Part shown: positions 1 to 64,000 of the stretch, piece by piece | How the letters are laid out: every line of letters starts with the position of its first letter | How positions within the stretch are numbered: the stretch's first letter is position 1 | NCBI GenBank assembly: GCA_000092065.1 | Contig: CP000587.1 | Reading direction: 5' to 3' (one strand) | Length of the DNA: 64,000 nt | Source: Ostreococcus lucimarinus | Lineage: Eukaryota | Position numbers and translations under genes: made by a program | Notes under the pieces: generated by a model | Database searches by the model: none | What the model saw: only the letters and a program-made list of their open reading frames with translations | Told to the model about the DNA's origin: nothing

Positions 1-813
1 GCGGGCGCGAGGACGGGGCGCGTCGTCGCGGTGACGGACGAAAGCGGCGAGATCGTGGCGAGCGTCGCGGACGTGGACGTCGTGGAGCGAGACGTGGACG
101 AAGAGTGGTGCGAAAAGTACGCGAGCGACGCGAGGGGGGCGCGAGTGGTGGTGATCGATGGGAATCTGTCGGCGCGGGGGATTCGAGCGGCGCGGCGCGC
201 GGCGGCGACGACGGCGACGTGGTTCGAACCGGTTTCGGTGGCGAAGGCGGTGAGGATCGTGGAGAGCGGTGATGCGGGGAGACCGATGGTGGGCGTGAGG
301 TGGTGCTCGCCGAACGCGGCGGAGCTTCGCGAGCTGGCGAATGCGGTGCGGAGAAGTTGGGCGAAGGGCTCGCCGATGTCGCCGTGTCCGTTCAATCCAG
401 AGCTCGAGTTCGACGCGGCGAACGATGCGCTCGATGCGTTGGCGAGCGACATAGCCACGGTGCTCGCCGCCGGGTGCGAGCGCGTCGTGCTCACGCTCGG
501 GTCGCTGGGCGTGATCGTCTCCTCCGCACCGGACGGCGACGCGTCGAACGCCGAGCACGCGCACGTGCCCGCTTTCGCGGTGAAGAGCGCGGCGTCGCTC
601 ATCGGCGCGGGCGACGCATTGGTCGGTGGCGCGGTCGGCGCGCTCGCGCGAGGCGTCGATGAGATGCGCGCCATCGCGATAGGAGTCGCGTGCGCTTCGA
701 TGGCGTGCGAACGACGCGAAGCGGCGCTGTTCGACGTCGACGCGAGAGAGATTGACAGGCGGGCGGCGATCGTTTTCGACGGCATCACACCCATAAAAGC
801 CGCCGTGCAATAG
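1..813 (+). CDS. pfkB-family carbohydrate/nucleoside kinase, C-terminal part. The frame is open from base 1, so the 5' end lies outside the window.
   Basis: The translation contains ...VVIDGNLS..., ...CSPNAAELRELA... and the pfkB signature ...IGAGDALVGGAV... (compare DTxGAGD of ribokinase-like kinases). The frame is open back to base 1, and the track's 'M' at position 31 is GTG. A TAG stop follows at 814-816. Confidence 0.5.
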   Translation, partial: AGARTGRVVAVTDESGEIVASVADVDVVERDVDEEWCEKYASDARGARVVVIDGNLSARGIRAARRAAATTATWFEPVSVAKAVRIVESGDAGRPMVGVRWCSPNAAELRELANAVRRSWAKGSPMSPCPFNPELEFDAANDALDALASDIATVLAAGCERVVLTLGSLGVIVSSAPDGDASNAEHAHVPAFAVKSAASLIGAGDALVGGAVGALARGVDEMRAIAIGVACASMACERREAALFDVDAREIDRRAAIVFDGITPIKAAVQ

Positions 814-833
814 GCTAGGATAGCTAGGAATTT

Positions 834-2897
834 CTATTTAATACTAGTAGACTTGCGAGAATGATTCGTCGCCGGTTCCCACGTGCACTCCTCCAACTCG
901 CGCCGCAAGTGCTCCTCCGCCAACGCTTTGCGTCGAGCCTCAGCCTTTTCGACGACGTTTTCGGCGAAGGCGCCGGTGAACGGCTCGGGAATCGTCCGTC
1001 GGCCCCATCGGTCGAAATCGTCCAAGTTCTCGAGGAAAGCCTTGGCGTATCGCTCGCGCTTTTCTTCTTCGAGCTCGCGCGCCTTGGCTTGCTTGCGCAA
1101 AAACGAATCCATACCTTTGACTTTCGACGCGGACGGGGAGCCCATGGCGCGAGGCTCTCGCGCGATGGACTCGGGACGAAACGTACACTGCTCCAACTCG
1201 CGATACTCGGCGCGCCTACGGAGATTTTCGAGCGCAGTTTCTTTTTCGTGCCGGTATGCTTCGATGCGAGCGCTCACCGCATCGCCGCCGACGCCGTAAT
1301 CCATCGCGAACTGACTCGTATCGCGAGCCTTTCGGGCCTCATTCGACCGATCGAGGTTTGGTTCGAACGTGTGCTGTTCTCGGAACTCACGTTCGAGCTC
1401 GGCTTGCGCGCGTCGTCGCGCCAAGTCCCGTCGCTCGTCGCGCGCCAAATCGTCGATCGTACTACCGTGAGGCGCGAGCTCGTACGACTTTTCATTCAAC
1501 TCGGGTTGGTACGTAAACTGCGCGTAGTGCTCTCGCTCGCGGACGCGTTGCGCGGCACGCTTACGCTCGGCGTCTTTCACCGCCAATCGATCTGAGCGCT
1601 CTTCGGGCGTTTCGAGCAACTTGTACACGTGCCGCCCTCGGCGCAACACGCTGGCGGCGTTGCCGATATCTGGCATAAATGTGCATTCGTCGTCGACCAT
1701 AGCGCGCTTTTCCTGGGCGCGCCGCGCGACTTTTTCGCTGAAGTCACGCTGTCGTTCAAGGAAGCCGGCGCCTAGTTTGCCTTGACGCTCAAGTTCGTCG
1801 ACCACGCGCTCGCTTTCGCGCGTGATTTTAGGCGCAAAAGTGAGATTTTCATCCTCGCCGTCCAACGCCGACGATCGTCTGCGGTGAATCGTTGGCGCTT
1901 CGTCGCCGGCGTCGTCATCATCTTCCATAGCCTTCTGAATCTCGGCACGCTGCATGGCGAGAATCACACTCGTCGGATTGATCGTGGGCTTGAACGTGTG
2001 CGCCTTGGCGAGTTCGTCTTCCACCTTTAAACGAGCCTCTGTTCTCACGTTTTCTTTGGCGCGCAACACGTCGGCGACGCGCCGGTGCAACGGCGGCGTC
2101 TTGGCGACTTTGTCTCGAATCCCAGCGCTCGTCCTGACGTTAACTGTCGGCTTGAACGTCAAAAGTTCCATCTCTTCCTCCACCACGCGCGCCTGTACGC
2201 GCTCCCTAGTCTCTAATCGCTTCTCCGCGTACTCGTACAATCGCTCCGCCGCCGGTTTCGTCGACGGCGTCTTCGGCCCTCGACCAACCTTCGGTGCGAA
2301 CGTGCAATTCTCCGCAAACACAGCCTCATCTTTCTCCTTCTTCACGCTCGCCGATCGTTCCCACAACGCCGTCCTCGGCGCCGCCAACTTCTCCAACGAC
2401 GCCCGCTTTCCCGCGTCTCGTCTCCCCTCGCCGTGCGTTCGCGGCCTAAACGTCTCCTCCTCCGCCCGTCGCGCCATCGCCTCCGCCACCACGCGCTCCC
2501 GCGCGTGTCGTCCCGCCAATTTCTCCGCCCGCTCTCTCCTCGCGCACGCCGGCGCCTCTCCCGCGCTTCCGTCCCGTCGCCGCGTCCCGCGCGTCGTCGT
2601 CCCGCTCGCCGTCGTCTCCCTCGCGCGCGTCTCGTACTCCATGTACCGCGATTTCACCCCTCGCCATCGCGCGCTTCGTCCGTCGCCTTTATCACCGTCG
2701 TCCTCGCCCGCGTTCGTCGCGTCCGCGCTCGCGCTCGCGCCGCTTCGCGCGCCGTCGCGCGCGCGCGCCCTGACCAACGCCGCGACGAACGCGCGCCGCT
2801 CGCCCGCCGTCATCTCCCGGACGCCCTTCGACGCGGGCGCGCGCGCGGACGCGCCGGCGGCGTCCTCGCGCGCGTCGCGCGCGTCGACGCGCGCCAT
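834..2897 (-). CDS. Charged coiled-coil-like repeat protein with about 9 degenerate repeats centred on a [CHL]TF[KAREM]P motif. A TPX2-like microtubule-binding repeat protein is possible.
   Basis: This is a long minus-strand ORF. The motifs CTFAPK, LTFKPT, HTFKPT, LTFAPK, CTFMPD, FTYQPE, HTFEPN, CTFRPE and CTWEPA recur every 40-60 aa in E/R/K-rich context. The track start at 2954 is TTG. The first true ATG (CAT on plus at 2895-2897) gives [11 protein letters not shown]... The N-terminus is Arg/Ala low complexity, so the real start may be further downstream. Confidence 0.45.
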
Positions 2898-3060
2898 CCG
2901 TCGCGCACTGGCGCGCGCGCGTCGGTCCGTCGACCGCGTCGCACCGCATTTCAAAAACGACGAGTCGCGAACCGAGGGGGGGGGACTCCAGGGCTGTCGC
3001 GCGCCGCGTCGACGCGGCGACGACGCGACTTCGCGACGCCGAGCGCGCGCGACGAGGACG

Positions 3061-4509
3061 ATGCAGCAGTGCGGGTGCGCGCGACGCGCGACGACCCGAC
3101 CGACGCGCGACGCGCGACGACGACGCGCGACGACGACCGACGACGACGACGACGACGACGACGAACGAGGACTGGATAAATATTTGAAATCGCGCGGGAC
3201 GATCGATCCGACGCGCGACGACGAAAGCGCGGCGACTGACGACGAACGACGGCGACGCAGGTCGAAAAGCTATGCGGGGACGCGCGTGGTGGGACGCGCG
3301 AGCGGCGCGCGGGCGGGCGCGCGAAGGATGACGCGAAGAAGCGGGACGACGACGCGCGCGGCGACGAACGCGGCGACCATCAAGGTGGTCGGCGTCGGCG
3401 GCGGTGGATCGAACGCGGTGAACCGAATGGTGGACGCGGATATTAATGGGGTGGAATTCTGGATCGTGAACACGGATGCGCAGGCGCTGGAGACGGCGGT
3501 GGCGGATCCGAGAAACCACTTGCAGATCGGCGCGGAGCTCACGCGAGGTTTGGGCGCGGGCGGGAACCCGGAGATTGGGCAAAAGGCGGCTGAAGAGAGC
3601 CGAGCCGCGATCGAACAGGCTTTGTCTGGGTCTGACATGGTGTTCGTCACGGCGGGTATGGGCGGTGGTACGGGCTCGGGCGCCGCGCCCGTCGTCGCGC
3701 AAGTGGCGAAGAGCGCCGGTATTTTAACCGTCGGCATCGTGACGATGCCGTTCAAGTTTGAAGGACGTCAGCGATACAACCAAGCGATGGAAGCCGTCGA
3801 ACGTTTGCGACAAAACGTGGATACGCTCATCGTTATTCCTAACGATCGCTTGCTCGCCGCCGTGGACGCGTCTTTGCCGGTGCAAGATGCGTTTTTGCTC
3901 GCCGACGATATTCTTCGCCAAGGCGTCCGCGGCATCACCGATATTATTACTTTGCCGGGCTTGATCAACGTCGATTTCGCGGATGTGCGCGCCGTGATGG
4001 CGGACGCTGGCTCTTCGCTCATGGGTATCGGTCGTGCGAGCGGCAAGAACCGCGCGCGCGAAGCTGCCGAAGCCGCGATTTCGTCCCCGTTGCTCGATTT
4101 GGGCATCGACCGCGCCACCGGCATTGTTTGGAACATCACCGGCGGCAGCGATTTGACTTTGCACGAAGTCAACGAAGCCGCTGAGGTCATCTATGATCTC
4201 GTCGACCCGTCCGCGCTGATTATCTTCGGAGCCGTCGTGAAGGATGGCAACAGAGCCACGGATGGTGAAGTTTCTATTACGCTCATCGCCACCGGGTTTT
4301 CCCCGTCGGCGGGTATTTCTCAAACCGCCGCGCCGGCGTCCCGATCGAACGGAAAGAAAGCCCCGGCCGCCATCGACGGCCGCACGCCCATCATGGGCTG
4401 GAACACGAAGACGGAAATCCCGAGCAACGGTAAATCCGAACGCGATGAAGAGCAACCGGCGTCTCGCGGCGGCATCCCCTCTTTTTTGCGCCGCCGCATG
4501 GGTCGCTAA
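3061..4509 (+). CDS. ftsZ: Plastid division protein FtsZ, cyanobacterial/plastid type. It resembles FtsZ2 because the C-terminal ...IPSFLRRR peptide is present.
   Basis: [26 protein letters not shown], the tubulin signature [17 protein letters not shown], and [12 protein letters not shown]...IPNDRLL are colinear with bacterial FtsZ. The C-terminus [13 protein letters not shown] matches the conserved ARC6/FtsA-binding tail. The part of the ORF upstream of about 3060 overlaps the minus-strand gene and is spurious. An ATG sits at 3061, but the N-terminus, including an Asp8 run, is uncertain and an upstream exon cannot be excluded. Confidence 0.8.
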
Positions 4510-4614
4510 CGAATCAAAGGGGAGGTTCAAGTTTTGTACACGACACACTAACACACACATCATAGAAGAGATCTCTTAATCATTAAGCGAAGCTATTCAC
4601 ATTACAAGTCGCCC

Positions 4615-6594
4615 TCATCGCGAAAGGCTGTCGAGAACGCCGACCTCGGCCAGCGACAGGGGAGGATGAAAACTTCGTCTGTTCACGCGCACGTCTTCCA
4701 CGAAATCGTCCACAGTTTTGGACATCCGTTTGCGCGAATTCGCCGAGTCGAGCAATCGAATCATGACAACGGCAAAATCGCGGCTGTACGGCGGACCTGC
4801 GATCTCCAACACCTCGTTCGCAAAGTATCGAATCTGAGACGGATCCAACGTCCGACGCCACGAGTTCGCCGCAGCCGTGATCGTCGGCATCACGTGGCCA
4901 GCAGCGACGAGTTCGCAACCCAGGTCGAGGAGCGAAATAGCCAATTCGGCGCCGTGTGAACTTCCGCATGATTGAATGATCGCGTTCAGCGCCTCCAGCA
5001 CCACGCCTTGCAGCCCAATGTGCTTCTTCGCCACTTCCCCGAGGACGTGCACGAAAACAGAGTTGGCGTTCCCGACTTGAACGACCCGATGATACATTTC
5101 ATTCGTGAGCGCAGAGCGCGCGGCGGCGATGATACCTGCAGTCGCGCACGGGATAGCGAACACTTTATCGACACTCGTCTGCTCTGGCATCTCGCCCCGC
5201 TTCGCGTTTTCGACGATTGCCACGGCTTCAGTCAACGCCGCTTTTACTTCATCCACGCTCGTCTCGTCATCGCTTGCGGCTAAAGCGATCAGCTCGAAAC
5301 ACTCGCTGCGTAAACGATTCGCGCCCGAGTCAACTGTCCATTTAAAAGCTTCCGAAATGAGGTTGTAAAGGACGTCGGGGTGCCGAAGCGGCGCCACCGA
5401 CGGCTTCTTCTTGACGTCGCTCGACACGTACAAGTCGAGCAGCTTTTTCAAGTCCCCAGCCGCGAGTGCCCCACTGTCGCGTATTTGCCCAACCGATGAC
5501 GTGTTCGTGCCCACTGGACGCGAGCTGAGCAAATCAGCCGTGGCGTACTTGGCCGTAGCGTCAGCCGCGGACGCCGCGAGCCAAGGCGCCAGACGGCGAA
5601 CCGTTGCGGCACCGTGCAAGCTCGCTGCCGCCTCTTCAATCTCTTCCGACAATCGCGCCGCGATCGCCTGTGAACTCTTGGTCGTCGCCTTGTCCGTGTC
5701 TCGCCCTAAAGTCGCGAGCATGAGCTGGCCAAAGACGTACGTGCCTATGGACTGACAGCACATGCTCTTCAACCGCTCTTCAAAGTCCATTCGTCGCTCG
5801 TCGTCATCACCGGCTTCGATGATTCCCTTGACGTGATCGGCGAGAAGTTCGTGAAAGATGCTAAAATACGCCGCCGCCGCAGGTCCGAGCGCGCGCACTT
5901 CGTGTCGCATGCCGCGCTGCCACGCGTGCTGAATCGCGCACGAAATCAATAAACAGTTTGGATTACGCTCCGCCAAAGAAAACAACACCGCCCGCCCGCG
6001 CTCGCTCTTGAACAGCCCATCCAACCACGCCGGCGGTCGTCCCTGGAACACCGCGTCCGCCTTATTCGCGTCGAATTTCTCTCTCACGAGCGCCTCCAAA
6101 AAATACATTTCATCGAATCGCGCCTCCGTCTCCATCGTCGCCGCGCGCTCCCGCGGCGTCCCTTTCCCCGCTCCGCTGGTCAATATCCCTCCAGTCGGTG
6201 TTCTCGTCGCGTCACCGTCGCCATTATCGATGCCTCGCGTCTCTACCGCCGCGCTCACCTTGATCGGCGACGTGTTCGCGCCCCGTCTCGGCGGCGCCGT
6301 CACCTTCAACCAGTGCACCGCCAGCGTCGTCATCGCCGCGTACCCTCGGTAATTCTCGCTCAGCAGCTCTATCGCCGTGCTCGGCGCGCCTCCCGCGGAG
6401 ACGTACGCGCGCACGTCATCGATCGCGCTCGGTTCCATTATGAAATCTTTCTCCGCGAGTCGCGCTTCCAATTCCATCAGCCTCGACGTCTTCGTCTCGC
6501 CCAGCGCCGCGATCGCGCCGCTCTCTCCCGCGCGCGTCCCCTCGCCGTCGCTCGCCGTCGCGGTTCGCGTGCACACCTCGTCGTCGTCGGACAT
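4615..6594 (-). CDS. Conserved hypothetical protein of 659 aa.
   Basis: This is a long ORF with ordinary, non-low-complexity composition over most of its length. It starts with a verified ATG (CAT at 6592-6594) and has GC-rich codon usage like its neighbours. I recognise no confident family. Confidence 0.4.
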   Translation of the reverse strand: MSDDDEVCTRTATASDGEGTRAGESGAIAALGETKTSRLMELEARLAEKDFIMEPSAIDDVRAYVSAGGAPSTAIELLSENYRGYAAMTTLAVHWLKVTAPPRRGANTSPIKVSAAVETRGIDNGDGDATRTPTGGILTSGAGKGTPRERAATMETEARFDEMYFLEALVREKFDANKADAVFQGRPPAWLDGLFKSERGRAVLFSLAERNPNCLLISCAIQHAWQRGMRHEVRALGPAAAAYFSIFHELLADHVKGIIEAGDDDERRMDFEERLKSMCCQSIGTYVFGQLMLATLGRDTDKATTKSSQAIAARLSEEIEEAAASLHGAATVRRLAPWLAASAADATAKYATADLLSSRPVGTNTSSVGQIRDSGALAAGDLKKLLDLYVSSDVKKKPSVAPLRHPDVLYNLISEAFKWTVDSGANRLRSECFELIALAASDDETSVDEVKAALTEAVAIVENAKRGEMPEQTSVDKVFAIPCATAGIIAAARSALTNEMYHRVVQVGNANSVFVHVLGEVAKKHIGLQGVVLEALNAIIQSCGSSHGAELAISLLDLGCELVAAGHVMPTITAAANSWRRTLDPSQIRYFANEVLEIAGPPYSRDFAVVMIRLLDSANSRKRMSKTVDDFVEDVRVNRRSFHPPLSLAEVGVLDSLSR

Positions 6595-6906
6595 CGTCGG
6601 CGAAGGCGCGCGAGCGCGAAGTGCCGCGCTGCATCAATGGGCGCGCGACGACGACGCGCGCACCGCGAGCTCGTCGGTTTAGACGCCGCGGCGCCGGCGG
6701 ACGAGGAATTCGCGCCGACGAGCGCGCGGGCGCGGACGAGCGCGCACGCGCGGGCGCGCGGGCGCGCGAGGGAGAAGGATTCGCAGCGCGAATTCGCGAT
6801 TCTGGTCGGCGGCTTCGCGTGCGTGTTGGCGCTCGTCGTGTTCGTGTTTTACGAGCGCGCGATCCACGGCGGATAGCGGCGTCGACGCGCGCGAACGCGT
6901 CGGACG

Positions 6907-7212
6907 ATGCCGGACGGTGAGGGCGAGCGGCGGGCGAGCGCGAACGAACGCGCGGCGCTGCGGCGGTTGGGGTGGTTTACGGCGGCGCTCGCGGCGGTGC
7001 CGTACGCGACGTATAAAACGACGCTGCGGACGACGTGTCCGGCGGCGTACGAGAGATACGGAGCGACATTTTTAGCGACTGAGAGTGGACGAGCGACGTG
7101 TGCGGGGATGTTTGCGATCGTGGCGGTGAATGTAGTTTTGCTCTTGTACGTCGCTTCGGCCCTGCGCGGCGGCGACGAACGGCTGCCGGTTCCGGCGAAG
7201 AAGGCTGACTAA
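6907..7212 (+). CDS. Possible small protein of 101 aa with a C-terminal hydrophobic segment. The call is weak.
   Basis: ATG verified at 6907. The protein ends ...MFAIVAVNVVLLLYVASALRGGDERLPVPAKKAD. It lies in the divergent gap between two minus-strand genes. An in-frame upstream ORF (6637..6876, also ending in a TM helix) is separated from it by a single stop codon. High GC gives many spurious ORFs, so confidence is low. Confidence 0.2.
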   Translation: MPDGEGERRASANERAALRRLGWFTAALAAVPYATYKTTLRTTCPAAYERYGATFLATESGRATCAGMFAIVAVNVVLLLYVASALRGGDERLPVPAKKAD

Positions 7213-7302
7213 AGTTCTAATGTCAATTTACAGTTTGAAGACGCTATGTGAGTACGCTATGTGAGACCTCGACCACCGCGCTACGGTTATCGAAGTCTTC
7301 CG

Positions 7303-10300
7303 CTAATCTAAAATCGAAGACACGGTATCCTGCACTCCAATTCTCTTTGCGAGGATGTCACTGAACGCCTCGTTCCAGATGAGGACAGTCTGCATCGTCG
7401 CCACGGGAAGCAGCGACATGAAGAACAATATAGTAAAGATTATTAAACCGAAGAACTTGTCCATCTCTTTGTACCAGAAGTCTGAAAACCCTCGCGCTGC
7501 GGCCAAGCCGCGTCGCGCGCGGTACACAAATGGTTGCAACGCGCGACGCACACCGTTTCCTCGAGGTTCCGGTTCGCCATCCACTGTTTTCATCGGGAGC
7601 CAGCTTTCACCGAAAGTAATGATACTCTTGTCACTCACGAAGGAGCACGCCTCGATGAATATCGCCACGACGCACCAAGCGCCGAGCCCAGTCATGAACC
7701 ACGTGCGGAACAAGCTGTTGCTGCCGGTTTCGACGTGCAAAGCGAAAAAGTACAACCCATTCCAGACGAGGAAGAGTCCCAGACGTACCAGTCCGCGATA
7801 CACGCTAATTTTCCACAGTTTGTCGGGGAATTGTAACCACGCGTCGCGTGCGAATACCACTGAGTTCATCGCAGATGTGTACAAGAACACGACGAAGCCC
7901 ATTGCAATCGTCGCAGCGGCGATGCGACCCGAGTTCACGCTGAACTGTTCCATTTGCGTCAGCCCTGTGTATAGCGCGCTGCCGTGCAGAGAACCAATCA
8001 CAACAAGCAAGAGGATGACACGTCCGAAACTACTCATGAATAAGACGCCCGCTTTGTTGAATAAACCAATTCTGTTTCGATAGTTGGTGTTCATCGTCGA
8101 GTGCCACTCTTTCCAGGAACCATTCGCGATTTTGGGCTTGTCGAAAGTACCATCGAGCCAGTCTCGCCAATCGTTCCAGCTATTTCGCATCCAGTAAGTG
8201 TTCGTGCTTTGTGGCGAAAACCACCAGGGCGTTATGATGATGCAGATACCAAAGCTCCAAACCGACCAAGAGTACAGCAGTGATTTTGGAAGCACCGTGT
8301 TCGCGTGAAACAACAGTAAAAGAAGCAACACTTCCATACCAAAGTACAGGTGAGACTTGGCGTACAAGCCGTAAAGTACCACCATGTTCGCATTTTGTAG
8401 CACAAAACCCCGCTCGGTAGCGATATACTGCGCTTTACCGAAAAGGAGACCAACCATGTAATTGTAACCTTTCGTCGTCATGGCAAAAATGTTGAACGCC
8501 CACGAACCACGAACAAGTGACGAGGCGGTGTATTCGATACCATCGCGCAATCCTCTATCCATCACCATCTTCAAGAAGAGAGGTAGGACTGTTAGTAATC
8601 CTAGCTGGATCGCATAAATGGAGTTGTAATAACCACCTTCTTCTTTAGACAGCGACAGTGTTGTTTGTGTCTCTGTCATTTTGAAATAACGATAGACACG
8701 ATAGATTTCAAGATCTGCAATCGCGAGCCCGGCGTGCACTAGAATGTACAAATAAACACACCAAGCCGTCTGCATAACGCTAATGAAGAAGCCTGGGCCA
8801 CTAAAGTACATAGACATCATTCTGAAAAAGTCCATCGAGCGGTGTAGTCTGTAAACGTCACGAGACATTGAGATTGTCCCCGCAGAGCCTGAAATCTTTT
8901 GTTCGAAACCATTTACGGATGTAAAACCCATATCTCTTCCTTTACCCACCTCGATGAACTCTTCAAATAACACTCGGCCGCCACGAACGATCGCGTTCAC
9001 GCCACCGAAGAAATCCTCGGCGACGTGGATCATCTTTGAGGCCTTAGACACGCCACCATTTGTCATGGTGAATGCCTTGTCCCACACGTCGGGGTGACCG
9101 TAGTGGAAGCGCACCATGAGTGGCCACGTCATGAAACGTTGAAACGTTTGGAAAATGAACTCTGAAATCGCCGCGAACTGTGCGACGGCGCCCGTAGTCT
9201 CACTAAATATCACCTCAGGAAAGCCGACGAGGACAACGTCCTCAGAGAAAACATCGAGCAAGTTTCGCATCTTCAACGCCTCCGGGAAGTAGCCATCTTG
9301 ATTCATGTCCAGCGTTTGCAGGTAAGCACCTCTGCTGAAAATGACGGCGTGGTTTTGGTTTTCAGGTTTTCCTTCTCCAATTATTGGATTTCCTGGTAAT
9401 TCTACCTTGCACGCGAGAGATAACGTTCTATTTTCTCGATCGCATCCGACGAGACACGAAGCGAACGTGTCGTTTGTGTCAGACTTTGTCTGCACGAAGC
9501 ACACTCGAAGCTCTGGATGATTCAAGATGAGCTCGTTTATATCCTCCGCTTTCTGTCTATCAGCGGAACCTTGTGGAGCATTCAGCATATTTCCGTACAC
9601 TTGGCAAGACACGAGATATTCGAACTTGTCGCAGACCAATGTCTCAATCTCATCTTCGTCGTACCCTTCCGCTCGCGCAAGAAAGCGCAACGCTGCCCCA
9701 TAACTGCAGACACCACGCACGCAGCGACTGAGCGACTGCGTATGGTCGCTCGTCCAGATGCGGAGTTCTTCCCAGTACTTCTCAGTCACTGTGGCGTCGT
9801 CGCACGCCAAGGCCCCAACGCGCTCTTTGAAGTTTTCGTACTCATCTGGATACGTTGCTTGGATGATGGACAGCAGCGTCTTTTGATCTTCAAGAGGCTT
9901 TATCAATTCATCCTTCACGTAAGAAACCTCTTCAGCGTAATAAGGCGTGAACGCAGTCCACGCACGCATGTTACGCAACTTGGTGGGCATTTTCAGCGTC
10001 GCAAAGCTCAGAGAATTGGCAAAAAACATAAGTTGCCGACGAGCTTCGAGATTACGCGGCTCACCACCAGGATTGATGTTGTTCATTGAATTCAACAAAC
10101 AATCGACAATCTTCCGGTTGTTTACCAGCGTCGCGGAGGCGGACACTACTCGCACATGCTCAGTGTCACGCAGCGCATCGATGCGCACCATTTCAAGAAG
10201 TTGCGAATAAAGCTGCGACACACGATACTTTCTCTGATTGTTTGCGTTCGACCAACGACCATCGTTTTCCATGGCAAACGAACAGATCTTCCGAACCGCG

Positions 10301-13300
10301 AGAAGTATTTCGTGTAACGCTTCAGCGAGCGTGCTCGATTGCGCGTCGATATCTGCATCAGTTTGGATATTCGACCACTTGATGAGCTTTCGGCGACCTC
10401 TTCGCCAACGTTTACGAATGTTCGGTCGCTCTTCGCTTTCGTCCAGGAGAGCTCGTTGCTCTGCGCTCATTTCGTCCCAGTTTTCTTGAACGACGAAGCA
10501 TCCGCGCAACAGACCGCTCTTTTCCTTCATCTTTTTGCGTTTCTCTTTGGGAATAATACCGGTACAGCCAAATTTCATCTCGAGATTGATTGCCTCGACC
10601 ATTTGTTTCTGGCGATTTTTTTCCTTCTCGCGGATAGCCCTGAGTTGTCGCCGTTTTGTTCGTTGCTCCTTCCTCAATCGAGCTCTTTCGGCGCCGGCTG
10701 TATCGCCGAGAAGAAGGAGTTGCGCCTCTTCATCATCACTTTCAGTCTCTGAACCTTCAACATCTTGATCTTCATAATCTTCGATTATGGGAGTCGCATC
10801 AGTCGACGCACTCATCGCTTGCAACGTTAAGAGAAGCTTGATGATGGAGTCACGGAGTTGAATATAGCCACCGACGTCGTCGCGGCGACGTTGAGACATT
10901 TGCTCCCCCTCTATCGCGGCTAAGTCGGTTATGACCCGCATCAAAAGCGAAGAATCGCCGGGGGAGACGACTCGAAGCACTTCAGTCATCACCACACAAA
11001 GCAAATCCTTGGTTTGGATCAGCGTCGTGCCGAAAGAAGGGTACTGCGCCATTGTCCCAGTATTGAAGTTTGCCCTCGAGAAGACTGAAGAGGTGAGCAT
11101 CGGGGGCAGTATGATGTACTCCGGGGCGTCAAATATTTGCTCAATATCACGACCCTGGAGGAAAACAAACTTCAAGTCGGTACACTCCTTGTTTGTGATG
11201 TGGTCACGTGCGCGCAACGAATCGACAATCGAATTCCACCCACGCGAAAAGTGTTGCCATTTGACATCCATCGCCTCCGGTAAGAAGTCAGCTGGATTTG
11301 GAGCGGCGGTCTTTACACCAGACTCCATAAGGACCTCATCTTCTACAACGGTTAGCGCAACAGAATCAAGTAAACCTTCGTGAAGATCGCCGCCACCGTA
11401 GCCACCGCCCGAACGTATTCTTTGTTCTTTGGCACCAAATGCATCATCGTCGCTATCGCCGGAAGCGTTACCACTCGTGGTGGCATCGCCTGTCAAAATG
11501 ACTGGCTTTGGCCACGACTTATTCAAGACTTTTTCGCAGAATAGATTTGGAATCTGTTGAAAGTCTCTCAAAAAGTTCGCCCATCGTTGAGCGTGCGACA
11601 CTTTTCCTCTCCACTGAAGGAAAATTGTGAAGACTGATGCGTAGCACGTGTACCACAAAAACGTATCGCAAAAGTACGTCGCCACGGCTGGAAGCATCCG
11701 CGCGATTACCATGACAGTCATCAAAAATTGAGACGCGTGCACGTCGTAGTATGCTTCCGGTAATTGACCTTCAATTTCTTCACCAATATAACCGAGGGCT
11801 GGAAGGCTGAGCTTTTTGCCGCCGATTGCACTGCTCACGACATTCGACGCAGCGTCCACGATGTCAGATACCGTAGACTCCAACCTAGAATGTGGCATCG
11901 ATGAAGGACTAGCAGCAGCGCTACTCCATCCCCGATATTGACCGTTGTATGGATCAACGGAATAGTTCACGTCATAAGCGATCGAAAACTGACTTTCGTC
12001 TCCCCAAGATGCGCCAGTGAAATCGCCACCACCGGCGTGCGAAAATAGCAAACTTCTCCGGCGCTCGGGAATGGGCTCGTAGTAAGCGAGATTGATATCG
12101 CTTTCTTCGTAGTCGTCGTCGTCTTTTGTAAGCTCGGTAAAGTACGTGACTTTTGGCTTAAACTTCAACGCTTGGACGAGCGCATCGCCTTCGAGGTTGA
12201 TGCACGAAGTGTACTCATCGCTCTCTTTGTTCCAGCACAGATCCCCTTTCTTCAGCGCATTCACCGCCTCGCGCAGAGGAGTGATGAGGAGGAAGTGACC
12301 AAACGCAATCTTTGTGGAGAGCACGACGAGCCAGAAAAGAGTGTAAATAATGCGCTCGCGGACAGGCGTCGCCATTTGCGTCGGCGAGCCAACAAATGGC
12401 TGGCGCCGAACCATAGAGGACATCAGGCCACTGTTTGCGAGTGCGTACACCGCCGCCAAACCTTCAAAGTACTTCGTACTGTTATCGGCGCGAAGCGAAC
12501 GCTCCAGCACGTAAAACATTGGCACCGATATAAACATTCCAGCTCTTGTCGAGGTGACCATCCAGTCGCCAAAAGACTCTTGCGAAATGTTACGGAACCG
12601 GATTACCGCGACTTCCTGTCCAAACTTTAGCAACGCATGCGTCACCATCGACGTCGAGAGGTACGACCAATTCCAACCGTGCGCGAACACGTAAGCGGTC
12701 GATAAATGGAATGCGACGGCGTGGAACAAGATGATGGAATGAAAGTTGACGAACATGCTCAACCAACCTGAGGTTTCACGATGCGTTTTGAAAAAAACAT
12801 TGGTGAGAACGGCTGAGGAATCGCCTGAAGCCATCGCGCGCGACATGAATGAACGCAGGTGCTCGTACATTCTGGCATCTCTAGAAAGATTTTTCATGTT
12901 TCGAGGTACGCCAACGTAATCAGTTTCTTCTTCGCCGCGGTCGGGTTCTTCTTCCGGCGGGAGAAGTCGCACCAATCTGTCGTATTGCCAGAAAAATTCG
13001 TTGACATCGTCGTACATGACGCGCTCCGAAATGGGCGCAGAGGCACGATCAGAAATTTCTCGCTTTAAGAAGGTGTAAATCGGAGTGATCACGGTGCGAA
13101 GGAAATCCTTTTCACCGTAAGGCATGACGTCTGCGGATACGGGTTTGCACATGATGCGCTCTTCGCCTTCACCGGGAAGCCTATCGTCAAGCGTAAGTGA
13201 GCAAAGTGCCGCGTGAAAGATGAAACAGAGACATTCACTCATGTGGCGGAGATTGGCACATTCCCCGTATATCAAAAACCAAAGGCACAGGTGGTGAAGC

Positions 13301-13664
13301 TTTGCGTTCAATTCGACCGCGACGGATTGTTCGCGACTTGCACGCGTCCAGAGTTTGTTTGCGTCAGACATGTACACCGAAAGTAGCATTTCTCTAGAAT
13401 CCTGATCATCGTCACGAGCGATGCGTTTTGCGTGCGAAGCGACGGAGTCCACCATGCCAGTGTACGCGCCCCAGTTGTTGTAGTTCTGGAATAAATGCGC
13501 GTGAAGTTCGTGTACAACATCGTTCCAGTATCGATCCAAGTAATCGGTTGAGTAACTCGATACATCTTCTTTTTGTGTGAGCAATTGCTCAAGCCAGACG
13601 GATAAACTGTCAACGCTGTTTGCGAGGTTTGACGGGACGTCGACTTCCTCATTCGTGAATGTAG
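7303..13664 (-). other. FKS/GT48 glucan synthase module 2. Coordinates are approximate.
   Basis: VRFHYGHPDV is encoded at about 9086-9115 (plus coordinates). The two catalytic cores are about 6.5 kb (about 2177 aa) apart, so each module is a complete FKS unit. Confidence 0.55.
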
Positions 13665-16600
13665 AGTCCTTCGCGCTCTTCTGGAAACCGAACATATCCG
13701 CGAGGTGTGAAGCAATAGGCTCGATCCTACGTTTGATTTCGGTGACTCTCTCGTTTTTGTTGGCCGTCATGTCACCCACTGATGTCAAATCTTCCTTCAT
13801 ATCCGGGATGGTGCTCGGCATCGGTCTAGCATAGCGAACAGGCGTCGATTTCAGGCCGAGGACCTTCCGGATGAAAACTCTGGACGACAGAAACCAAGTT
13901 TTTACCGAACGCGACGTCATCGCCCGATTGATTGTCGTCACCAAAGTGCGGCGGCGCATTTCGACGCCTAGCACAGATGCATATGCTCTGTTGAACAACA
14001 TCTTTGCGTGAACGTAAGAAATTGGCACGAGGGACAGCAGAGCGAGGCAAATATGCAGAGCCAATCCGATCACCTCATCCACATCTCGGAAGAAAAAGTC
14101 ACTGAAGATGCGCATCGTTCGAGCTATGTGCTTGAACATAGGCAGTGGAATATCGGAGATCAGTGAGGATATATGAACGACACAGTGCACCGTGCAGAAT
14201 GCCGCCAAGGCGAAAACGATTTTGTTCTGGCGCTGTTCAGTATCGAGCGTTTCGCTGAATAAACGTCCGCAGAGCTTCATGTGGAACACAACCAAAAAGA
14301 CTCGGACGCACATATTGTACATCAAGATGACGCTGCGTTTACCGACCTCGCTGGATGTGAGACCCAGTCTTTCCCCGATTGCGATTACGCGCTGCGGCCA
14401 GAAGAACGACGGCGACGTACTCATGAAATAGACTCCGGTGAGCAACAATCCGGCGATACCTGCAGTGACAACGACGACGCCTCGTACAGCCGGAATCCCG
14501 TCGAAATCGCTCACACGGACTGCCGCCGTACTACACACCATAAGGATGAGTGGGACAGGGAGAATGCGGAACGTGATGTACTCCATCTTGAGATGTCTCG
14601 GCATGGCGCGTAGTGACTTCATACGCTTGGCCTGCCACATCCACCAAGTGCCATCTTGATTGACTGCTCCTTGATTGCCAAGTTTAAAGGGATCAAGCCA
14701 GAATAGCCAAGAAGTGAAGTTTATCGCGGGGATACCCTCCTTGAAACTCTGTGGATGAAAGAACCAAGGTGAAAACATCCAAAGAATGACGGCGATCCAT
14801 ACATGCCAAGTTGTCGTCACAAAGACGTACCCTGCGCTGAACGTAGATAGTTCTGTGAGCAGAAGAGTCATCGCTAAAGTCGACATCGATGGAATGATGT
14901 GTGAAACCGCGTACTGCATGTAAAGGTCGGAAAAAGAGGCGTTCATACTCATACTGCGTTTGGTACCGCGGTACGACGCTTCGCCAGAGGCGATCGAAGC
15001 ATCGATAGCAGAGCCTCTCGATTTGGCGATGAACATGTGGTACACAAACGATCCCGTAACGATCCCGTGATAGGTATCTTTGACCATCTTTACTAAACCA
15101 CCGGTGATCCAACCGTGCAACATACCAGGCCAGGCCATCACCAAGCTCGCTTGAAGCATCCATTGCGATGGATACAGTGTTTCAAGGCCAATTTCTTGGT
15201 GGAAACCGACGTTATCGAAGGCATCGCCAGTTGTGTAATACGTTTCAATGCTAAACATTGCGATCACTGTCTTACACAAGACAAAGGCGGCCATGGATGT
15301 AAACAGCATGAATTCTGTGTAGAATAACCCAACCGACGACTGGAAAAAGCTCAAGCAGCGGAAAATGTCCATGCTCTTTGAAAGTCTATGAAAGTCACGC
15401 GAGATAAGCTGCATACCGTTCCCAGTAGCGATTTTTTTATTGAATTGGTTGTTACCATCGAATGAAACTTCTCGTCCCTTGCCACAGGTGGTAAAGTTCA
15501 CGTACTCGATTTTGCCACCCCGTTGCACGACATTCATACCTCCGTACACGTCCTCTGACAAGTGCAGTCTTCGAGAAGCCTTAGAGACTCCACCACTTGA
15601 GCGGATGAATGCACCATCCCATATGTCAGGGTGGCCGTAGTGCATGCGGACACGAAGAGGGTTCGTCATGAAACGCTGCAACAAAGTCCCAAAGACCGCC
15701 TCAGAAGTGGCCGCAAAACTCGACACTGACCCCTGACGCCCAGAAATCAGTTGTTCGGTAAAGCCGATGAGCACTATGTCTTCGTCGGATCCATACAACC
15801 TCAGAACGTTACGAAGTTTTAACCCTTCTGCGAGATGTGCATCTTGGTTCATATCAATCGTTTGCACATACATGCCACGCGACCAGACCAATCCCATGTT
15901 TTGGTTTTCGGGCTTGCCTTCGCCAACAATTGGATGCCCAGGAAGTTGAACACGATGCGTTCGCTTGAACTTTCCGTCTGCGCCGCGACTGAGCTTTGCA
16001 ATTGCGAAGTTATCATTGTCGCCACTCGGTTGTTCGACATAATTTACCGTGACATGCGGGAATTGTTCCACGAGCGCCTCCACTTCACCGTTCATCGTAT
16101 ATCCCGGTGAGTTGTAGACTTGGCAACACAGGACGTGCTCGAACTTTGCACGAACCAATGGTTCAATCTCATCTTCAGGGACGCCTTCCAGACGTGCCAA
16201 TAATCGTAGGGCATCGATGTAAGAGGCAAAGCCTCTCACCGTACGATATAAAGTTTGACCTTCGCCGCTCGCCCAGTTCATGGTTTCTTCACTCAGACGT
16301 TTTTCCTCATCGGTGAATGTGGACAAAGCAGTGATCTTGTCCAACATCGCGCGATCAAAAAAGTGCTCGTAGTTTGAGTCTTTCACCTTCACACCAGTGC
16401 GCTCGATCATGTTTTCCCACGAAGACGGTGCCATGCTGACCATGAAGCGAAATCCCGTGACGGATTCGCCATCGATTGTTGATGTCAACGTGTCCAACGA
16501 AGTGCGAATTTCTTCGGTGTAAACCGGAGTTAGCGTCGTCAGCATCGGCATCTGACGAACAGTCATTGGTTTCTTCATTGCAGGATCGCCGAGGCTTGAC

Positions 16601-19600
16601 ACGAAAAATCGAAAGATGTCTTTCGCTTCGTCCAAAGAAGGTTCGGCCGCGGGGTTCGCCGTAGAGAGCATCAGATCCATTTGTTTGATGACGTACGATC
16701 CAGCCTTGGAGGACGCCGCACTTCGAATTTTGGCTGATGACGAATCGAGAGCATTAAAATCCATGATTTGCTGAAGCTTCTCGCACGTTTTAACCAAGAG
16801 TACGTTCGTTTCTTTGTGCGTTGCGCGCTCATTCTCGCGGTCCTTTGCGATCTCAGTGCTGATGAGTTTGAGCAAATTTTCCATCTGCGAGCGAATTCGA
16901 CTGGTATCAAACGCACTTTCGTCATCTTCACGAACTCGCAACAGCTTCAATAGTCCCGCCGATTGCTCGCGCAGCGACCCGAGCCATTTTATCGCATGGG
17001 AATGCTCACTCAAGCTCAGCGACATGAGGTCAACGAGAGACTTGAGCAATTCTACAAACTGCACACGGTCTCTGGCGTCGACAACTCCGAGGACACAGGT
17101 AGCGATGAAAGCGAGCAAGTCAATCGATTGCGCAATCACGGATGACGAAAACGCAAACCGCATCTTTTCATTGCGCTGAACGCCAATTCCACTAAACAAA
17201 GAGCCACTGAGCATGATAGGGAAAACGACGTACCGAGAGCCGAAGAAGCTCTCGCTCGTGGGTCCATCCAGGATACGGAACAAAAGAAGATCGGTCTCTT
17301 CGTTACTCAAGAGGTCTCTTGAGCGCGTCGACTTCACGATCTCGTTCCATGCTTTCGCGAAAGAGAACCAGGCATCCGAAACGCTTTCTGAACACAATGC
17401 TGTTGAAGAGTCCGAAGGTGGTTCCGGCTTGGGAGAAGACGTCAAAACTTTTTCCGCAAATAAATCCACGTTTTGCGGCATATCAAGAACTGTGCGTGCC
17501 CACCCGCTGGCAATACCTGTGTTCTTGTAGCGCTTGTATGCGCTAGCGACGCCAAGCGTCGTGATGAAGTAGAAGAACGTGTTACCAAAGTACAGCAATA
17601 CACTCGGCATCCATCGCTCGAATAACATGAGCGCCTTGAATCCATATCGTCTCGCCAAACGAGTCATTTCGATTAGCTGTGGAGAGAGGAGCTCGTTATA
17701 GTCGTACGCATCACAGTCAGCCCCTGCGAAGTTATAATTCCAGCAGTACAGATCGAGTTCCAGAATCGCTTTCGTTGGTGCGATGAGGGGGTTGACCATC
17801 AAAATATAATCGAGGGTCAACTTCAACGTAAAGGTGACGACCCAGAAGATGATATACGACCGTCGGTCTTTGCTTGATATGGGATTGTTCACCTTCTCTG
17901 TGAAATATCTGTCCGTTTTGTCACCGGAAGTGAGTTGGTAGCCAGAGATATTGGCCAAAACCAGCACAGCGTAGGGGAAACCGACTGCAGCAAACGTCTT
18001 CACATTGATGAAGTCAGTGGCACAAGCCATCCCGAGTAGCAGAACTACTATAGCGAAAGCGGCGCGTCCGACTGATTCTACTCGACTATGGAACAACGCA
18101 ATTCGGTCGAAGAAAATGACTCTCGACTCGATGATCAGGTCAAATACGGCTGCCGTCAGCGCCGTCGTCGAGTACATTGCCGGTTCTGCAAATTTCACAA
18201 ATGCGTGCACAATCATAACGTGCATCATCAACGACAGGAGCGCGAAAATGCGATGGAAGTTGACATACATCGTCATCCAACCCAAATGCTCTCTGTAAGT
18301 TTTTCTGAAAACAACGCTCAAACTCTGATCTTTCTCCTTAGCGGCTCCCGCAGTGCGCACAAAATGCCTGAATTTAGCATACGAGCTTGTGCCCATCTCA
18401 GCGTCTATGTTCAGCATACGCTTCAACTTTGAGACATCAATAAATGTTTCATTCATATCATCGTAACCCATGCGAAGATGCAAAGGAGCAGCACTTTTCA
18501 TGTGCAATGCGAGGAAATTGTATAGCGGTCTCACAATTGAGGTGAGAAAATCATCCGCTTCAAAAGCCAAACCGGAGTCGGGTACAGCCGAACACATGGT
18601 GCCTCGGTTCACGACAGCCGCCGCCATGATGTGAAATACAAACATCATAAACTCTGGCATAAACCTCAAATTGGCAGACTCTTGGTAAATGAGCTCGAAC
18701 AGTACAAGCTGGCATAGCTTCGCATCAGTGCTTCCCTTCAACATCGAAGACGCCAGCGTCTCAGTTCCACGCGGAGAAAAATCTATGCCAGTGTAACTCA
18801 TGTATCGCTTATAACTCGCAAACGTTTTCTGATGAAGAGCCTGCGCGGCCCAGTCTGATTTGTTCGAGCTCGGCGCGTCTTGGAGTTGAGACGTGTTCCA
18901 AAGAAGCATCGCGCACTTATCGATGCAGCTTTCTCGTATGCTTGCGACGCCTTCGCTACCGTTTTGGAATCCAAATAAATCACCGAGACTTTGCGCGATG
19001 GGCGCAAGCCTAGTTTTCCACTGCTCAATATCACGCTCGATGGAGCTTGCTCCCGATGGCTCCGGGCCAAGACGAGTGAGAGAATCTTCTTCGAATTCGA
19101 CAGGTGGAGATTCTTTGCTGAGTTCACCGACGAGTTGCCGAGACGCTTTGGAAGGCGTACCCAACGCGCGTACAGCTCGTTTCTGGATATCCGCCGTCGC
19201 GCGATCGTCCGCAATAAACAGTCGAACGATCAAGAAATTCGATCGAGAAAGAGAGACTAATGCATCTCGCACGTATCGACGCGTTATACGCCAACGAATG
19301 GCGAGAGCAACGCCCAAGTACAAGATGATCGCTAGGTATACCACCGTCAAGAGTTCAACCTCAAGTTTTAAGGCATCGACGGATTCGCGGTCGGGGCAAC
19401 TCGTGTCCCCAGGTTGCTCAAATCGCTCTTTTTGATCTTCTATGTACGTCTCCAACTCTGTAAATATTGTCGGCGGCTCCGGACACGCTCTGTTATTTTT
19501 GCGATGAATCTGTCGCATGTGGTGACAGGTCAAAAAAGTGCTTTGCAATGCTGTCGAAACCGGGTTGATCAACCCCTTTGGATGCGTCAAGATTGCACTA

Positions 19601-21765
19601 AAGTTCTCGAAGTGCGCATAAATCGGTGTCGGCTCGTTCGGATTGAGCTTGATTCCGTGGAATGCCTCCGCCTCGGCGCGCATGAACAAGTGCATCGTCC
19701 TGTTGTGATAACTTTTCATAAATTTCGAGCAGTCTGGATACATGTCGATATTGTAGGCTGGCTGATTATCTTGTCCGTGGAATATAGTACAGCTCCCCCC
19801 GTCCTTCCAAAGCAGCTTCAGCATGTAATAAGCAGCTCTTGGTCGCAGTAGGTCCACTTTGTTTATGCTACACTTCTTCTTCACCGCCATCACTCCGAAC
19901 CACTCCTCGGACACATACAAGTCAGGCTGCGTCGGGGACATGTATCCACACGGAGAATGTAAATATTCTTTCAGCGATGGGCATACTCGCGTGATCGTTG
20001 GAATGCGCTCGTCGTTGGTTGGCACAGGAGTCACTGCTTTGCCTTTCCAGTATTCGTCGACCCAAGCCATGATGGCCCCCCCGGACGTAAATCTAACTCC
20101 GCAACCCGATTTGCACGCCGTGGAGTGTCGCTCTATATCTTCTACCATCGTAGAGAGCCAATCTGCCTGTGAAACCTCATCCTCGGTCCCCATCGTGTCG
20201 TACCCGTTGAGACCATCCAGTTCTGGATTGAGGCTAAAGGCATCAACCCCATACTCCGTAATCAAAAACGGACGTTTGCTCACCAGATGGTATCGCTGAA
20301 ACAGTCCCATTGGAGAAAAGTAACGCCGCGTGTACAAGTTAACGCCCCAAAAGTCGATTTGATCCATGTACCGATCGGCTAACTTTATCCAACTCAAAGC
20401 TCCCCACAGCTGGCGTCCCACCAGATGCTGCTTAGTCTTTGGCAAATTTACGTTCGCTATGGCTGTGCCGCAGAGCATGTTTTCTGATCGGACCATCCCG
20501 CAGAGCATGTTGATCGACTTCATCAGCTTTTCGATCGAATCGTCAAACTGACATCCGCCTACCCCAAAGTTTTCGGCCAAATCGCTATCACACACGTACA
20601 AATTCCACGGGCCGTTCAACTCGTTGCCGACAATCCAACCGACCACGGCCGGATGCTTCGCCGATCGTACAAGTTTGCGTAGTTCAGCTTGCGTATTCTC
20701 CATCGTCTCTGCGGTGTTAAAGAAGCTTTTCGTACCGTCTTCAAAGTCATAGCCGACGAGAATTGATATGTTGTACTGGTGCGCCAAATCAAAGAATTGC
20801 CTATGCCGCTTGGAAAACTTCAACGTGTAGATGCGCATCGTGTTCACGCCCGCAGCGGCCATGAGAGGTATGTCGCGCTCAAATATACCCGCGTAGTCAT
20901 TCGTAAAAAAGTCACCATACGGCTCAAACCAATCTGGGTCCCATCCGACCGGCACGGGGGAGTAACACACCGCGCGCATCAACCATGGTTTGCCGTCGAG
21001 GTACAGGGTACGCCCGAGCCGACGCATTCGACCGGTGTCCCATGTCGTGTTCAACATCGGCGGGTTTAAAAATCTCTTCACCAGCTCTCGTCCCGACCGC
21101 TTGCCGTGCTCGTACTCATCGTCGACAAACGCGGGATCGTAAATCGCCTCGTCCGTCAACGCCAAGCCCGGCTGTACCGTCCCCGCTCTGTTCATTTCGC
21201 TTTGCTTCGAATAAGACGACGAGCGCGATTCACCTTCCGCTACGTCTCTGTTCGCGCGCCCACCGCGTGTGGTCTGCCCTAATGCCGGAAGCGGCCGCGC
21301 CTCGCGCGTCCCCGCCGCCGTCTTCTCCGCCGCCGTCCTCGGTCTCGCCTCGTTAAAGTCCCACACCGATCCCGACAGCCGTTCATTCAGGGCGTCTAAG
21401 TCGACCGTCCCGCTCGTCTCGCTCGCGCTTCGCGCCCCATCGATCGTCCTCGCGCGCTCAAACGTCCGCGCTCCTTCGTCCGCCGCGTCAACACCCTCTC
21501 GGAGGCGGAGCGACTCGCCGCCCGTCGTTCCACCTTCCGTCGCCCCCATCATCGCGTCCGACGCCACCGACCGCGCGCCCGCGTCCCCCCGTCGCGCGAC
21601 GACGGCCAAGACCACTCCCACGACGCCCACGAGCGCCGCGAACGCGCGTCGATGATCGACCCACGCGCCCCGTCCTCGTCCTCGTCGCGATTCTCCCGCC
21701 TCTCTCCCTCGCGTCGCGCCATCGCGCCGCGCGCCGAGCATCGGCGTTCTCTCCGCCGCGCTCAT
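7303..21765 (-). CDS. Giant beta-1,3-glucan synthase megaprotein of 4820 aa. It combines an N-terminal signal anchor, a GH72-like beta-1,3-glucanosyltransferase domain and two tandem complete FKS/callose-synthase (GT48) modules.
   Basis: This is a single uninterrupted ORF with a verified ATG start (CAT at 21763-21765). The N-terminus carries the TM helix AFAALVGVVGVVLAVVA. The GH domain reads IPLMAAAGVNTMRIYTL...AVVGWIVGNELNGPW...IDFWGVNLYTRRY...PFLITEYGVDAF, matching Gas1/Gel (GH72) FPLMKELGINTIRVY...FAGNEV...FFSEYGCN. Module 1 contains ESANLRFMPEFMMFVFH...RVRMHYGHPDIWDG...VQRGGKIEYVNFTTCGKGREVSFDGNNQFNKKIATGNGMQLISRDFHRLS. Module 2 contains ECANLRHMSECLCFIFH...MVRFHYGHPDVWDK...GKGRDMGFTSVNGFEQKISGSAGTISMSRDVYRLHRSMDFFRMMS. 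Both match FKS1/callose synthase signatures. Confidence 0.8.
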   Translation of the reverse strand: MSAAERTPMLGARRDGATRGREAGESRRGRGRGAWVDHRRAFAALVGVVGVVLAVVARRGDAGARSVASDAMMGATEGGTTGGESLRLREGVDAADEGARTFERARTIDGARSASETSGTVDLDALNERLSGSVWDFNEARPRTAAEKTAAGTREARPLPALGQTTRGGRANRDVAEGESRSSSYSKQSEMNRAGTVQPGLALTDEAIYDPAFVDDEYEHGKRSGRELVKRFLNPPMLNTTWDTGRMRRLGRTLYLDGKPWLMRAVCYSPVPVGWDPDWFEPYGDFFTNDYAGIFERDIPLMAAAGVNTMRIYTLKFSKRHRQFFDLAHQYNISILVGYDFEDGTKSFFNTAETMENTQAELRKLVRSAKHPAVVGWIVGNELNGPWNLYVCDSDLAENFGVGGCQFDDSIEKLMKSINMLCGMVRSENMLCGTAIANVNLPKTKQHLVGRQLWGALSWIKLADRYMDQIDFWGVNLYTRRYFSPMGLFQRYHLVSKRPFLITEYGVDAFSLNPELDGLNGYDTMGTEDEVSQADWLSTMVEDIERHSTACKSGCGVRFTSGGAIMAWVDEYWKGKAVTPVPTNDERIPTITRVCPSLKEYLHSPCGYMSPTQPDLYVSEEWFGVMAVKKKCSINKVDLLRPRAAYYMLKLLWKDGGSCTIFHGQDNQPAYNIDMYPDCSKFMKSYHNRTMHLFMRAEAEAFHGIKLNPNEPTPIYAHFENFSAILTHPKGLINPVSTALQSTFLTCHHMRQIHRKNNRACPEPPTIFTELETYIEDQKERFEQPGDTSCPDRESVDALKLEVELLTVVYLAIILYLGVALAIRWRITRRYVRDALVSLSRSNFLIVRLFIADDRATADIQKRAVRALGTPSKASRQLVGELSKESPPVEFEEDSLTRLGPEPSGASSIERDIEQWKTRLAPIAQSLGDLFGFQNGSEGVASIRESCIDKCAMLLWNTSQLQDAPSSNKSDWAAQALHQKTFASYKRYMSYTGIDFSPRGTETLASSMLKGSTDAKLCQLVLFELIYQESANLRFMPEFMMFVFHIMAAAVVNRGTMCSAVPDSGLAFEADDFLTSIVRPLYNFLALHMKSAAPLHLRMGYDDMNETFIDVSKLKRMLNIDAEMGTSSYAKFRHFVRTAGAAKEKDQSLSVVFRKTYREHLGWMTMYVNFHRIFALLSLMMHVMIVHAFVKFAEPAMYSTTALTAAVFDLIIESRVIFFDRIALFHSRVESVGRAAFAIVVLLLGMACATDFINVKTFAAVGFPYAVLVLANISGYQLTSGDKTDRYFTEKVNNPISSKDRRSYIIFWVVTFTLKLTLDYILMVNPLIAPTKAILELDLYCWNYNFAGADCDAYDYNELLSPQLIEMTRLARRYGFKALMLFERWMPSVLLYFGNTFFYFITTLGVASAYKRYKNTGIASGWARTVLDMPQNVDLFAEKVLTSSPKPEPPSDSSTALCSESVSDAWFSFAKAWNEIVKSTRSRDLLSNEETDLLLFRILDGPTSESFFGSRYVVFPIMLSGSLFSGIGVQRNEKMRFAFSSSVIAQSIDLLAFIATCVLGVVDARDRVQFVELLKSLVDLMSLSLSEHSHAIKWLGSLREQSAGLLKLLRVREDDESAFDTSRIRSQMENLLKLISTEIAKDRENERATHKETNVLLVKTCEKLQQIMDFNALDSSSAKIRSAASSKAGSYVIKQMDLMLSTANPAAEPSLDEAKDIFRFFVSSLGDPAMKKPMTVRQMPMLTTLTPVYTEEIRTSLDTLTSTIDGESVTGFRFMVSMAPSSWENMIERTGVKVKDSNYEHFFDRAMLDKITALSTFTDEEKRLSEETMNWASGEGQTLYRTVRGFASYIDALRLLARLEGVPEDEIEPLVRAKFEHVLCCQVYNSPGYTMNGEVEALVEQFPHVTVNYVEQPSGDNDNFAIAKLSRGADGKFKRTHRVQLPGHPIVGEGKPENQNMGLVWSRGMYVQTIDMNQDAHLAEGLKLRNVLRLYGSDEDIVLIGFTEQLISGRQGSVSSFAATSEAVFGTLLQRFMTNPLRVRMHYGHPDIWDGAFIRSSGGVSKASRRLHLSEDVYGGMNVVQRGGKIEYVNFTTCGKGREVSFDGNNQFNKKIATGNGMQLISRDFHRLSKSMDIFRCLSFFQSSVGLFYTEFMLFTSMAAFVLCKTVIAMFSIETYYTTGDAFDNVGFHQEIGLETLYPSQWMLQASLVMAWPGMLHGWITGGLVKMVKDTYHGIVTGSFVYHMFIAKSRGSAIDASIASGEASYRGTKRSMSMNASFSDLYMQYAVSHIIPSMSTLAMTLLLTELSTFSAGYVFVTTTWHVWIAVILWMFSPWFFHPQSFKEGIPAINFTSWLFWLDPFKLGNQGAVNQDGTWWMWQAKRMKSLRAMPRHLKMEYITFRILPVPLILMVCSTAAVRVSDFDGIPAVRGVVVVTAGIAGLLLTGVYFMSTSPSFFWPQRVIAIGERLGLTSSEVGKRSVILMYNMCVRVFLVVFHMKLCGRLFSETLDTEQRQNKIVFALAAFCTVHCVVHISSLISDIPLPMFKHIARTMRIFSDFFFRDVDEVIGLALHICLALLSLVPISYVHAKMLFNRAYASVLGVEMRRRTLVTTINRAMTSRSVKTWFLSSRVFIRKVLGLKSTPVRYARPMPSTIPDMKEDLTSVGDMTANKNERVTEIKRRIEPIASHLADMFGFQKSAKDSTFTNEEVDVPSNLANSVDSLSVWLEQLLTQKEDVSSYSTDYLDRYWNDVVHELHAHLFQNYNNWGAYTGMVDSVASHAKRIARDDDQDSREMLLSVYMSDANKLWTRASREQSVAVELNAKLHHLCLWFLIYGECANLRHMSECLCFIFHAALCSLTLDDRLPGEGEERIMCKPVSADVMPYGEKDFLRTVITPIYTFLKREISDRASAPISERVMYDDVNEFFWQYDRLVRLLPPEEEPDRGEEETDYVGVPRNMKNLSRDARMYEHLRSFMSRAMASGDSSAVLTNVFFKTHRETSGWLSMFVNFHSIILFHAVAFHLSTAYVFAHGWNWSYLSTSMVTHALLKFGQEVAVIRFRNISQESFGDWMVTSTRAGMFISVPMFYVLERSLRADNSTKYFEGLAAVYALANSGLMSSMVRRQPFVGSPTQMATPVRERIIYTLFWLVVLSTKIAFGHFLLITPLREAVNALKKGDLCWNKESDEYTSCINLEGDALVQALKFKPKVTYFTELTKDDDDYEESDINLAYYEPIPERRRSLLFSHAGGGDFTGASWGDESQFSIAYDVNYSVDPYNGQYRGWSSAAASPSSMPHSRLESTVSDIVDAASNVVSSAIGGKKLSLPALGYIGEEIEGQLPEAYYDVHASQFLMTVMVIARMLPAVATYFCDTFLWYTCYASVFTIFLQWRGKVSHAQRWANFLRDFQQIPNLFCEKVLNKSWPKPVILTGDATTSGNASGDSDDDAFGAKEQRIRSGGGYGGGDLHEGLLDSVALTVVEDEVLMESGVKTAAPNPADFLPEAMDVKWQHFSRGWNSIVDSLRARDHITNKECTDLKFVFLQGRDIEQIFDAPEYIILPPMLTSSVFSRANFNTGTMAQYPSFGTTLIQTKDLLCVVMTEVLRVVSPGDSSLLMRVITDLAAIEGEQMSQRRRDDVGGYIQLRDSIIKLLLTLQAMSASTDATPIIEDYEDQDVEGSETESDDEEAQLLLLGDTAGAERARLRKEQRTKRRQLRAIREKEKNRQKQMVEAINLEMKFGCTGIIPKEKRKKMKEKSGLLRGCFVVQENWDEMSAEQRALLDESEERPNIRKRWRRGRRKLIKWSNIQTDADIDAQSSTLAEALHEILLAVRKICSFAMENDGRWSNANNQRKYRVSQLYSQLLEMVRIDALRDTEHVRVVSASATLVNNRKIVDCLLNSMNNINPGGEPRNLEARRQLMFFANSLSFATLKMPTKLRNMRAWTAFTPYYAEEVSYVKDELIKPLEDQKTLLSIIQATYPDEYENFKERVGALACDDATVTEKYWEELRIWTSDHTQSLSRCVRGVCSYGAALRFLARAEGYDEDEIETLVCDKFEYLVSCQVYGNMLNAPQGSADRQKAEDINELILNHPELRVCFVQTKSDTNDTFASCLVGCDRENRTLSLACKVELPGNPIIGEGKPENQNHAVIFSRGAYLQTLDMNQDGYFPEALKMRNLLDVFSEDVVLVGFPEVIFSETTGAVAQFAAISEFIFQTFQRFMTWPLMVRFHYGHPDVWDKAFTMTNGGVSKASKMIHVAEDFFGGVNAIVRGGRVLFEEFIEVGKGRDMGFTSVNGFEQKISGSAGTISMSRDVYRLHRSMDFFRMMSMYFSGPGFFISVMQTAWCVYLYILVHAGLAIADLEIYRVYRYFKMTETQTTLSLSKEEGGYYNSIYAIQLGLLTVLPLFLKMVMDRGLRDGIEYTASSLVRGSWAFNIFAMTTKGYNYMVGLLFGKAQYIATERGFVLQNANMVVLYGLYAKSHLYFGMEVLLLLLLFHANTVLPKSLLYSWSVWSFGICIIITPWWFSPQSTNTYWMRNSWNDWRDWLDGTFDKPKIANGSWKEWHSTMNTNYRNRIGLFNKAGVLFMSSFGRVILLLVVIGSLHGSALYTGLTQMEQFSVNSGRIAAATIAMGFVVFLYTSAMNSVVFARDAWLQFPDKLWKISVYRGLVRLGLFLVWNGLYFFALHVETGSNSLFRTWFMTGLGAWCVVAIFIEACSFVSDKSIITFGESWLPMKTVDGEPEPRGNGVRRALQPFVYRARRGLAAARGFSDFWYKEMDKFFGLIIFTILFFMSLLPVATMQTVLIWNEAFSDILAKRIGVQDTVSSILD
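13665..19965 (-). other. FKS/GT48 glucan synthase module 1. Coordinates are approximate.
   Basis: RVRMHYGHPDIWDGAF is encoded at about 15601-15660 (plus coordinates). Multi-TM regions flank the catalytic core. Confidence 0.55.
20085..21093 (-). other. GH72-like glucanosyltransferase domain of the megaprotein. Coordinates are approximate.
   Basis: GNELNGPW is encoded near 20606-20640 on the plus strand, and the ITEYG nucleophile motif lies downstream of it. Coordinates are derived from amino-acid positions of about 225-560. Confidence 0.55.
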
Positions 21766-22136
21766 CGCGCTTCCGTCCGCGCGCGCGTCCTCGTCGCGCG
21801 CCGCGGTGTGCGGCCGATCGCGTCGCGTCGCGTCGCGTCGCGTCCCGTTCGAGCCTCGGATTCGCGCGCCGCGATTTCGCGCATTCGAGCATCCGATCGG
21901 CCCATTTATCGATCGCGATTTTCCCGCGGGCGGTCCGTCCGCGCGCCAACACCATTCCGCGACCGGCGCGACTCGGCGACGCGCGCGCGATGGCGACGGC
22001 GGCCGCGCGCGCCGATGCGGACGCGCGCGACGCGCGCGACGCGCGCGCGTCGACGCGCGACGGCGAGACGACGACGACGCGCGAGGACCGCGCGAAAAGG
22101 GGCGCGACGCGACGACGACGCGAGGCGCTGCTTGGC

Positions 22137-23930
22137 ATGGTGTTGGCGTGCGTCGTCGCTCGCTTCGCGCGCGTCGGCGCGGACGACGGCGCGGAATCGA
22201 GCGAGAGCGGTGGAGGCGGCGTCGCGGAAGCGGCGCTTGGGATCGAGCGCGACGCGCGGTGGGGCGCGGCGCGCGGGATGGCGAGTTTGAACGCGAAGCG
22301 AGTGCACTTTCGATCGGAGGGCGAGCGGGCGGCGCTCGGGGCGGCGCCGGACGGCGCGAAAGACGCGAGCGATGGTTTCGAGATGACGATGACGGAGTTT
22401 GAGCATTACATGCGATTGCACGGGAAGAGTAAGCAGACGTACTGCAGTCGAAGGGAGGGGGGGGCGGCGCAAGACGTGCGCGCGTGCGAGGCGACGTTGA
22501 GTCGCGCCGAGGCGAGTTTCCGACGTAATCAGAGGATCGTGGCGCAACATAACGCCGATCCGTCGAATACGTTCAAGTTGCGGCTTAACAAATTCGCGGA
22601 TGTGGACTCGGAAGATTTTCAGGCATCGCAGCTCAGGTATAGCGCGCGTCCGATGTCCAAGTTGCGCTCGCACCATCAAAACGCCAAGCGCTTTGCGCGT
22701 CACTTCGCGAGCGGAATGTTGGGGCAATCGGACGTCGATCGAACGGAGTTTCCAAAGCGTTTCAATTGGAAAGACGTTCCCAACGTCATGGGCCGCGTGC
22801 ATAATCAAAAGCAAGACTGCGCCTCTTGCTGGGCGTACGTGACGACCGATATTCTCGAGTCGCTCATGGTGATTAGAAAGGTCACGCCCGTGCACGAGGA
22901 ACTGGCAGTGGACGAACTCATCAACTGCGACACGTATGACAGTGGATGTGCCACGGGGAACATGTTTACCGCTTTCGAGTGGATCGAGACAAAAGGCGGC
23001 ATCGCGACGAATAAGAATTTCAATGGCCTTCTCGACGGCATCAGCAAGAAGCCTGAGTCGTGGTTTTCGAAAGTTCAGGCGCACGCGGGACCCATCGGCT
23101 ATGCGAACGATGACTTAGCGCCCGAGTTTTCAACGAGGCCCGAACCTCACTTTGAATCGGCGCTGAAGGTTGAACCGGGCGTGACGCTGGAGAAGGTGCA
23201 AGAACAAATGTGCATGGCCAGCGAGAAACCCGACTGGCCGCGGGTAGCGCAAGTGCACGGCTACTGCGAGCTTTCTCTGAGTGGAGGCGAGAAAGAGCTC
23301 ATGCATGCGTTGTCTAAATCACCGGTTGCGATCGGGGTCAACGCCAACAAGAAGTTTCAGTTGTACGACAGAGGTATTTTGCGCTTGAAGGATTGTCCTC
23401 CAGCGCCGCATACGTCAGAGACCATGTACACGGCCATCAACCACGCCGCTTTACTCACGGGCTGGGGCGAAGAAAAGATGCCTAACGGTGAAGTTGTCAA
23501 GTACTGGGAGGTGAAGAATAGTTTTGGCTCGGACTGGGGTGAAGGTGGTTACTTTCGCGTCGAACGCGGACCCGTGACGGCGGAAGGGCTTGGAACTTGC
23601 GGTATGTATTTCGAGAGCGTTTACCCGATCGTCGACGAGAAAGAGGCGCGCGCGCAAGAGTGCGTTCCGGGTGCGACGTTTCGCAGGGATTACTATCGCG
23701 CTCTTATGGGCGGGGCGGCGCAGCAAGGACGTTCGTTCATGCAGTTTTTCGATTCGAACGACGACGCCATGGCGGTCCGCCTTGCCCTTCTTGTCGCCGC
23801 GGGATTTGTGATGACTGTGACGCTCGTGACTCGCGTTACGAGGATGGTGAAGCGTACGTGCGCACCACAAGAAGGGCGTGCACCGCTGCTCGATTCGAAT
23901 GGCGCTCGCCGCGGGTCCGACTTGGTATAG
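22137..23930 (+). CDS. Papain-family (C1A) cathepsin-like cysteine protease with an I29-like propeptide and a C-terminal transmembrane anchor.
   Basis: The propeptide region reads FKLRLNKFADVDSEDF. The active-site Cys context is NQKQDCASCWAYVT, the His context is INHAALLTGWG, and the Asn/Trp context is VKNSFGSDWGEGGYFRV. The C-terminus carries the hydrophobic stretch AVRLALLVAAGFVMTVTLV. The ORF is open from an ATG at 21990, but the signal-peptide-like segment starts at the ATG at 22137 (MVLACVVARFARVG...), so I use 22137. Confidence 0.7.
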   Translation: MVLACVVARFARVGADDGAESSESGGGGVAEAALGIERDARWGAARGMASLNAKRVHFRSEGERAALGAAPDGAKDASDGFEMTMTEFEHYMRLHGKSKQTYCSRREGGAAQDVRACEATLSRAEASFRRNQRIVAQHNADPSNTFKLRLNKFADVDSEDFQASQLRYSARPMSKLRSHHQNAKRFARHFASGMLGQSDVDRTEFPKRFNWKDVPNVMGRVHNQKQDCASCWAYVTTDILESLMVIRKVTPVHEELAVDELINCDTYDSGCATGNMFTAFEWIETKGGIATNKNFNGLLDGISKKPESWFSKVQAHAGPIGYANDDLAPEFSTRPEPHFESALKVEPGVTLEKVQEQMCMASEKPDWPRVAQVHGYCELSLSGGEKELMHALSKSPVAIGVNANKKFQLYDRGILRLKDCPPAPHTSETMYTAINHAALLTGWGEEKMPNGEVVKYWEVKNSFGSDWGEGGYFRVERGPVTAEGLGTCGMYFESVYPIVDEKEARAQECVPGATFRRDYYRALMGGAAQQGRSFMQFFDSNDDAMAVRLALLVAAGFVMTVTLVTRVTRMVKRTCAPQEGRAPLLDSNGARRGSDLV

Positions 23931-23961
23931 CGCCGCTCGCGAGGATTGAGGATTAGATAGG

Positions 23962-23966
23962 CTGTA
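23962..23966 (+). promoter_or_regulatory. TGTAA motif 32 nt after the protease stop codon, a putative green-algal polyadenylation signal.
   Basis: ctgTGTAAttca lies downstream of the TAG at 23928-23930. TGTAA is the typical poly(A) signal in chlorophytes. Confidence 0.35.
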
Positions 23967-24069
23967 ATTCATCGACACTTGTCGTCGTCGTCTTGTTTTA
24001 CATGTCGTTTGCGGGATATTGAAAGATTACTTGTAGCAGCTGCGAGAATAATAGTTGCGAGTGTGCGGA

Positions 24070-25446
24070 TCAAGTCGAGTCTTCATCGAAGCTGTCTTGA
24101 TCCAACGTGCAGTCCTCCGTAAAACAGGTGCCGGTTTCTTCTTCGACTGCTTTTGTTGCTAGTTTCCCGACGTACCCGGCGCTAAAGATCGCCAAACCGA
24201 CGCCAAAGAGAGTTGATAAGACGGCACTTCCACCTAGCGCGCCCTCGGCGACCTGTCTCGTGGCCGTGCCCGCGGATACGTACGCAAACGTTCCAGGCAT
24301 CATTCCGAAAAAGGAACCGACGACGTAAGACCTGAACTTCACCGACGTCAAGCCGTAGAGATAGTTGCTCAGAGCGAACGGCATCAGCGGTGAAAGACGC
24401 ATGATGGCGACGACGCGCAAACTGTCCTCTCCGATCGCCTTATCGATCGCCTTGAACTTGGGATATTTTTCCGCCAGGCTCATCACCTTGTCGCGCGCGA
24501 CGTATCTGGAAATCAAAAAAGCGATAGCCGCCGCGATCGTCGCCGCCGTCGTCACGAGCAACGTGCCCGAGTACGTGCCGAACAACGCTCCAGCGGACAT
24601 GGTGAGCGGAAACGCCGGCACCGCCAAGACTTCCAGCGCGACGTATCCCATCAAAAACAACGCGTACCCCGTCGGCCCGAGCGACTCGATGTAATCCGTA
24701 AACGCACCCAGCGAGGCGAACAGCTCATCCTTGTACGTCAACCCCGCCGCCGCGAGCAAGACGACGACCATCGCGGCCAAAACGTACCCAAAGTTATTCC
24801 TCTTGCCCTCCTCGCTCGCCGCCGCCGCGCTCTCCGCGCCCTCGCTCGTCTCCGCGAGCAGACTCGCCAGCTCCACGTCATCCATCTCCGTCTGCACCGC
24901 GTCCGCGGCGAACCACCGTCGTCCATCTCCCGCGCCTTTCATCGCCCGCACCCACGCGACGTCGCGCCTCCTTCCCGCGCGCGTCGCCGCGTCTCCGTTC
25001 GCGCGTCGTCCCCGCGCGCGTCCCGTCTCCCGCCTCCCCAGCGTCCCCGTTCGCATCCGCGCGCGCACGACCGTCGTCGTCGCCATCGCCATCGCTCGCG
25101 TCGTCGCGCGCGTCGTCACCGCGTCCGCGTCTCGTCCGTTCGCGCGCCGTCCGTCGCGCGTCGCTCGCGTCGTCCGTCGTCCGTCGTGGATAAGCGCTCG
25201 CGCGCGCGCGCCTTCGCGTATCCCGTCGCGTCGTCGCCGCGCGCGCGACTCGACGGCGCGCGCGCGCGGTTCGCGTCGATCGGCGCTCGCGTCGAGGCGC
25301 TCACCGTCGGCGTCGCGCGTCGCGCGGTGGCGCCGACGTCGGCGTCGACGCGAATCCGCGGTCGCGACGTCGACGGGATGTCGCGCGTTCGAGGCGCGTT
25401 TAGCGCCATGTAAGTCATATATGCGTTGTTTTATGTACTCGGACAT
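24070..25446 (-). CDS. TVP38/TMEM64/DedA ('SNARE-associated Golgi protein') family membrane protein.
   Basis: The C-terminal 250 aa form a multi-TM domain: ...GYALFLMGYVALEVLAVPAFPLTMSAGALFG...AIMRLSPLMPFALSNYLYGLTSVKFRSYVVGSFFGMMPGTFAYV. This matches the DedA/TVP38 pattern. ATG verified (CAT at 25444-25446). The N-terminus is a long Arg-rich low-complexity region, so the true start is uncertain. Confidence 0.6.
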   Translation of the reverse strand: MSEYIKQRIYDLHGAKRASNARHPVDVATADSRRRRRRRHRATRDADGERLDASADRREPRARAVESRARRRRDGIREGARARALIHDGRRTTRATRDGRRANGRDADAVTTRATTRAMAMATTTVVRARMRTGTLGRRETGRARGRRANGDAATRAGRRRDVAWVRAMKGAGDGRRWFAADAVQTEMDDVELASLLAETSEGAESAAAASEEGKRNNFGYVLAAMVVVLLAAAGLTYKDELFASLGAFTDYIESLGPTGYALFLMGYVALEVLAVPAFPLTMSAGALFGTYSGTLLVTTAATIAAAIAFLISRYVARDKVMSLAEKYPKFKAIDKAIGEDSLRVVAIMRLSPLMPFALSNYLYGLTSVKFRSYVVGSFFGMMPGTFAYVSAGTATRQVAEGALGGSAVLSTLFGVGLAIFSAGYVGKLATKAVEEETGTCFTEDCTLDQDSFDEDST

Positions 25447-25579
25447 TCGGGTCAGGTATTTCAGTGATACTGCTTTTAGTACGTGAAAAGACGCCCACCG
25501 TCGGCGACGCGCGACGCCGACGGCGCGCGAGAGCGGCGCGCGCGCGACGCGTCGAGGCGGTCGACGCGACGACGCGTCG

Positions 25580-26692
25580 ATGTCCGCGCGCGCGGCGCGA
25601 TGCGCGGTGGCGGTGGTGGGGATATTCGTCGCGTTCAGTTACTTTGCGCTCGCGCAGGAGGACGTGTACAAGAAGCGATACGGCGGCGCGCGGTTCGCGG
25701 CGACGTTCTTCGTGCTCGCGTGCGAGCGGTTGGTGAACGTGATGGTGGCCGCGATCGGGCTGGGCGCGTGCGGGGGCTCGGGGGCGCGATTGGCGCGAGG
25801 GGAGATTTTCCAGAGCGGGGCGTCGCAGACGCTCGCGATGGCGGCGAGTAACGAGGCGCTGCGGTACGTGTCGTACCCGACGCAAGTGCTCGGGAAGTCG
25901 TGTAAGATGGTGCCCGTGATGGTTGGGGGGATGGTGCTCGGTGGGCGCACGTTCACGGCGTCGCAGTACGCGCAGGTGGTTTTCGTGACGCTGGGCGTGG
26001 CGATTTTCAATTTCGGCGCCGACACGAAGAAGACGAGCGGAAACGATAGCGCGTACGGGTTGTCGCTCATCGCGATTTCGCTCGTCATGGATGCCGTAAC
26101 GGGTGGGTTGCAAGATCGCGTCAAGCGCACGACGAAGGCGTTGAATCCGCGAGCCGGTGCGAGCGCGAAGCCGAGCGTGTACGAGAGCATGTTGTACACA
26201 AATTTGAGCGGTTTCGTCGTCGCCTTGGGCTTTGCTTTCGCCACTGGACAGCTCACGAGTGGCGTGCGGTCGTGCGTGGCGCACGTTGCGCTCGCGAGAG
26301 CCGTTCTCGTGTACTCTCTCGCCAGCGCTGTCGGACAGGTGTTCATTTATTACACGATTACGCACTTCGACGTCCTCGTGCTCACCACGGTGACGACGAC
26401 TCGAAAAATCTTCTCCACCGTCATCTCCGTCTTCCGTGACCCTAGCAACGCGCTCAACCGAATCCAATGGTTCGGTTGCTCATTGGTCTTTACATTCCTT
26501 GCCCTGGACGTCGTCGCCGCTGCGTTTCGTCCGCGCCATTCCGCGCCCGCGGCGGCGACAGCCGCTCGCCGGGCGCCGTCTTCTCGTCGCGCCGAGCGCG
26601 ATACCGATACCGATCGCGCGGCGGCGGCGATCGGATCCGCGCGATCGACATCATCCCGTCGTCGTCATTCGTCTCGCAGATCCTCGTCGTGA
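25580..26692 (+). CDS. Nucleotide-sugar/PAPS transporter of the UAA (SLC35B-like) family.
   Basis: The protein has about 8-10 TM helices. The N-terminal motif FALAQEDVYKKRYGG...FFVLACERLVNVMVA matches the SLC35B/HUT1 pattern (QE.V.....G..F...LV..Q...N). ATG at 25580 verified. Confidence 0.55.
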   Translation: MSARAARCAVAVVGIFVAFSYFALAQEDVYKKRYGGARFAATFFVLACERLVNVMVAAIGLGACGGSGARLARGEIFQSGASQTLAMAASNEALRYVSYPTQVLGKSCKMVPVMVGGMVLGGRTFTASQYAQVVFVTLGVAIFNFGADTKKTSGNDSAYGLSLIAISLVMDAVTGGLQDRVKRTTKALNPRAGASAKPSVYESMLYTNLSGFVVALGFAFATGQLTSGVRSCVAHVALARAVLVYSLASAVGQVFIYYTITHFDVLVLTTVTTTRKIFSTVISVFRDPSNALNRIQWFGCSLVFTFLALDVVAAAFRPRHSAPAAATAARRAPSSRRAERDTDTDRAAAAIGSARSTSSRRRHSSRRSSS

Positions 26693-26716
26693 GTGCGCCG
26701 GACGCAACACGAGTGA

Positions 26717-26721
26717 TGTAA
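26717..26721 (+). promoter_or_regulatory. TGTAA motif 25 nt after the transporter stop codon, a putative polyadenylation signal.
   Basis: gtgaTGTAAtaaac lies downstream of the TGA at 26690-26692. Confidence 0.35.
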
Positions 26722-26809
26722 TAAACTTATTCACCGCGCGTCGAAGGCCCCTCGCAGTGGTGTAACACCATCCCTGCTGATCATCACCATCATTGAACGA
26801 CGCGCCGTC

Positions 26810-28510
26810 ATGGGCCGAAGGCGCGAACGTGCGTCAGCGCCCGCGGTGGTCGCAACCGCGCTCGCCGCGCTCGCATTCACATCGCAACCCGCGCGCGCGG
26901 CGCGCGCGGCGCGCGCGGCGCCGAACGACCCGCGCAAAATCATCCCGGGGCTGCGCCACGAGCGCGAGTTTCAACGCTACGTTGAAAAGTATGCGAAGAA
27001 TTACTGCGATGCCGACGCGAGCGAGGCGGCGTGCGCCGCGTCGTTGCGCAGACAGAAAGTCTACTACGCGAATATGGTGCGATACGAGGCGCACAACGCG
27101 GATTCGGCGCACAAGTTTCAGTTGAAAGAGACGAAGTTTAGCGATCTCACGGAGGAAGAATTCGCCGCGAGGGTGTTGACGTATAAACCGAGGCGACAGT
27201 TTGGTGAAACGATGCTGGGGAACTCGGAAGATGAGGTTAGCTCGACGTCCGCGCGCGTGGGCTACGAGGCGGCGGCGTTGAAGTCGCCCGCGGAGATCGC
27301 TGTGGCACGGAAGCATTCGCAGCGCGCGCGCGACCGCACTCAAAGGCGCGAGCGAAACCGGCTGCGTGGACATGTCGAAGACCACGGAGAAGTCGACGAT
27401 AGTGGACCGTTGGGTGATGCGGACCCATCGATTCCGGCCGCCTTTTCGTGGCGCACGCCGCCAGATGGATACGGAAACGTCGTCGGTGTGGTGCACGATC
27501 AAGAGGACTTGTGCGCGTCGTGCTGGGCGTTTGTCACCGCGGATTCCATCGCGAGCCGAATCGCAATCATAAACAAGGGCGACGACGCCCCGGCGTTAAG
27601 CGTGAAGCAGCTCATGGCATGCGATGCTGTTGATCACGGGTGTTCGACCGGGAACATGTACACCGCGTACGAATGGATCGGGCAATACGGCGGTATCAGC
27701 TCCAAGGCGGATTACAACGCGAAAGTACCAGGTGACCGAGACGACGCTCCGGATGCCAAGTGCGACGCGTCCGTCAAAAAAGTTTACGATACGCCGGCTA
27801 TGTGTGATTTAGCGCAAGTTGCCGGCGAAGAACCGCTTTATCGTGCGATCTTCGAGCGAGGTCCCGTCGCCGTTGGCATCAACGCAAACAAACTGCAGGC
27901 ATACGGCAGCGGCGTCATCATGTTGGATGACTGTAAGCCACTTGGTCGTGGTATTGAGTCCATCAATCACGCCGCACTTGTCGTTGGGTGGGGCACGACG
28001 GACGACGGGGTCAAATACTGGGAAATTAAAAACTCTTACGGCCCAGAGTGGGGCGACGAAGGATTCTTCAGGCTCGAGCGCGGTCGCATCGGCGAACACA
28101 AGTTCGGCACTTGCGGTCTTCTCTTTGAATCCGTCTACCCGGTCGTCACGAAGGCTGGCGATGCGACGTCGACTGACGCTCCGTGTGTGAAGGGATCAGT
28201 CCAAAAGCAAACGTACTATAGAAACGAGACGCTCAATCCGGGCTTGGGCGACGATGACGTTGAGGACGAGGCGCGCATCGGCGTCGCGCAGCGCCGCGCG
28301 CACCGAGCCCACGGTCACGCACACCGCGCGCGAAAAGCTCGCCTAGGCGACGCCGCTTCGTCGCACCTGACGACGCACACCGAAAACGTCGTCGCCGCGG
28401 CCGCCGCTCTGGCCTCGATCGCCGTCCTCGTCGCCGCGGTCGCTCATCGCCGCCGAGCGCGCCGGGACGCCGTCCCCGAATCCGCCGCGCTCCTCGCCGC
28501 CGAGCCTTGA
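26810..28510 (+). CDS. Second papain-family cathepsin-like cysteine protease (paralogue of 22137..23930). It has a signal peptide and a C-terminal TM anchor.
   Basis: The signal peptide reads MGRRRERASAPAVVATALAALAFTSQPARA. The Cys context is HDQEDLCASCWAFVT, the His context is INHAALVVGWG, and the Asn/Trp context is IKNSYGPEWGDEGFFRLERG. The C-terminal hydrophobic stretch is VVAAAAALASIAVLVAAVA. ATG verified at 26810. Confidence 0.7.
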   Translation: MGRRRERASAPAVVATALAALAFTSQPARAARAARAAPNDPRKIIPGLRHEREFQRYVEKYAKNYCDADASEAACAASLRRQKVYYANMVRYEAHNADSAHKFQLKETKFSDLTEEEFAARVLTYKPRRQFGETMLGNSEDEVSSTSARVGYEAAALKSPAEIAVARKHSQRARDRTQRRERNRLRGHVEDHGEVDDSGPLGDADPSIPAAFSWRTPPDGYGNVVGVVHDQEDLCASCWAFVTADSIASRIAIINKGDDAPALSVKQLMACDAVDHGCSTGNMYTAYEWIGQYGGISSKADYNAKVPGDRDDAPDAKCDASVKKVYDTPAMCDLAQVAGEEPLYRAIFERGPVAVGINANKLQAYGSGVIMLDDCKPLGRGIESINHAALVVGWGTTDDGVKYWEIKNSYGPEWGDEGFFRLERGRIGEHKFGTCGLLFESVYPVVTKAGDATSTDAPCVKGSVQKQTYYRNETLNPGLGDDDVEDEARIGVAQRRAHRAHGHAHRARKARLGDAASSHLTTHTENVVAAAAALASIAVLVAAVAHRRRARRDAVPESAALLAAEP

Positions 28511-28689
28511 GATCGAGCCACGTGGTTTACGATCTGAAACAAATATCCATATTTTAGTTACATGTAGCAACACAACCGAACGCGAAACGATTGAGAAGAG
28601 CTTCCGCGGGCGAGTCCCGAGCCCGCCGCGCCGCCGCGAATGAATCCAGCACCGCCATCGCCCCGCATTACGCCGCGCGGCGCCCTCCG

Positions 28690-29295
28690 ATGGACTTCCT
28701 GCGCGACGTCGCGAACACCGTGGAGCGCGCCGTCACCGGCGCGTCCCCGCGCGCGCTCGATCTCCCGCAATGCGACGTCGCGTTCGTCTCAGAGACCATC
28801 GCCGAGTACGGGCGAATCTTGGCGCGCTCGAAAGACGTCGTAGTTCGCGACGCCGACCGCGCGACCGACGCCGAGGTGCGGCGCGCGCGATTCAACATGG
28901 TGTGGGCGCTGTGCCACAGCGGCGTCGAGGATCAGCTGAGACGAGGGACGCAAATGCTCGAGCGCGGCGCGAGCAACGGGGCGAACGCGGAGACGACGCT
29001 CGAGGCGAGGTGGCGAGTCGAATTCGGCGACGCGATGGAGGTCAGAGATGGGCATTACTTGCGAAGCGTGGCGTATTACGGGATGAGGGATTACGAGCGC
29101 GCGCGCGAAGCGGCGTTTGCGGCGCTGAAGTGTGACCCAGAATGTCGACAGGCGGCGGCGTTGCGCGAGGCCAGCGAAGAAGCGTTGGCGAGGGACGGAT
29201 TGGTCGGCGCGGGGGCGATCGCGGCGGCGGGACTGGCGATCTTAGGAGCGACGGCGGCGATCGCGGCCAACAGCGCGGGGGGGAGTCGACGATGA
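28690..29295 (+). CDS. FIS1: Mitochondrial/peroxisomal fission protein Fis1 (TPR-like, tail-anchored).
   Basis: ...FNMVWALCHSGVEDQLRRGTQMLE...YLRSVAYYGMRDYERAREAAFAALKCDPECRQAAALREASEEALARDGLVGAGAIAAAGLAILGATAAIA plus a basic tail matches Fis1 (YLAVGYYRLKEYEKA...Q..ELE..I.K.GL.G..I.GG). The track start at 28591 is TTG. The first ATG at 28690 gives MDFLRDVANT... Confidence 0.65.
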   Translation: MDFLRDVANTVERAVTGASPRALDLPQCDVAFVSETIAEYGRILARSKDVVVRDADRATDAEVRRARFNMVWALCHSGVEDQLRRGTQMLERGASNGANAETTLEARWRVEFGDAMEVRDGHYLRSVAYYGMRDYERAREAAFAALKCDPECRQAAALREASEEALARDGLVGAGAIAAAGLAILGATAAIAANSAGGSRR

Positions 29296-29359
29296 TGACG
29301 ATGATGGCGGTACTGTACGCTAGTAGTTCTAGAATGAAATTTCAACACGCGTTCACTTG

Positions 29360-32300
29360 CTATTTAATCGACGCCTTTTCTAACGTTTTTTTATATGAAC
29401 GAATGGAGTCTTTCCACACGGACACCTTTTTGTTTTCACACACCCATATCTCTTTCGCCACCTTATCGATCAATCTAAAGTCGTGACTAACGAGTACTAG
29501 ACCGCCTTTGTACTTGTTGATGGCGTCTGCGAGAGAGTCGATGCAATCGTGATCCAAGTGATTCGTCGGCTCGTCGAGAAGAAGCATGTTTGGGTTACCG
29601 AGACAAATCATGGCGAATACCAAACGTGATTTCTGTCCATCCGAAAGCGCGGCGATGGGATTGGTTTGTAAACGCCCGCTGATGCCGAACTTGCCCAAAT
29701 ACGACCGCCACTCGTCCGTCGGTTTTCGCATGTCATAATACGTCCCAGAGAAGAAATCCAAAGGCGACGCGCGCGGGTCCAGCACATCGACGCTGTGCTG
29801 ATGGTACCGCCCGATGCTGAGGTGGTGGTGTCGCGCGACTTCGCCTTCGCTCGCTTCGATATCACCCGTCATGAGCTTGAGAATTGTCGACTTACCCGCA
29901 CCGTTTGGGCCGACGAGCGCGATTCGAGAATCGCAATCCACTCCGAACTCCAGGTTTTCTAAAAGCATACCGAGCGAAGGATCCGCCGTGTGATATCGGA
30001 AGGAAACGTTCTTAAACGGAAGTACTGGCGGTGCGAGCTTGGCACAATCTGGGAACGTGAATTCGAAAGTTCTCTCCGCCGTCGGCGACGGCGTCAACCC
30101 GGCGGCTTCCATCTTGTCCAGAATCTTTTGTTTCGAGTTCGCCTGTTTCATCTTATCCGCGTAGGTACCGCAAGACGCGATGAATTCTTTCAGATGTTTG
30201 ATATCCGCTTGCTCTTTTTCGTACTGCTTCTGCTGAATAACCTCTTCCGCCGCGAGCGTGGCGCGAAACGTATCGAAGTCGCCCGTGTAGTACTTCAAAG
30301 TCTTGTTTGTGACTCTGATGACGTGCGAGCACACACCGTTGAGGAAGTCTTGCGAGTGCGAAATCACGACCAGGCACTTCTTATATTTTGACAGATGATC
30401 TTCGAGCCACACGCACGCGCTCAAATCTAAGTGATTCGTCGGCTCGTCGAGTAAAAGTAACGCCGGCGACGCCAAAAGAGCGCGCGCGAGAGAGACGCGC
30501 ATTCGCCAACCACCAGACAGCGCCTTTGTTTCGCGATTCATCATGACTTTATCGAATCCCAAATTGTGGAGAAGCTCCGCCGCCGTAGTTTCAAATTTAA
30601 CCGGATCGAGTTCCTCTAAACGCTCGTATATTCCCTGAAGGCGCTCGTCGCCGGGCCCGTTCGTCGTGAGAATTTCGCTCTCGATGGCTTGCAGGCGCGA
30701 AACTTCTTCGCGTATATGGTCCACAACAGCCTCGAGCGCGCTTCGCTCACTCGGTTCAGCTTCTTCGCGCAGATGATATATGTCAACGTGTGCGGGTACT
30801 TCTAGTTCGCGCTTCGCTATGGCTTCCAGAAGCATGGACTTGCCGCACCCATTCGGGCCTAATAAACCGTAGCGCCGTCCGACGTTGAGCTCCATCACGC
30901 AATCCTTGATGAGCTCGTTACCGTTCACGGACATAGAAACTTGCTCAAATCGTAAGTCTAGTGCGGTTTTACGTGAGACGAGCACACCTGAGACGCTTCG
31001 ATCGACGTCACCCTCGACGATTTTGCCGTCCGTCTTCGTCGCGTCTCCGGACTCATCTACGCTGGTGCCGTTCTTTTCCCCACGCCGACGTCGCGCGCCA
31101 CCTTTTCGACTTGCACCGACACCGCGAGCTTCATCCTCGCTCGAGGTCACCTTGCCTTGATATACACGCCAGGTATCTGAGCACACGTCTCCCACAAAGG
31201 ATGCGTTGTGGCTGATTGTCAACACGCCTCCCTTGAAACGCCTAAGCGCCGCAGTCAGGGCTGCTAACGTTTCGTTATCTAAGTAGTTTGTCGGCTCATC
31301 CAATGCAATAATATGCGGCTTCGTCCACATCGCGGCCGCGAGCACGAGTCTGGACTTCTGACCGCCAGACATGCGCTTAATTTTCCCGTCGGCGAGCTCT
31401 TGCGATATGCCAAAATCGCGCAAATGAGAATAAACCTCGCCACTTGTCAGAGGACGTATGTCCATCCCACTTTGTATGGCTTTCATCATTTCGTCGTAAT
31501 TTTTGCACATCTTCACGACGTAAGACACTTTGAGGAATCGTTTTGGTTCCCAGTGCGTGACGCCCACTCTGTCGCCGACTTTTTTCACCTCATAACACAG
31601 CTCGCCTCCCTTGACGGCGCGCCCGAGGATCTCGCACACGCTTCCACGCGACTGCTGCTCTACTTTTTCATCATCCGTGAGTGACATTGTGGACATTTTT
31701 GCTAATTCCTTATCTCGGCCTTGGTAAAAACGAGTTTGGATGTACTCCTTGGGCGACATGTCAAGGTGCGCTTGCAAGTGGTGCATCGAGTGCTGCGCAA
31801 TGTAAGCGATGCGCAGGTTATGGTGCTTCCAGATAGAGCCACCCGTCGGCTCGAGCTCACCGACGATATTTTTCATGAGTGTCGTCTTACCCGCGCCGTT
31901 CGCACCGACGACGGCGACGCGACTGCTGAGATACATTCGAGTGTACACGCCGCTCAAGACTTGATTGTTTGGGTACGCGAAACTCAGGTCCTCAAGACGC
32001 GCGACGACTTGCGTCTTGCTCTTGATGCCATCCAGTGGCCCGGGATCGGGGAACACGATTGCCGCCGAACTAGGTTGCTCACGCGCGGCGCGCGCTGAGC
32101 TCATCCTCGATGATCCTCCGGCCAGTGCCGATGACGTGTCGACGCCTCGAATGGCGGTGACTAACCCGGCGGTGTTTTCTAACCTGTTCGCCTCGCTCGC
32201 CGCGCGACGACGACCGTTCGATTCGTTCTGCCCAGAGTCGACGATAACTCCACTTTCGTTCGAAGTCGCCACGATTTGGTCCACCATGTCCTTTTTCATT

Positions 32301-33226
32301 CGTGGGAGCACCAAATTGGGGCGCTGCGCCCGAAACCCATCGAAGCCGCCGTCAAACGTCGAGAGCTGCTGCTTATCGAATTGAATAATGTGCGTAGAAA
32401 TCTTTCGCAAAAACTCGTAGTCGTGCGACACGCACATCACAGTCGTCCCTTCCAACGCGACTAAGTAATTTGCCAGCCATTCCACGGCGCTGACGTCCAA
32501 GTGATTCGTCGGCTCGTCGAGGAGCAACAAATCCGCTCGCTGCAACATCGCTCTCGCGATGGACAATCGCATCCTCCAACCGCCAGACAGTTCAGCCACG
32601 CTCTTTTTCATCATATCGTCGTCAAATCCGACCGACCGCAGGCTCGAGTCGATCGCGCTCGCGTCCGCCCCCCCGAACTCGTTCGCCTCATCCGCCATGA
32701 ACTTGACCACCGACGCGCTCAGCGTCACCAGCACCTCGTGTCGAACGAACACGCACTTGATCCCGGTCGGAAACCCCGCGATATCGCCCGCCGCGATTCG
32801 CGTCAACAGCGTCGTCTTTCCCGCGCCGTTATGCCCGACGACGCCGTATCGCGCCCCTCGCGTCAACGACAAGTTCGTCGGCCGCAGCAGCACCTTGGCC
32901 GCGTACGCCAGGATGATCCCTCTCAGGTCCAAAATCAACCCCTCCGACGTCCCGACGTCCTCCCTCGTCGACGTCGCGTTCGCCATCGTCGCCGCCGTCC
33001 CGTCGTCTCGCGCGCACATCGCTCGAACGTCGCCGTCGTCCATGTTTTCCTCCAGCACCGGCTGCACGAGCTCCATCAGCGCCTCCGTCGTCACCGCGCG
33101 TCCCTCGTCCGCCGCCTCGAGCGTCGCCTCTCGCAGCGCGCTCGCGACGTACTCGCGCACCTCCTCGTCCACGCCCGCGCGTCGCATGACGCCGTCGCAC
33201 CGCGCGAGCCAGGCGTCGTCGTCCAT
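29360..33226 (-). CDS. Four-NBD ABC-F type protein of 1288 aa. The N-terminal half is an eEF3-type ABC cassette with a chromodomain-like insert. The C-terminal half is an ABCF2/Arb1-type cassette.
   Basis: There are four Walker A and four signature/Walker B sets: GHNGAGKTTLL with LSGGWRMRLSIARAML...LLLLDEPTNHLD; GANGAGKTTLM with SGGQKSRLVLAAAMWTKPHIIALDEPTNYLD; GPNGCGKSMLL with LSGGWRMRVSLARALL...LLLLDEPTNHLD; GPNGAGKSTIL with LSDGQKSRLVFAMICL...MLLLDEPTNHLD. The first half is colinear with yeast eEF3 (GFPT..., RIAYIAQHSMHHLQAHLDMSPKEYIQTRF, insert YEVKKVGDRVGVTHWEPKRFL). The second half has the ABCF2-like DIYHLREEAEPSERSALEAV. ATG verified (CAT at 33224-33226). Confidence 0.75.
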   Translation of the reverse strand: MDDDAWLARCDGVMRRAGVDEEVREYVASALREATLEAADEGRAVTTEALMELVQPVLEENMDDGDVRAMCARDDGTAATMANATSTREDVGTSEGLILDLRGIILAYAAKVLLRPTNLSLTRGARYGVVGHNGAGKTTLLTRIAAGDIAGFPTGIKCVFVRHEVLVTLSASVVKFMADEANEFGGADASAIDSSLRSVGFDDDMMKKSVAELSGGWRMRLSIARAMLQRADLLLLDEPTNHLDVSAVEWLANYLVALEGTTVMCVSHDYEFLRKISTHIIQFDKQQLSTFDGGFDGFRAQRPNLVLPRMKKDMVDQIVATSNESGVIVDSGQNESNGRRRAASEANRLENTAGLVTAIRGVDTSSALAGGSSRMSSARAAREQPSSAAIVFPDPGPLDGIKSKTQVVARLEDLSFAYPNNQVLSGVYTRMYLSSRVAVVGANGAGKTTLMKNIVGELEPTGGSIWKHHNLRIAYIAQHSMHHLQAHLDMSPKEYIQTRFYQGRDKELAKMSTMSLTDDEKVEQQSRGSVCEILGRAVKGGELCYEVKKVGDRVGVTHWEPKRFLKVSYVVKMCKNYDEMMKAIQSGMDIRPLTSGEVYSHLRDFGISQELADGKIKRMSGGQKSRLVLAAAMWTKPHIIALDEPTNYLDNETLAALTAALRRFKGGVLTISHNASFVGDVCSDTWRVYQGKVTSSEDEARGVGASRKGGARRRRGEKNGTSVDESGDATKTDGKIVEGDVDRSVSGVLVSRKTALDLRFEQVSMSVNGNELIKDCVMELNVGRRYGLLGPNGCGKSMLLEAIAKRELEVPAHVDIYHLREEAEPSERSALEAVVDHIREEVSRLQAIESEILTTNGPGDERLQGIYERLEELDPVKFETTAAELLHNLGFDKVMMNRETKALSGGWRMRVSLARALLASPALLLLDEPTNHLDLSACVWLEDHLSKYKKCLVVISHSQDFLNGVCSHVIRVTNKTLKYYTGDFDTFRATLAAEEVIQQKQYEKEQADIKHLKEFIASCGTYADKMKQANSKQKILDKMEAAGLTPSPTAERTFEFTFPDCAKLAPPVLPFKNVSFRYHTADPSLGMLLENLEFGVDCDSRIALVGPNGAGKSTILKLMTGDIEASEGEVARHHHLSIGRYHQHSVDVLDPRASPLDFFSGTYYDMRKPTDEWRSYLGKFGISGRLQTNPIAALSDGQKSRLVFAMICLGNPNMLLLDEPTNHLDHDCIDSLADAINKYKGGLVLVSHDFRLIDKVAKEIWVCENKKVSVWKDSIRSYKKTLEKASIK

Positions 33227-33261
33227 CGCGTCGACGCGTGACGCGATGACGCGACGACGCG

Positions 33262-34884
33262 ATGGACGACATTCGTCGACGCCGCGCGATGGCGTCGCGC
33301 GCGACGGCGCGCGCGGCGGCGTCGCACGACGCGCGCGCGGCGACGCGGCGCGCGCGCGTCGGCGGTGCGGCGCGCGAATCGGCGGCGCGGCGGCGCGCTT
33401 CGGGACGCGCGACGTCCGACGTCGACGGCGCTTCGGGACGCGCGACGTCCGACGTCGACGGCGCTTCGGGACGCGCGACGTCCGCGGACGCGTTCGATCT
33501 CGGACAGGCGATCGGGACGCTGGCGAGGGGCGAGCGAGGGGCGACGCTGCCGCCGGGACGCGTGGGCGCGCTCGGCGTGCGCGAGACGCTGGAGTACCTC
33601 GCGGACTCGAACGGCTTCGTGCGACGGCGCGTCGAGCGGTACGGACCGATTTTTAAGACGGCTTTGTTTTTCAAGCCGGCGATCGTGTTCGGAAGCCGAG
33701 AGGCGGTTCGAGAGTTTTTGAAATTTGAAGGCGAGCTCCCCGCGGACGAGGCGCTGCCGGAGACGTTTCGCGAATTGCACACCGAGTACGGGGCGCTGCG
33801 CATGACGGGGAGCAGACACGCGGCGACGCGCGCGAATTTCGGCAAGGTGCTGGGACGCGCGGCGCTGGAGAGTTACGCGCCGGCGATCGGGGAAAGGACG
33901 AGGGAGTTTGTGGAAGACGTAGCGCGGCGATCTGGGAAGGAGACGTCGTCGTTCAGGCCGGGCGCGGAGTGCGTGGATTTCGCGCTCGATTTGTTGTTTG
34001 AGCTCTTCCTCGGTCACGTGCCCGAGGCAAAGTACAAAGACGCGATGAAAGCGTACAACGGAGGATTACTTTCGCTCGGAAAATGGTCGTCGGAGTTTAA
34101 GGCTGGAAAACTGGCGCTGGAGGATTTGACGTCGTACGTCGAGGCGCATTACAGAGGCGTCAAAGCGCGCGGCGAACTCGATCGCCCAGAGTACTTCTTT
34201 TACAAGCAATACTCGCAAGCCGTGGACGAGTTCGACGAAGTGTTCAGCGACGATCGCATCGCGACGACGTGCGTGTTAATGGTCTGGGGTTCGTACATCG
34301 AAGCCGCCGCTCTCATGGGACACGCATGCGTTTTGCTGGGCGAGCACGACGACGCGCGGCGAGCCGTTTTGCGCGAGTTCGAGCGGGTGTGCTGCGACGA
34401 TGAAAACGGTTGTCGTCGCATCGGTACTTTGGCGGACATCATGTCCATGCAGTACACGTCCGCGGTGGCGAAGGAGTCGCTTAGAGTCATGCCGCAGACG
34501 GCGGGCGGCTTGAGAGTGAACCCGTCGCCTCGCAAATTCGCCTCGTTCGACGTACCCGCCGGTTACGTTTTGACCGCAGACCCACGCATTCCATTTCGCG
34601 ACGAAGCCAACTTCCCCGACCCGGACGCGTTCAAGCCTGAACGTTTCGTTCCAGGGACGCACGAAGCGAAGCAAAACGACGTCTCTTCGGAAACGTATTA
34701 TCCGGGCGGCATGGGCCAGCACCAGTGTCCTGGGATCTCTCTCGCGACGGTCATGACGCAAATATTTCTCGCCGAACTCGTGTCCGCTTTCCCAAACGGG
34801 TGGCGAGGAAAGACGGCGCCGAAATACGTTCAGGTTCCCATAGTCATCCTCGACAGAGAGTATGAAATCGAGTTTCTTCGCTGA
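33262..34884 (+). CDS. Cytochrome P450 monooxygenase.
   Basis: The Pro hinge is LPPGRVGALGV. The heme-binding loop is YYPGGMGQHQCPGISLA (FxxGxxxCxG). P450 length and layout are typical. ATG at 33262 verified. The N-terminal region contains the imperfect tandem repeat GASGRATSDVD x3 (about 33395-33480). Confidence 0.7.
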   Translation: MDDIRRRRAMASRATARAAASHDARAATRRARVGGAARESAARRRASGRATSDVDGASGRATSDVDGASGRATSADAFDLGQAIGTLARGERGATLPPGRVGALGVRETLEYLADSNGFVRRRVERYGPIFKTALFFKPAIVFGSREAVREFLKFEGELPADEALPETFRELHTEYGALRMTGSRHAATRANFGKVLGRAALESYAPAIGERTREFVEDVARRSGKETSSFRPGAECVDFALDLLFELFLGHVPEAKYKDAMKAYNGGLLSLGKWSSEFKAGKLALEDLTSYVEAHYRGVKARGELDRPEYFFYKQYSQAVDEFDEVFSDDRIATTCVLMVWGSYIEAAALMGHACVLLGEHDDARRAVLREFERVCCDDENGCRRIGTLADIMSMQYTSAVAKESLRVMPQTAGGLRVNPSPRKFASFDVPAGYVLTADPRIPFRDEANFPDPDAFKPERFVPGTHEAKQNDVSSETYYPGGMGQHQCPGISLATVMTQIFLAELVSAFPNGWRGKTAPKYVQVPIVILDREYEIEFLR

Positions 34885-34939
34885 GACTCGAAACACATTC
34901 ATTTTACATTCAATTCAATTCATTCTAGATACCCGTTTG

Positions 34940-35719
34940 CTACTCTAACTCTACGTCGTCATCTTCATCGTCGCGAAACGTCCCACAGACGAAGTCGGGA
35001 GGCGGCGCGGTTTCCCGCAGAATCGAATTCTGCCCCGTTTTCGCGCCGTCGCGCACCAACTCGAAATAATGACAATCCCGTCCCTGTCCCACTCTGTACG
35101 GCGGCGTTTGCACCTCGAGCACCGCGCACGCCGACAGCGCCGACAGCGTGTGCACGTTCGCCCTCCTCGGATACAAAATTCTCGTCGCCCCTCGCGCGCC
35201 GTTCGCCGCCGACATCACCTCGTCGACGCAATCGCGCGCTTCGTGTTCCCCCCCCCGCGCGGCGTGCGCGTCGCGCGTCGACAACCTCGGCGCGTCGTCG
35301 ATCAAATCGTACGCCTTCACGCGCGTCTCCCCGAACAGGCACCGCATGAGCACCGTCATTCCCGGATGGTTGTGCAGCGGTATCGTCTGTCCGCGCTCGA
35401 AGACGAACGCGCCGACGGTGAAGTCCTCCTCCGCGTGCAACCGCAGGTACGTCACCGTCGCCTGCGGCGTCGACGTCGCCCGCGGCGTCGACGTCGTCGA
35501 CGCCTCGCCGTCGCGCTCGCGCGCGTCCCGCGCGTCCCGCGCCTCGGCGCGCCGCGAGAACGCGCGCAGCGCGCGCAATCCCACGTCATCCATCGACACC
35601 GCGCACACCGCGCGCGCGATCTCCTCGACCGCGCGCGGCGACGCCTCGAGTCGCTTCGCCGCGCCCGCGCGCCGCAGGTGTCGCGCGCACGTCGCGACGA
35701 GCGCGTCGAGCGTCGTCAT
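34940..35719 (-). CDS. Plant-cysteine-oxidase / cysteamine (2-aminoethanethiol) dioxygenase family (PCO/ADO, DUF1637 cupin).
   Basis: [53 protein letters not shown] closely parallels PCO (...[27 protein letters not shown]...). ATG verified (CAT at 35717-35719). Confidence 0.6.
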   Translation of the reverse strand: [259 protein letters not shown]

Positions 35720-35775
35720 CGCGCGCGGCGCACTGCGGCGGCGGCGGCGGCACTCACCGACGCGACGACGCGACG

Positions 35776-36492
35776 ATGCGCCCGCAGCGCGGCGGACGCG
35801 GCGGACGCGGCGCGCGCGGCGCGCGCGGCGGACGCGGCGGACGCGGACGCGGCGACGCGCGCGCGCCGTCGTCGAACGGGGGCATCTGGAGGAGCAAAGT
35901 CACGTGCTTCGGGTGTCGAGGCGTCGGACACACGCTGCGGGACTGCCGCGTGGCCAAGGGCGGGAGCGCGACGATGCGGCGAGGGGAGAAATCGTGCTAT
36001 AACTGCGGCGCGAGCGATCACGCGGCGCGAGACTGCGCGGCGGCGTGGACGAATTACGCGCACGCGAAGTGCTTCGTGTGCGGCGAGACGGGACACCTGA
36101 GCAAGAGCTGCCCGAGGAACGAGCGCGGGGTGTACGTGAACGGAGGTGAGTGTAAGATATGCAAGGCGAAGGATCACTTGGTGAAGGATTGCCCGCACAA
36201 GGGAGACACGTGCATTCGGTGCGGGGAGCGGGGACACTTCGCGGCGGGATGCTCGAAACCGTTCGCGGGGGCGAAGACGACGAAGGCGAAGACGGGGGAG
36301 AAACGACGGTTGGGGGGGGATGATTTAGACGATGATTTCGTCGCCGGTGGTCGTGACGACGGCGATGGTGTCGACGGCGACGCGAGCGAGGATGCGGGCG
36401 TCGAGGCCGAGGAGGTAGAGGCGGAATCGAAGAAGAATCCTTCAAAAAAGTCGAAAAAGGACAAGAAGAATCGAGAGGTTGTCTTTTCCTGA
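35776..36492 (+). CDS. CCHC zinc-knuckle protein (CNBP/Air1/ZCCHC9-like) with an N-terminal RGG/GAR box and a C-terminal Lys-rich tail.
   Basis: The N-terminus reads RGGRGGRGARGARGGRGGRGRGD. At least six CX2CX4HX4C knuckles follow: CFGCRGVGHTLRDC, CYNCGASDHAARDC, CFVCGETGHLSKSC, CKICKAKDHLVKDC, CIRCGERGHFAAGC. ATG at 35776 verified. Confidence 0.65.
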   Translation: MRPQRGGRGGRGARGARGGRGGRGRGDARAPSSNGGIWRSKVTCFGCRGVGHTLRDCRVAKGGSATMRRGEKSCYNCGASDHAARDCAAAWTNYAHAKCFVCGETGHLSKSCPRNERGVYVNGGECKICKAKDHLVKDCPHKGDTCIRCGERGHFAAGCSKPFAGAKTTKAKTGEKRRLGGDDLDDDFVAGGRDDGDGVDGDASEDAGVEAEEVEAESKKNPSKKSKKDKKNREVVFS

Positions 36493-37095
36493 TGACTGGT
36501 ACTACAATCGCTACTTTCGAGGGCTTTAGGTCGTTCGGCGAGATCGCGCGAGCGAGCTGTCCCTCCTTCGCGTGGGGTGTAGTACTGCGGCTGGGTCAAC
36601 CCTGGGTTAACCTGCCGCAGGCGAGCGATAGTTTGTACGCTATCGCCGCCTTGTTTCGGGTGTCTTCTGGCGTCGGCCTCTGCGCGAGGGTCAGTCTGCG
36701 CGGCCCGTCTCGGAGATGACGATCGCGCGAGTCGTCGCGCGAACGCGCGCGCGCGCGTCCATCGCCGCGCACATCGATTCAAAAGAATTCGTACCCGCTT
36801 TCTTTCCTTCGTTTTCGTGTCTTGCTAGTCGCGCGCGCGACGCCCGAGGCGCCGCCCGAGGCGGGATCCGGCGCCGAGAAACGCCGTTTCAACGCGCCCC
36901 GTCTCGCGCGTCCGCGCGTCGCGCGCGCCGCGGCGCGGCGCTCGAACGACGCGCGGTTCGATGTTCGACCTTTTTTCTTCTTTCGCGACGCTTCCGCGAC
37001 GACCGCGCCGAGTCGCGCGCGCGTCGCAGAGTGCCGAGGTGCCCTCGCGCGCGTCCGAGGCGCGCGTCACGAGGTCGAGACGCCGAGACGAAACG

Positions 37096-37512
37096 TCACA
37101 TGGAGGCATGACGAAGAAGACGCACGTGAAAAAGTTTCTGCGACGCCAACGACGCGTGGCGGAGAACGCGCGCGTCGCGGGGGACCGAAATTTCGCGCGG
37201 CTCGCGCAAATCGCGCTCGCGCCCGGTCAAGACGCGCACGCACGCCAGGGCGTGCGAGACGCCGGACTCGTAGTTGACTTCACGGCAGAGAGGACACTGG
37301 TGCGACACTCGCATCCACGGAAGGAGACAATCGGCGTGAAAAGTGTGAGAGCAAGGAAGCTGCGCGAGTTCGCCGACGGCGAGCGAATCGCGACAGACGC
37401 CGCATTCGCGGTCGTCTGCGAGCGGGCGCACGGCGAGCAACGCTCGCGCTTCCTGATGACTGGTTCGCGCGCGCGCGCGCGTTGTAGTGATATCTATCGC
37501 GATGAATTTCAT
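37096..37512 (-). CDS. RING-H2 zinc finger protein, a putative E3 ubiquitin ligase.
   Basis: CGVCRDSLAVGELAQLPCSHTFHADCLLPWMRVSHQCPLCR is a canonical C3H2C3 RING-H2. ATG verified (CAT at 37510-37512). The C-terminal tail is unusual, so the exon structure is uncertain. Confidence 0.45.
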   Translation of the reverse strand: MKFIAIDITTTRARARTSHQEARALLAVRPLADDRECGVCRDSLAVGELAQLPCSHTFHADCLLPWMRVSHQCPLCREVNYESGVSHALACVRVLTGRERDLREPREISVPRDARVLRHASLASQKLFHVRLLRHASM

Positions 37513-37734
37513 TCGTTCCGTCTCTCGTTCGCTTATTAAACTCGCATTAATGTGTGCTCGTGCGAATGGATGGTTTTGGGAGAGGGCGGCGTCGCGTCCG
37601 TCGCGACGCCGTCGTCTCGCGCCGGAAGTTGTTTGTACAGGATGGAAGGCGCGAATCGTGAAAAATATTGCGTCGTCGAAACGGACGCAGGAAAAGCCAA
37701 CTTGCCGCGGTAATCTCGCGGGATCGCGGCTCGT

Positions 37735-38985
37735 TTACTTCTTCCCGGCGCCGGAGAGGATGCGATCGAAAGACTTGGCGAAGCCGTCGAGCGCGGTGGG
37801 CTTGTAGCCGACGAGCTCGGTGGAAATATCAAACACTTCGTTCGCCTTGGCCATGTCTCTGCCTTCCTTCGACGGCTTGTTGTTGAACGCAATCGTGCGC
37901 GTGTCGTCGTTGTTGTTGTTGTAGTTGTCCCAAAGCTGGTCGCCACCACCCTTCCAGGCCCAGTACGCGCCTTGCTCGCTGTATCGCGGATCGTACACGA
38001 TGGAGGCGAGGCGTTCGCCGGCTTCTTCCTCGCTGACGTAACCCTTGGTGACGTTCTTTTGAAGAATCGGGAAGAACCAGCGGAAGAACGCGGTGTGGTT
38101 GCGGAACAAGTTGGAATCCGCGATGCATCCCGGGTACATCGTGCTGAACTTGATCCCCGTGGATTCGCCGAAACGCTCGGCGAACGCCTTGATGTCGAGC
38201 ATGTTGCACAGCTTGGAATCCTTGTACGCCTTGGCGCCGATGAAGCGAGTGCCGTCGATCAACGCGCCTTGGTTACGGTCGCTATTCTTGAAGCCGTTTC
38301 TCAAGCCCGACATGTCGCCGAGACCCGCGCGCGGCGGCACTTGACCGGCGAGCGTGTTCGTGTTGCCCGTCACCGACCCGACGATGATCAAACGCTTCAT
38401 GTTCGCGTCCGGCGCTTCCGCGAGATCGTCGAGCAAGAGCAAAGACAACAAGTGGTGACCGAGATGATTCACCCCCACGCACTCCTCGAACCCATCCTTG
38501 GTGTACGACGGCACCGTGGCGTTCGGGAGATACAGCGCCGCGTTGCACACCAGCGCTTGAAAGTTCTTCACGTACTTGGATCGTCGGAACTCGGTCGCGA
38601 AATCGCGCACCGACTGCAAGTCACCGAGTTCGAGGTACATGATCGCGTACGACGACTCGTCCAGCCCCAGCTCGTTCGCCTTGACCTGCATCTTCTCCGG
38701 CGAGCGCACCGCGTTGACGACGAAGTATCCATTCTTGATCAGCGCCTTCGCCGTGTACAGCCCGAGTCCCGAGGACGAGCCCGTGACGATGGCGACCGGT
38801 TTGTTTTCCGCGTTCGCCGGCATCACGTTTTGTTGCGACGACGCCGCGCGCGCGACGACGGCGCGCCCACCGCGGCGCGTCGGCGTCGCCGCGCGTCTTC
38901 CGGAAGATCCCTTCCTCGCGGTCGTCATCCGTCCCGCCGCGTTCGGCGTCGACGACGCGCGGAGCGAAGACGCGCGCGCGTGCAT
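37735..38985 (-). CDS. POR: Light-dependent NADPH:protochlorophyllide oxidoreductase (POR, SDR family) with an N-terminal transit-peptide-like extension.
   Basis: KPVAIVTGSSSGLGLYTAKAL...LVCNAALYLP...GFEECVGVNHLGHHLLSLLLLDDL...KRLIIVGSVTGNTNTLAGQVPP...GAKAYKDSKLCNML...TMYPGCIADSNLFRNH...ILQKNVTKGYVSEEEAGERLA is colinear with plant POR. The first plausible ATG for an S/T/R-rich presequence (MHARASSLRASST...) is CAT at 38983-38985. The ORF continues in frame upstream to 39108. Confidence 0.8.
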   Translation of the reverse strand: MHARASSLRASSTPNAAGRMTTARKGSSGRRAATPTRRGGRAVVARAASSQQNVMPANAENKPVAIVTGSSSGLGLYTAKALIKNGYFVVNAVRSPEKMQVKANELGLDESSYAIMYLELGDLQSVRDFATEFRRSKYVKNFQALVCNAALYLPNATVPSYTKDGFEECVGVNHLGHHLLSLLLLDDLAEAPDANMKRLIIVGSVTGNTNTLAGQVPPRAGLGDMSGLRNGFKNSDRNQGALIDGTRFIGAKAYKDSKLCNMLDIKAFAERFGESTGIKFSTMYPGCIADSNLFRNHTAFFRWFFPILQKNVTKGYVSEEEAGERLASIVYDPRYSEQGAYWAWKGGGDQLWDNYNNNNDDTRTIAFNNKPSKEGRDMAKANEVFDISTELVGYKPTALDGFAKSFDRILSGAGKK

Positions 38986-39381
38986 GACTGGTTGGCTGGT
39001 TGGTGCGCGAGGCGTCGCGAGGTCGCGACCGAGTCGACGTGTGCGGCGCGCGCGATTCCGGGCGCGAGGTCCCGGCGCGAGGTCGGCGTGTGGATAATAC
39101 TCACGCACCTCGATCGCGATTGCAGTTCGATTTTAGCGCGGACGCGATTCACACGCGAATTGCGAAAAGTGCAGTAATATGCACGAATTAAAGCCTAGAT
39201 CGCACGCGATGCGCGAGAATCACGCGATGCGCGATCAGAGCACCCGTAACATTAGCGCCGCGTGGAGACCTCGGCTGGGGGCGAGCGCTATCGGGCGAAT
39301 TTGCATGTATACGGGTTGGAGACAACCCGATGAATTTCAGCCGGATTCAACGCCGGCGGTGACTCCTGCAACGAATGAGTG

Positions 39382-39511
39382 TTCCCGATAGTATAATGGT
39401 TTAGTATGCCACGCTGTCAAAGGCGTCACGTCGAACGACGTGAGACGAGAAAACGTGAGAAAACGTGAACACAGCGCCGTGGAGATCGGGGTTCGATTCC
39501 CCGTCGGGAAA
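39382..39511 (+). tRNA. tRNA-Asp (anticodon GUC) with a 57-nt intron at the canonical 37/38 position.
   Basis: The acceptor stem TTCCCGA / TCGGGAA forms 7 perfect pairs. The D arm is TA GTAT aatggttta GTAT. The anticodon stem CCACG / CGTGG forms 5 perfect pairs, and the loop CTGTCA[intron]C carries anticodon GTC. The T arm has the conserved GGTTCGATTCC. Discriminator A is at 39511. The intron spans 39420..39476. Confidence 0.6.
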
Positions 39512-39572
39512 AGCGATAACTTTTTGGCTTTTTGGGTCGGGAAAAGCGATAACCCCGTCGGGAAATCTTTTG
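39498..39572 (+). repeat. Local duplication of the tRNA 3' end and trailer.
   Basis: ccccgtcgggaaaagcgataac ... gggtcgggaaaagcgataac cccgtcgggaaatc. The acceptor-3'/trailer motif 'gtcgggaaaagcgataac' occurs twice and 'ccccgtcgggaaa' recurs a third time. Confidence 0.6.
39521..39525 (+). terminator. T5 run downstream of the tRNA, a putative RNA polymerase III terminator.
   Basis: ttttt lies 10 nt after the tRNA 3' end. A second T5 is at 39531-39535. Confidence 0.45.
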
Positions 39573-39842
39573 CATCAAAAACAACGAGTGTTGTATGTAC
39601 ATTACAAGGCGGGATGGTGGGCTATGAGGCGCCGGTGGGCTACTAGGCGGGATGGTGGGCTATGGAGCGCCTCCGTCACGGTGCGCGGACGCCGATCGAT
39701 CTCGCGTTTTCGGCGAGACTCGTCGGCCAAGGCAAACATCCGGAGTTCCGCCACACATCCTGTTCGTCGAATCGACGTGCACGCGGCCAAGACTTCGGCG
39801 CATCGAGCGTGCAGCTGCGGCGCGATGAGCACCTCGTACACT

Positions 39843-40886
39843 TCACGGAGCGACGACTCCCCGTTCATCGTTCCAGTCGTCTGGCAAACCGCTCGGGGGT
39901 CCTCCGACCTCGTTTTGGTGCACCCATATGCGCACGATCCATTTCTCTTCGTTCGCTTCCGTGCCCTCGTGCTCGACGCGGTCGTCGAACTCGCCGTCGG
40001 CGTTCGCCGGAAAGAACACCAAGGCGCGTCCTTTCGCCGGTCGCACGGCGAGGTCACCCAACCGCCCGAACACGGTCTGACCGCCACCGCGCACCTCATC
40101 AACGTCGTTCAAGTAGACGAGCAAGGTCACTAAAGTCTGCCCGCCGCGATTGGCGTCCTCCACCGCCGCGCCGCGATTGGCGTCGAAGTGCGGCGCCAGC
40201 TTCTGGCCTCGCTCGTACCGAATCACCGTCGGCGCCTCGTACGTCGTCCACGACGTCCCCGGAAGCAATCTCTCCGTCGCTCGTATCAACTCACGCTCAC
40301 CGACCCCAGAGCCGTCCAACGCCGTGCTCGTGCTCGTTCGCAAATCCCCGAGCTCTCGCTCCTTATCTTTCACGTACGCCAGAGACGCCGCGTACGCCGC
40401 GCCGACGGCGCCCAAGTACCCGACCACGCCCTCGCCGAGCAACCCCAGGCCGGACTGCCCGAACGCGGCCGATCCTATCAACATCGCGAGCGCTCCGATC
40501 CAAACCGCGGGTCCACTGGACACCGTGGACGTCCACGCCTCGACGTCGTTCGTCCACCCGGCGTACACCACCGGGCTCTGCGTCATGTCCCCTTTCGCCT
40601 TCGCCCGAGCGATTATGTCCGCGCACGCGTCGGCGCTCAGAAAGTCATCGACGACGAAGACGTCGGGGGAGGCGTGCAGCTGCCGCAAACCGTCCGCGTA
40701 GCGGTCGATGGGGACGTGCTTGTCTAAAACCGCCGCCGAGCGCGCGGTGGGGACCGCCGCGCCGAAACCGGCGCGCGGCGGCGCGCCGCGGCGCGTTCGC
40801 GCGGGCACGCGCGACGACGTCGACGCCGGCGTCGACGCTCGCCGCTCGCAGAGCGACGCGGCGAGACGAGGCGCGGATGTCGTCAT
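39843..40886 (-). CDS. Prolyl 4-hydroxylase-like 2OG-Fe(II) oxygenase (P4Hc-type).
   Basis: ...YERGQKLAPHFDA...GQTLVTLLVYLNDVDEVRGGGQTVF...PAKGRALVFFP... matches the P4H alpha catalytic domain with its HxD...H...R pattern. ATG verified (CAT at 40884-40886). Confidence 0.6.
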   Translation of the reverse strand: MTTSAPRLAASLCERRASTPASTSSRVPARTRRGAPPRAGFGAAVPTARSAAVLDKHVPIDRYADGLRQLHASPDVFVVDDFLSADACADIIARAKAKGDMTQSPVVYAGWTNDVEAWTSTVSSGPAVWIGALAMLIGSAAFGQSGLGLLGEGVVGYLGAVGAAYAASLAYVKDKERELGDLRTSTSTALDGSGVGERELIRATERLLPGTSWTTYEAPTVIRYERGQKLAPHFDANRGAAVEDANRGGQTLVTLLVYLNDVDEVRGGGQTVFGRLGDLAVRPAKGRALVFFPANADGEFDDRVEHEGTEANEEKWIVRIWVHQNEVGGPPSGLPDDWNDERGVVAP

Positions 40887-41125
40887 GACGCGGTGTGACG
40901 CGAGGCGAGGCGAGACGAGACGTTCGTGTTTTGCTTTTCCAGTGACATAACAAGAGACATTTCCTAGCGAAACGAATCGAGTTCAACGTACACACCGCGC
41001 CGCGATAGACTATTTAATTATCAGATTAACCGAGCGACGCTGGACGAGCGCGGGCTCGTTCGAACCCGCGCTCGCGTCGTCGCTCCACCCCCCAAAGAAT
41101 CTGCGTCCCTCGTCGGCGTCTCGGC

Positions 41126-41854
41126 TTACGCCTTGACAACCTTGGTGACGAGGAAACGAGTCATGGATTGGCGATGACCGTTCTTCTTGCGATAGTGCTT
41201 CTTCGGTCTGTACTTGAAAACGATCACCTTCTTCGCGTCAAAGTTCTCCAACACCGTCGCCTCGACGCGCGCGCCCTTCACGTACGGGTGGCCCCAGTTC
41301 GGCGCGTTCCCGTCGTGCGTTCCGAGCACGCGTTCGAACGCAATCTTCGAGCCCGGCTCGACGCCCTTCAACGAGTGGCACTCGTAGAAGCGCCCTTCGG
41401 AAACAAACTGCTGCGAGCCGCCGACTTCGATGATGGCGTCCCACTTCGGGGCGGCGCCCGCGGACGGGGGCGTGTTGAAACCGATTTGGTTGATCGAGCT
41501 CTCCGCCGTCGCTGCGAGGGATGAAACAAACGCGCCGTCAGTACACACAACTTTATCACGCCACTCGCGCACCGCCCTTCGCGCGCGCGTTCGCGCCTCG
41601 CCGCCTCCTCGCGCCTCGTCGTCGCGTCTCGCGCCCTATCCCCACAGGTTTTAGGTTTTTCGCCCGCCCGCCCGTCCCATCCTTCGTCGTCGCGTCGCTC
41701 GATGCTCACCCTCCACGCGCACGTCGCGCTTCACCGCGCGCGTCGTCAAGGAAATCTTCGCGCCGTTGCGCTCGACGCTCGCCTTCGCGCGCATTCGCAT
41801 CGCGCGGTTCGCCCCCATCGCGGGCGTCGCCGTCATCGCCGTCATCGCCATCAT
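41126..41854 (-). CDS. Organellar (bacterial-type) ribosomal protein bL21. I propose a two-exon model: exon 1 at 41710..41854, intron at 41512..41709, exon 2 at 41126..41511.
   Basis: Exon 2 encodes ...KWDAIIEVGGSQQFVSEGRFYECHSLKGVEPGSKIAFERVLGTHDGNAPNWGHPYVKGARVEATVLENFDAKKVIVFKYRPKKHYRKKNGHRQSMTRFLVTKV, which matches bL21. The track's start at 41572 is GTG. Upstream, the minus-strand ORF MMAMTAMTATPAMGANRAMRMRAKASVERNGAKISLTTRAVKRDVRVE (ATG verified) looks like a transit peptide. It ends at a 5' splice site GAG G|gtgagc. A polypyrimidine tract plus ...tttgtttcatccctcgcag| gives a phase-compatible acceptor that joins exon 2 in frame (...RVE-A-TAESSINQ...). Confidence 0.55.
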
Positions 41855-42187
41855 CGTTCGCGTCGCGCGCGCGTTCGCGCGTCTGAGATCGTGCGTGCTC
41901 GCGTCTCCGCGCTCGCGTTCGGCGCGAGTTTAAGTCTCGCGCGTCTGAGTCTCGCGCGTCGCGGTGGCGCGTCGTCGAGTGCCGCGCGTCGCCCGCGTCG
42001 CCGTCGTCCCGCGGTCGCGCCCGGTCGCGGGCGTCTCGCCCCGCGGACTGTTTGCGCATACGGACCGACGCGTCGTCGCACACATGGGCGTTTCTGGGGG
42101 CGCTCTACGACGTTCGACGCCGTCGCGGATTTATGGACGCATCGGCGTCGCGCCGCGTCGCGACTCGGCGGCGCGGCGGCGACGGCG

Positions 42188-42757
42188 ATGCGCGCGACGG
42201 CGATCGCGCGCGCGCGCGCGACGGCGACGGCGCGCGCGACGGCGACGCGCGCGCGACGCGCGCGGCGAACGACGACGCGCGCGGGCGTCGAGGAAGAGAC
42301 GAACTTTGCCCCCATCGACGCGACGGCGAGCGACGCCCCGGGAGGCGTCGCCGACGGGCGGTTCGGACCGGAGGCCGCGCTGCTCGTCGGGTTCACCGAG
42401 AGCGAGGTCGCGCGATGGCGCGAGACGCTGGACGAGATCGGCGCGGATTTCGTGCGCGCGACGGCGTGCGAAGAGGCGACGCTCGACGCGCCGCTCGGAC
42501 GCGCGTTGGAGCGGCTTCCGCGAGAGGACGCGAGCGCGGCTAAACTCGCGCTCGGGGTGCCGAGGATGATGTTTTTGAGCGGGATGAGCTCGGCGGAGGT
42601 GATGGAGATCGTGGACGTGTACGACGAACTCGAATGGGAGCCGTGCGTGTTCGCGTGCGCGGTGCCGAAAAATTACGAGACAAACGTCCGCGCGCTACTG
42701 GCGGAGATCATGGACGACCACGAGCGCTTGACGGGGGAGGCGCGGTGTAATTTGTAA
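42188..42757 (+). CDS. Hypothetical protein with a conserved-looking C-terminal domain. It may be organelle-targeted.
   Basis: ATG at 42188 verified. The N-terminus MRATAIARARATATARATATRARRARRTTT is presequence-like. The C-terminal 120 aa are non-low-complexity (...LLVGFTESEVARWRETLDEIGADFVRATACEE...LSGMSSAEVMEIVDVYDELEWEPCVFACAVPKNYETNVRALLAEIMDDHERL). The portion of the track ORF upstream of 42188 overlaps bL21 exon 1. Confidence 0.3.
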   Translation: MRATAIARARATATARATATRARRARRTTTRAGVEEETNFAPIDATASDAPGGVADGRFGPEAALLVGFTESEVARWRETLDEIGADFVRATACEEATLDAPLGRALERLPREDASAAKLALGVPRMMFLSGMSSAEVMEIVDVYDELEWEPCVFACAVPKNYETNVRALLAEIMDDHERLTGEARCNL

Positions 42758-42806
42758 AACACACGCATTGTTTGCGCGCGCGCGATGTCTCGGGCGGCCT
42801 CGATAG

Positions 42807-44369
42807 ATGTTCGATTCGTCGACGCGCGAGCGCCCGTCTTCGCGAAGCTTCGCCGCGACGACGGCGTCGCGCCGCACACGCGCGCGCGCGCGCGCCATGC
42901 TCGCCCGCGCGTCGACGCGCGCGACGCTTCGCGCATCGACGCGCGCGACGCGCGCGACGACGGCGACGCGCGCGACCGCGCGGCGGCGCGCGCGGCGGCG
43001 CGAGCTCGAGCCAAAGTCGTTACGTCACCGGCGCCTCGTGCCGCTGACCGCGGGCGACGGCGACGGCGGTCAGCGGTCAGCGGGCGACGGCGACGATCGG
43101 CTGTGGAGCAACGTCGAGCGCGGCGACGATGGGTTGCGACGCCGCGCCGGATCGCTCGGCGCGTCCGTGGCGCTCGTCGCGGGGACGACGCTCGGCGCGG
43201 GCATGCTCGCGCTACCGCTCGTCTTGCGCGACGCGGGCTTCGTGCCGAGCACGGTCGTCATCGTCGCCTGCTGGGTCTTCTTCGCCGCGACCGGGCTGTG
43301 CGTGCTGGAAGTAAACCTCGGGACGATGTGCGAGCTCGGACGGGGCGGCGGGGTGTCGGTGAATGCGATGTGTCGAAGGACGCTCGGCGACGCCGGCGTA
43401 AACGCGGCGACGGCGTCGTTCGCGTTCATCCACTACGCGTTACTCGTGGCGTACGTGCAAAAGGTCGGGGAGCTCGCGGTTGAGATTTGGCCGCAGGTGC
43501 CAGGAGGGGCGAACGCGGCGTCGGTGGCGTACGCGACGGCGATGTCGACATTTTTGTACCTCGCCTCGCCGGCGAAAATCGAACGGTTCAACTCGGCGCT
43601 CTTCGCGGGCGTCGTCGGGACGTTTGTACCGCTGTTGCTGCTCGCCGCGAGGAGCGAAACGACTTCAGTGGATAATCTGCTCGCCGTGTCGGATTGGAGC
43701 GCGGCGCCGGCGACGATTCCAATCGTCGCCGTGGCGTTCGTGTATCACCAAGTCGTTCCAGTCGTGGCGACTTCGTTGGAGGGCGACAGGAAGCGCGCCA
43801 CGACGGCCGTGCTCGCGGGCACGGCGATACCGGCGTTGATGTTCATCTTGTGGGACGCCGCCGTGCTCGGAAGCGTCGACGCGGGGGCGATCGATGTCGA
43901 CCCTATCGGCGCTCTGCAAGCGTCTTCGCCGTTGACGGCGGCGCTCGTTCGTGGGTTCGAATTCTTCGCCGTATCGACGTCTTTCTTGGGATTCGGATGG
44001 GGTCTCGCGGATTTCCTCGCGGACGGCATGAAGACGACTGATATTCACGATCCGCGGCCGTGGGCCTTGGCGCTCGTGCCTCCCGTGATTTTCGCGCTCG
44101 CGTGCCCGGGCGTCTTCCTAGCCGCGCTCGACAGCGCGGGCGCTTTCGGGGTTTTAGTCGTGTTCGGTATGATTCCACCCGCGATGGTGTATAGACACAG
44201 GCAAATGCGAGACGAGTGTGCGCTCGAGAACGACCCAGTGGGGTGCTTGCCGGTATTAGATCCGGTGCTTCCGGGCGGTGCGCTCACGCTAGCGCTCATG
44301 TTCGCGTTCGCAGCGAGCGAGGTCGGTTCGGAGACCATCGGGCTTGCGCGTCAGTGGTTCCGCATGTGA
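42807..44369 (+). CDS. Amino-acid transporter of the tryptophan/tyrosine permease (aromatic amino acid permease) family, with an S/T/R-rich presequence.
   Basis: ...SLGASVALVAGTTLGAGMLALPLVLRDAGFVPSTVVIVACWVFFAATGLCVLEVN... plus about 11 TM helices is typical of Trp/Tyr permease family proteins. ATG at 42807 verified. Confidence 0.6.
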   Translation: MFDSSTRERPSSRSFAATTASRRTRARARAMLARASTRATLRASTRATRATTATRATARRRARRRELEPKSLRHRRLVPLTAGDGDGGQRSAGDGDDRLWSNVERGDDGLRRRAGSLGASVALVAGTTLGAGMLALPLVLRDAGFVPSTVVIVACWVFFAATGLCVLEVNLGTMCELGRGGGVSVNAMCRRTLGDAGVNAATASFAFIHYALLVAYVQKVGELAVEIWPQVPGGANAASVAYATAMSTFLYLASPAKIERFNSALFAGVVGTFVPLLLLAARSETTSVDNLLAVSDWSAAPATIPIVAVAFVYHQVVPVVATSLEGDRKRATTAVLAGTAIPALMFILWDAAVLGSVDAGAIDVDPIGALQASSPLTAALVRGFEFFAVSTSFLGFGWGLADFLADGMKTTDIHDPRPWALALVPPVIFALACPGVFLAALDSAGAFGVLVVFGMIPPAMVYRHRQMRDECALENDPVGCLPVLDPVLPGGALTLALMFAFAASEVGSETIGLARQWFRM

Positions 44370-44399
44370 AGCGTATTTCTAGGTGTATTATTGATTCAT

Positions 44400-46331
44400 T
44401 CATTCTAGCCGCTCTTTTTTGCGCTTCTGTAACTCATCGTCGCCAGGACCGACGGTGACTTTTCGCTTCGTCGCGACGACGTCGCCTTTCTTCGTCTTAA
44501 AAACGCGACCGCGCCCCCCTTTGTCGTTGTTCCACCACGATGATTTCGATTCACGCTCTCGCTGCGGCGCGTCGGCGATGCCTTCGTCGCCTTCATCATC
44601 GCTCCCTCGCACGTCGTCGGCGTGTTTGCGTTCGCCGCCGTCTCTCGCCGCCGACGCGGTCGCGTCATCGTCGTCGTCGTCGTCGCGTTCGAGCTCGCCG
44701 TGCTCGTCCGCGGGCGAGTCATCGTAGCGATCGGCGTTCGTGACGCTCTTGGCGCTTGGTTTCGGCAGCGCTTCGGCGACTTTGGCCAACACTCGCAAGT
44801 TGGGATCGACAAAATGGCCATCCTTCTCGAGCAGCTTGACCAAATCACTCGCGAGCGGTGTAAACTTGCGCGTGAAGAACGAGAGCGCGGCGCCTTTCTT
44901 GCCTTGTCGTCCAGCACGCCCGACACGATGGCGATATTGTTCTATGCTTCCTGGAAAATCCCAATTCACCACGTACTCTAGTCCCGCGATGTCCAAGCCG
45001 CGACCGGCGACATCCGTGGCGATTAACACCGGAGTCTTCCCCGCTTTGAAATCTTTCAACGCCTGATCTCGTCTGTTTTGCTTCATCGTTCCGTGAAGCG
45101 TGCTCACTTTTTCATTGTGTCTCTTGCACAAATCCGCGATGAACTGCACCGTTTTGATGCGATTGGCGAAGACGAGGACTCGGCTACGAGCGCGCCCGTC
45201 TTCGGCGCGAAGCTTTGTGATGTACTTCATCAACTTGCGACTTTTTTTGTGCTCGGCGCACACGTGTACCGTCTGCTCCACGATCGCCATGTGAACGTTG
45301 ACGTCGTCGTCGTCTTTTGGCACTGTCGCCTTCTCTGAATCAATCTTCACCGTCTCAAAGCCTTTGCGGAGCCACGTCTTGCCGATGGCGCGCACCGCCT
45401 TTGGAAACGTGGCGCTGAACAACAAAGTTTGGCGGCCGCTGTCTTTGTCAGGCAGCGCTTCGCGAATCGTAGAGAGCTGCTCTTCAAAACCGAGGGCGAG
45501 CATGCGATCGGCTTCGTCTAAAACGAGCATCGCGCATCTATCCAACTGCAGGGCGCCTGATTCGAGAACGGCGAGCAATCGCCCCGGGGTGCCGATGACG
45601 AGTAAAGCTTGCGACGTATGCTGAGCCAAGGCCTCTTCCTGCTCCTCCTGAGACGCTCCACCGTACACGGCGACCGCACGTACCGGCACAGCTTTCTTCA
45701 GTTTGTTGCAGACGCCAGATATTTGCAAAGTCAGTTCCCGCGTCGGGGCGACGACGAGCACCGCCGGCGCCCCGGGCCGTTTCTTTCCCACGTTTGGATT
45801 TTCTCTGTGATCTTTCAGCGCGGCTTCGATGGCGGGTAATAAAAACCCTAACGTTTTCCCGCTTCCAGGTGGCGCGATGGCTAAAACATCGCTACCCGCG
45901 CACGCCGGCGGCCAACATTGTCTTTGCACCGGCGTCGTGCGACGATGCCCGATGCTCTTCATCGCATCCATGAAATAATCCGGAACATCGTCCGCACTCA
46001 CGCCGTCGCCGTTCGTTTCTGTTCCATCCGCGTCATCTTCTTCCACCTCTTCCCCGCGCGCCTTCGCTTTCAGCTTTTTCCTCAGCGCCTTCGCCGCTAA
46101 CCGCTCTCGCTCCGCCTTGCGCTTCGCGCTCCGCTCCGCCGCCGTTCGCTTCTCGTCCTCTTCCTGCAGTGCGGGCGGCAGCGGCGGTGCGCTCGAGCAC
46201 ATCCCGCGCAGCTGTCGTTTCACCCCTCGCTTCGTTCGGATTCGATTCCCGTCCGCGTCTTTGCGCGAGAGCGCGCGCGCTTTCTTCGCCTCGCGCTTGC
46301 TTCGCTTTCGCTGGAGGAAATCAACCGTCAT
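44400..46331 (-). CDS. DEAD-box ATP-dependent RNA helicase with basic N- and C-terminal extensions.
   Basis: Q motif ...TPVQRQCWP. Motif I is APPGSGKTLGF, Ia is VVAPTRELTLQI, II is LVLDEADRML, III is FSAT, V is LIATDVAGRGLD, VI is HRVGRAGRQG. ATG verified (CAT at 46329-46331). Confidence 0.8.
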   Translation of the reverse strand: MTVDFLQRKRSKREAKKARALSRKDADGNRIRTKRGVKRQLRGMCSSAPPLPPALQEEDEKRTAAERSAKRKAERERLAAKALRKKLKAKARGEEVEEDDADGTETNGDGVSADDVPDYFMDAMKSIGHRRTTPVQRQCWPPACAGSDVLAIAPPGSGKTLGFLLPAIEAALKDHRENPNVGKKRPGAPAVLVVAPTRELTLQISGVCNKLKKAVPVRAVAVYGGASQEEQEEALAQHTSQALLVIGTPGRLLAVLESGALQLDRCAMLVLDEADRMLALGFEEQLSTIREALPDKDSGRQTLLFSATFPKAVRAIGKTWLRKGFETVKIDSEKATVPKDDDDVNVHMAIVEQTVHVCAEHKKSRKLMKYITKLRAEDGRARSRVLVFANRIKTVQFIADLCKRHNEKVSTLHGTMKQNRRDQALKDFKAGKTPVLIATDVAGRGLDIAGLEYVVNWDFPGSIEQYRHRVGRAGRQGKKGAALSFFTRKFTPLASDLVKLLEKDGHFVDPNLRVLAKVAEALPKPSAKSVTNADRYDDSPADEHGELERDDDDDDDATASAARDGGERKHADDVRGSDDEGDEGIADAPQRERESKSSWWNNDKGGRGRVFKTKKGDVVATKRKVTVGPGDDELQKRKKERLE

Positions 46332-46737
46332 GGCGCTCGCGGCGACGCTCGCGCGCGATCGGCGCGACGCTCGGCGCGATCACGCGCGTGAACGATCGTT
46401 TCGCACGGCTCGACCGCGCGTCGGCGCGCGGGACGCGTCGCGCGAGACGATGGGCGGTCGAACGCGCGCGCAGCCGCCGCCGCCACGAGCGCGGTCGAGG
46501 CGACGCGTCGACGCGACGGCGCGCGCCGTGGAATAGACGGTGCGTCGATTCCGAAGTGCCGCTAAAATCTCGCGGCGCTCGCGTCGGAGCTCGCGTCGAC
46601 GGTGTCGCGCGCGTGAGTGCGAACGAAGGCGAGCGTTCTTCGCGCGACGGGACGCGACGCGACGCGACGGATGGTTTTGGATCCTCTTCGCTGTATTCTA
46701 GTAATCGTAAATCTAAGAAGTTGTACACCACGAACAC

Positions 46738-47676
46738 TCACAGGAAATAGTCCGGACACCGCTTCGCCGCCTGCTGCTCCTCGCCTCGCCTGGGCGCGGG
46801 ATCGAACTGAAGGAAAGACGTTCCCAAATTGTCGTCCACCTCCATGATGCTCGCTTGGTTACCGCACCTGTAGCAGTAATTCGGGGCGCTGAAAATCGTC
46901 ACTAACGACTGGTCGTGGTGCCAAAGGTACCCTTCCATCACCAATTGATGCGCGCGCGCGATGAGCTTCAGACCGTTGTTGTGGTTGAACTGCTCCGTGA
47001 TATCCTGCCCGAACGTGTACCCGGCGCCTCGCGGGCTCATCCCCCACCCGGCGCGATCGTCGGGATCGCTCCACACCAAATCACACACCGGTCCTTCGTG
47101 CGGAACTTCCGCGAACCGATCGATCTTACGCACGTCATCCAGCGTGTCGATCGACGGCGACAAGCCACCGTGCGGGCAGAATATCTTATTCTCGATCACC
47201 GCCGACAGAGGCATGAAATCAAAGAGATCTGTAAACGCCTTCCAAATTCCCGCGTGTCCGTACTTCCGCATGCACTCGTCGTAGAACCCGTACACCTGCG
47301 TGATCTGTCTCGACTCGTGATTCCCACGAATGATCGTCACCCGATCCGGATACCTCACCTTGAGCGCGACGACCAACGTCACCGTCTCCACCGAGTAGTA
47401 CCCGCGATCGACGTAATCCCCCAAAAACAGATAATTCGTATCGGGCGCCAGCCCTCCCATCTTGAACATCTCCATCATGTCGTGAAACTGTCCGTGTATG
47501 TCCCCCACCACCGTCACCGGCGCTCGCACGAGCTGCACGTTGCTCTCCTCCGCCAACAACCCGCGCGCTCGATCGCACAGCGTCATGACCTCCTCCTCGG
47601 GCAGAAACTCGTGCTTCAACAGCGCGCTCACCATCGCGTCGTAATCCCCGTACTCGCTCGCTCGCAATCGCGTCAT
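46738..47676 (-). CDS. Serine/threonine protein phosphatase 2A catalytic subunit (PPP family, PP2Ac-like).
   Basis: [98 protein letters not shown] and the C-terminal ...PDYFL all match PP2Ac. The track start at 47928 is followed by Arg-rich junk. The ATG giving [16 protein letters not shown]... is CAT at 47674-47676 (313 aa). Confidence 0.85.
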
Positions 47677-48067
47677 CGTCGCCGCACGTCTCGCGCCGCA
47701 CGTCTCGCGCCTCGTCCCGCGTCGCGTCCTTCGGTCGCGCGACCGATCGCGCCTCGCGCGTCCTCGCGCGCGCGTCCCTCGCGCGCGCCCTCGCCGGTCG
47801 TCTCCGCGTCGCGCGGTCGCGCGCGCAGGGCCTCGCGACGCGTCGCGTCGCTCGGCGCGTCGACGCGCGTCGGCGTCGTCGCCGGGCGCGCTGTGCCGAC
47901 GATCGACCGCGCGGTGCCGATGGTACAAAGTGTGCTAGGCTCACTGTTTGCCCATACAAACTCCGACGGTCCGATATTGGCGCCGCGCGCGAGTGCGCGT
48001 TCGCGGCGTCGGCGCCGCCGCCGACGGCGCGACGGACGCGCGCGACGGCGCGACGACGCGACGCGCG

Positions 48068-49663
48068 ATGAAGCGCGCGCCGAGGCGCGGCGCGGCGACG
48101 ACGCCGAAGCGCCGCGCGCGCGCGACGCGCGATGAAGCGCGCGACGACGACGACGACGACGGCGCGAACGCGCGCGAGGGCGATTTCGCGGACGACGGCG
48201 ACGGCGACGGCGACGGCGACGACCGGAACGGACTCGCGCGCGCGCGACGGGAGGAGATGGAGGCGAACGAAAACGCGAGCGATTCCGAGCAGCGCGAGGC
48301 GGCGGCGGCGGCGAGGGAGACGGCGCAGGAGAAACGGGTGCGGTTGGCGAAGGCGTACCTGGAGCGGTTGCGAGAGGAACAGGCGGCGGAGGACACGGAC
48401 GAGGACGACGGGGAGGAGGAGGGGAAGAATTTGGACTCGCACACGCGGTTGGCGGCGCGGTTGATGGAGGACGCGCAGCGGAAGTCGGGACATCAGCGGG
48501 CGTCGATCGCGGATCGGACGACGGCGACGAGGGCGCCGGCGAGGCTGTGGCGGGGACATAAACGCGCGGTGACGGGCGTGGCGCTCGCGGAGGATGATCG
48601 AACGGCGTACAGCGTGTCGAAGGATGGATCTATATTTGGCTGGGATATCGAGACCGAGAAGCGAACGAAGTTTCCGAGGACTCCCGAGGCGGTGGTGGAC
48701 CCGACGCAAGGCGGCGGCGGGCCGCAGGCGCCGCCGAAGTGCGGCGCGCACGTCGTGTCGTGCTGCGCGGTGAGCGGGGAGAGAAATCTTCTCGTGACCG
48801 GTGGTGCGGATAAACGCGTCCACGTGTGGGACACACGGAGCATGACGCACATCACCGCTTTCGCGGGACACAGAGGGGCGATCACGGGGCTCGGTTTCCG
48901 CCACGGCACCGGACAGTTGTTCTCGTGCGCGGAGGATCGCACGGTGAAGGTCTGGTCTTTGGATGACATGGCTTACGTGGACACGCTTTTCGGGCATCAA
49001 GATCGGTGCATCGGCTTGGACACGCAGCGTCGCGAGCGTCTCGTCACCGTCGGCGCGGATCGATCGACGAGATTCTGGAAGGTGCCCGAAGATTCTCAAC
49101 TGGTGCTTCGTCCGCCGGAGGGCGGCGGGCCGGCTGAGAGTTGTGCTTTTACCGCGCACGACCACTGGATCACCGGCTCTCAAGACGGCACGGTGGCGAT
49201 TTGGAATACGCAACGTAAGCGCGCGGCGCAGACGTGGGAAAACGTGCACGGTTTCAGAGAGATTGTTGCGCCGAAAGGTTTTAGCGATGCCGACGCCGAC
49301 CGGGCGATGGCTCAACGGGACGCCGCGCAGGCGGCATGTGGGATGAGCGCGAGCGATGATGGAGGTGTGGGCGAGATGGCTTCTTGGGTCAGTGCCGTTC
49401 ACGTCGCCAAAGGCACGGATCTCGCCGCCTCGGGCGCCGGTGACGGCGCGATGCGTTTGTGGAAGACGTCTCACGAGGGCGAACCTCTCGTGCCGCTCGA
49501 CTGCGTACCCGCTCGAGGCTTTGTGAACTCGATTCAGGTCGCGAGTAGTGGTCGGTTTATTCTCGCGGGTATGGGGCAAGAGCCCAGACTTGGGCGTTGG
49601 GGCCGAGACGCGGGGGCGCGAAACGGCGTCCAACTGCATCAACTTAGTTTAGCGGATGAATGA
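48068..49663 (+). CDS. WD40-repeat protein, likely U3 snoRNP protein Rrp9/U3-55K-like.
   Basis: The N-terminus is basic with acidic runs and contains ...KRVRLAKAYLERLREEQ... and ...RLMEDAQRKSGHQRASIADR. At least five WD repeats follow (...LVTGGADKRVHVWD..., ...LFSCAEDRTVKVWS..., ...TGSQDGTVAIWN..., ...SGAGDGAMRLWK...). ATG at 48068 verified. Confidence 0.55.
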   Translation: MKRAPRRGAATTPKRRARATRDEARDDDDDDGANAREGDFADDGDGDGDGDDRNGLARARREEMEANENASDSEQREAAAAARETAQEKRVRLAKAYLERLREEQAAEDTDEDDGEEEGKNLDSHTRLAARLMEDAQRKSGHQRASIADRTTATRAPARLWRGHKRAVTGVALAEDDRTAYSVSKDGSIFGWDIETEKRTKFPRTPEAVVDPTQGGGGPQAPPKCGAHVVSCCAVSGERNLLVTGGADKRVHVWDTRSMTHITAFAGHRGAITGLGFRHGTGQLFSCAEDRTVKVWSLDDMAYVDTLFGHQDRCIGLDTQRRERLVTVGADRSTRFWKVPEDSQLVLRPPEGGGPAESCAFTAHDHWITGSQDGTVAIWNTQRKRAAQTWENVHGFREIVAPKGFSDADADRAMAQRDAAQAACGMSASDDGGVGEMASWVSAVHVAKGTDLAASGAGDGAMRLWKTSHEGEPLVPLDCVPARGFVNSIQVASSGRFILAGMGQEPRLGRWGRDAGARNGVQLHQLSLADE

Positions 49664-49672
49664 GACTCCGGG

Positions 49673-49677
49673 TGTAA
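49673..49677 (+). promoter_or_regulatory. TGTAA motif 10 nt after the WD40 gene stop, a putative polyadenylation signal.
   Basis: ggTGTAAaaaag follows the TGA at 49661-49663. Confidence 0.35.
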
Positions 49678-49706
49678 AAAAGAATTCATGAATATAAAAT
49701 GCTGCT

Positions 49707-52631
49707 CTAATCTGATCGAGTCGCGCGCGCGACTCGATATGCTGCTTGGTCGAATAATACCGAGCCCAATCGCAACGCCGCCGCCTGCGCACCAGGGGCG
49801 AGTTCCGGAGCAAGGTCGACGAGCTCTTGCACGAGCTCCATATCAATCTCCGGCGGAGTTAAGGCGTTGGCTTCTTCCTTCTTGTCCGTCCCTCCATCAC
49901 TGCCGCTGAAGAAGTTGCGAAGCTCGTCAACGACTTTGAGGGTTTCCAAATCTTCCTCGCTCACGTGCGTCGCGCGTTCGAGTGGCGCCAACGTGCCCTG
50001 CGCGCTGCTCAAGAGTTCAGCGGCGGGCGCGAAAGACTGCGCGAAAGACTCGGCTGCGGAGAGAGGAGCCGATAACGCCGACGACGCTGTCGTGGACGCG
50101 AGCGCCCCGGCGTAGCGACCGAGCTCTCGTAGCGCAATGTCTTGAATCGGCCCGCCCGTGGGATCAAACGCTAGTTTCAACGCTTCGCGGGTGCTGCTCG
50201 AAATCTTCTTGTGCGCGCCTCCAGCCTTTTCAGGCTCCGTCGAAGGCTTGGCGCGGCTCGTGATCGATGTGTAGCTTCCGAACGCGGTAGAGAGTTGCCG
50301 AACGCGATTAACACTCAGAACGGCGTGTTCGCCGCTTTCCTTGCCGTACAAGAGCTGTTCCAAAGCACGTCGAGTCTCGGGTGACTTGTCCGTCAACAAT
50401 CGACGAGCGACGTACGGATAGCACTCGTTCGCGATTGAATAGTTTTTGTCGGAAGACAGCCCGATGCCCTCGAGGACGGAGAACGCACGGAGAATGTAGC
50501 CGAAATAGGCTGGAATCTGAAAAATATTTCCGTACTTTTCCTGGACACCTTCCAAATCCTTCGTCAACTGCGCCACCTTGCTATCCGTGCCCGCGGCTTC
50601 CAAGAAGGCGTCGCGACGCGCCTTGGGATCTTTGACGCCCTTTAACTCTTTGCGAATCTCTTTAATGCGCTCTTCGTCCGGAAGACCGAGTTCGTCGCGG
50701 AAACCTTGCGCCCCGCCACCGCGAGCGAGGGCAGAGAATAACAAGCCAAGCGCTCGAGCGACACCTGAATCCTCCATCGCTTCTCGTTTACCAGACGGGA
50801 TGAAACCCATCGCGTCCAAATCACCCGGTACGGCTTCGAAATCCTTGCTCACCAAGTGCGCGATGAAGCGCAAAATAGCCGCCGATAAATCCTTGGATAC
50901 TGGCGTGACGAGACCCCAGTCAAGAATGCACAGCTTGCCGTCATTCGTACGCAGCAGGTTGCCCGGATGCGGATCGGCGTGCAGGTAACCGAGATCCAAG
51001 AGCATCGCCAGGTACGATGTGAGCGCGACAGCGCAGAGTTGCGCCGTATCGTCCGCCTTGCTGTCTTGCAGACGCACGCCCTCTATCCAACCCGTGGTGA
51101 GCACACGACGAGTCGAGGCCTGACGAAAGACGGGCGCCGCCGTGACGACACCTCCCAAATCGGAGCGCGACGCCATGGCTTTCGCAAAGTTCTCACCATT
51201 CGTCGCCTCAGCTTCATAGTCAAGCTCAGCGATGAATCGTCGCCCCCACTCGTCGACCAGACCTTCGAGGTCGGAGTTCAAGTTGTTCCACTTTCGCCAC
51301 GGCTCGGCAAAAGAACGAATGATGCCGACGTCGAGGCTGATGGCGACAAGCGCCCCGGGGCGTTGAACTTTCACCGCCACCTCTTCTAATTGACCCTCGT
51401 CGTTTCGCCAAGTCCCTCTGTACACCTGTCCCAAGCTCGCGCTTGCGATGGGCGTTGAGCCGAGCGACAGCCGGTCAGCGGTGGGTCCGAGCTCGCGATC
51501 CAAAATTCTTCGCGCCAAGTCGTCGTCAAAGGGCGGCACTCTATCTTGCAGCACGCGCAACTCTTCGATGTACTCGGCCGGTAGCAAATCGGCACGACTA
51601 CTCAAAACTTGACCGAGTTTGACGTACGTTGGTCCGAGTGAGACGAGCAGGTTACGCAGCTGCGTCGCGCGCTTGGTGTTGATTTCCTTGCGCTTCGCGT
51701 CGCTCGTGTTCTCGCCTCGCGTCTTCCGATCCAACCAAAGCTTAGCGCTGAAACCGCCGAGCAAGATGAATGATCGAATCCCACGCTTCAACAACGTGAT
51801 CGGTCTGGTCGAGAAATACTTGCGCGTCGCCGCTGGGTCGTACCGCCTCAACTCAGCCGGCTCCACGTCGCCCTCTTGGCTCGCGAGCGCCGCCCACTCG
51901 TCCATGCCGTTCCCTTTCTTCGGTCGCGACGCGACCATCGCCAACGCCGCGAGACCGGCGATCAATCCAGCGCCGGTGGTAAAATCCGCACCTCCTCCGT
52001 TCACCGCGATCGACCCCGCGCGCCTCGCCGCCTCGTTCGCGAGCTCGCTCGCCTCGTTCGGCAGCGACTCGAAGAACGCCGCGCCGTCCGTCGTAAACCT
52101 TTCCCGATCGATCGCCGGCAGTCCCTCGAACGCGTCCGTCAGCGCCTTCACCAGTGTCGACATCACATCGATCCCACCACCGTCGACGACCGAATCAAAC
52201 GCCGCCATCGCCGTCCGCGCCGCGCGTTCCAGCGCGTCCCACGTCGCCGCGCTCGCCGCCGCCTCCGCCGCGTCCGCGCTCGCCCCCGCCGCGCGCGCCG
52301 CCTCCATCGCGCGTCGTCCCGCGCCCTCCGCGCTCGCGAGATCGATCGTCGCCGTCGCTTCGAGCGCCGTCGCGCGCGCGCGATCGAGCGCGTCGTCCGC
52401 GACGCTCCCGCGCGCGACGCCGCGTCGACGTCGTCGCTCGGCGTCGAGATTCCGCCGCGAGCGTCGCTCGCGCCGCGCGCCGCGCGCGTCGGCGACGCGC
52501 GCGATCGACGCGCGAGGCGCGCGCGCGGCGCCCGTCGCCATCCCGCGCGTCGGCGTCGCGCGCGGCGTCGAGCGTCGTCGTGTGCGGCGCCGCGCGCGCC
52601 GGGCCGCACTTCGCCCCGCGCGACGCGCCAT
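49707..52631 (-). CDS. ABC1/ADCK (UbiB-family) atypical protein kinase with long low-complexity N- and C-extensions.
   Basis: ...LGPTYVKLGQVLSSRADLLPAEYIEELRVLQDRVPPF...PIASASLGQVYRG...VAVKVQRPG...FIAELDYEAEATN...LTTGWIEGVRL...GYLHADPHPGNLLR...LCILDWGLV matches the ABC1 domain. The ORF's CAT start (52629-52631) overlaps the ATG of the divergent AAR2 gene, so the true start is probably a downstream ATG. Confidence 0.7.
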   Translation of the reverse strand: MARRAGRSAARRARRRTRRRSTPRATPTRGMATGAARAPRASIARVADARGARRERRSRRNLDAERRRRRGVARGSVADDALDRARATALEATATIDLASAEGAGRRAMEAARAAGASADAAEAAASAATWDALERAARTAMAAFDSVVDGGGIDVMSTLVKALTDAFEGLPAIDRERFTTDGAAFFESLPNEASELANEAARRAGSIAVNGGGADFTTGAGLIAGLAALAMVASRPKKGNGMDEWAALASQEGDVEPAELRRYDPAATRKYFSTRPITLLKRGIRSFILLGGFSAKLWLDRKTRGENTSDAKRKEINTKRATQLRNLLVSLGPTYVKLGQVLSSRADLLPAEYIEELRVLQDRVPPFDDDLARRILDRELGPTADRLSLGSTPIASASLGQVYRGTWRNDEGQLEEVAVKVQRPGALVAISLDVGIIRSFAEPWRKWNNLNSDLEGLVDEWGRRFIAELDYEAEATNGENFAKAMASRSDLGGVVTAAPVFRQASTRRVLTTGWIEGVRLQDSKADDTAQLCAVALTSYLAMLLDLGYLHADPHPGNLLRTNDGKLCILDWGLVTPVSKDLSAAILRFIAHLVSKDFEAVPGDLDAMGFIPSGKREAMEDSGVARALGLLFSALARGGGAQGFRDELGLPDEERIKEIRKELKGVKDPKARRDAFLEAAGTDSKVAQLTKDLEGVQEKYGNIFQIPAYFGYILRAFSVLEGIGLSSDKNYSIANECYPYVARRLLTDKSPETRRALEQLLYGKESGEHAVLSVNRVRQLSTAFGSYTSITSRAKPSTEPEKAGGAHKKISSSTREALKLAFDPTGGPIQDIALRELGRYAGALASTTASSALSAPLSAAESFAQSFAPAAELLSSAQGTLAPLERATHVSEEDLETLKVVDELRNFFSGSDGGTDKKEEANALTPPEIDMELVQELVDLAPELAPGAQAAALRLGSVLFDQAAYRVARATRSD

Positions 52632-53934
52632 GTCGAGCGACGCGCGCGTCGCCGAGCTCGATCGACGCGGGTACTACGTCGCCGTCGACGTCCCGCGCGG
52701 GGCGACGTTCGCGCTGGACACGGCGGAGTGGACGTGCGACGAACGCTTCGCGGGCGTCAAGGCGCTGACGCGTGGATTGCACTTCGTCGCCGTGCGCGAC
52801 GCGAACGAGCGAGGCGCGGGCGAACGCGTGGGAGAGTTCATCGACGCCGCGCCGGGAAGCGTGGAGATCCGGAGGTGGGACGCCGCGGTGGAGACGCTGG
52901 GGGAGGGAGAGGGGATGAGCGCGGAGGACGCGGAGCGCGCGCGCGCGGCGACGCGGGAAGGACGAGCGTTCGATGGAGGGTTAGCGTGGTATCCGACCGA
53001 GGTCGAGACGCGATGGATGGGATTGAGCGGATGGATCACGCGGGACAGCTTGCGGAGGTGTGGGGTGGATTGCGGGACGCGCGTGGTGGCGGGCGACCCG
53101 GAGGCGGAGACGCGCGGCGACGAACGGGGAGGAGTGGTGCCGTATTTCGATAACATACAGCGCGCGCCGACGTTTACGGTGAATGCGGTGCGGAAAAGGC
53201 CGAGTGGAATGACGCCGGCGGAGGTGTCGGCGATAAATATCGATGCGAACGCGCGGCTGGCGCACGCGGTGGCGTGCTTCGGCGACGACGGCTGGCGCGG
53301 GTTGTTGGGAGAGTTTCAACTCGCCTTCGTTCTCTTGATGGGGCTGTCCTCCATGGCGGCGTTGGAGCAGTGGAAACATCTCGCGCACGTGGTGTGCTCG
53401 TGCGCGGAGACGGCGGTGTTCGACTATCCGGAGCTTTACCTCGGGTTTGTCGACGCGCTCGATGCGCAGCTCGCGCGCGCGGGCGAAGACTTTTTCGTGG
53501 ACGATTACACCGAGGACAACTTCTTGCGGCCGTGCATGGTAGCACTGATGCGCATCGACGTCGACGACACCCCGAAGCGAGAAGTCACGGACATGGATGT
53601 CGAATCGACGCTGGACGCGATTTCGAGCAAGCTCGCCGCGCTCGCTCGCGGCGTGCGCGAGAAATTCGACGTCGACCTCATCGAGGAAGCTCGCGAGGCG
53701 AAGCTCGCGGACTCGAGCGTCGTCGACGCCGAAGAAGACGCCCCGGTCGTCGTCGAGTTGAGTGAGGGTCATTACATGGCCATGAACGCGACCGACGTCG
53801 ACGTCGAGTCCGACGCCTTCAAAACGGACGCCGAATCCGGCGCCGAGCGCATGGGCTGGATGCGCGCGTACGCGCCGACCAGCGCCGACCACACGCCGAG
53901 GAACGGTTCGAAATTCGTCAACCAACGGGCGTAG
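52630..53934 (+). CDS. AAR2: AAR2-family protein (U5 snRNP assembly/splicing factor AAR2 homologue).
   Basis: The N-terminus reads ...RRGYYVAVDVPRGATFALDTAEWTCDERFAGVKALTRGLHFVAV. The middle and C-terminal regions read GEFQLAFVLLMGLSSMAALEQWKHLAHVVCSCAE...EDFFVDDYTEDNFLRPCMVALM...DAPVVVELSEGHY. These are colinear with human AAR2 (GELQFAFVCFLLG...EHWKRL...DFFVD...DNFL...DCAPVVVELPEG). ATG at 52630 verified. Confidence 0.65.
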   Translation: MSSDARVAELDRRGYYVAVDVPRGATFALDTAEWTCDERFAGVKALTRGLHFVAVRDANERGAGERVGEFIDAAPGSVEIRRWDAAVETLGEGEGMSAEDAERARAATREGRAFDGGLAWYPTEVETRWMGLSGWITRDSLRRCGVDCGTRVVAGDPEAETRGDERGGVVPYFDNIQRAPTFTVNAVRKRPSGMTPAEVSAINIDANARLAHAVACFGDDGWRGLLGEFQLAFVLLMGLSSMAALEQWKHLAHVVCSCAETAVFDYPELYLGFVDALDAQLARAGEDFFVDDYTEDNFLRPCMVALMRIDVDDTPKREVTDMDVESTLDAISSKLAALARGVREKFDVDLIEEAREAKLADSSVVDAEEDAPVVVELSEGHYMAMNATDVDVESDAFKTDAESGAERMGWMRAYAPTSADHTPRNGSKFVNQRA

Positions 53935-54170
53935 AATCGAATCGGTCCCATGCCGCGGCATCCTCGGTCGTACGTCAGCGATTCCAACTTTTCGTGGAAT
54001 CCGCTCGCGTCGCGCAGGCACCCGGGCCAGATCTCGGCGTCGCTCGTCGCCTTCGAGCCTCGCCGCGACGTCGACATCGCGCGCGTCGCGTTCGTCGTCC
54101 CGCGGCTTGTGATCGTAATCTCACGAACGACCATCCGCGGCTTCGCCTCTCGCCTCTAACGGTAGGGGTC

Positions 54171-54566
54171 GGTGATGCTGAAATCTGCTACATGTTTTTC
54201 AGACTTTTTTTGCTACAAGTTTCTGAACTTTCAGCCAATTTTTGCTACAACTTGTAGCAACTTTCAGACAATTTGCACGCAGAAAGTCTGAAACTTGCTA
54301 CGTCTCCGGTGATGCTGAAATCTGCTACATGTTTTTCAGACTTTTTTTGCTACAAGTTTCTGAACTTTCAGCCAATTTTTGCTACAACTTGTAGCAACTT
54401 TCAGACAATTTGCACGCAGAAAGTCTGAAACTTGCTACGTCTCCGGTGATGCTGAAATCTGCTACATGTTTTTCAGACTTTTTTTGCTACAAGTTTCTGA
54501 ACTTTCAGCCAATTTTTGCTACAAGTTGTAGCAACTTTCAGACTTTGGTGTAGCAAGTTTCAGACT
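54171..54566. repeat. Tandem array of a 137-bp unit, about 2.9 copies. It is AT-richer than its surroundings and internally palindromic.
   Basis: ggtgatgctgaaatctgctacatgtttttcagactttttttgctacaagtttctgaactttcagccaatttttgctacaacttgtagcaactttcagacaatttgcacgcagaaagtctgaaacttgctacgtctcc restarts at 54171, 54308 and 54445, and the third copy is truncated. The units contain the perfect palindrome gctacaa-c-ttgtagc and the inverted pairs tttcagact / agtctgaaa. Confidence 0.85.
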
Positions 54567-54836
54567 GACCCCCTCTCGCCCGAAATCGACATTCGGCGTC
54601 CGCGTCACCAATTCAACGAACTCGCCGGCATTGATCGGGCGCGACGTCACGCGTGCGCGCGAACGAAGCGAACGAAGCGAACGACGCGACCGCTCGATCG
54701 AACGGCGCGACGACGCGAACGACGCGACCGCTCGATCGAACGGCGCGACGGCGCGACGCGCGCCGGCGCGACGAATCGAATTCGCGTCGCGCGATTCGTT
54801 GAATTGCGATTGCGCATCGACGGTCGACGGTGAACC

Positions 54837-56609
54837 ATGGCGAACGCGCTGATCGCGTTTACGCTCGCGAACGCGGCGTGTGAGCTGGTGACGCCGATAC
54901 GGTACGCGCGGACGATGACGCTGTGGAGCCGAGGACGCGGGGATTGCGGAGAGACGGCGAAGATTGGAGCGGTGTGCGGGTACCTGATTCAAATCGCGGC
55001 GACGTTTACGTGGTACGAACTCGCGGTGCTGGGAATCATCCCGGGCGGCGCGAGCGACGGTACGGTGGACTTTGAATTGCGATTGATACATCAAATGTTC
55101 ACGTACGTGACATTCGGAGCGGTGTTCGCTATTTGGCTGGACGACCTCGCCGTCGTCGGCGCGCCCGTTTCGTGGTGCTCGTCGCTGGCGAGATTGTACC
55201 AGTTCTTCTCGACGCGAATGATCGCGTGCATGATGATCATGGCGAGTCGAAAAACGCCAACGGCGTGGCATCCGTTCTGGACCGCGGCCGGTTACACGGC
55301 CAGCGCGGTAAAGGGCGCGGGAACGGACGTAATTCTTAAATATGCGTACTACTTTTGCCGAGCTGGGTTCAGCGTTGTGTCCATGGCGATAGCGCTGACG
55401 GGGGTATTTTACTGGAATCCAGTTCGCGCCTGGTTTATCCGCGTAGAAGATTCTCAATCGCGCGCGAGTCGCACTTCGAACCGCAAGGAGATGATGCGAA
55501 CCATCTTTTGGCACTGTGCGTTTGGTCTGATTTTCAGCGCAATTTGGATCACGGCGTCGAATTCAGGAATTCCTCGCATCGATGCCATCAAGGGGGCATC
55601 TAGATCTACCATGTCTACGCATTACTTCGAGCCTTGGATTCCGGGACACCAGATCATCCACGCGAAGAATCACGGGCAAACGATGATAGCGGTTGCATAC
55701 GCCACTTTTATCGCGTACTCATTGAACTATATGGACGACGGCGGTTTGTGGATCTCAAAAGTTCTCTCAATTCAACTGCCCGCCCAGATTTACAACTTTT
55801 TTGTTGTTATTTACATCATCGTCGCCCTTGGTGGTGGAACCATCTTTCATCCAACCTGGTACACGAATGGTTGGGCCCCAAGCTGGGCGACACATCGTAT
55901 GCTGGATTGGCTCTTCTTCGTTGGTACTGGTCATCTGACTATTTTCGGTGTTCCACTCATCACGTACGCGCTTCTCAAGCATCTCAGTATTCCCGAATTT
56001 AAGCCGTATGCGACTGCTTCCATGGGCTTCTTTACCAAGTGCATGCGTCATGGAATGGTATCAATTTTGTTTTCTGGGCTGTGGATGATGGCCGTCAGTA
56101 CGGGCGTGCCCATGCCAGATGCCAAACTCACAGCCATGTTTGGACTTCCCCCTCTACACAAACTCGACGTGCGAGAAACTATCAAGATGCATCACGTCGA
56201 TATCATCGTGAGCATAATTATTATGGCGAACGGTTACGCCGTGCTGGCTCTCGACCGCGTTGTTCAGCTGGATTACAAGCTGCATCAATTCATCACTGTC
56301 GTATGGAAGCACTCGATGACCAGTCGATGGGTGTACTTTTGGTGTGCGAAAATTCTCTTGCATAGCGGCGAGCGTTTTACTACACCGAACGTTATCGCCT
56401 CGCTCTTGCGCTTCCGATCGCAAGTTAAGTCTACCAGCAGTGACAACTGGTTTTTCGTTTTGATCGCCGTCATGGAACTGTACTCTTTCACCGCGATGAT
56501 GCTCTTATTTCTCTTCACACTCACCCGAATGGCTCGTGCCAGTGTGGCTTACTTGAGAAATAACGGCCAAGGTCAGGTAAACTGGACAACCGGCCTGAAG
56601 CAAGAATAG
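54837..56609 (+). CDS. Polytopic membrane protein of 590 aa and unknown family. It may be a paralogue of the N-terminal membrane module of the lipoxygenase fusion at 58138..63984.
   Basis: ATG at 54837 verified. There are at least 12 hydrophobic helices, rich in Trp/Tyr. It shares short colinear motifs with the fusion protein's N-terminal region: EPWIPGHQ vs SHSWIPALRQ, HPTWYTNGWAPSW vs LLYTNLWYQG...MPEW, and STGVPMPDAKL vs TSGIPHPVPLSD. GC drops along the gene. Confidence 0.5.
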   Translation: MANALIAFTLANAACELVTPIRYARTMTLWSRGRGDCGETAKIGAVCGYLIQIAATFTWYELAVLGIIPGGASDGTVDFELRLIHQMFTYVTFGAVFAIWLDDLAVVGAPVSWCSSLARLYQFFSTRMIACMMIMASRKTPTAWHPFWTAAGYTASAVKGAGTDVILKYAYYFCRAGFSVVSMAIALTGVFYWNPVRAWFIRVEDSQSRASRTSNRKEMMRTIFWHCAFGLIFSAIWITASNSGIPRIDAIKGASRSTMSTHYFEPWIPGHQIIHAKNHGQTMIAVAYATFIAYSLNYMDDGGLWISKVLSIQLPAQIYNFFVVIYIIVALGGGTIFHPTWYTNGWAPSWATHRMLDWLFFVGTGHLTIFGVPLITYALLKHLSIPEFKPYATASMGFFTKCMRHGMVSILFSGLWMMAVSTGVPMPDAKLTAMFGLPPLHKLDVRETIKMHHVDIIVSIIIMANGYAVLALDRVVQLDYKLHQFITVVWKHSMTSRWVYFWCAKILLHSGERFTTPNVIASLLRFRSQVKSTSSDNWFFVLIAVMELYSFTAMMLLFLFTLTRMARASVAYLRNNGQGQVNWTTGLKQE

Positions 56610-56806
56610 TCCGTGAGCAATGGACTTAATTAAAAACTTTCTGCGACTTACTACTCTTTACATCAACTGAAAACGGTCAAGAAGTGTTCGCACACCGGTT
56701 GCTATACAAAAGCCGTTTGTGCACTTTTGCCATAGCATTCTGGAACCTTGTGCGACTTCGAAAAGGATGCTTGATACAATACATATGAATATGCTATGAC
56801 TATTAA

Positions 56807-57859
56807 TTACGCTAATTTCGATGCTCGTGAAGACGAATGCGGCGCGCCATCGAGCGATTCATTGTCATGTAGTAGAACGCTGATGTATTCAAGCATCGCT
56901 TGCCCCGCCGTGTCATTCAGAATTTCCTCAAAGGAGAGTGATCCGCGATTCGAGATATCGATGCGCTCGAAAAGCTCTTTTATGTCTCGTGCGTCGACGC
57001 CCCACGTGAACAATTGCTCACGGAGCTCGCTCCCATCTAACGTGCCATTACCATCCTTATCCAGCACATCAAAAGCTGTCCGTAACGGCGTCTTACCGAT
57101 TCGCAAACGTACCAACGAATTCACTCTACCACAGATAGCTGCAAAATTGCGTTCTTTTCCGCTTTCCTCGGATCCGCACGCGTTGGAATACGCGGCAATG
57201 ATGACTATGGCAATGAGGGCACCCACGGGACCGTACACTGCTGGTATGACTAAAAACAGTGCAAGAGTTGCCCCTGTCGTGTACCGGTGCTCCTTAATAC
57301 CCGGAACATTCGTGAACGCAAATATAAACATTCTGGAATACACGAACCCCTGCGCGAGAACGAGCTGGTCGATGAAATTTTCCAATACGGCGCCGCTCGA
57401 GTCTGACGAAAGCGCGCCGGCTCCAATCAGCACTCGAAACGCTTTTTCGATGTGCGCGGTGTTTATAATGTGCAATGCAGGAGTTATAATAGACGGTGTC
57501 CCAAACGATGCGTCGATTTGAAGCATCGCCGTGAGCGCGATCACCAACACGCACGCCGCGCTCGCGCGCATCGTACCCCTCGCGCCGCCGCCGACCAGCA
57601 ACGCTCGCGCGCCCAACGTCAGCTCCATCGTTCCGAAGGCCACGTGCACCAACAGGCGCCTCGCTCGTCGACGATTCAGTCTAAATTTAGGATGCATGCG
57701 CTTCTTGCCCGCTCGAGCGTAGCCCAAGACGAGGAAAATCTCGAGCACGTACCCGATGACAATCACGGCAATCTTTTGCGTTCGCTGCTCGCTCGCCTCG
57801 CGCACGGTCCCACCGAACGCGTACGCACCGAGCGGGAGATCATACGTCCATGCGAACAT
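56807..57859 (-). CDS. Multi-pass membrane protein with a C-terminal EF-hand pair (putative Ca2+-binding).
   Basis: ATG verified (CAT at 57857-57859). About 6 TM helices are followed by ...AFDVLDKDGNGTLDGSELREQL... (canonical 12-residue EF loop DKDGNGTLDGSE) and ...LFERIDISNRGSLSFEEI (a second, weaker EF loop). Confidence 0.5.
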   Translation of the reverse strand: MFAWTYDLPLGAYAFGGTVREASEQRTQKIAVIVIGYVLEIFLVLGYARAGKKRMHPKFRLNRRRARRLLVHVAFGTMELTLGARALLVGGGARGTMRASAACVLVIALTAMLQIDASFGTPSIITPALHIINTAHIEKAFRVLIGAGALSSDSSGAVLENFIDQLVLAQGFVYSRMFIFAFTNVPGIKEHRYTTGATLALFLVIPAVYGPVGALIAIVIIAAYSNACGSEESGKERNFAAICGRVNSLVRLRIGKTPLRTAFDVLDKDGNGTLDGSELREQLFTWGVDARDIKELFERIDISNRGSLSFEEILNDTAGQAMLEYISVLLHDNESLDGAPHSSSRASKLA

Positions 57860-58137
57860 TTACGCGTGCGTATCGAACGCGCGTCGTCGGGTCGAGACGA
57901 ACGCGTCGCGGTGTTCGGTTGGCCGTTGAGCGGGTTTGGGAAGTGCTTGTTTGAACGTTGTGCTTTTGCTTAAATAGTAAAACTGGTAGCGCGACAAACG
58001 CGTTATCGCACGATAAACGCGCTATCGTTGGGAATGTATCCAAAACTACGAATAGGCCGCAGGCTCGCGGCGGGAAGTCTTGCTCGTGGTGAGTTGGTTC
58101 ACCCACCGATTTTTGGAATTTTGACGCAACAGTGGCT

Positions 58138-60115
58138 TTACACACCAATGTTGCTCGGCACGCGTTCTGGGTGCATGTAAGGATATGCCTTTACTCCAAG
58201 CTTTGCGTTGCGGTTTTCGATCTGGCGTCCCATGGCACGCAGCTCAGAACGGAGATCTTGGAGAGCGGCGATTTCAGCCGGCGTAATCATCATGTCAGTG
58301 ATGTAATGTCCGACAAAAACCTCTTCTTTTGAGAACTGTGAAAGCGTCCAGCCAGTCGCCATCGTCTGCGCCGCTTGACCGACGCTCGGCAGCGCGTCGA
58401 TAACATCTTTTTCCGTCACCGGAACCTTCTTCGTCGGCGCAGGCTTGCGCATGATGAGCGGACGATTTGGACAATAAGAGTAATAGTCCCACTGGCTGAA
58501 GTTGACTGCGGCGTGAGTAAAAGAGCACGTGTACATCACTGACGTGCAGATATCAACAAGTTGATCGATTGAATCGATACTACCCGGCACACCGTGCTGA
58601 CTTCTGTCCGTGCCTTGGTATCCATAGCCTTGCATCTCAAGAATCATGCTCTGTATGTATGGATCGGCGGCAACTTCCGCGTCAGACGTGTAGTGCAGCT
58701 TGAAGATGCTTTTAGCGAAACGACGAAGACAGGCCCATGCTCGCAACGAGTCGTCACGATGATGATAACCTCTCAAATCTCCCTCACTTAGCACGCCACG
58801 TTTTTTAAAGGAGGTCGGAACGTGCAAATCGTCAAGCTTAAATCTCTGGTACGCTTTGCTCATCAAGTCCATGTGACCTCCTTGGCCAACTGCTACGACG
58901 CGATCAGTAACTCCTCCCGGAGATATTAACAACGACCGCCCAAGGGTATTGATGGCAATCACGTAGATGAGATGAGGACGCAATACCCGGTACACAGGAT
59001 GGTTTCTTGGAAGAGTTCTTTCGACGCAGACGGACCACGGTTCCATGAGCAAGTGCGTGCCCAATAGGTGCGATATCATCTGATGTACGTTTCCGTCAGA
59101 GCACATTAAGTGCGCTTTTGCGAGGAGCCACTCGTACTCGCCATCTTTTGGAGTCCATACCGGCGCGCTAGCACCAGACTGAAAGTGCTGGATGCAGATT
59201 GGGCGAAGTGCCGTGCTCTTGTCCGCAAAGAAGAGAGCCATGGAGTTCTCGACGCAGTAGCCTTGACCGCGCTTGATATCCTCAAGGATTTCATAGTCAA
59301 CCATGAATATGTGCCCTGCTGCCAACTCGCTTTCGAGCGTTTTGCCTGGAGGTAAAACGCCTCTTACATGTTCTTCGGTGACGCGAAACTTGGCTGGAAT
59401 TTGAGACACTTTGCGCACTTGATTTGGATGTGTTCCATTCATAAATTGACGACCAAACTCCTCGTCCGAACGCCAGTCTCTGATGATTGCAACAGGGGGG
59501 AGAGAAGCGTAAAGGCGATAGTAGTCATCCAGCGATTTAATTTCTTCGTCCTTGATCATTTCGGCGACGCCTTTATTTTCGAATCCCACAAAAGTATCGA
59601 CAAAGAAGTCCTTGTATTTTGTTGAGCTGAATTGCTCCGTGATGGGGAGCTTTGAGTGGTCGTCATATGTGCTATGATTTGGCAAGTACGAACCATTCGA
59701 CCAATCGAATTCCTTCTTCATGAACGAAAGGTACTGTTCAGTCGCATCGGCGATCAGTTGGCGACAAGCCAAGCTTGTTGTCGGCGTAATGGAGCACGGA
59801 AGAACGAATCGGACACCTTGGCCAATGTATCGCCACACATTCAACGTGAAACTCGTTGGAATTTGCGAAGTGAACGTCACATCTATCCGACCGCAATTCC
59901 AAGAGCTTTTCGAGGTTTGAGAAATAATGGCGTAAGCTGGCTCTCCAATATCGTCGGCGTGCACGAAGTGCGTGCTGATTGCTCCAGTTGCGAAGGAGTC
60001 ACCGAGATCATGCAGGACGATTTTGGGCGTAGCGCCACGCGTTCCGACGAATTGTAGCACCACATCACCGTCTATTCCAGACCCAGCGATTGAATGCGTC
60101 GTAACTTTGATCGTA
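58138..60115 (-). other. PLAT domain (about 59700..60115) plus lipoxygenase catalytic domain (58138..about 59700). Coordinates are approximate.
   Basis: KYTIKVTTHSIAGSGIDG is encoded at plus about 60066-60120. AHLMCSDGNVHQMISHLLGTHLLME is encoded at plus about 59045-59115. Confidence 0.6.
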
Positions 60116-63100
60116 TACTTTTTTGACGCTTCAGGAGCGTAAACGTCTTTTCGTCCGCGGGTGAAAACGCGGCGAATTTTATATGACGTCTCGTAAACCA
60201 CCGCACGCGTCCAGTTCAAGGAGTTATAGTCTTGCGAGTTGATTGGTCGAGTGAGAGGCATGCAAGCCGGAGTACGATTCATACCGAACGATAAATTCTC
60301 AACCGAGTGTTGCGGGAGTGCGGCGTGAAGTCTCACGACTCCAACGTCGAGAAATTCAGTCCCCCAAGCTTTGTTGGGGTTGAAAATTTCCGCGGTATCC
60401 GAAGAAGTGGCCTCATATAACTGGATTTGAAGTCGGTACCTCACGGCTTCGCCCGCCACCTTGGTGCAGAACTCGTTTCGCAGATAGTCAGGCAAACGTT
60501 TCTCGTTCGGTAGTCGACGATATTTCATCATATGTGTCGTTGCGATCAGGTTCTGGTCAGCCTCGTCAGGCAAGAACGGCTCTTGACCGACGTCCGTCCC
60601 AGGGCCAGCTCCGTATGGAACGAGTCTGAACTTGCAGTATCGCTTTTTGCCATCCAAAGCATGGAATTCGCGACAAGTCTGCGAGTAATAATGTAAATCG
60701 CAGTACGAGTCGGGTGCCCTTCGCACCCCGCCGATACCAGCCTTAATGCCTGTGGGATACTTCATTCCCCATGCCTTGTAAGCGGAGTCGTTAAACGTCG
60801 CCATTTGAAATACGAACGGAAGAAACGAATCCAAGTTGAAAAATCCAGCGAATTCACCAGTGTTCAGGTGCAGATCGAATGGACTTTCGTCGACGGCATT
60901 TGAGAACTTCAGCGCACAACCTCGAATCTCAAGAGATGCGTCGTCATACATTTCCGAGTCGGCGAGCTTCACGCCGACGGCGTTCGAGTGCCTCAAGATG
61001 ATTGGCATCGTCTTGCCCTTCGTAAAGAAAGCATTTTTGGGCACCTTACTGTTCTCGATGACGGTGAATTGCCCGATCGCACCAACACCGACTGGATGGG
61101 TCGGGCGCCTTTTCTGCATCAGAGTGCCAAACACGAACATGAAAGCAATCTTCAACTGCATCACCAGCAACCCAAACGCATTGGGAGGTGGCATTGGAAT
61201 GGGAAACTCGGAATTCGAGGCTGCGTCGAACATTTCATCTCCGAAAGCGGCTTTATAACACTTGACCCAGTGATTTTGCCACTGTGACACCACCGCGACC
61301 AATGGCCTTGGAGAGGTGGATGGCGACTTCGACAAAATACGACCGAAACTCGACTTTCGCATCGTACTCATCTCATCCGGAACCACAATGCCCCGCTTAA
61401 ATAGTGCAGCAATGAACCTTACCTTGACGGTACTGAGCATCACCACTCGGTTTTTAACCGAATGGATCAACTTTTGAGTGGCTTTGGCGAATTGGAACCA
61501 GACATAAGTCCAACCCATGGTGTGGAGGAACAGCGAAAGCGTCAAGGGTGTACTGGTGTAACCGCAAAGCCACGAGAACCGCGAAACAAACACCAGCATG
61601 TGCATGAAATACACTCCACGGACGACTCTCATCACAGGTTTCAAGAATCGACCAAACGACGAGACGCCGCTTGTAAGGACTGAATGTGTCAGCGCGAGAG
61701 TCAAGAGACAGAAGTATCCAACGTGAAAGGAATCCTCGATGATACTGTCAGCCGATTCAAACGCGGAGAGAGTCATGAGCCGTCGACGAAGGAGGTCAAC
61801 CATCGAGTTCGAAAGAGCGCCCGCGCCAATAATACGCACTAACCTGATGAGAATATGCCAGATGTGAGATAATGCACCCAGTGTGCACATCATCTTCGTC
61901 GTCTTCTGGATTGCATGAAAACGCGACCTCGCCTCCTTCGACGTTTCGTGCGTATTCACGAGAGCAATGTGCTGCAAGTACACCCGAAGCCAAGCCAGGC
62001 ACAGTAAGATGATTTGAACATCAGTCTCGACGCTTTCTAGGTATGCATTTTCGAAGCGCTTTGCGTCACAACTGCGCAACGGGCATCCTAAGAGTATGTG
62101 AACGAGGGTTCGTGAAACTTTATCACTCTTGCCCGTCAGCGCCTTGTAATAGAGTGAGATAATCACAAACCACAAAGTGATAGTGCTCTGCGCAAAAGTA
62201 TTCATGGAGAGTGCGACTCCTTTTGGAAAAGAAGGGTTCATGAGATTGTGGGCAGCGAAAGATAACAGTAGAGGACTGATTGCGGACATTCTTGGAACTG
62301 GCTTCGGTGCGATCAAGTACGTGTCTGAAAGCGGCACAGGATGCGGTATACCACTCGTTAGCAGAGCGATCGGAAGCATAGCGCAGAGGACAAGGACCCC
62401 ATTTATCCATGCACACTTCTCTACCTGCCGTTGCAAAGCGAAATGCTTCAGCACAAGCATGCGCCAGCGTCCACGCAAATTCGTGAAACCCGTTCGCTGG
62501 CCGCTCGAATCCGGATTTCTGGAAAGGTGAACGGCGCCTCGTACGCACGCGTAGATTGAGAGCATCATGATGAGCCAGATAGTGAAATCAACCCCCACCC
62601 AATCACTGGGAGCGTGATGTAACTTTCGCGTCCACGGATTGGACATAGCACGAGCCACCAGAAAATGATCGCAGAGAGTGTAGGAAACAGACATTGCCAT
62701 CACGCCGTAGATCAATCTGGCGCTTCTTAGCGTTCGTTGGTCAGAAAATGCGCTCTTTCGAATCACGGCGGTGCTTATACCCACGAACGCGTGCAACACG
62801 ATGGAGTATTGCATCATTGAAATGCGAGCCAACTCGGCGTCGCCGCGCAGCAGCGCGTGTTCCTTGCTGAACCGTAAGCGCAGGACGGGAAAAGAAAGAG
62901 TTGACAAGCGGCGTGCGATGGTGCGGAGGATTGGAAAGTTGACCTTCAAAAGTGGTACCTGAAGGCGACCCCACTCTGGCATCATCACACCGGTGGCGAT
63001 GCCCTGGTACCACAAATTTGTGTACAGGAGACTCCCCAGTATGAACAAATGCGCCATGGATGCCAGGGAGACACCAAACATGTGGAATCCTTTGCGAGTC

Positions 63101-63984
63101 GGCCCGACGAAAATGGGACCGTTAAACGCGTGGTGAAAGAGAATGTTCATCAGGGCGGCCGTCATGATTGTGAAGAAGGGCATGTTGATAGAGAACCTGA
63201 ACCAGTCCGGCAGTGATCCGTGCGTTATGATGATCAACGCGAGAAGGCTCTTCGACGCTATCATGACGAACAGTGCGCCGAATGAACCTTGCCGCAGTGC
63301 AGGAATCCACGAATGAGATAGAATGCCAGTGACGAAGAGACCGGCGGAACACATACCGATGGTGTTTGGATTGCGCATGTTCGCCAAAGCGGAGAAGTGT
63401 CGACCGAACTCGAGTACGAAGATCGCCCCGCCGATGTAACAGATGCTAAATAGCACAGCCAGACGTTCGTGCATGATAAATAGCGTCGACGCTGATCGAG
63501 GTTTGGGAATCTTGAAATACCTGACCCGTTTCTCCGGCGGCACGTCCACCACGCCCAAGCGGCTCACGCGAATCAAACAAAATTTACCCAACGCGCCCAG
63601 ACCGTCCACGGACACCATGAGCGCTCCGACCGCGCAGTTCGGCATCTTCATCATCAACCGTAATCCATAAAGCGTCACGAACGCCAGCTGCGTTTCAGTC
63701 GCGTAATGCGTGTACGCGTCGCTCCCCGTGCACACGTACGACCACCCAATCGCGTGCACGCACGAGAACACGTACACCCACAGCGCCAGGCACGTCCCAT
63801 CGAACGAATTGAACACCAAATCGTTCGCGATCGCCCCGACGACCGCCGGCCGCGTTCGATCGCGCGCCACCGCCGCGTACGTCACGTACGCCGTCGACAG
63901 CACGTAATTGATTCCCTGCAACGCGTGGAAACGCCCGACCGACCATCCGGGCCTTAGCGCGTCGCTCGCCGCGTCGCTCGACAT
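58138..63984 (-). CDS. Fusion protein of 1948 aa. It combines an N-terminal polytopic membrane module, a catalase-related (allene-oxide-synthase-like) hemoprotein domain, a PLAT/LH2 domain and a lipoxygenase.
   Basis: This is one uninterrupted ORF with a verified ATG (CAT at 63982-63984). The catalase-like core HPVGVGAIGQFTVIENSKVPKNAFFTKGKTMPIILRHSNAVG...LEIRGCALKF parallels catalase [41 protein letters not shown]...FAVKF. The PLAT domain reads YTIKVTTHSIAGSGIDGDVVLQFVGTRG...NCGRIDVT. The LOX iron-ligand region reads HQMISHLLGTHLLMEPWSVCVERTLPRNHPVYRVLRPHLIYVIAINTLGRSLLISPGGVTDRV (compare HQLxSHWLRTHxxxEPF...HPIYKLLxPH...IN.LAR..LI..GG), and the C-terminus ends ...PSNIGV. The N-terminal 900 aa or so are Trp-rich multi-TM. 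Confidence 0.75.
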   Translation of the reverse strand: MSSDAASDALRPGWSVGRFHALQGINYVLSTAYVTYAAVARDRTRPAVVGAIANDLVFNSFDGTCLALWVYVFSCVHAIGWSYVCTGSDAYTHYATETQLAFVTLYGLRLMMKMPNCAVGALMVSVDGLGALGKFCLIRVSRLGVVDVPPEKRVRYFKIPKPRSASTLFIMHERLAVLFSICYIGGAIFVLEFGRHFSALANMRNPNTIGMCSAGLFVTGILSHSWIPALRQGSFGALFVMIASKSLLALIIITHGSLPDWFRFSINMPFFTIMTAALMNILFHHAFNGPIFVGPTRKGFHMFGVSLASMAHLFILGSLLYTNLWYQGIATGVMMPEWGRLQVPLLKVNFPILRTIARRLSTLSFPVLRLRFSKEHALLRGDAELARISMMQYSIVLHAFVGISTAVIRKSAFSDQRTLRSARLIYGVMAMSVSYTLCDHFLVARAMSNPWTRKLHHAPSDWVGVDFTIWLIMMLSIYACVRGAVHLSRNPDSSGQRTGFTNLRGRWRMLVLKHFALQRQVEKCAWINGVLVLCAMLPIALLTSGIPHPVPLSDTYLIAPKPVPRMSAISPLLLSFAAHNLMNPSFPKGVALSMNTFAQSTITLWFVIISLYYKALTGKSDKVSRTLVHILLGCPLRSCDAKRFENAYLESVETDVQIILLCLAWLRVYLQHIALVNTHETSKEARSRFHAIQKTTKMMCTLGALSHIWHILIRLVRIIGAGALSNSMVDLLRRRLMTLSAFESADSIIEDSFHVGYFCLLTLALTHSVLTSGVSSFGRFLKPVMRVVRGVYFMHMLVFVSRFSWLCGYTSTPLTLSLFLHTMGWTYVWFQFAKATQKLIHSVKNRVVMLSTVKVRFIAALFKRGIVVPDEMSTMRKSSFGRILSKSPSTSPRPLVAVVSQWQNHWVKCYKAAFGDEMFDAASNSEFPIPMPPPNAFGLLVMQLKIAFMFVFGTLMQKRRPTHPVGVGAIGQFTVIENSKVPKNAFFTKGKTMPIILRHSNAVGVKLADSEMYDDASLEIRGCALKFSNAVDESPFDLHLNTGEFAGFFNLDSFLPFVFQMATFNDSAYKAWGMKYPTGIKAGIGGVRRAPDSYCDLHYYSQTCREFHALDGKKRYCKFRLVPYGAGPGTDVGQEPFLPDEADQNLIATTHMMKYRRLPNEKRLPDYLRNEFCTKVAGEAVRYRLQIQLYEATSSDTAEIFNPNKAWGTEFLDVGVVRLHAALPQHSVENLSFGMNRTPACMPLTRPINSQDYNSLNWTRAVVYETSYKIRRVFTRGRKDVYAPEASKKYTIKVTTHSIAGSGIDGDVVLQFVGTRGATPKIVLHDLGDSFATGAISTHFVHADDIGEPAYAIISQTSKSSWNCGRIDVTFTSQIPTSFTLNVWRYIGQGVRFVLPCSITPTTSLACRQLIADATEQYLSFMKKEFDWSNGSYLPNHSTYDDHSKLPITEQFSSTKYKDFFVDTFVGFENKGVAEMIKDEEIKSLDDYYRLYASLPPVAIIRDWRSDEEFGRQFMNGTHPNQVRKVSQIPAKFRVTEEHVRGVLPPGKTLESELAAGHIFMVDYEILEDIKRGQGYCVENSMALFFADKSTALRPICIQHFQSGASAPVWTPKDGEYEWLLAKAHLMCSDGNVHQMISHLLGTHLLMEPWSVCVERTLPRNHPVYRVLRPHLIYVIAINTLGRSLLISPGGVTDRVVAVGQGGHMDLMSKAYQRFKLDDLHVPTSFKKRGVLSEGDLRGYHHRDDSLRAWACLRRFAKSIFKLHYTSDAEVAADPYIQSMILEMQGYGYQGTDRSQHGVPGSIDSIDQLVDICTSVMYTCSFTHAAVNFSQWDYYSYCPNRPLIMRKPAPTKKVPVTEKDVIDALPSVGQAAQTMATGWTLSQFSKEEVFVGHYITDMMITPAEIAALQDLRSELRAMGRQIENRNAKLGVKAYPYMHPERVPSNIGV
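60120..61200 (-). other. Catalase-related (cAOS-like) heme domain. Coordinates are approximate.
   Basis: RRPTHPVGVGAIGQFTVIENSKVPKNA is encoded at plus coordinates about 61065-61145 (reverse complement). Confidence 0.55.
61280..63984 (-). other. N-terminal polytopic membrane module of the fusion. Coordinates are approximate.
   Basis: It contains at least 15 hydrophobic helices. Only the first 300 nt or so (63700-63984) are GC-rich. The rest matches the low-GC body. Confidence 0.45.
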
Positions 63985-64000
63985 CGCGTCCCGCGCGTCC

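What the first reader, a model, noticed from the sequence alone, without database searches (positions are those of the whole stretch)
58138..63984. Membrane-anchored catalase-related (AOS-like) hemoprotein plus PLAT plus lipoxygenase fusion, a candidate oxylipin megasynthase
This 1948-aa ORF carries, in order: a Trp-rich polytopic module of about 900 aa; a domain with the catalase proximal-heme core pattern (HPVGVGAIGQFTV...FFTKGKTMPIILRHSNAVG...GCALKF); a PLAT/LH2 beta-sandwich; and a lipoxygenase with the iron-ligand His cluster HQMISHLLGTH...HPVYRVLRPH. The catalase-related-AOS to LOX order is the architecture known from coral (Plexaura) AOS-LOX and a few cyanobacteria. In those proteins one polypeptide turns a fatty acid into a hydroperoxide and then into an allene oxide. 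The extra N-terminal integral-membrane module is not part of those known fusions. It would place the whole pathway in a membrane, possibly for direct access to substrate lipids. The combination is unexpected in a GC-rich picoalgal-type genome.
Basis: partly seen in the sequence, partly recalled or inferred. Interest (0 to 1): 0.85.

Follow-up and report, generated by a model that had tools for sequence, protein, structure and literature searches.

The report
Membrane-anchored coral-type hemoprotein–lipoxygenase in Ostreococcus
A tiny marine green alga (Ostreococcus lucimarinus) encodes, as one 1948-residue protein, the two-enzyme fatty-acid-oxidising fusion known from corals, joined to a large membrane-spanning module with no detectable relatives; this points to a membrane-embedded lipid-signal pathway that the public gene model cuts in half.

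Summary
Window 58138-63984 (minus strand) is one 1948-codon ORF in Ostreococcus lucimarinus CCE9901.

- **Coral match.** Residues 902-1945 align end to end with the Plexaura homomalla allene oxide synthase-lipoxygenase fusion (PDB 3dy5, E 6e-161).
- **Catalytic residues.** All heme residues (R960, T962, H963, R998, N1041, Y1264, R1271) and all iron ligands (H1634, H1639, H1824, N1828, C-terminal V1948) are present.
- **N-terminal module.** The first ~850 residues have about 17 hydrophobic helices. They match no Pfam family and no relative outside this algal clade among 1.84 billion proteins. Both structure predictions failed.
- **One gene.** The module is coding (dN/dS 0.25-0.34). It stays in the same ORF as the enzyme in six Ostreococcus-type and two Bathycoccus-like lineages. 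A third lineage has a frame break inside the module, probably a 92-nt intron.
- **Public model.** XP_001418901 (1031 aa) omits the module.
- **Neighbours.** A membrane EF-hand protein sits beside the gene in two of these lineages, and an orphan 590-aa membrane protein in all three.
- **AOS versus lyase.** This cannot be called from sequence. Positions 65 and 150 carry the coral lyase residues.

Verdict: a new variant of a known kind, apparently undescribed, of moderate to high interest.

The parts
58138..63984 (-). Complete ORF, 1948 aa plus stop: membrane module, linker, catalase-related hemoprotein, PLAT, lipoxygenase
   Evidence: start codon. The exact product occurs in 8 metagenomic contigs (P0101). 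Five full-length orthologs share 63-69% identity.
61435..63984 (-). N-terminal polytopic membrane module (residues 1-850), about 17-18 hydrophobic helices, orphan
   Evidence: Hydropathy. No Pfam hit at E<=10 in 5 diverse members. phmmer against 1.84e9 representatives finds only orthologs and fragments. dN/dS 0.25-0.34. AF2 pLDDT 39-41. Foldseek finds no hit.
61282..61434 (-). Variable interdomain linker (residues 851-901)
   Evidence: 15-25% identity with in-frame indels among six orthologs, and no stop codon in any.
60130..61281 (-). Catalase-related heme domain of the coral cAOS/cHPL type (residues 902-1285)
   Evidence: Aligns to P. homomalla cAOS 1u5u residues 3-361, E 2e-51, about 36% identity. 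80-83% identical among orthologs.
61096..61107 (-). R960-P961-T962-H963: heme Arg (R64), position 65 (Pro as in coral lyase), Thr66, distal His67
   Evidence: Alignment. Residue roles from PMC5617202. Coordinates checked. R960, T962 and H963 are invariant across all the lineages compared (A3); P961 is invariant among the Ostreococcus-type sequences (A1) and replaced by Ser in the Bathycoccus-like ones.
60193..60207 (-). R1260-A-V-V-Y1264: proximal heme ligand Tyr (Y353) and its Arg partner (R349)
   Evidence: Invariant.
60823..60825 (-). F1054, equivalent to position 150 (Leu in coral AOS, Phe in coral lyase)
   Evidence: Alignment. Specificity role from PMC5617202. Invariant in all lineages.
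59785..60129 (-). PLAT/LH2 beta-sandwich (residues 1286-1400)
   Evidence: Pfam PF01477 E 2e-4, 22.5 bits against cut-off 23. Aligned to the PLAT of coral 8R-LOX 3fg1 from residue 9. PF01477 is precomputed for orthologs P0005 and P0116.
58141..59784 (-). Lipoxygenase catalytic domain (residues 1401-1948)
   Evidence: Pfam PF00305 E 1.3e-67. Best PDB matches are coral 8R-LOX, coral 11R-LOX and human 5-LOX (329-357 bits), against 123-142 bits for plant enzymes.
59068..59085 (-). H1634-Q-M-I-S-H1639: first two iron ligands
   Evidence: H1634 and H1639 are invariant.
58936..58950 (-). N-T-L-G1682-R: Gly at the Ala/Gly site that goes with R-stereospecific oxygenation
   Evidence: Aligned to 'DTIGR' of coral 8R-LOX. 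The rule itself comes from my own knowledge of the lipoxygenase literature, not from a test here.
58501..58515 (-). H1824-A-A-V-N1828: third His and Asn iron ligands
   Evidence: Ligand set as listed in PMC5793058.
58141..58155 (-). C-terminus S-N-I-G-V1948: the terminal carboxylate is the fifth iron ligand; Val replaces the usual Ile
   Evidence: All six Ostreococcus-type sequences end in SNIGV. The distant relative P0116 ends in SIAI.
56807..57859 (-). Neighbouring gene: 350-aa membrane protein with a C-terminal EF-hand pair, linked to the fusion gene in Ostreococcus-type and Bathycoccus-like loci
   Evidence: Pfam EF-hand_7 E 6.5e-10. Calmodulin-like over residues 258-314, with a hydrophobic N-terminal two thirds. 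Homologs lie next to the fusion gene in L001, L005 and L013.
54837..56609 (+). Neighbouring gene: 590-aa orphan polytopic membrane protein, linked to the fusion gene in all three lineages
   Evidence: No Pfam hit. 69% identical homolog in L001; 24% identity (E 5e-22) in L002, sitting head to head with the fusion gene; homologs also in L005 and L013.

Best explanation
**What it is.** This is one gene of Ostreococcus lucimarinus. It encodes a protein of about 215 kDa that is an integral membrane protein.

**Anatomy.** An N-terminal module of about 17 membrane helices is specific to this algal group. It holds a complete coral-type two-enzyme unit at the membrane surface.

**Proposed mechanism.**
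- The C-terminal lipoxygenase (non-heme iron, preceded by a PLAT domain) adds O2 to a polyunsaturated fatty acid to give a hydroperoxide. The Gly at the stereo-control site predicts R configuration.
- The hydroperoxide passes to the catalase-related heme domain in the same polypeptide. That domain splits the O-O bond homolytically.
- It then converts the epoxy-allylic intermediate either into an allene oxide (AOS chemistry) or into chain-cleaved aldehydes (lyase chemistry).
- I commit to this two-step hydroperoxide pathway. I treat the second-step product as undecided, leaning slightly away from a pure AOS.
- The membrane module most likely serves as more than an anchor. A role in substrate access, to free or esterified membrane acyl chains, is my preferred guess.

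**Shown:** the single ORF, the domain identities and order, all catalytic residues, purifying selection on every part, and conservation of the fused architecture and of two membrane-protein neighbours across lineages.

**Inferred:** enzymatic activities, substrate, product, membrane location, and any role of the module beyond anchoring.
For: **Domain identity.**
- Residues 902-1945 align with residues 3-1063 of the 1066-residue coral AOS-LOX fusion 3dy5 (E 6.4e-161).
- Identity is about 36% in the heme domain and 35% in the lipoxygenase.
- Present: R960, T962, H963, R998, N1041, R1260, Y1264 and R1271; also H1634, H1639, H1824, N1828 and the C-terminal carboxylate (roles from PMC5617202 and PMC5793058).

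**One gene.**
- Five orthologs of 1918-1961 aa cover 99-100% of the query.
- Linker indels are all in frame.
- Two Bathycoccus-like types have single ORFs of 1974-1976 aa. Their N-terminal modules are 25% identical to the window's (E 1e-44 to 1e-46), and their enzyme part is 63% identical.
- In the most distant lineage (L002), the 1182-aa enzyme ORF still carries the last hydrophobic helices of the module. A 743-aa ORF homologous to residues 18-253 abuts it. A 92-nt GT..AG interval with a pyrimidine tract would join the two in frame.

**Selection.** dN/dS is 0.25-0.34 for the module and 0.08-0.10 for the enzyme part in three pairs.

**Start codon.** Settled by L003.

**Context.**
- An EF-hand membrane protein is linked to the gene in two lineages, and a 590-aa membrane protein in all three.
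- In the Bathycoccus-like locus the other neighbour is a fusion of a sterol-sensing membrane domain, a patatin phospholipase and an EF-hand.
- In O. mediterraneus, oxidised galactolipids accumulate and only one lipoxygenase gene was found. That gene was recognised by its PLAT domain alone (bioRxiv 10.64898/2026.02.10.705097).
Against: - No transcript or protein data were available, so an internal start cannot be excluded. The public model XP_001418901 begins at M918.
- No activity is shown.
- Pfam Catalase and PLAT scores are just under their cut-offs.
- Position 65 is Pro and position 150 is Phe, as in the coral lyase rather than the coral AOS. Positions 176-177 (Ala-Gly) match neither enzyme.
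- The C-terminal residue is Val, not the usual Ile.
- Ostreococcus galactolipids are rich in C16-C18 n-3 acyl chains rather than arachidonate (and my own knowledge). The coral substrate therefore cannot be assumed.
- The fold and function of the module remain unknown.
- The L002 lineage has a real frame break that is reproducible in five assemblies. The intron reading of it is untested.
Confidence: 0.75

Rival explanations
1. The heme domain is a hydroperoxide lyase, or another hydroperoxide-rearranging enzyme such as an epoxyalcohol or LTA-type epoxide synthase. It would not be an allene oxide synthase, so the protein would make aldehydes and oxo-acids or epoxides instead of an allene oxide. 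This rival disputes only the second-step product. It agrees with the architecture and with the first step of the best explanation, so the two confidences overlap rather than add up.
For: - F1054 and P961 match coral cHPL (F150, P65) rather than cAOS (L150, A65).
- In coral cHPL, F150L and YS176-177NL shift products toward AOS.
- Cyanobacterial catalase-LOX fusions make epoxides rather than allene oxides.
- A 13-carbon oxidised acyl chain on MGDG in O. mediterraneus implies chain cleavage of a hydroperoxide somewhere in the cell.
Against: - The reverse mutation L150F in coral cAOS did not change its products, so Phe150 alone does not make a lyase.
- Positions 176-177 are Ala-Gly, unlike either coral enzyme.
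- At about 36% identity to the coral enzymes, these determinants may not transfer.
- The 13-carbon product would need cleavage on the methyl side of C13, which is not the regiochemistry reported for coral cHPL (my inference).
Confidence: 0.4
2. The N-terminal module and the enzyme are made as separate proteins from one ORF, by an internal promoter or start as the public 1031-aa model implies. Alternatively the module is removed after translation. Either way the active enzyme would be soluble, like the coral one.
For: - The NCBI/UniProt model XP_001418901 / A4S026 starts at M918.
- The linker is poorly conserved.
- The coral enzymes work as soluble proteins.
- The L002 lineage has two abutting ORFs.
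Against: - M918 lies inside the region homologous to coral cAOS, which starts at W902, so that model clips conserved residues.
- No stop codon or frame shift separates module and enzyme in eight sequence lineages, despite many linker indels.
- The L002 break lies inside the module, about 120 residues before the heme domain. Even there the enzyme ORF carries hydrophobic helices.
Confidence: 0.12
3. The gene is a recent horizontal acquisition from a cnidarian, a bacterium or a virus. It would sit in a foreign low-GC island, and the N-terminal part would be captured host or junk sequence of no function.
For: - The gene and its two neighbours have GC 0.50-0.55 and GC3 0.56-0.65, against 0.59-0.71 and mostly 0.64-0.83 (one exception at 0.56) for the other genes in the window except the glucan synthase.
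- The best solved relatives are animal, not plant, lipoxygenases.
Against: - The same architecture and neighbours occur in Ostreococcus-type, Bathycoccus-like and a third GC-rich lineage, so the gene predates their split.
- In each lineage its GC sits below the local background, which looks like a gene property.
- The unrelated 4820-aa glucan synthase in the window shows the same low GC3 of 0.59.
- The scan of viral contigs found no homolog; its search patterns came from the N-terminal module only.
- The module is under purifying selection.
- An ancient transfer is not excluded.
Confidence: 0.08

Closest known systems
[quoted passage not shown]
   Same: - Same domain order: heme domain, PLAT, lipoxygenase in one chain.
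- End-to-end alignment, E 6e-161.
- Same heme residues (R64, T66, H67, R102, N137, Y353, R360) and same iron ligands.
- Gly at the R/S site.
   Different: - About 900 extra N-terminal residues forming a polytopic membrane module; the coral enzymes are soluble.
- Only about 36% identity.
- Pro65 and Phe150 in place of Ala and Leu.
- C-terminal Val in place of Ile.
- A hydrophobic N-terminal arm (residues 938-956) where the coral protein is Lys-rich.
- A green-alga host whose main polyunsaturated fatty acids are not arachidonate.
Coral catalase-related hydroperoxide lyase-lipoxygenase fusion (Capnella imbricata cHPL-LOX)
   Same: Same architecture. It shares Pro65 and Phe150 with the algal protein.
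   Different: - Positions 176-177 are Tyr-Ser in cHPL and Ala-Gly here.
- cHPL-LOX has no membrane module.
- I could not align the C. imbricata sequence directly, so the comparison goes through the P. homomalla alignment and the paper's residue list.
Cyanobacterial catalase-lipoxygenase fusions (Anabaena PCC 7120, Acaryochloris marina)
   Same: A small catalase-related hemoprotein fused upstream of a lipoxygenase, with R-specific oxygenation of C18 fatty acids.
   Different: - From my own knowledge, the Anabaena lipoxygenase part is a mini-LOX without a PLAT domain; the cited review says this only of cyanobacterial mini-LOXs in general.
- Their products are epoxides or diols rather than a coral-type allene oxide.
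- No membrane module has been reported for them.
Human 5-lipoxygenase with its membrane partner FLAP
   Same: - 5-LOX is among the best structural relatives of the catalytic domain (329 bits).
- The idea that an integral membrane protein hands membrane-derived fatty acid to a PLAT-bearing lipoxygenase is the closest functional analogy for the module. This comes from my own knowledge and is an analogy only.
   Different: - FLAP is a separate small MAPEG-family trimer, not a fused module of about 17 helices.
- I did not test the module against FLAP; the Pfam scans of the module returned no credible family at all.
- 5-LOX has no downstream heme domain.
Plant 13-lipoxygenase plus CYP74 allene oxide synthase or hydroperoxide lyase
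   Same: The same two-step logic (hydroperoxide, then allene oxide or aldehydes). In Arabidopsis the two enzymes form a membrane-associated complex (PMC6627107 abstract).
   Different: - In plants they are separate proteins.
- The second enzyme is a P450, unrelated in fold to catalase.
- Plant lipoxygenases are much more distant from this one (123-142 bits).

Membership tests
Catalase-related hemoprotein-lipoxygenase fusion, coral cAOS/cHPL-LOX type | A catalase-related heme domain directly upstream of PLAT and lipoxygenase in one polypeptide, collinear with the coral fusion | tested here: met
   Residues 902-1945 align with 3dy5 residues 3-1063 as a single stretch, E 6.4e-161.
Catalase-related hemoprotein-lipoxygenase fusion, coral cAOS/cHPL-LOX type | Heme environment: proximal Tyr353 with Arg349; distal His67 with Thr66 (Val in true catalases) and Asn137; heme-binding Arg64, Arg102, Arg360 | tested here: met
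   Y1264, R1260, H963, T962, N1041, R960, R998 and R1271 are all present. All are invariant in six orthologs and in P0116. Roles come from PMC5617202; R349 and the Thr-for-Val point come from my own knowledge.
Catalase-related hemoprotein-lipoxygenase fusion, coral cAOS/cHPL-LOX type | Residues that set AOS versus lyase chemistry: 150 (Leu/Phe) and 176-177 (Asn-Leu/Tyr-Ser) | tested here: inconclusive
   F1054 is lyase-like. A1082-G1083 match neither enzyme. P961 is lyase-like but had no effect on products in the coral mutant.
Catalase-related hemoprotein-lipoxygenase fusion, coral cAOS/cHPL-LOX type | Converts a fatty acid to a hydroperoxide and then to an allene oxide or aldehydes | not testable with these tools
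   This needs recombinant enzyme and product analysis.
Catalase-related hemoprotein-lipoxygenase fusion, coral cAOS/cHPL-LOX type | Soluble protein of about 1066 aa with no membrane-spanning segments | tested here: not met
   About 850 extra N-terminal residues with about 17-18 hydrophobic helices. Coral 8-LOX activities are found in the soluble fraction. This feature is what makes it a variant rather than an ordinary member.
Lipoxygenase (Pfam PF00305) | Profile match above the gathering score, plus the iron ligands His, His, His, Asn and the C-terminal carboxylate | tested here: met
   229.3 bits against cut-off 23.6. H1634, H1639, H1824, N1828 and the C-terminal V1948 are present. Val replaces the usual Ile.
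PLAT/LH2 domain (Pfam PF01477) | Profile match above the gathering score | tested here: inconclusive
   22.5 bits against cut-off 23. The region still aligns with the PLAT domain of coral 8R-LOX, and PF01477 is on record for orthologs P0005 and P0116. The calcium-binding residues were not examined.
True catalase (Pfam PF00199) | Profile match above the gathering score over the ~380-residue core | tested here: not met
   20.6 bits against cut-off 25, covering only residues 960-1038. Thr rather than Val sits next to the distal His. It is a catalase-related protein, not a catalase.
CYP74 allene oxide synthase / hydroperoxide lyase (P450) | A P450 domain | tested here: not met
   No P450 family appears among the Pfam hits at E<=1.
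Any described membrane-protein family, for the N-terminal module | Significant sequence or fold match to a known family | tested here: not met
   - Pfam at E<=10 on five diverse members gave only three isolated, non-recurrent weak hits.
- phmmer against 1.84e9 proteins found only clade members.
- PDB sequence search found nothing in residues 1-900.
- Foldseek on a low-confidence model gave best E 0.08 and TM below 0.2.

The most novel reading that the evidence does not exclude
The ~850-residue module is a lipid-handling machine rather than a passive anchor. It would extract or present membrane acyl chains, possibly still esterified in galactolipids, to the fused lipoxygenase, or export the products. 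Together with the linked EF-hand membrane protein and the 590-aa membrane protein it would form a calcium-gated, membrane-embedded oxylipin unit conserved across Mamiellales. Such a unit would be a fused counterpart of the 5-LOX/FLAP arrangement and the source of the oxidised galactolipids tied to virus susceptibility in Ostreococcus.
Probability: 0.2. Interest if true: 0.8.

Novelty: new variant of a known kind. Interest (0 to 1): 0.62.

Why it matters
- **Wider distribution.** Coral AOS-LOX is the textbook case of a catalase fold recruited for lipid-mediator synthesis. It has been treated as a cnidarian speciality with distant cyanobacterial cousins. A collinear homolog in some of the smallest free-living eukaryotes widens that distribution and raises the question of how old the fusion is.
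- **Substrate access.** The added integral-membrane module, kept for as long as these algal lineages have been separate, suggests a lipoxygenase pathway built into a membrane. How lipoxygenases get at membrane substrates is an open point in the field.
- **A practical correction.** The public gene model is cut in half, and recent Ostreococcus work lists a single lipoxygenase and calls the oxylipin pathway incomplete. This gene supplies the missing second enzyme.
- **A testable candidate.** It is a concrete candidate for the oxidised galactolipids associated with virus susceptibility, testable in genetically tractable O. tauri.

Tried and rejected
**N-terminal module.**
1. Two AlphaFold2 runs used 6- and 7-sequence alignments. 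They gave mean pLDDT 38.6 and 40.9 and pTM 0.29 and 0.40, too poor to interpret.
2. Foldseek of the better model against PDB gave nothing below E 0.08, with TM below 0.2. The afdb50 library was not available.
3. A profile search with the module alignment in the search for homologous proteins returned nothing, not even the known orthologs. The two earlier searches with that tool returned only 6 and 3 hits and missed coral proteins. I treat its negatives as uninformative.
4. Pfam at E<=10 on five divergent module sequences gave only noise.

**Hypotheses I dropped or could not settle.**
5. That the 590-aa neighbour is a paralog of the module. A short shared motif scored BLAST E 0.007, but hhalign probability was only 14.5%. 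Not supported.
6. A scan of viral contigs for a viral copy of the gene found none, though its search patterns came from the N-terminal module only.
7. The intron in L002. Four further contigs from independent assemblies were 99.7% identical, with no variation in the 92-nt interval. The frame break is real, but splicing is untested.
8. That the patatin-sterol-sensing-EF-hand gene is a conserved neighbour. It is adjacent only in the Bathycoccus-like type A loci. It is absent from the window, L001 and L002.
9. That the 13-carbon oxidised acyl chain reported in O. mediterraneus is direct evidence for lyase activity of this enzyme. The regiochemistry does not match the coral lyase.

**Limits on identification.**
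10. Exact-sequence look-ups named only the window's organism. The Bathycoccus-like and Micromonas-like labels rest on GC content and relatedness alone.

**Literature.**
11. Seven full-text searches found no paper describing this fusion in green algae.

Full report
**Observation.** The window carries an ATG-to-stop ORF of 1948 codons at 58138-63984 on the minus strand. The window ends 16 nt upstream of the ATG. L003, a metagenomic contig whose product is identical across the whole ORF, extends 476 nt further. It has in-frame stops 36 codons upstream and no intervening ATG, so M1 is the first possible start. Exact-sequence look-ups of neighbouring ORFs return Ostreococcus lucimarinus CCE9901 proteins: XP_001418887, XP_001418900 and XP_001418669, all on a 783-kb record. 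This identifies the organism. The surrounding genes are ordinary eukaryotic ones, including a TH1/NELF protein, cathepsin, a DEAD-box helicase and an ABC1 kinase.

**Domain identities.**
- Pfam gives Lipoxygenase at residues 1503-1929 (E 1.3e-67).
- PLAT at 1290-1382 scores 22.5 bits against a cut-off of 23. Catalase at 960-1038 scores 20.6 bits against 25.
- The decisive result is the search of solved structures. Residues 902-1945 align as one stretch with residues 3-1063 of the 1066-residue Plexaura homomalla allene oxide synthase-lipoxygenase fusion (3dy5, E 6.4e-161).
- The heme domain alone matches 1u5u (E 2e-51), and PLAT plus lipoxygenase match coral 8R-LOX (357 bits).
- Next come coral 11R-LOX and human 5-LOX at 329 bits. 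Cyanobacterial and bacterial enzymes score about 133-184 bits and plant enzymes 123-142 bits.
- Counted from that alignment, identity to the coral protein is about 36% in the heme domain, 18% in PLAT and 35% in the lipoxygenase.

**Catalytic residues.** I used the residue roles given for coral cAOS in PMC5617202 and the alignment.

| Coral cAOS residue | Role | Residue here |
|---|---|---|
| R64, R102, R360 | heme-binding Arg | R960, R998, R1271 |
| T66, H67, N137 | distal side | T962, H963, N1041 |
| Y353 (with R349) | proximal ligand | Y1264 (with R1260) |

The lipoxygenase iron ligands are H1634 and H1639 (HQMISH), H1824 and N1828 (HAAVN), and the carboxylate of the C-terminal V1948. All are invariant in the orthologs. 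The site aligned with the coral 'DTIGR' motif reads 'NTLGR'. From my own knowledge, a Gly there goes with R-specific oxygenation.

**AOS or lyase.** In the coral Capnella, two near-identical fusions differ in the second reaction. Mutagenesis showed that position 150 and positions 176-177 steer the outcome. Position 150 is Leu in AOS and Phe in lyase. Positions 176-177 are Asn-Leu in AOS and Tyr-Ser in lyase. Position 65 (Ala in AOS, Pro in lyase) did not change products. The algal protein has Phe at 150 (F1054), Pro at 65 (P961) and Ala-Gly at the 176-177 equivalents. Because cAOS L150F stayed an AOS, Phe alone proves nothing. I conclude that the family assignment is firm but the product (allene oxide, aldehydes or another rearrangement) cannot be read from the sequence.

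**The N-terminal module.**
- Residues 1-850 are hydrophobic. A single-sequence scan gives about 10 strong segments. Hydropathy averaged over nine family members gives about 17-18 candidate membrane helices, plus one more at 938-956 inside the N-terminal arm of the heme domain, where the coral protein is Lys-rich.
- Trp content is 2.0%, only slightly raised.
- Pfam shows nothing for the module, even at E<=10 for five divergent members.
- phmmer of residues 1-900 against 1.84 billion representative proteins found five hits: one full-length ortholog and four short proteins of 131-301 aa. Those I could place belong to the same algal lineages.
- Two AlphaFold2 runs gave all-helical but unreliable models (pLDDT 39-41), and Foldseek against the PDB found nothing. 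The module is an orphan.

**Is it one gene?**
- Five metagenomic proteins of 1918-1961 aa match at 63-69% identity over 99-100% of the query.
- Region by region, identity to the window is 46-57% in the module, 15-25% in the linker (with several indels, all in frame), 80-83% in the heme domain, 61-71% in PLAT and 81-84% in the lipoxygenase.
- A scan of metagenome contigs found a lower-GC lineage (0.41-0.50, Bathycoccus-like by inference) in two types that are 76% identical to each other. Each has a single ORF of 1974-1976 aa. Its enzyme part is 63% identical to the window's and its module 25% identical (E 1e-44 to 1e-46).
- A still more distant relative is P0116 (44% identity in the enzyme part, on contig L002, GC-rich background). 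It is called as a 1182-aa protein, but its first ~70 residues are hydrophobic helices.
- It is abutted by a 743-aa ORF homologous to residues 18-253 of the window's module (E 1e-10).
- The two frames overlap by 4 nt. The interval 7910-8001 begins GTGACA, ends in a pyrimidine tract plus CAG, and would join them in frame.
- The break recurs in five independent assemblies, so it is not an assembly error, but the copies are too alike to test splicing.
- The break lies inside the module rather than at the domain boundary, which argues for an intron rather than two genes.
- dN/dS is 0.25-0.34 for the module and 0.08-0.10 for the enzyme part in three pairs. The module is a constrained coding sequence that evolves about three times faster than the enzyme.
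- The public model (XP_001418901 / A4S026, 1031 aa) starts at M918, which lies inside the region homologous to coral cAOS. I regard it as truncated.

**Neighbourhood.**
- Downstream on the same strand lies a 350-aa protein with a hydrophobic N-terminal two thirds and a calmodulin-like EF-hand pair.
- Next to that lies a 590-aa polytopic protein with no Pfam match.
- The 590-aa protein has a homolog near the fusion gene in all three lineages, despite rearranged order and orientation. These are L001 (69% identity), L005 and L013, and L002 (24% identity, E 5e-22, head to head with the fusion gene). The EF-hand protein has homologs in L001, L005 and L013, but no match was found in L002.
- In Bathycoccus-like type A, the other flank holds a 1355-aa protein. 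It combines an NPC1/Patched sterol-sensing membrane domain, a patatin phospholipase and an EF-hand. That gene is not near the fusion gene in the other loci.
- These linkages suggest a calcium-controlled, membrane-located lipid pathway, but this is inference.
- A test of whether the 590-aa protein is a paralog of the module was negative (hhalign probability 14.5%).

**Base composition.**
- The fusion gene and its two neighbours have GC 0.50-0.55 and GC3 0.56-0.65. The other genes in the window, apart from the glucan synthase below, have GC 0.59-0.71 and GC3 mostly 0.64-0.83, with one exception at 0.56.
- The same relative dip is visible in L002 and L013.
- The unrelated 4820-aa glucan synthase in the window shows it too (GC3 0.59).
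- The scan of viral contigs found no copy; its search patterns came from the N-terminal module only.
- I therefore read the low GC as a property of these genes, not as evidence of recent transfer. An ancient transfer between marine lineages remains possible and needs a phylogeny I could not build.

**Mechanism proposed.**
- The module fixes the enzyme in a membrane.
- The PLAT-lipoxygenase part oxygenates a polyunsaturated acyl chain to an R-hydroperoxide.
- The heme domain, in the same chain, cleaves the O-O bond. It converts the intermediate to an allene oxide or to cleavage products.
- The size of the module and its conserved polar residues (for example R153, E173 and Q232, invariant across all lineages) make a role in substrate access or product export plausible. 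The role of FLAP for 5-LOX is the nearest analogy.
- The likely substrates are the C16-C18 n-3 chains of Ostreococcus galactolipids, or DHA, rather than arachidonate. This is inferred and my own knowledge.

**What is known.**
- Full-text searches found no paper that links Ostreococcus, Micromonas or Bathycoccus with a catalase-related lipoxygenase fusion, and none describing such a fusion with a membrane module.
- A survey of algal lipoxygenases lists O. lucimarinus among the green algae compared and says that green algae other than Volvox carteri have at most one LOX.
- A 2026 preprint on O. mediterraneus reports oxidised galactolipids. It found a single lipoxygenase gene through its PLAT domain and calls the oxylipin pathway incomplete.
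- The enzyme part is therefore a new member of the coral-type family in a new phylum. The fused membrane module makes the whole a new variant.

**Verdict.** Three caveats remain: 'AOS' is not established, the module's function is unknown, and single-transcript status rests on comparative evidence alone. Confidence in the stated explanation is 0.75 and interest is 0.62.

Noticed in passing
window 7303-21765 (-): A single 4820-aa ORF encodes an FKS1-type 1,3-beta-glucan synthase (Pfam Glucan_synthase E 5.5e-270, with about 2800 residues ahead of the first FKS1 domain hit). It forms the other low-GC block of the window (GC 0.51, GC3 0.59).
   Followed up: partly
window 58138-61233 (-), i.e. residues 918-1948: The public gene model XP_001418901.1 / UniProt A4S026 (1031 aa, 'predicted protein' / 'Lipoxygenase domain-containing protein') starts at an internal Met. 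It omits the whole membrane module and the first 16 residues homologous to coral cAOS.
   Followed up: yes
L013 13542-17609 (-): In the Bathycoccus-like lineage, the gene convergent with the fusion gene encodes a 1355-aa protein. It combines an NPC1/Patched sterol-sensing membrane domain, a patatin-like phospholipase and an EF-hand. This would be a membrane-embedded, calcium-sensing lipase beside a membrane-embedded lipoxygenase. It is not adjacent in the other lineages.
   Followed up: partly
L002 7910-8004 (same junction in L030-L033): A reproducible frame break sits inside the membrane module of the most distant relative. Two abutting ORFs of 743 and 1182 aa overlap by 4 nt. A candidate 92-nt GT..AG intron would join them. 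The clustering database puts both ORFs in one 90% cluster, which I cannot explain.
   Followed up: partly
window 54837-56609 (+) and 56807-57859 (-): Two further membrane proteins share the low GC3 of the fusion gene: an orphan 590-aa polytopic protein and a protein with several predicted membrane helices and an EF-hand pair. The 590-aa protein stays linked to the fusion gene in three lineages and the EF-hand protein in two, despite rearrangement. This is unusual gene clustering for a eukaryote.
   Followed up: partly
window residues 938-956 (about 61117-61173, -): The N-terminal arm of the heme domain is strongly hydrophobic (GLLVMQLKIAFMFVFGTLM), where the coral protein has a Lys-rich segment. 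It could be a further membrane-interacting helix.
   Followed up: no
L001 12720-13874 (-): In one Ostreococcus-type relative, the gene downstream of the fusion gene encodes a 2OG-Fe(II) oxygenase with a ShK-like domain. No counterpart was seen near the gene in the window.
   Followed up: no
window 56796-57521 (+): A 241-aa ORF lies antisense to the EF-hand gene. It gives tblastn matches in related loci only because it mirrors the conserved gene on the other strand, so it is probably spurious.
   Followed up: partly
P0117 (JGI metagenome protein, 1341 aa): A protein 29% identical over the whole heme-PLAT-lipoxygenase query carries PDZ domains at its N-terminus. Other lineages may therefore have added different N-terminal modules to this fusion.
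   Followed up: no
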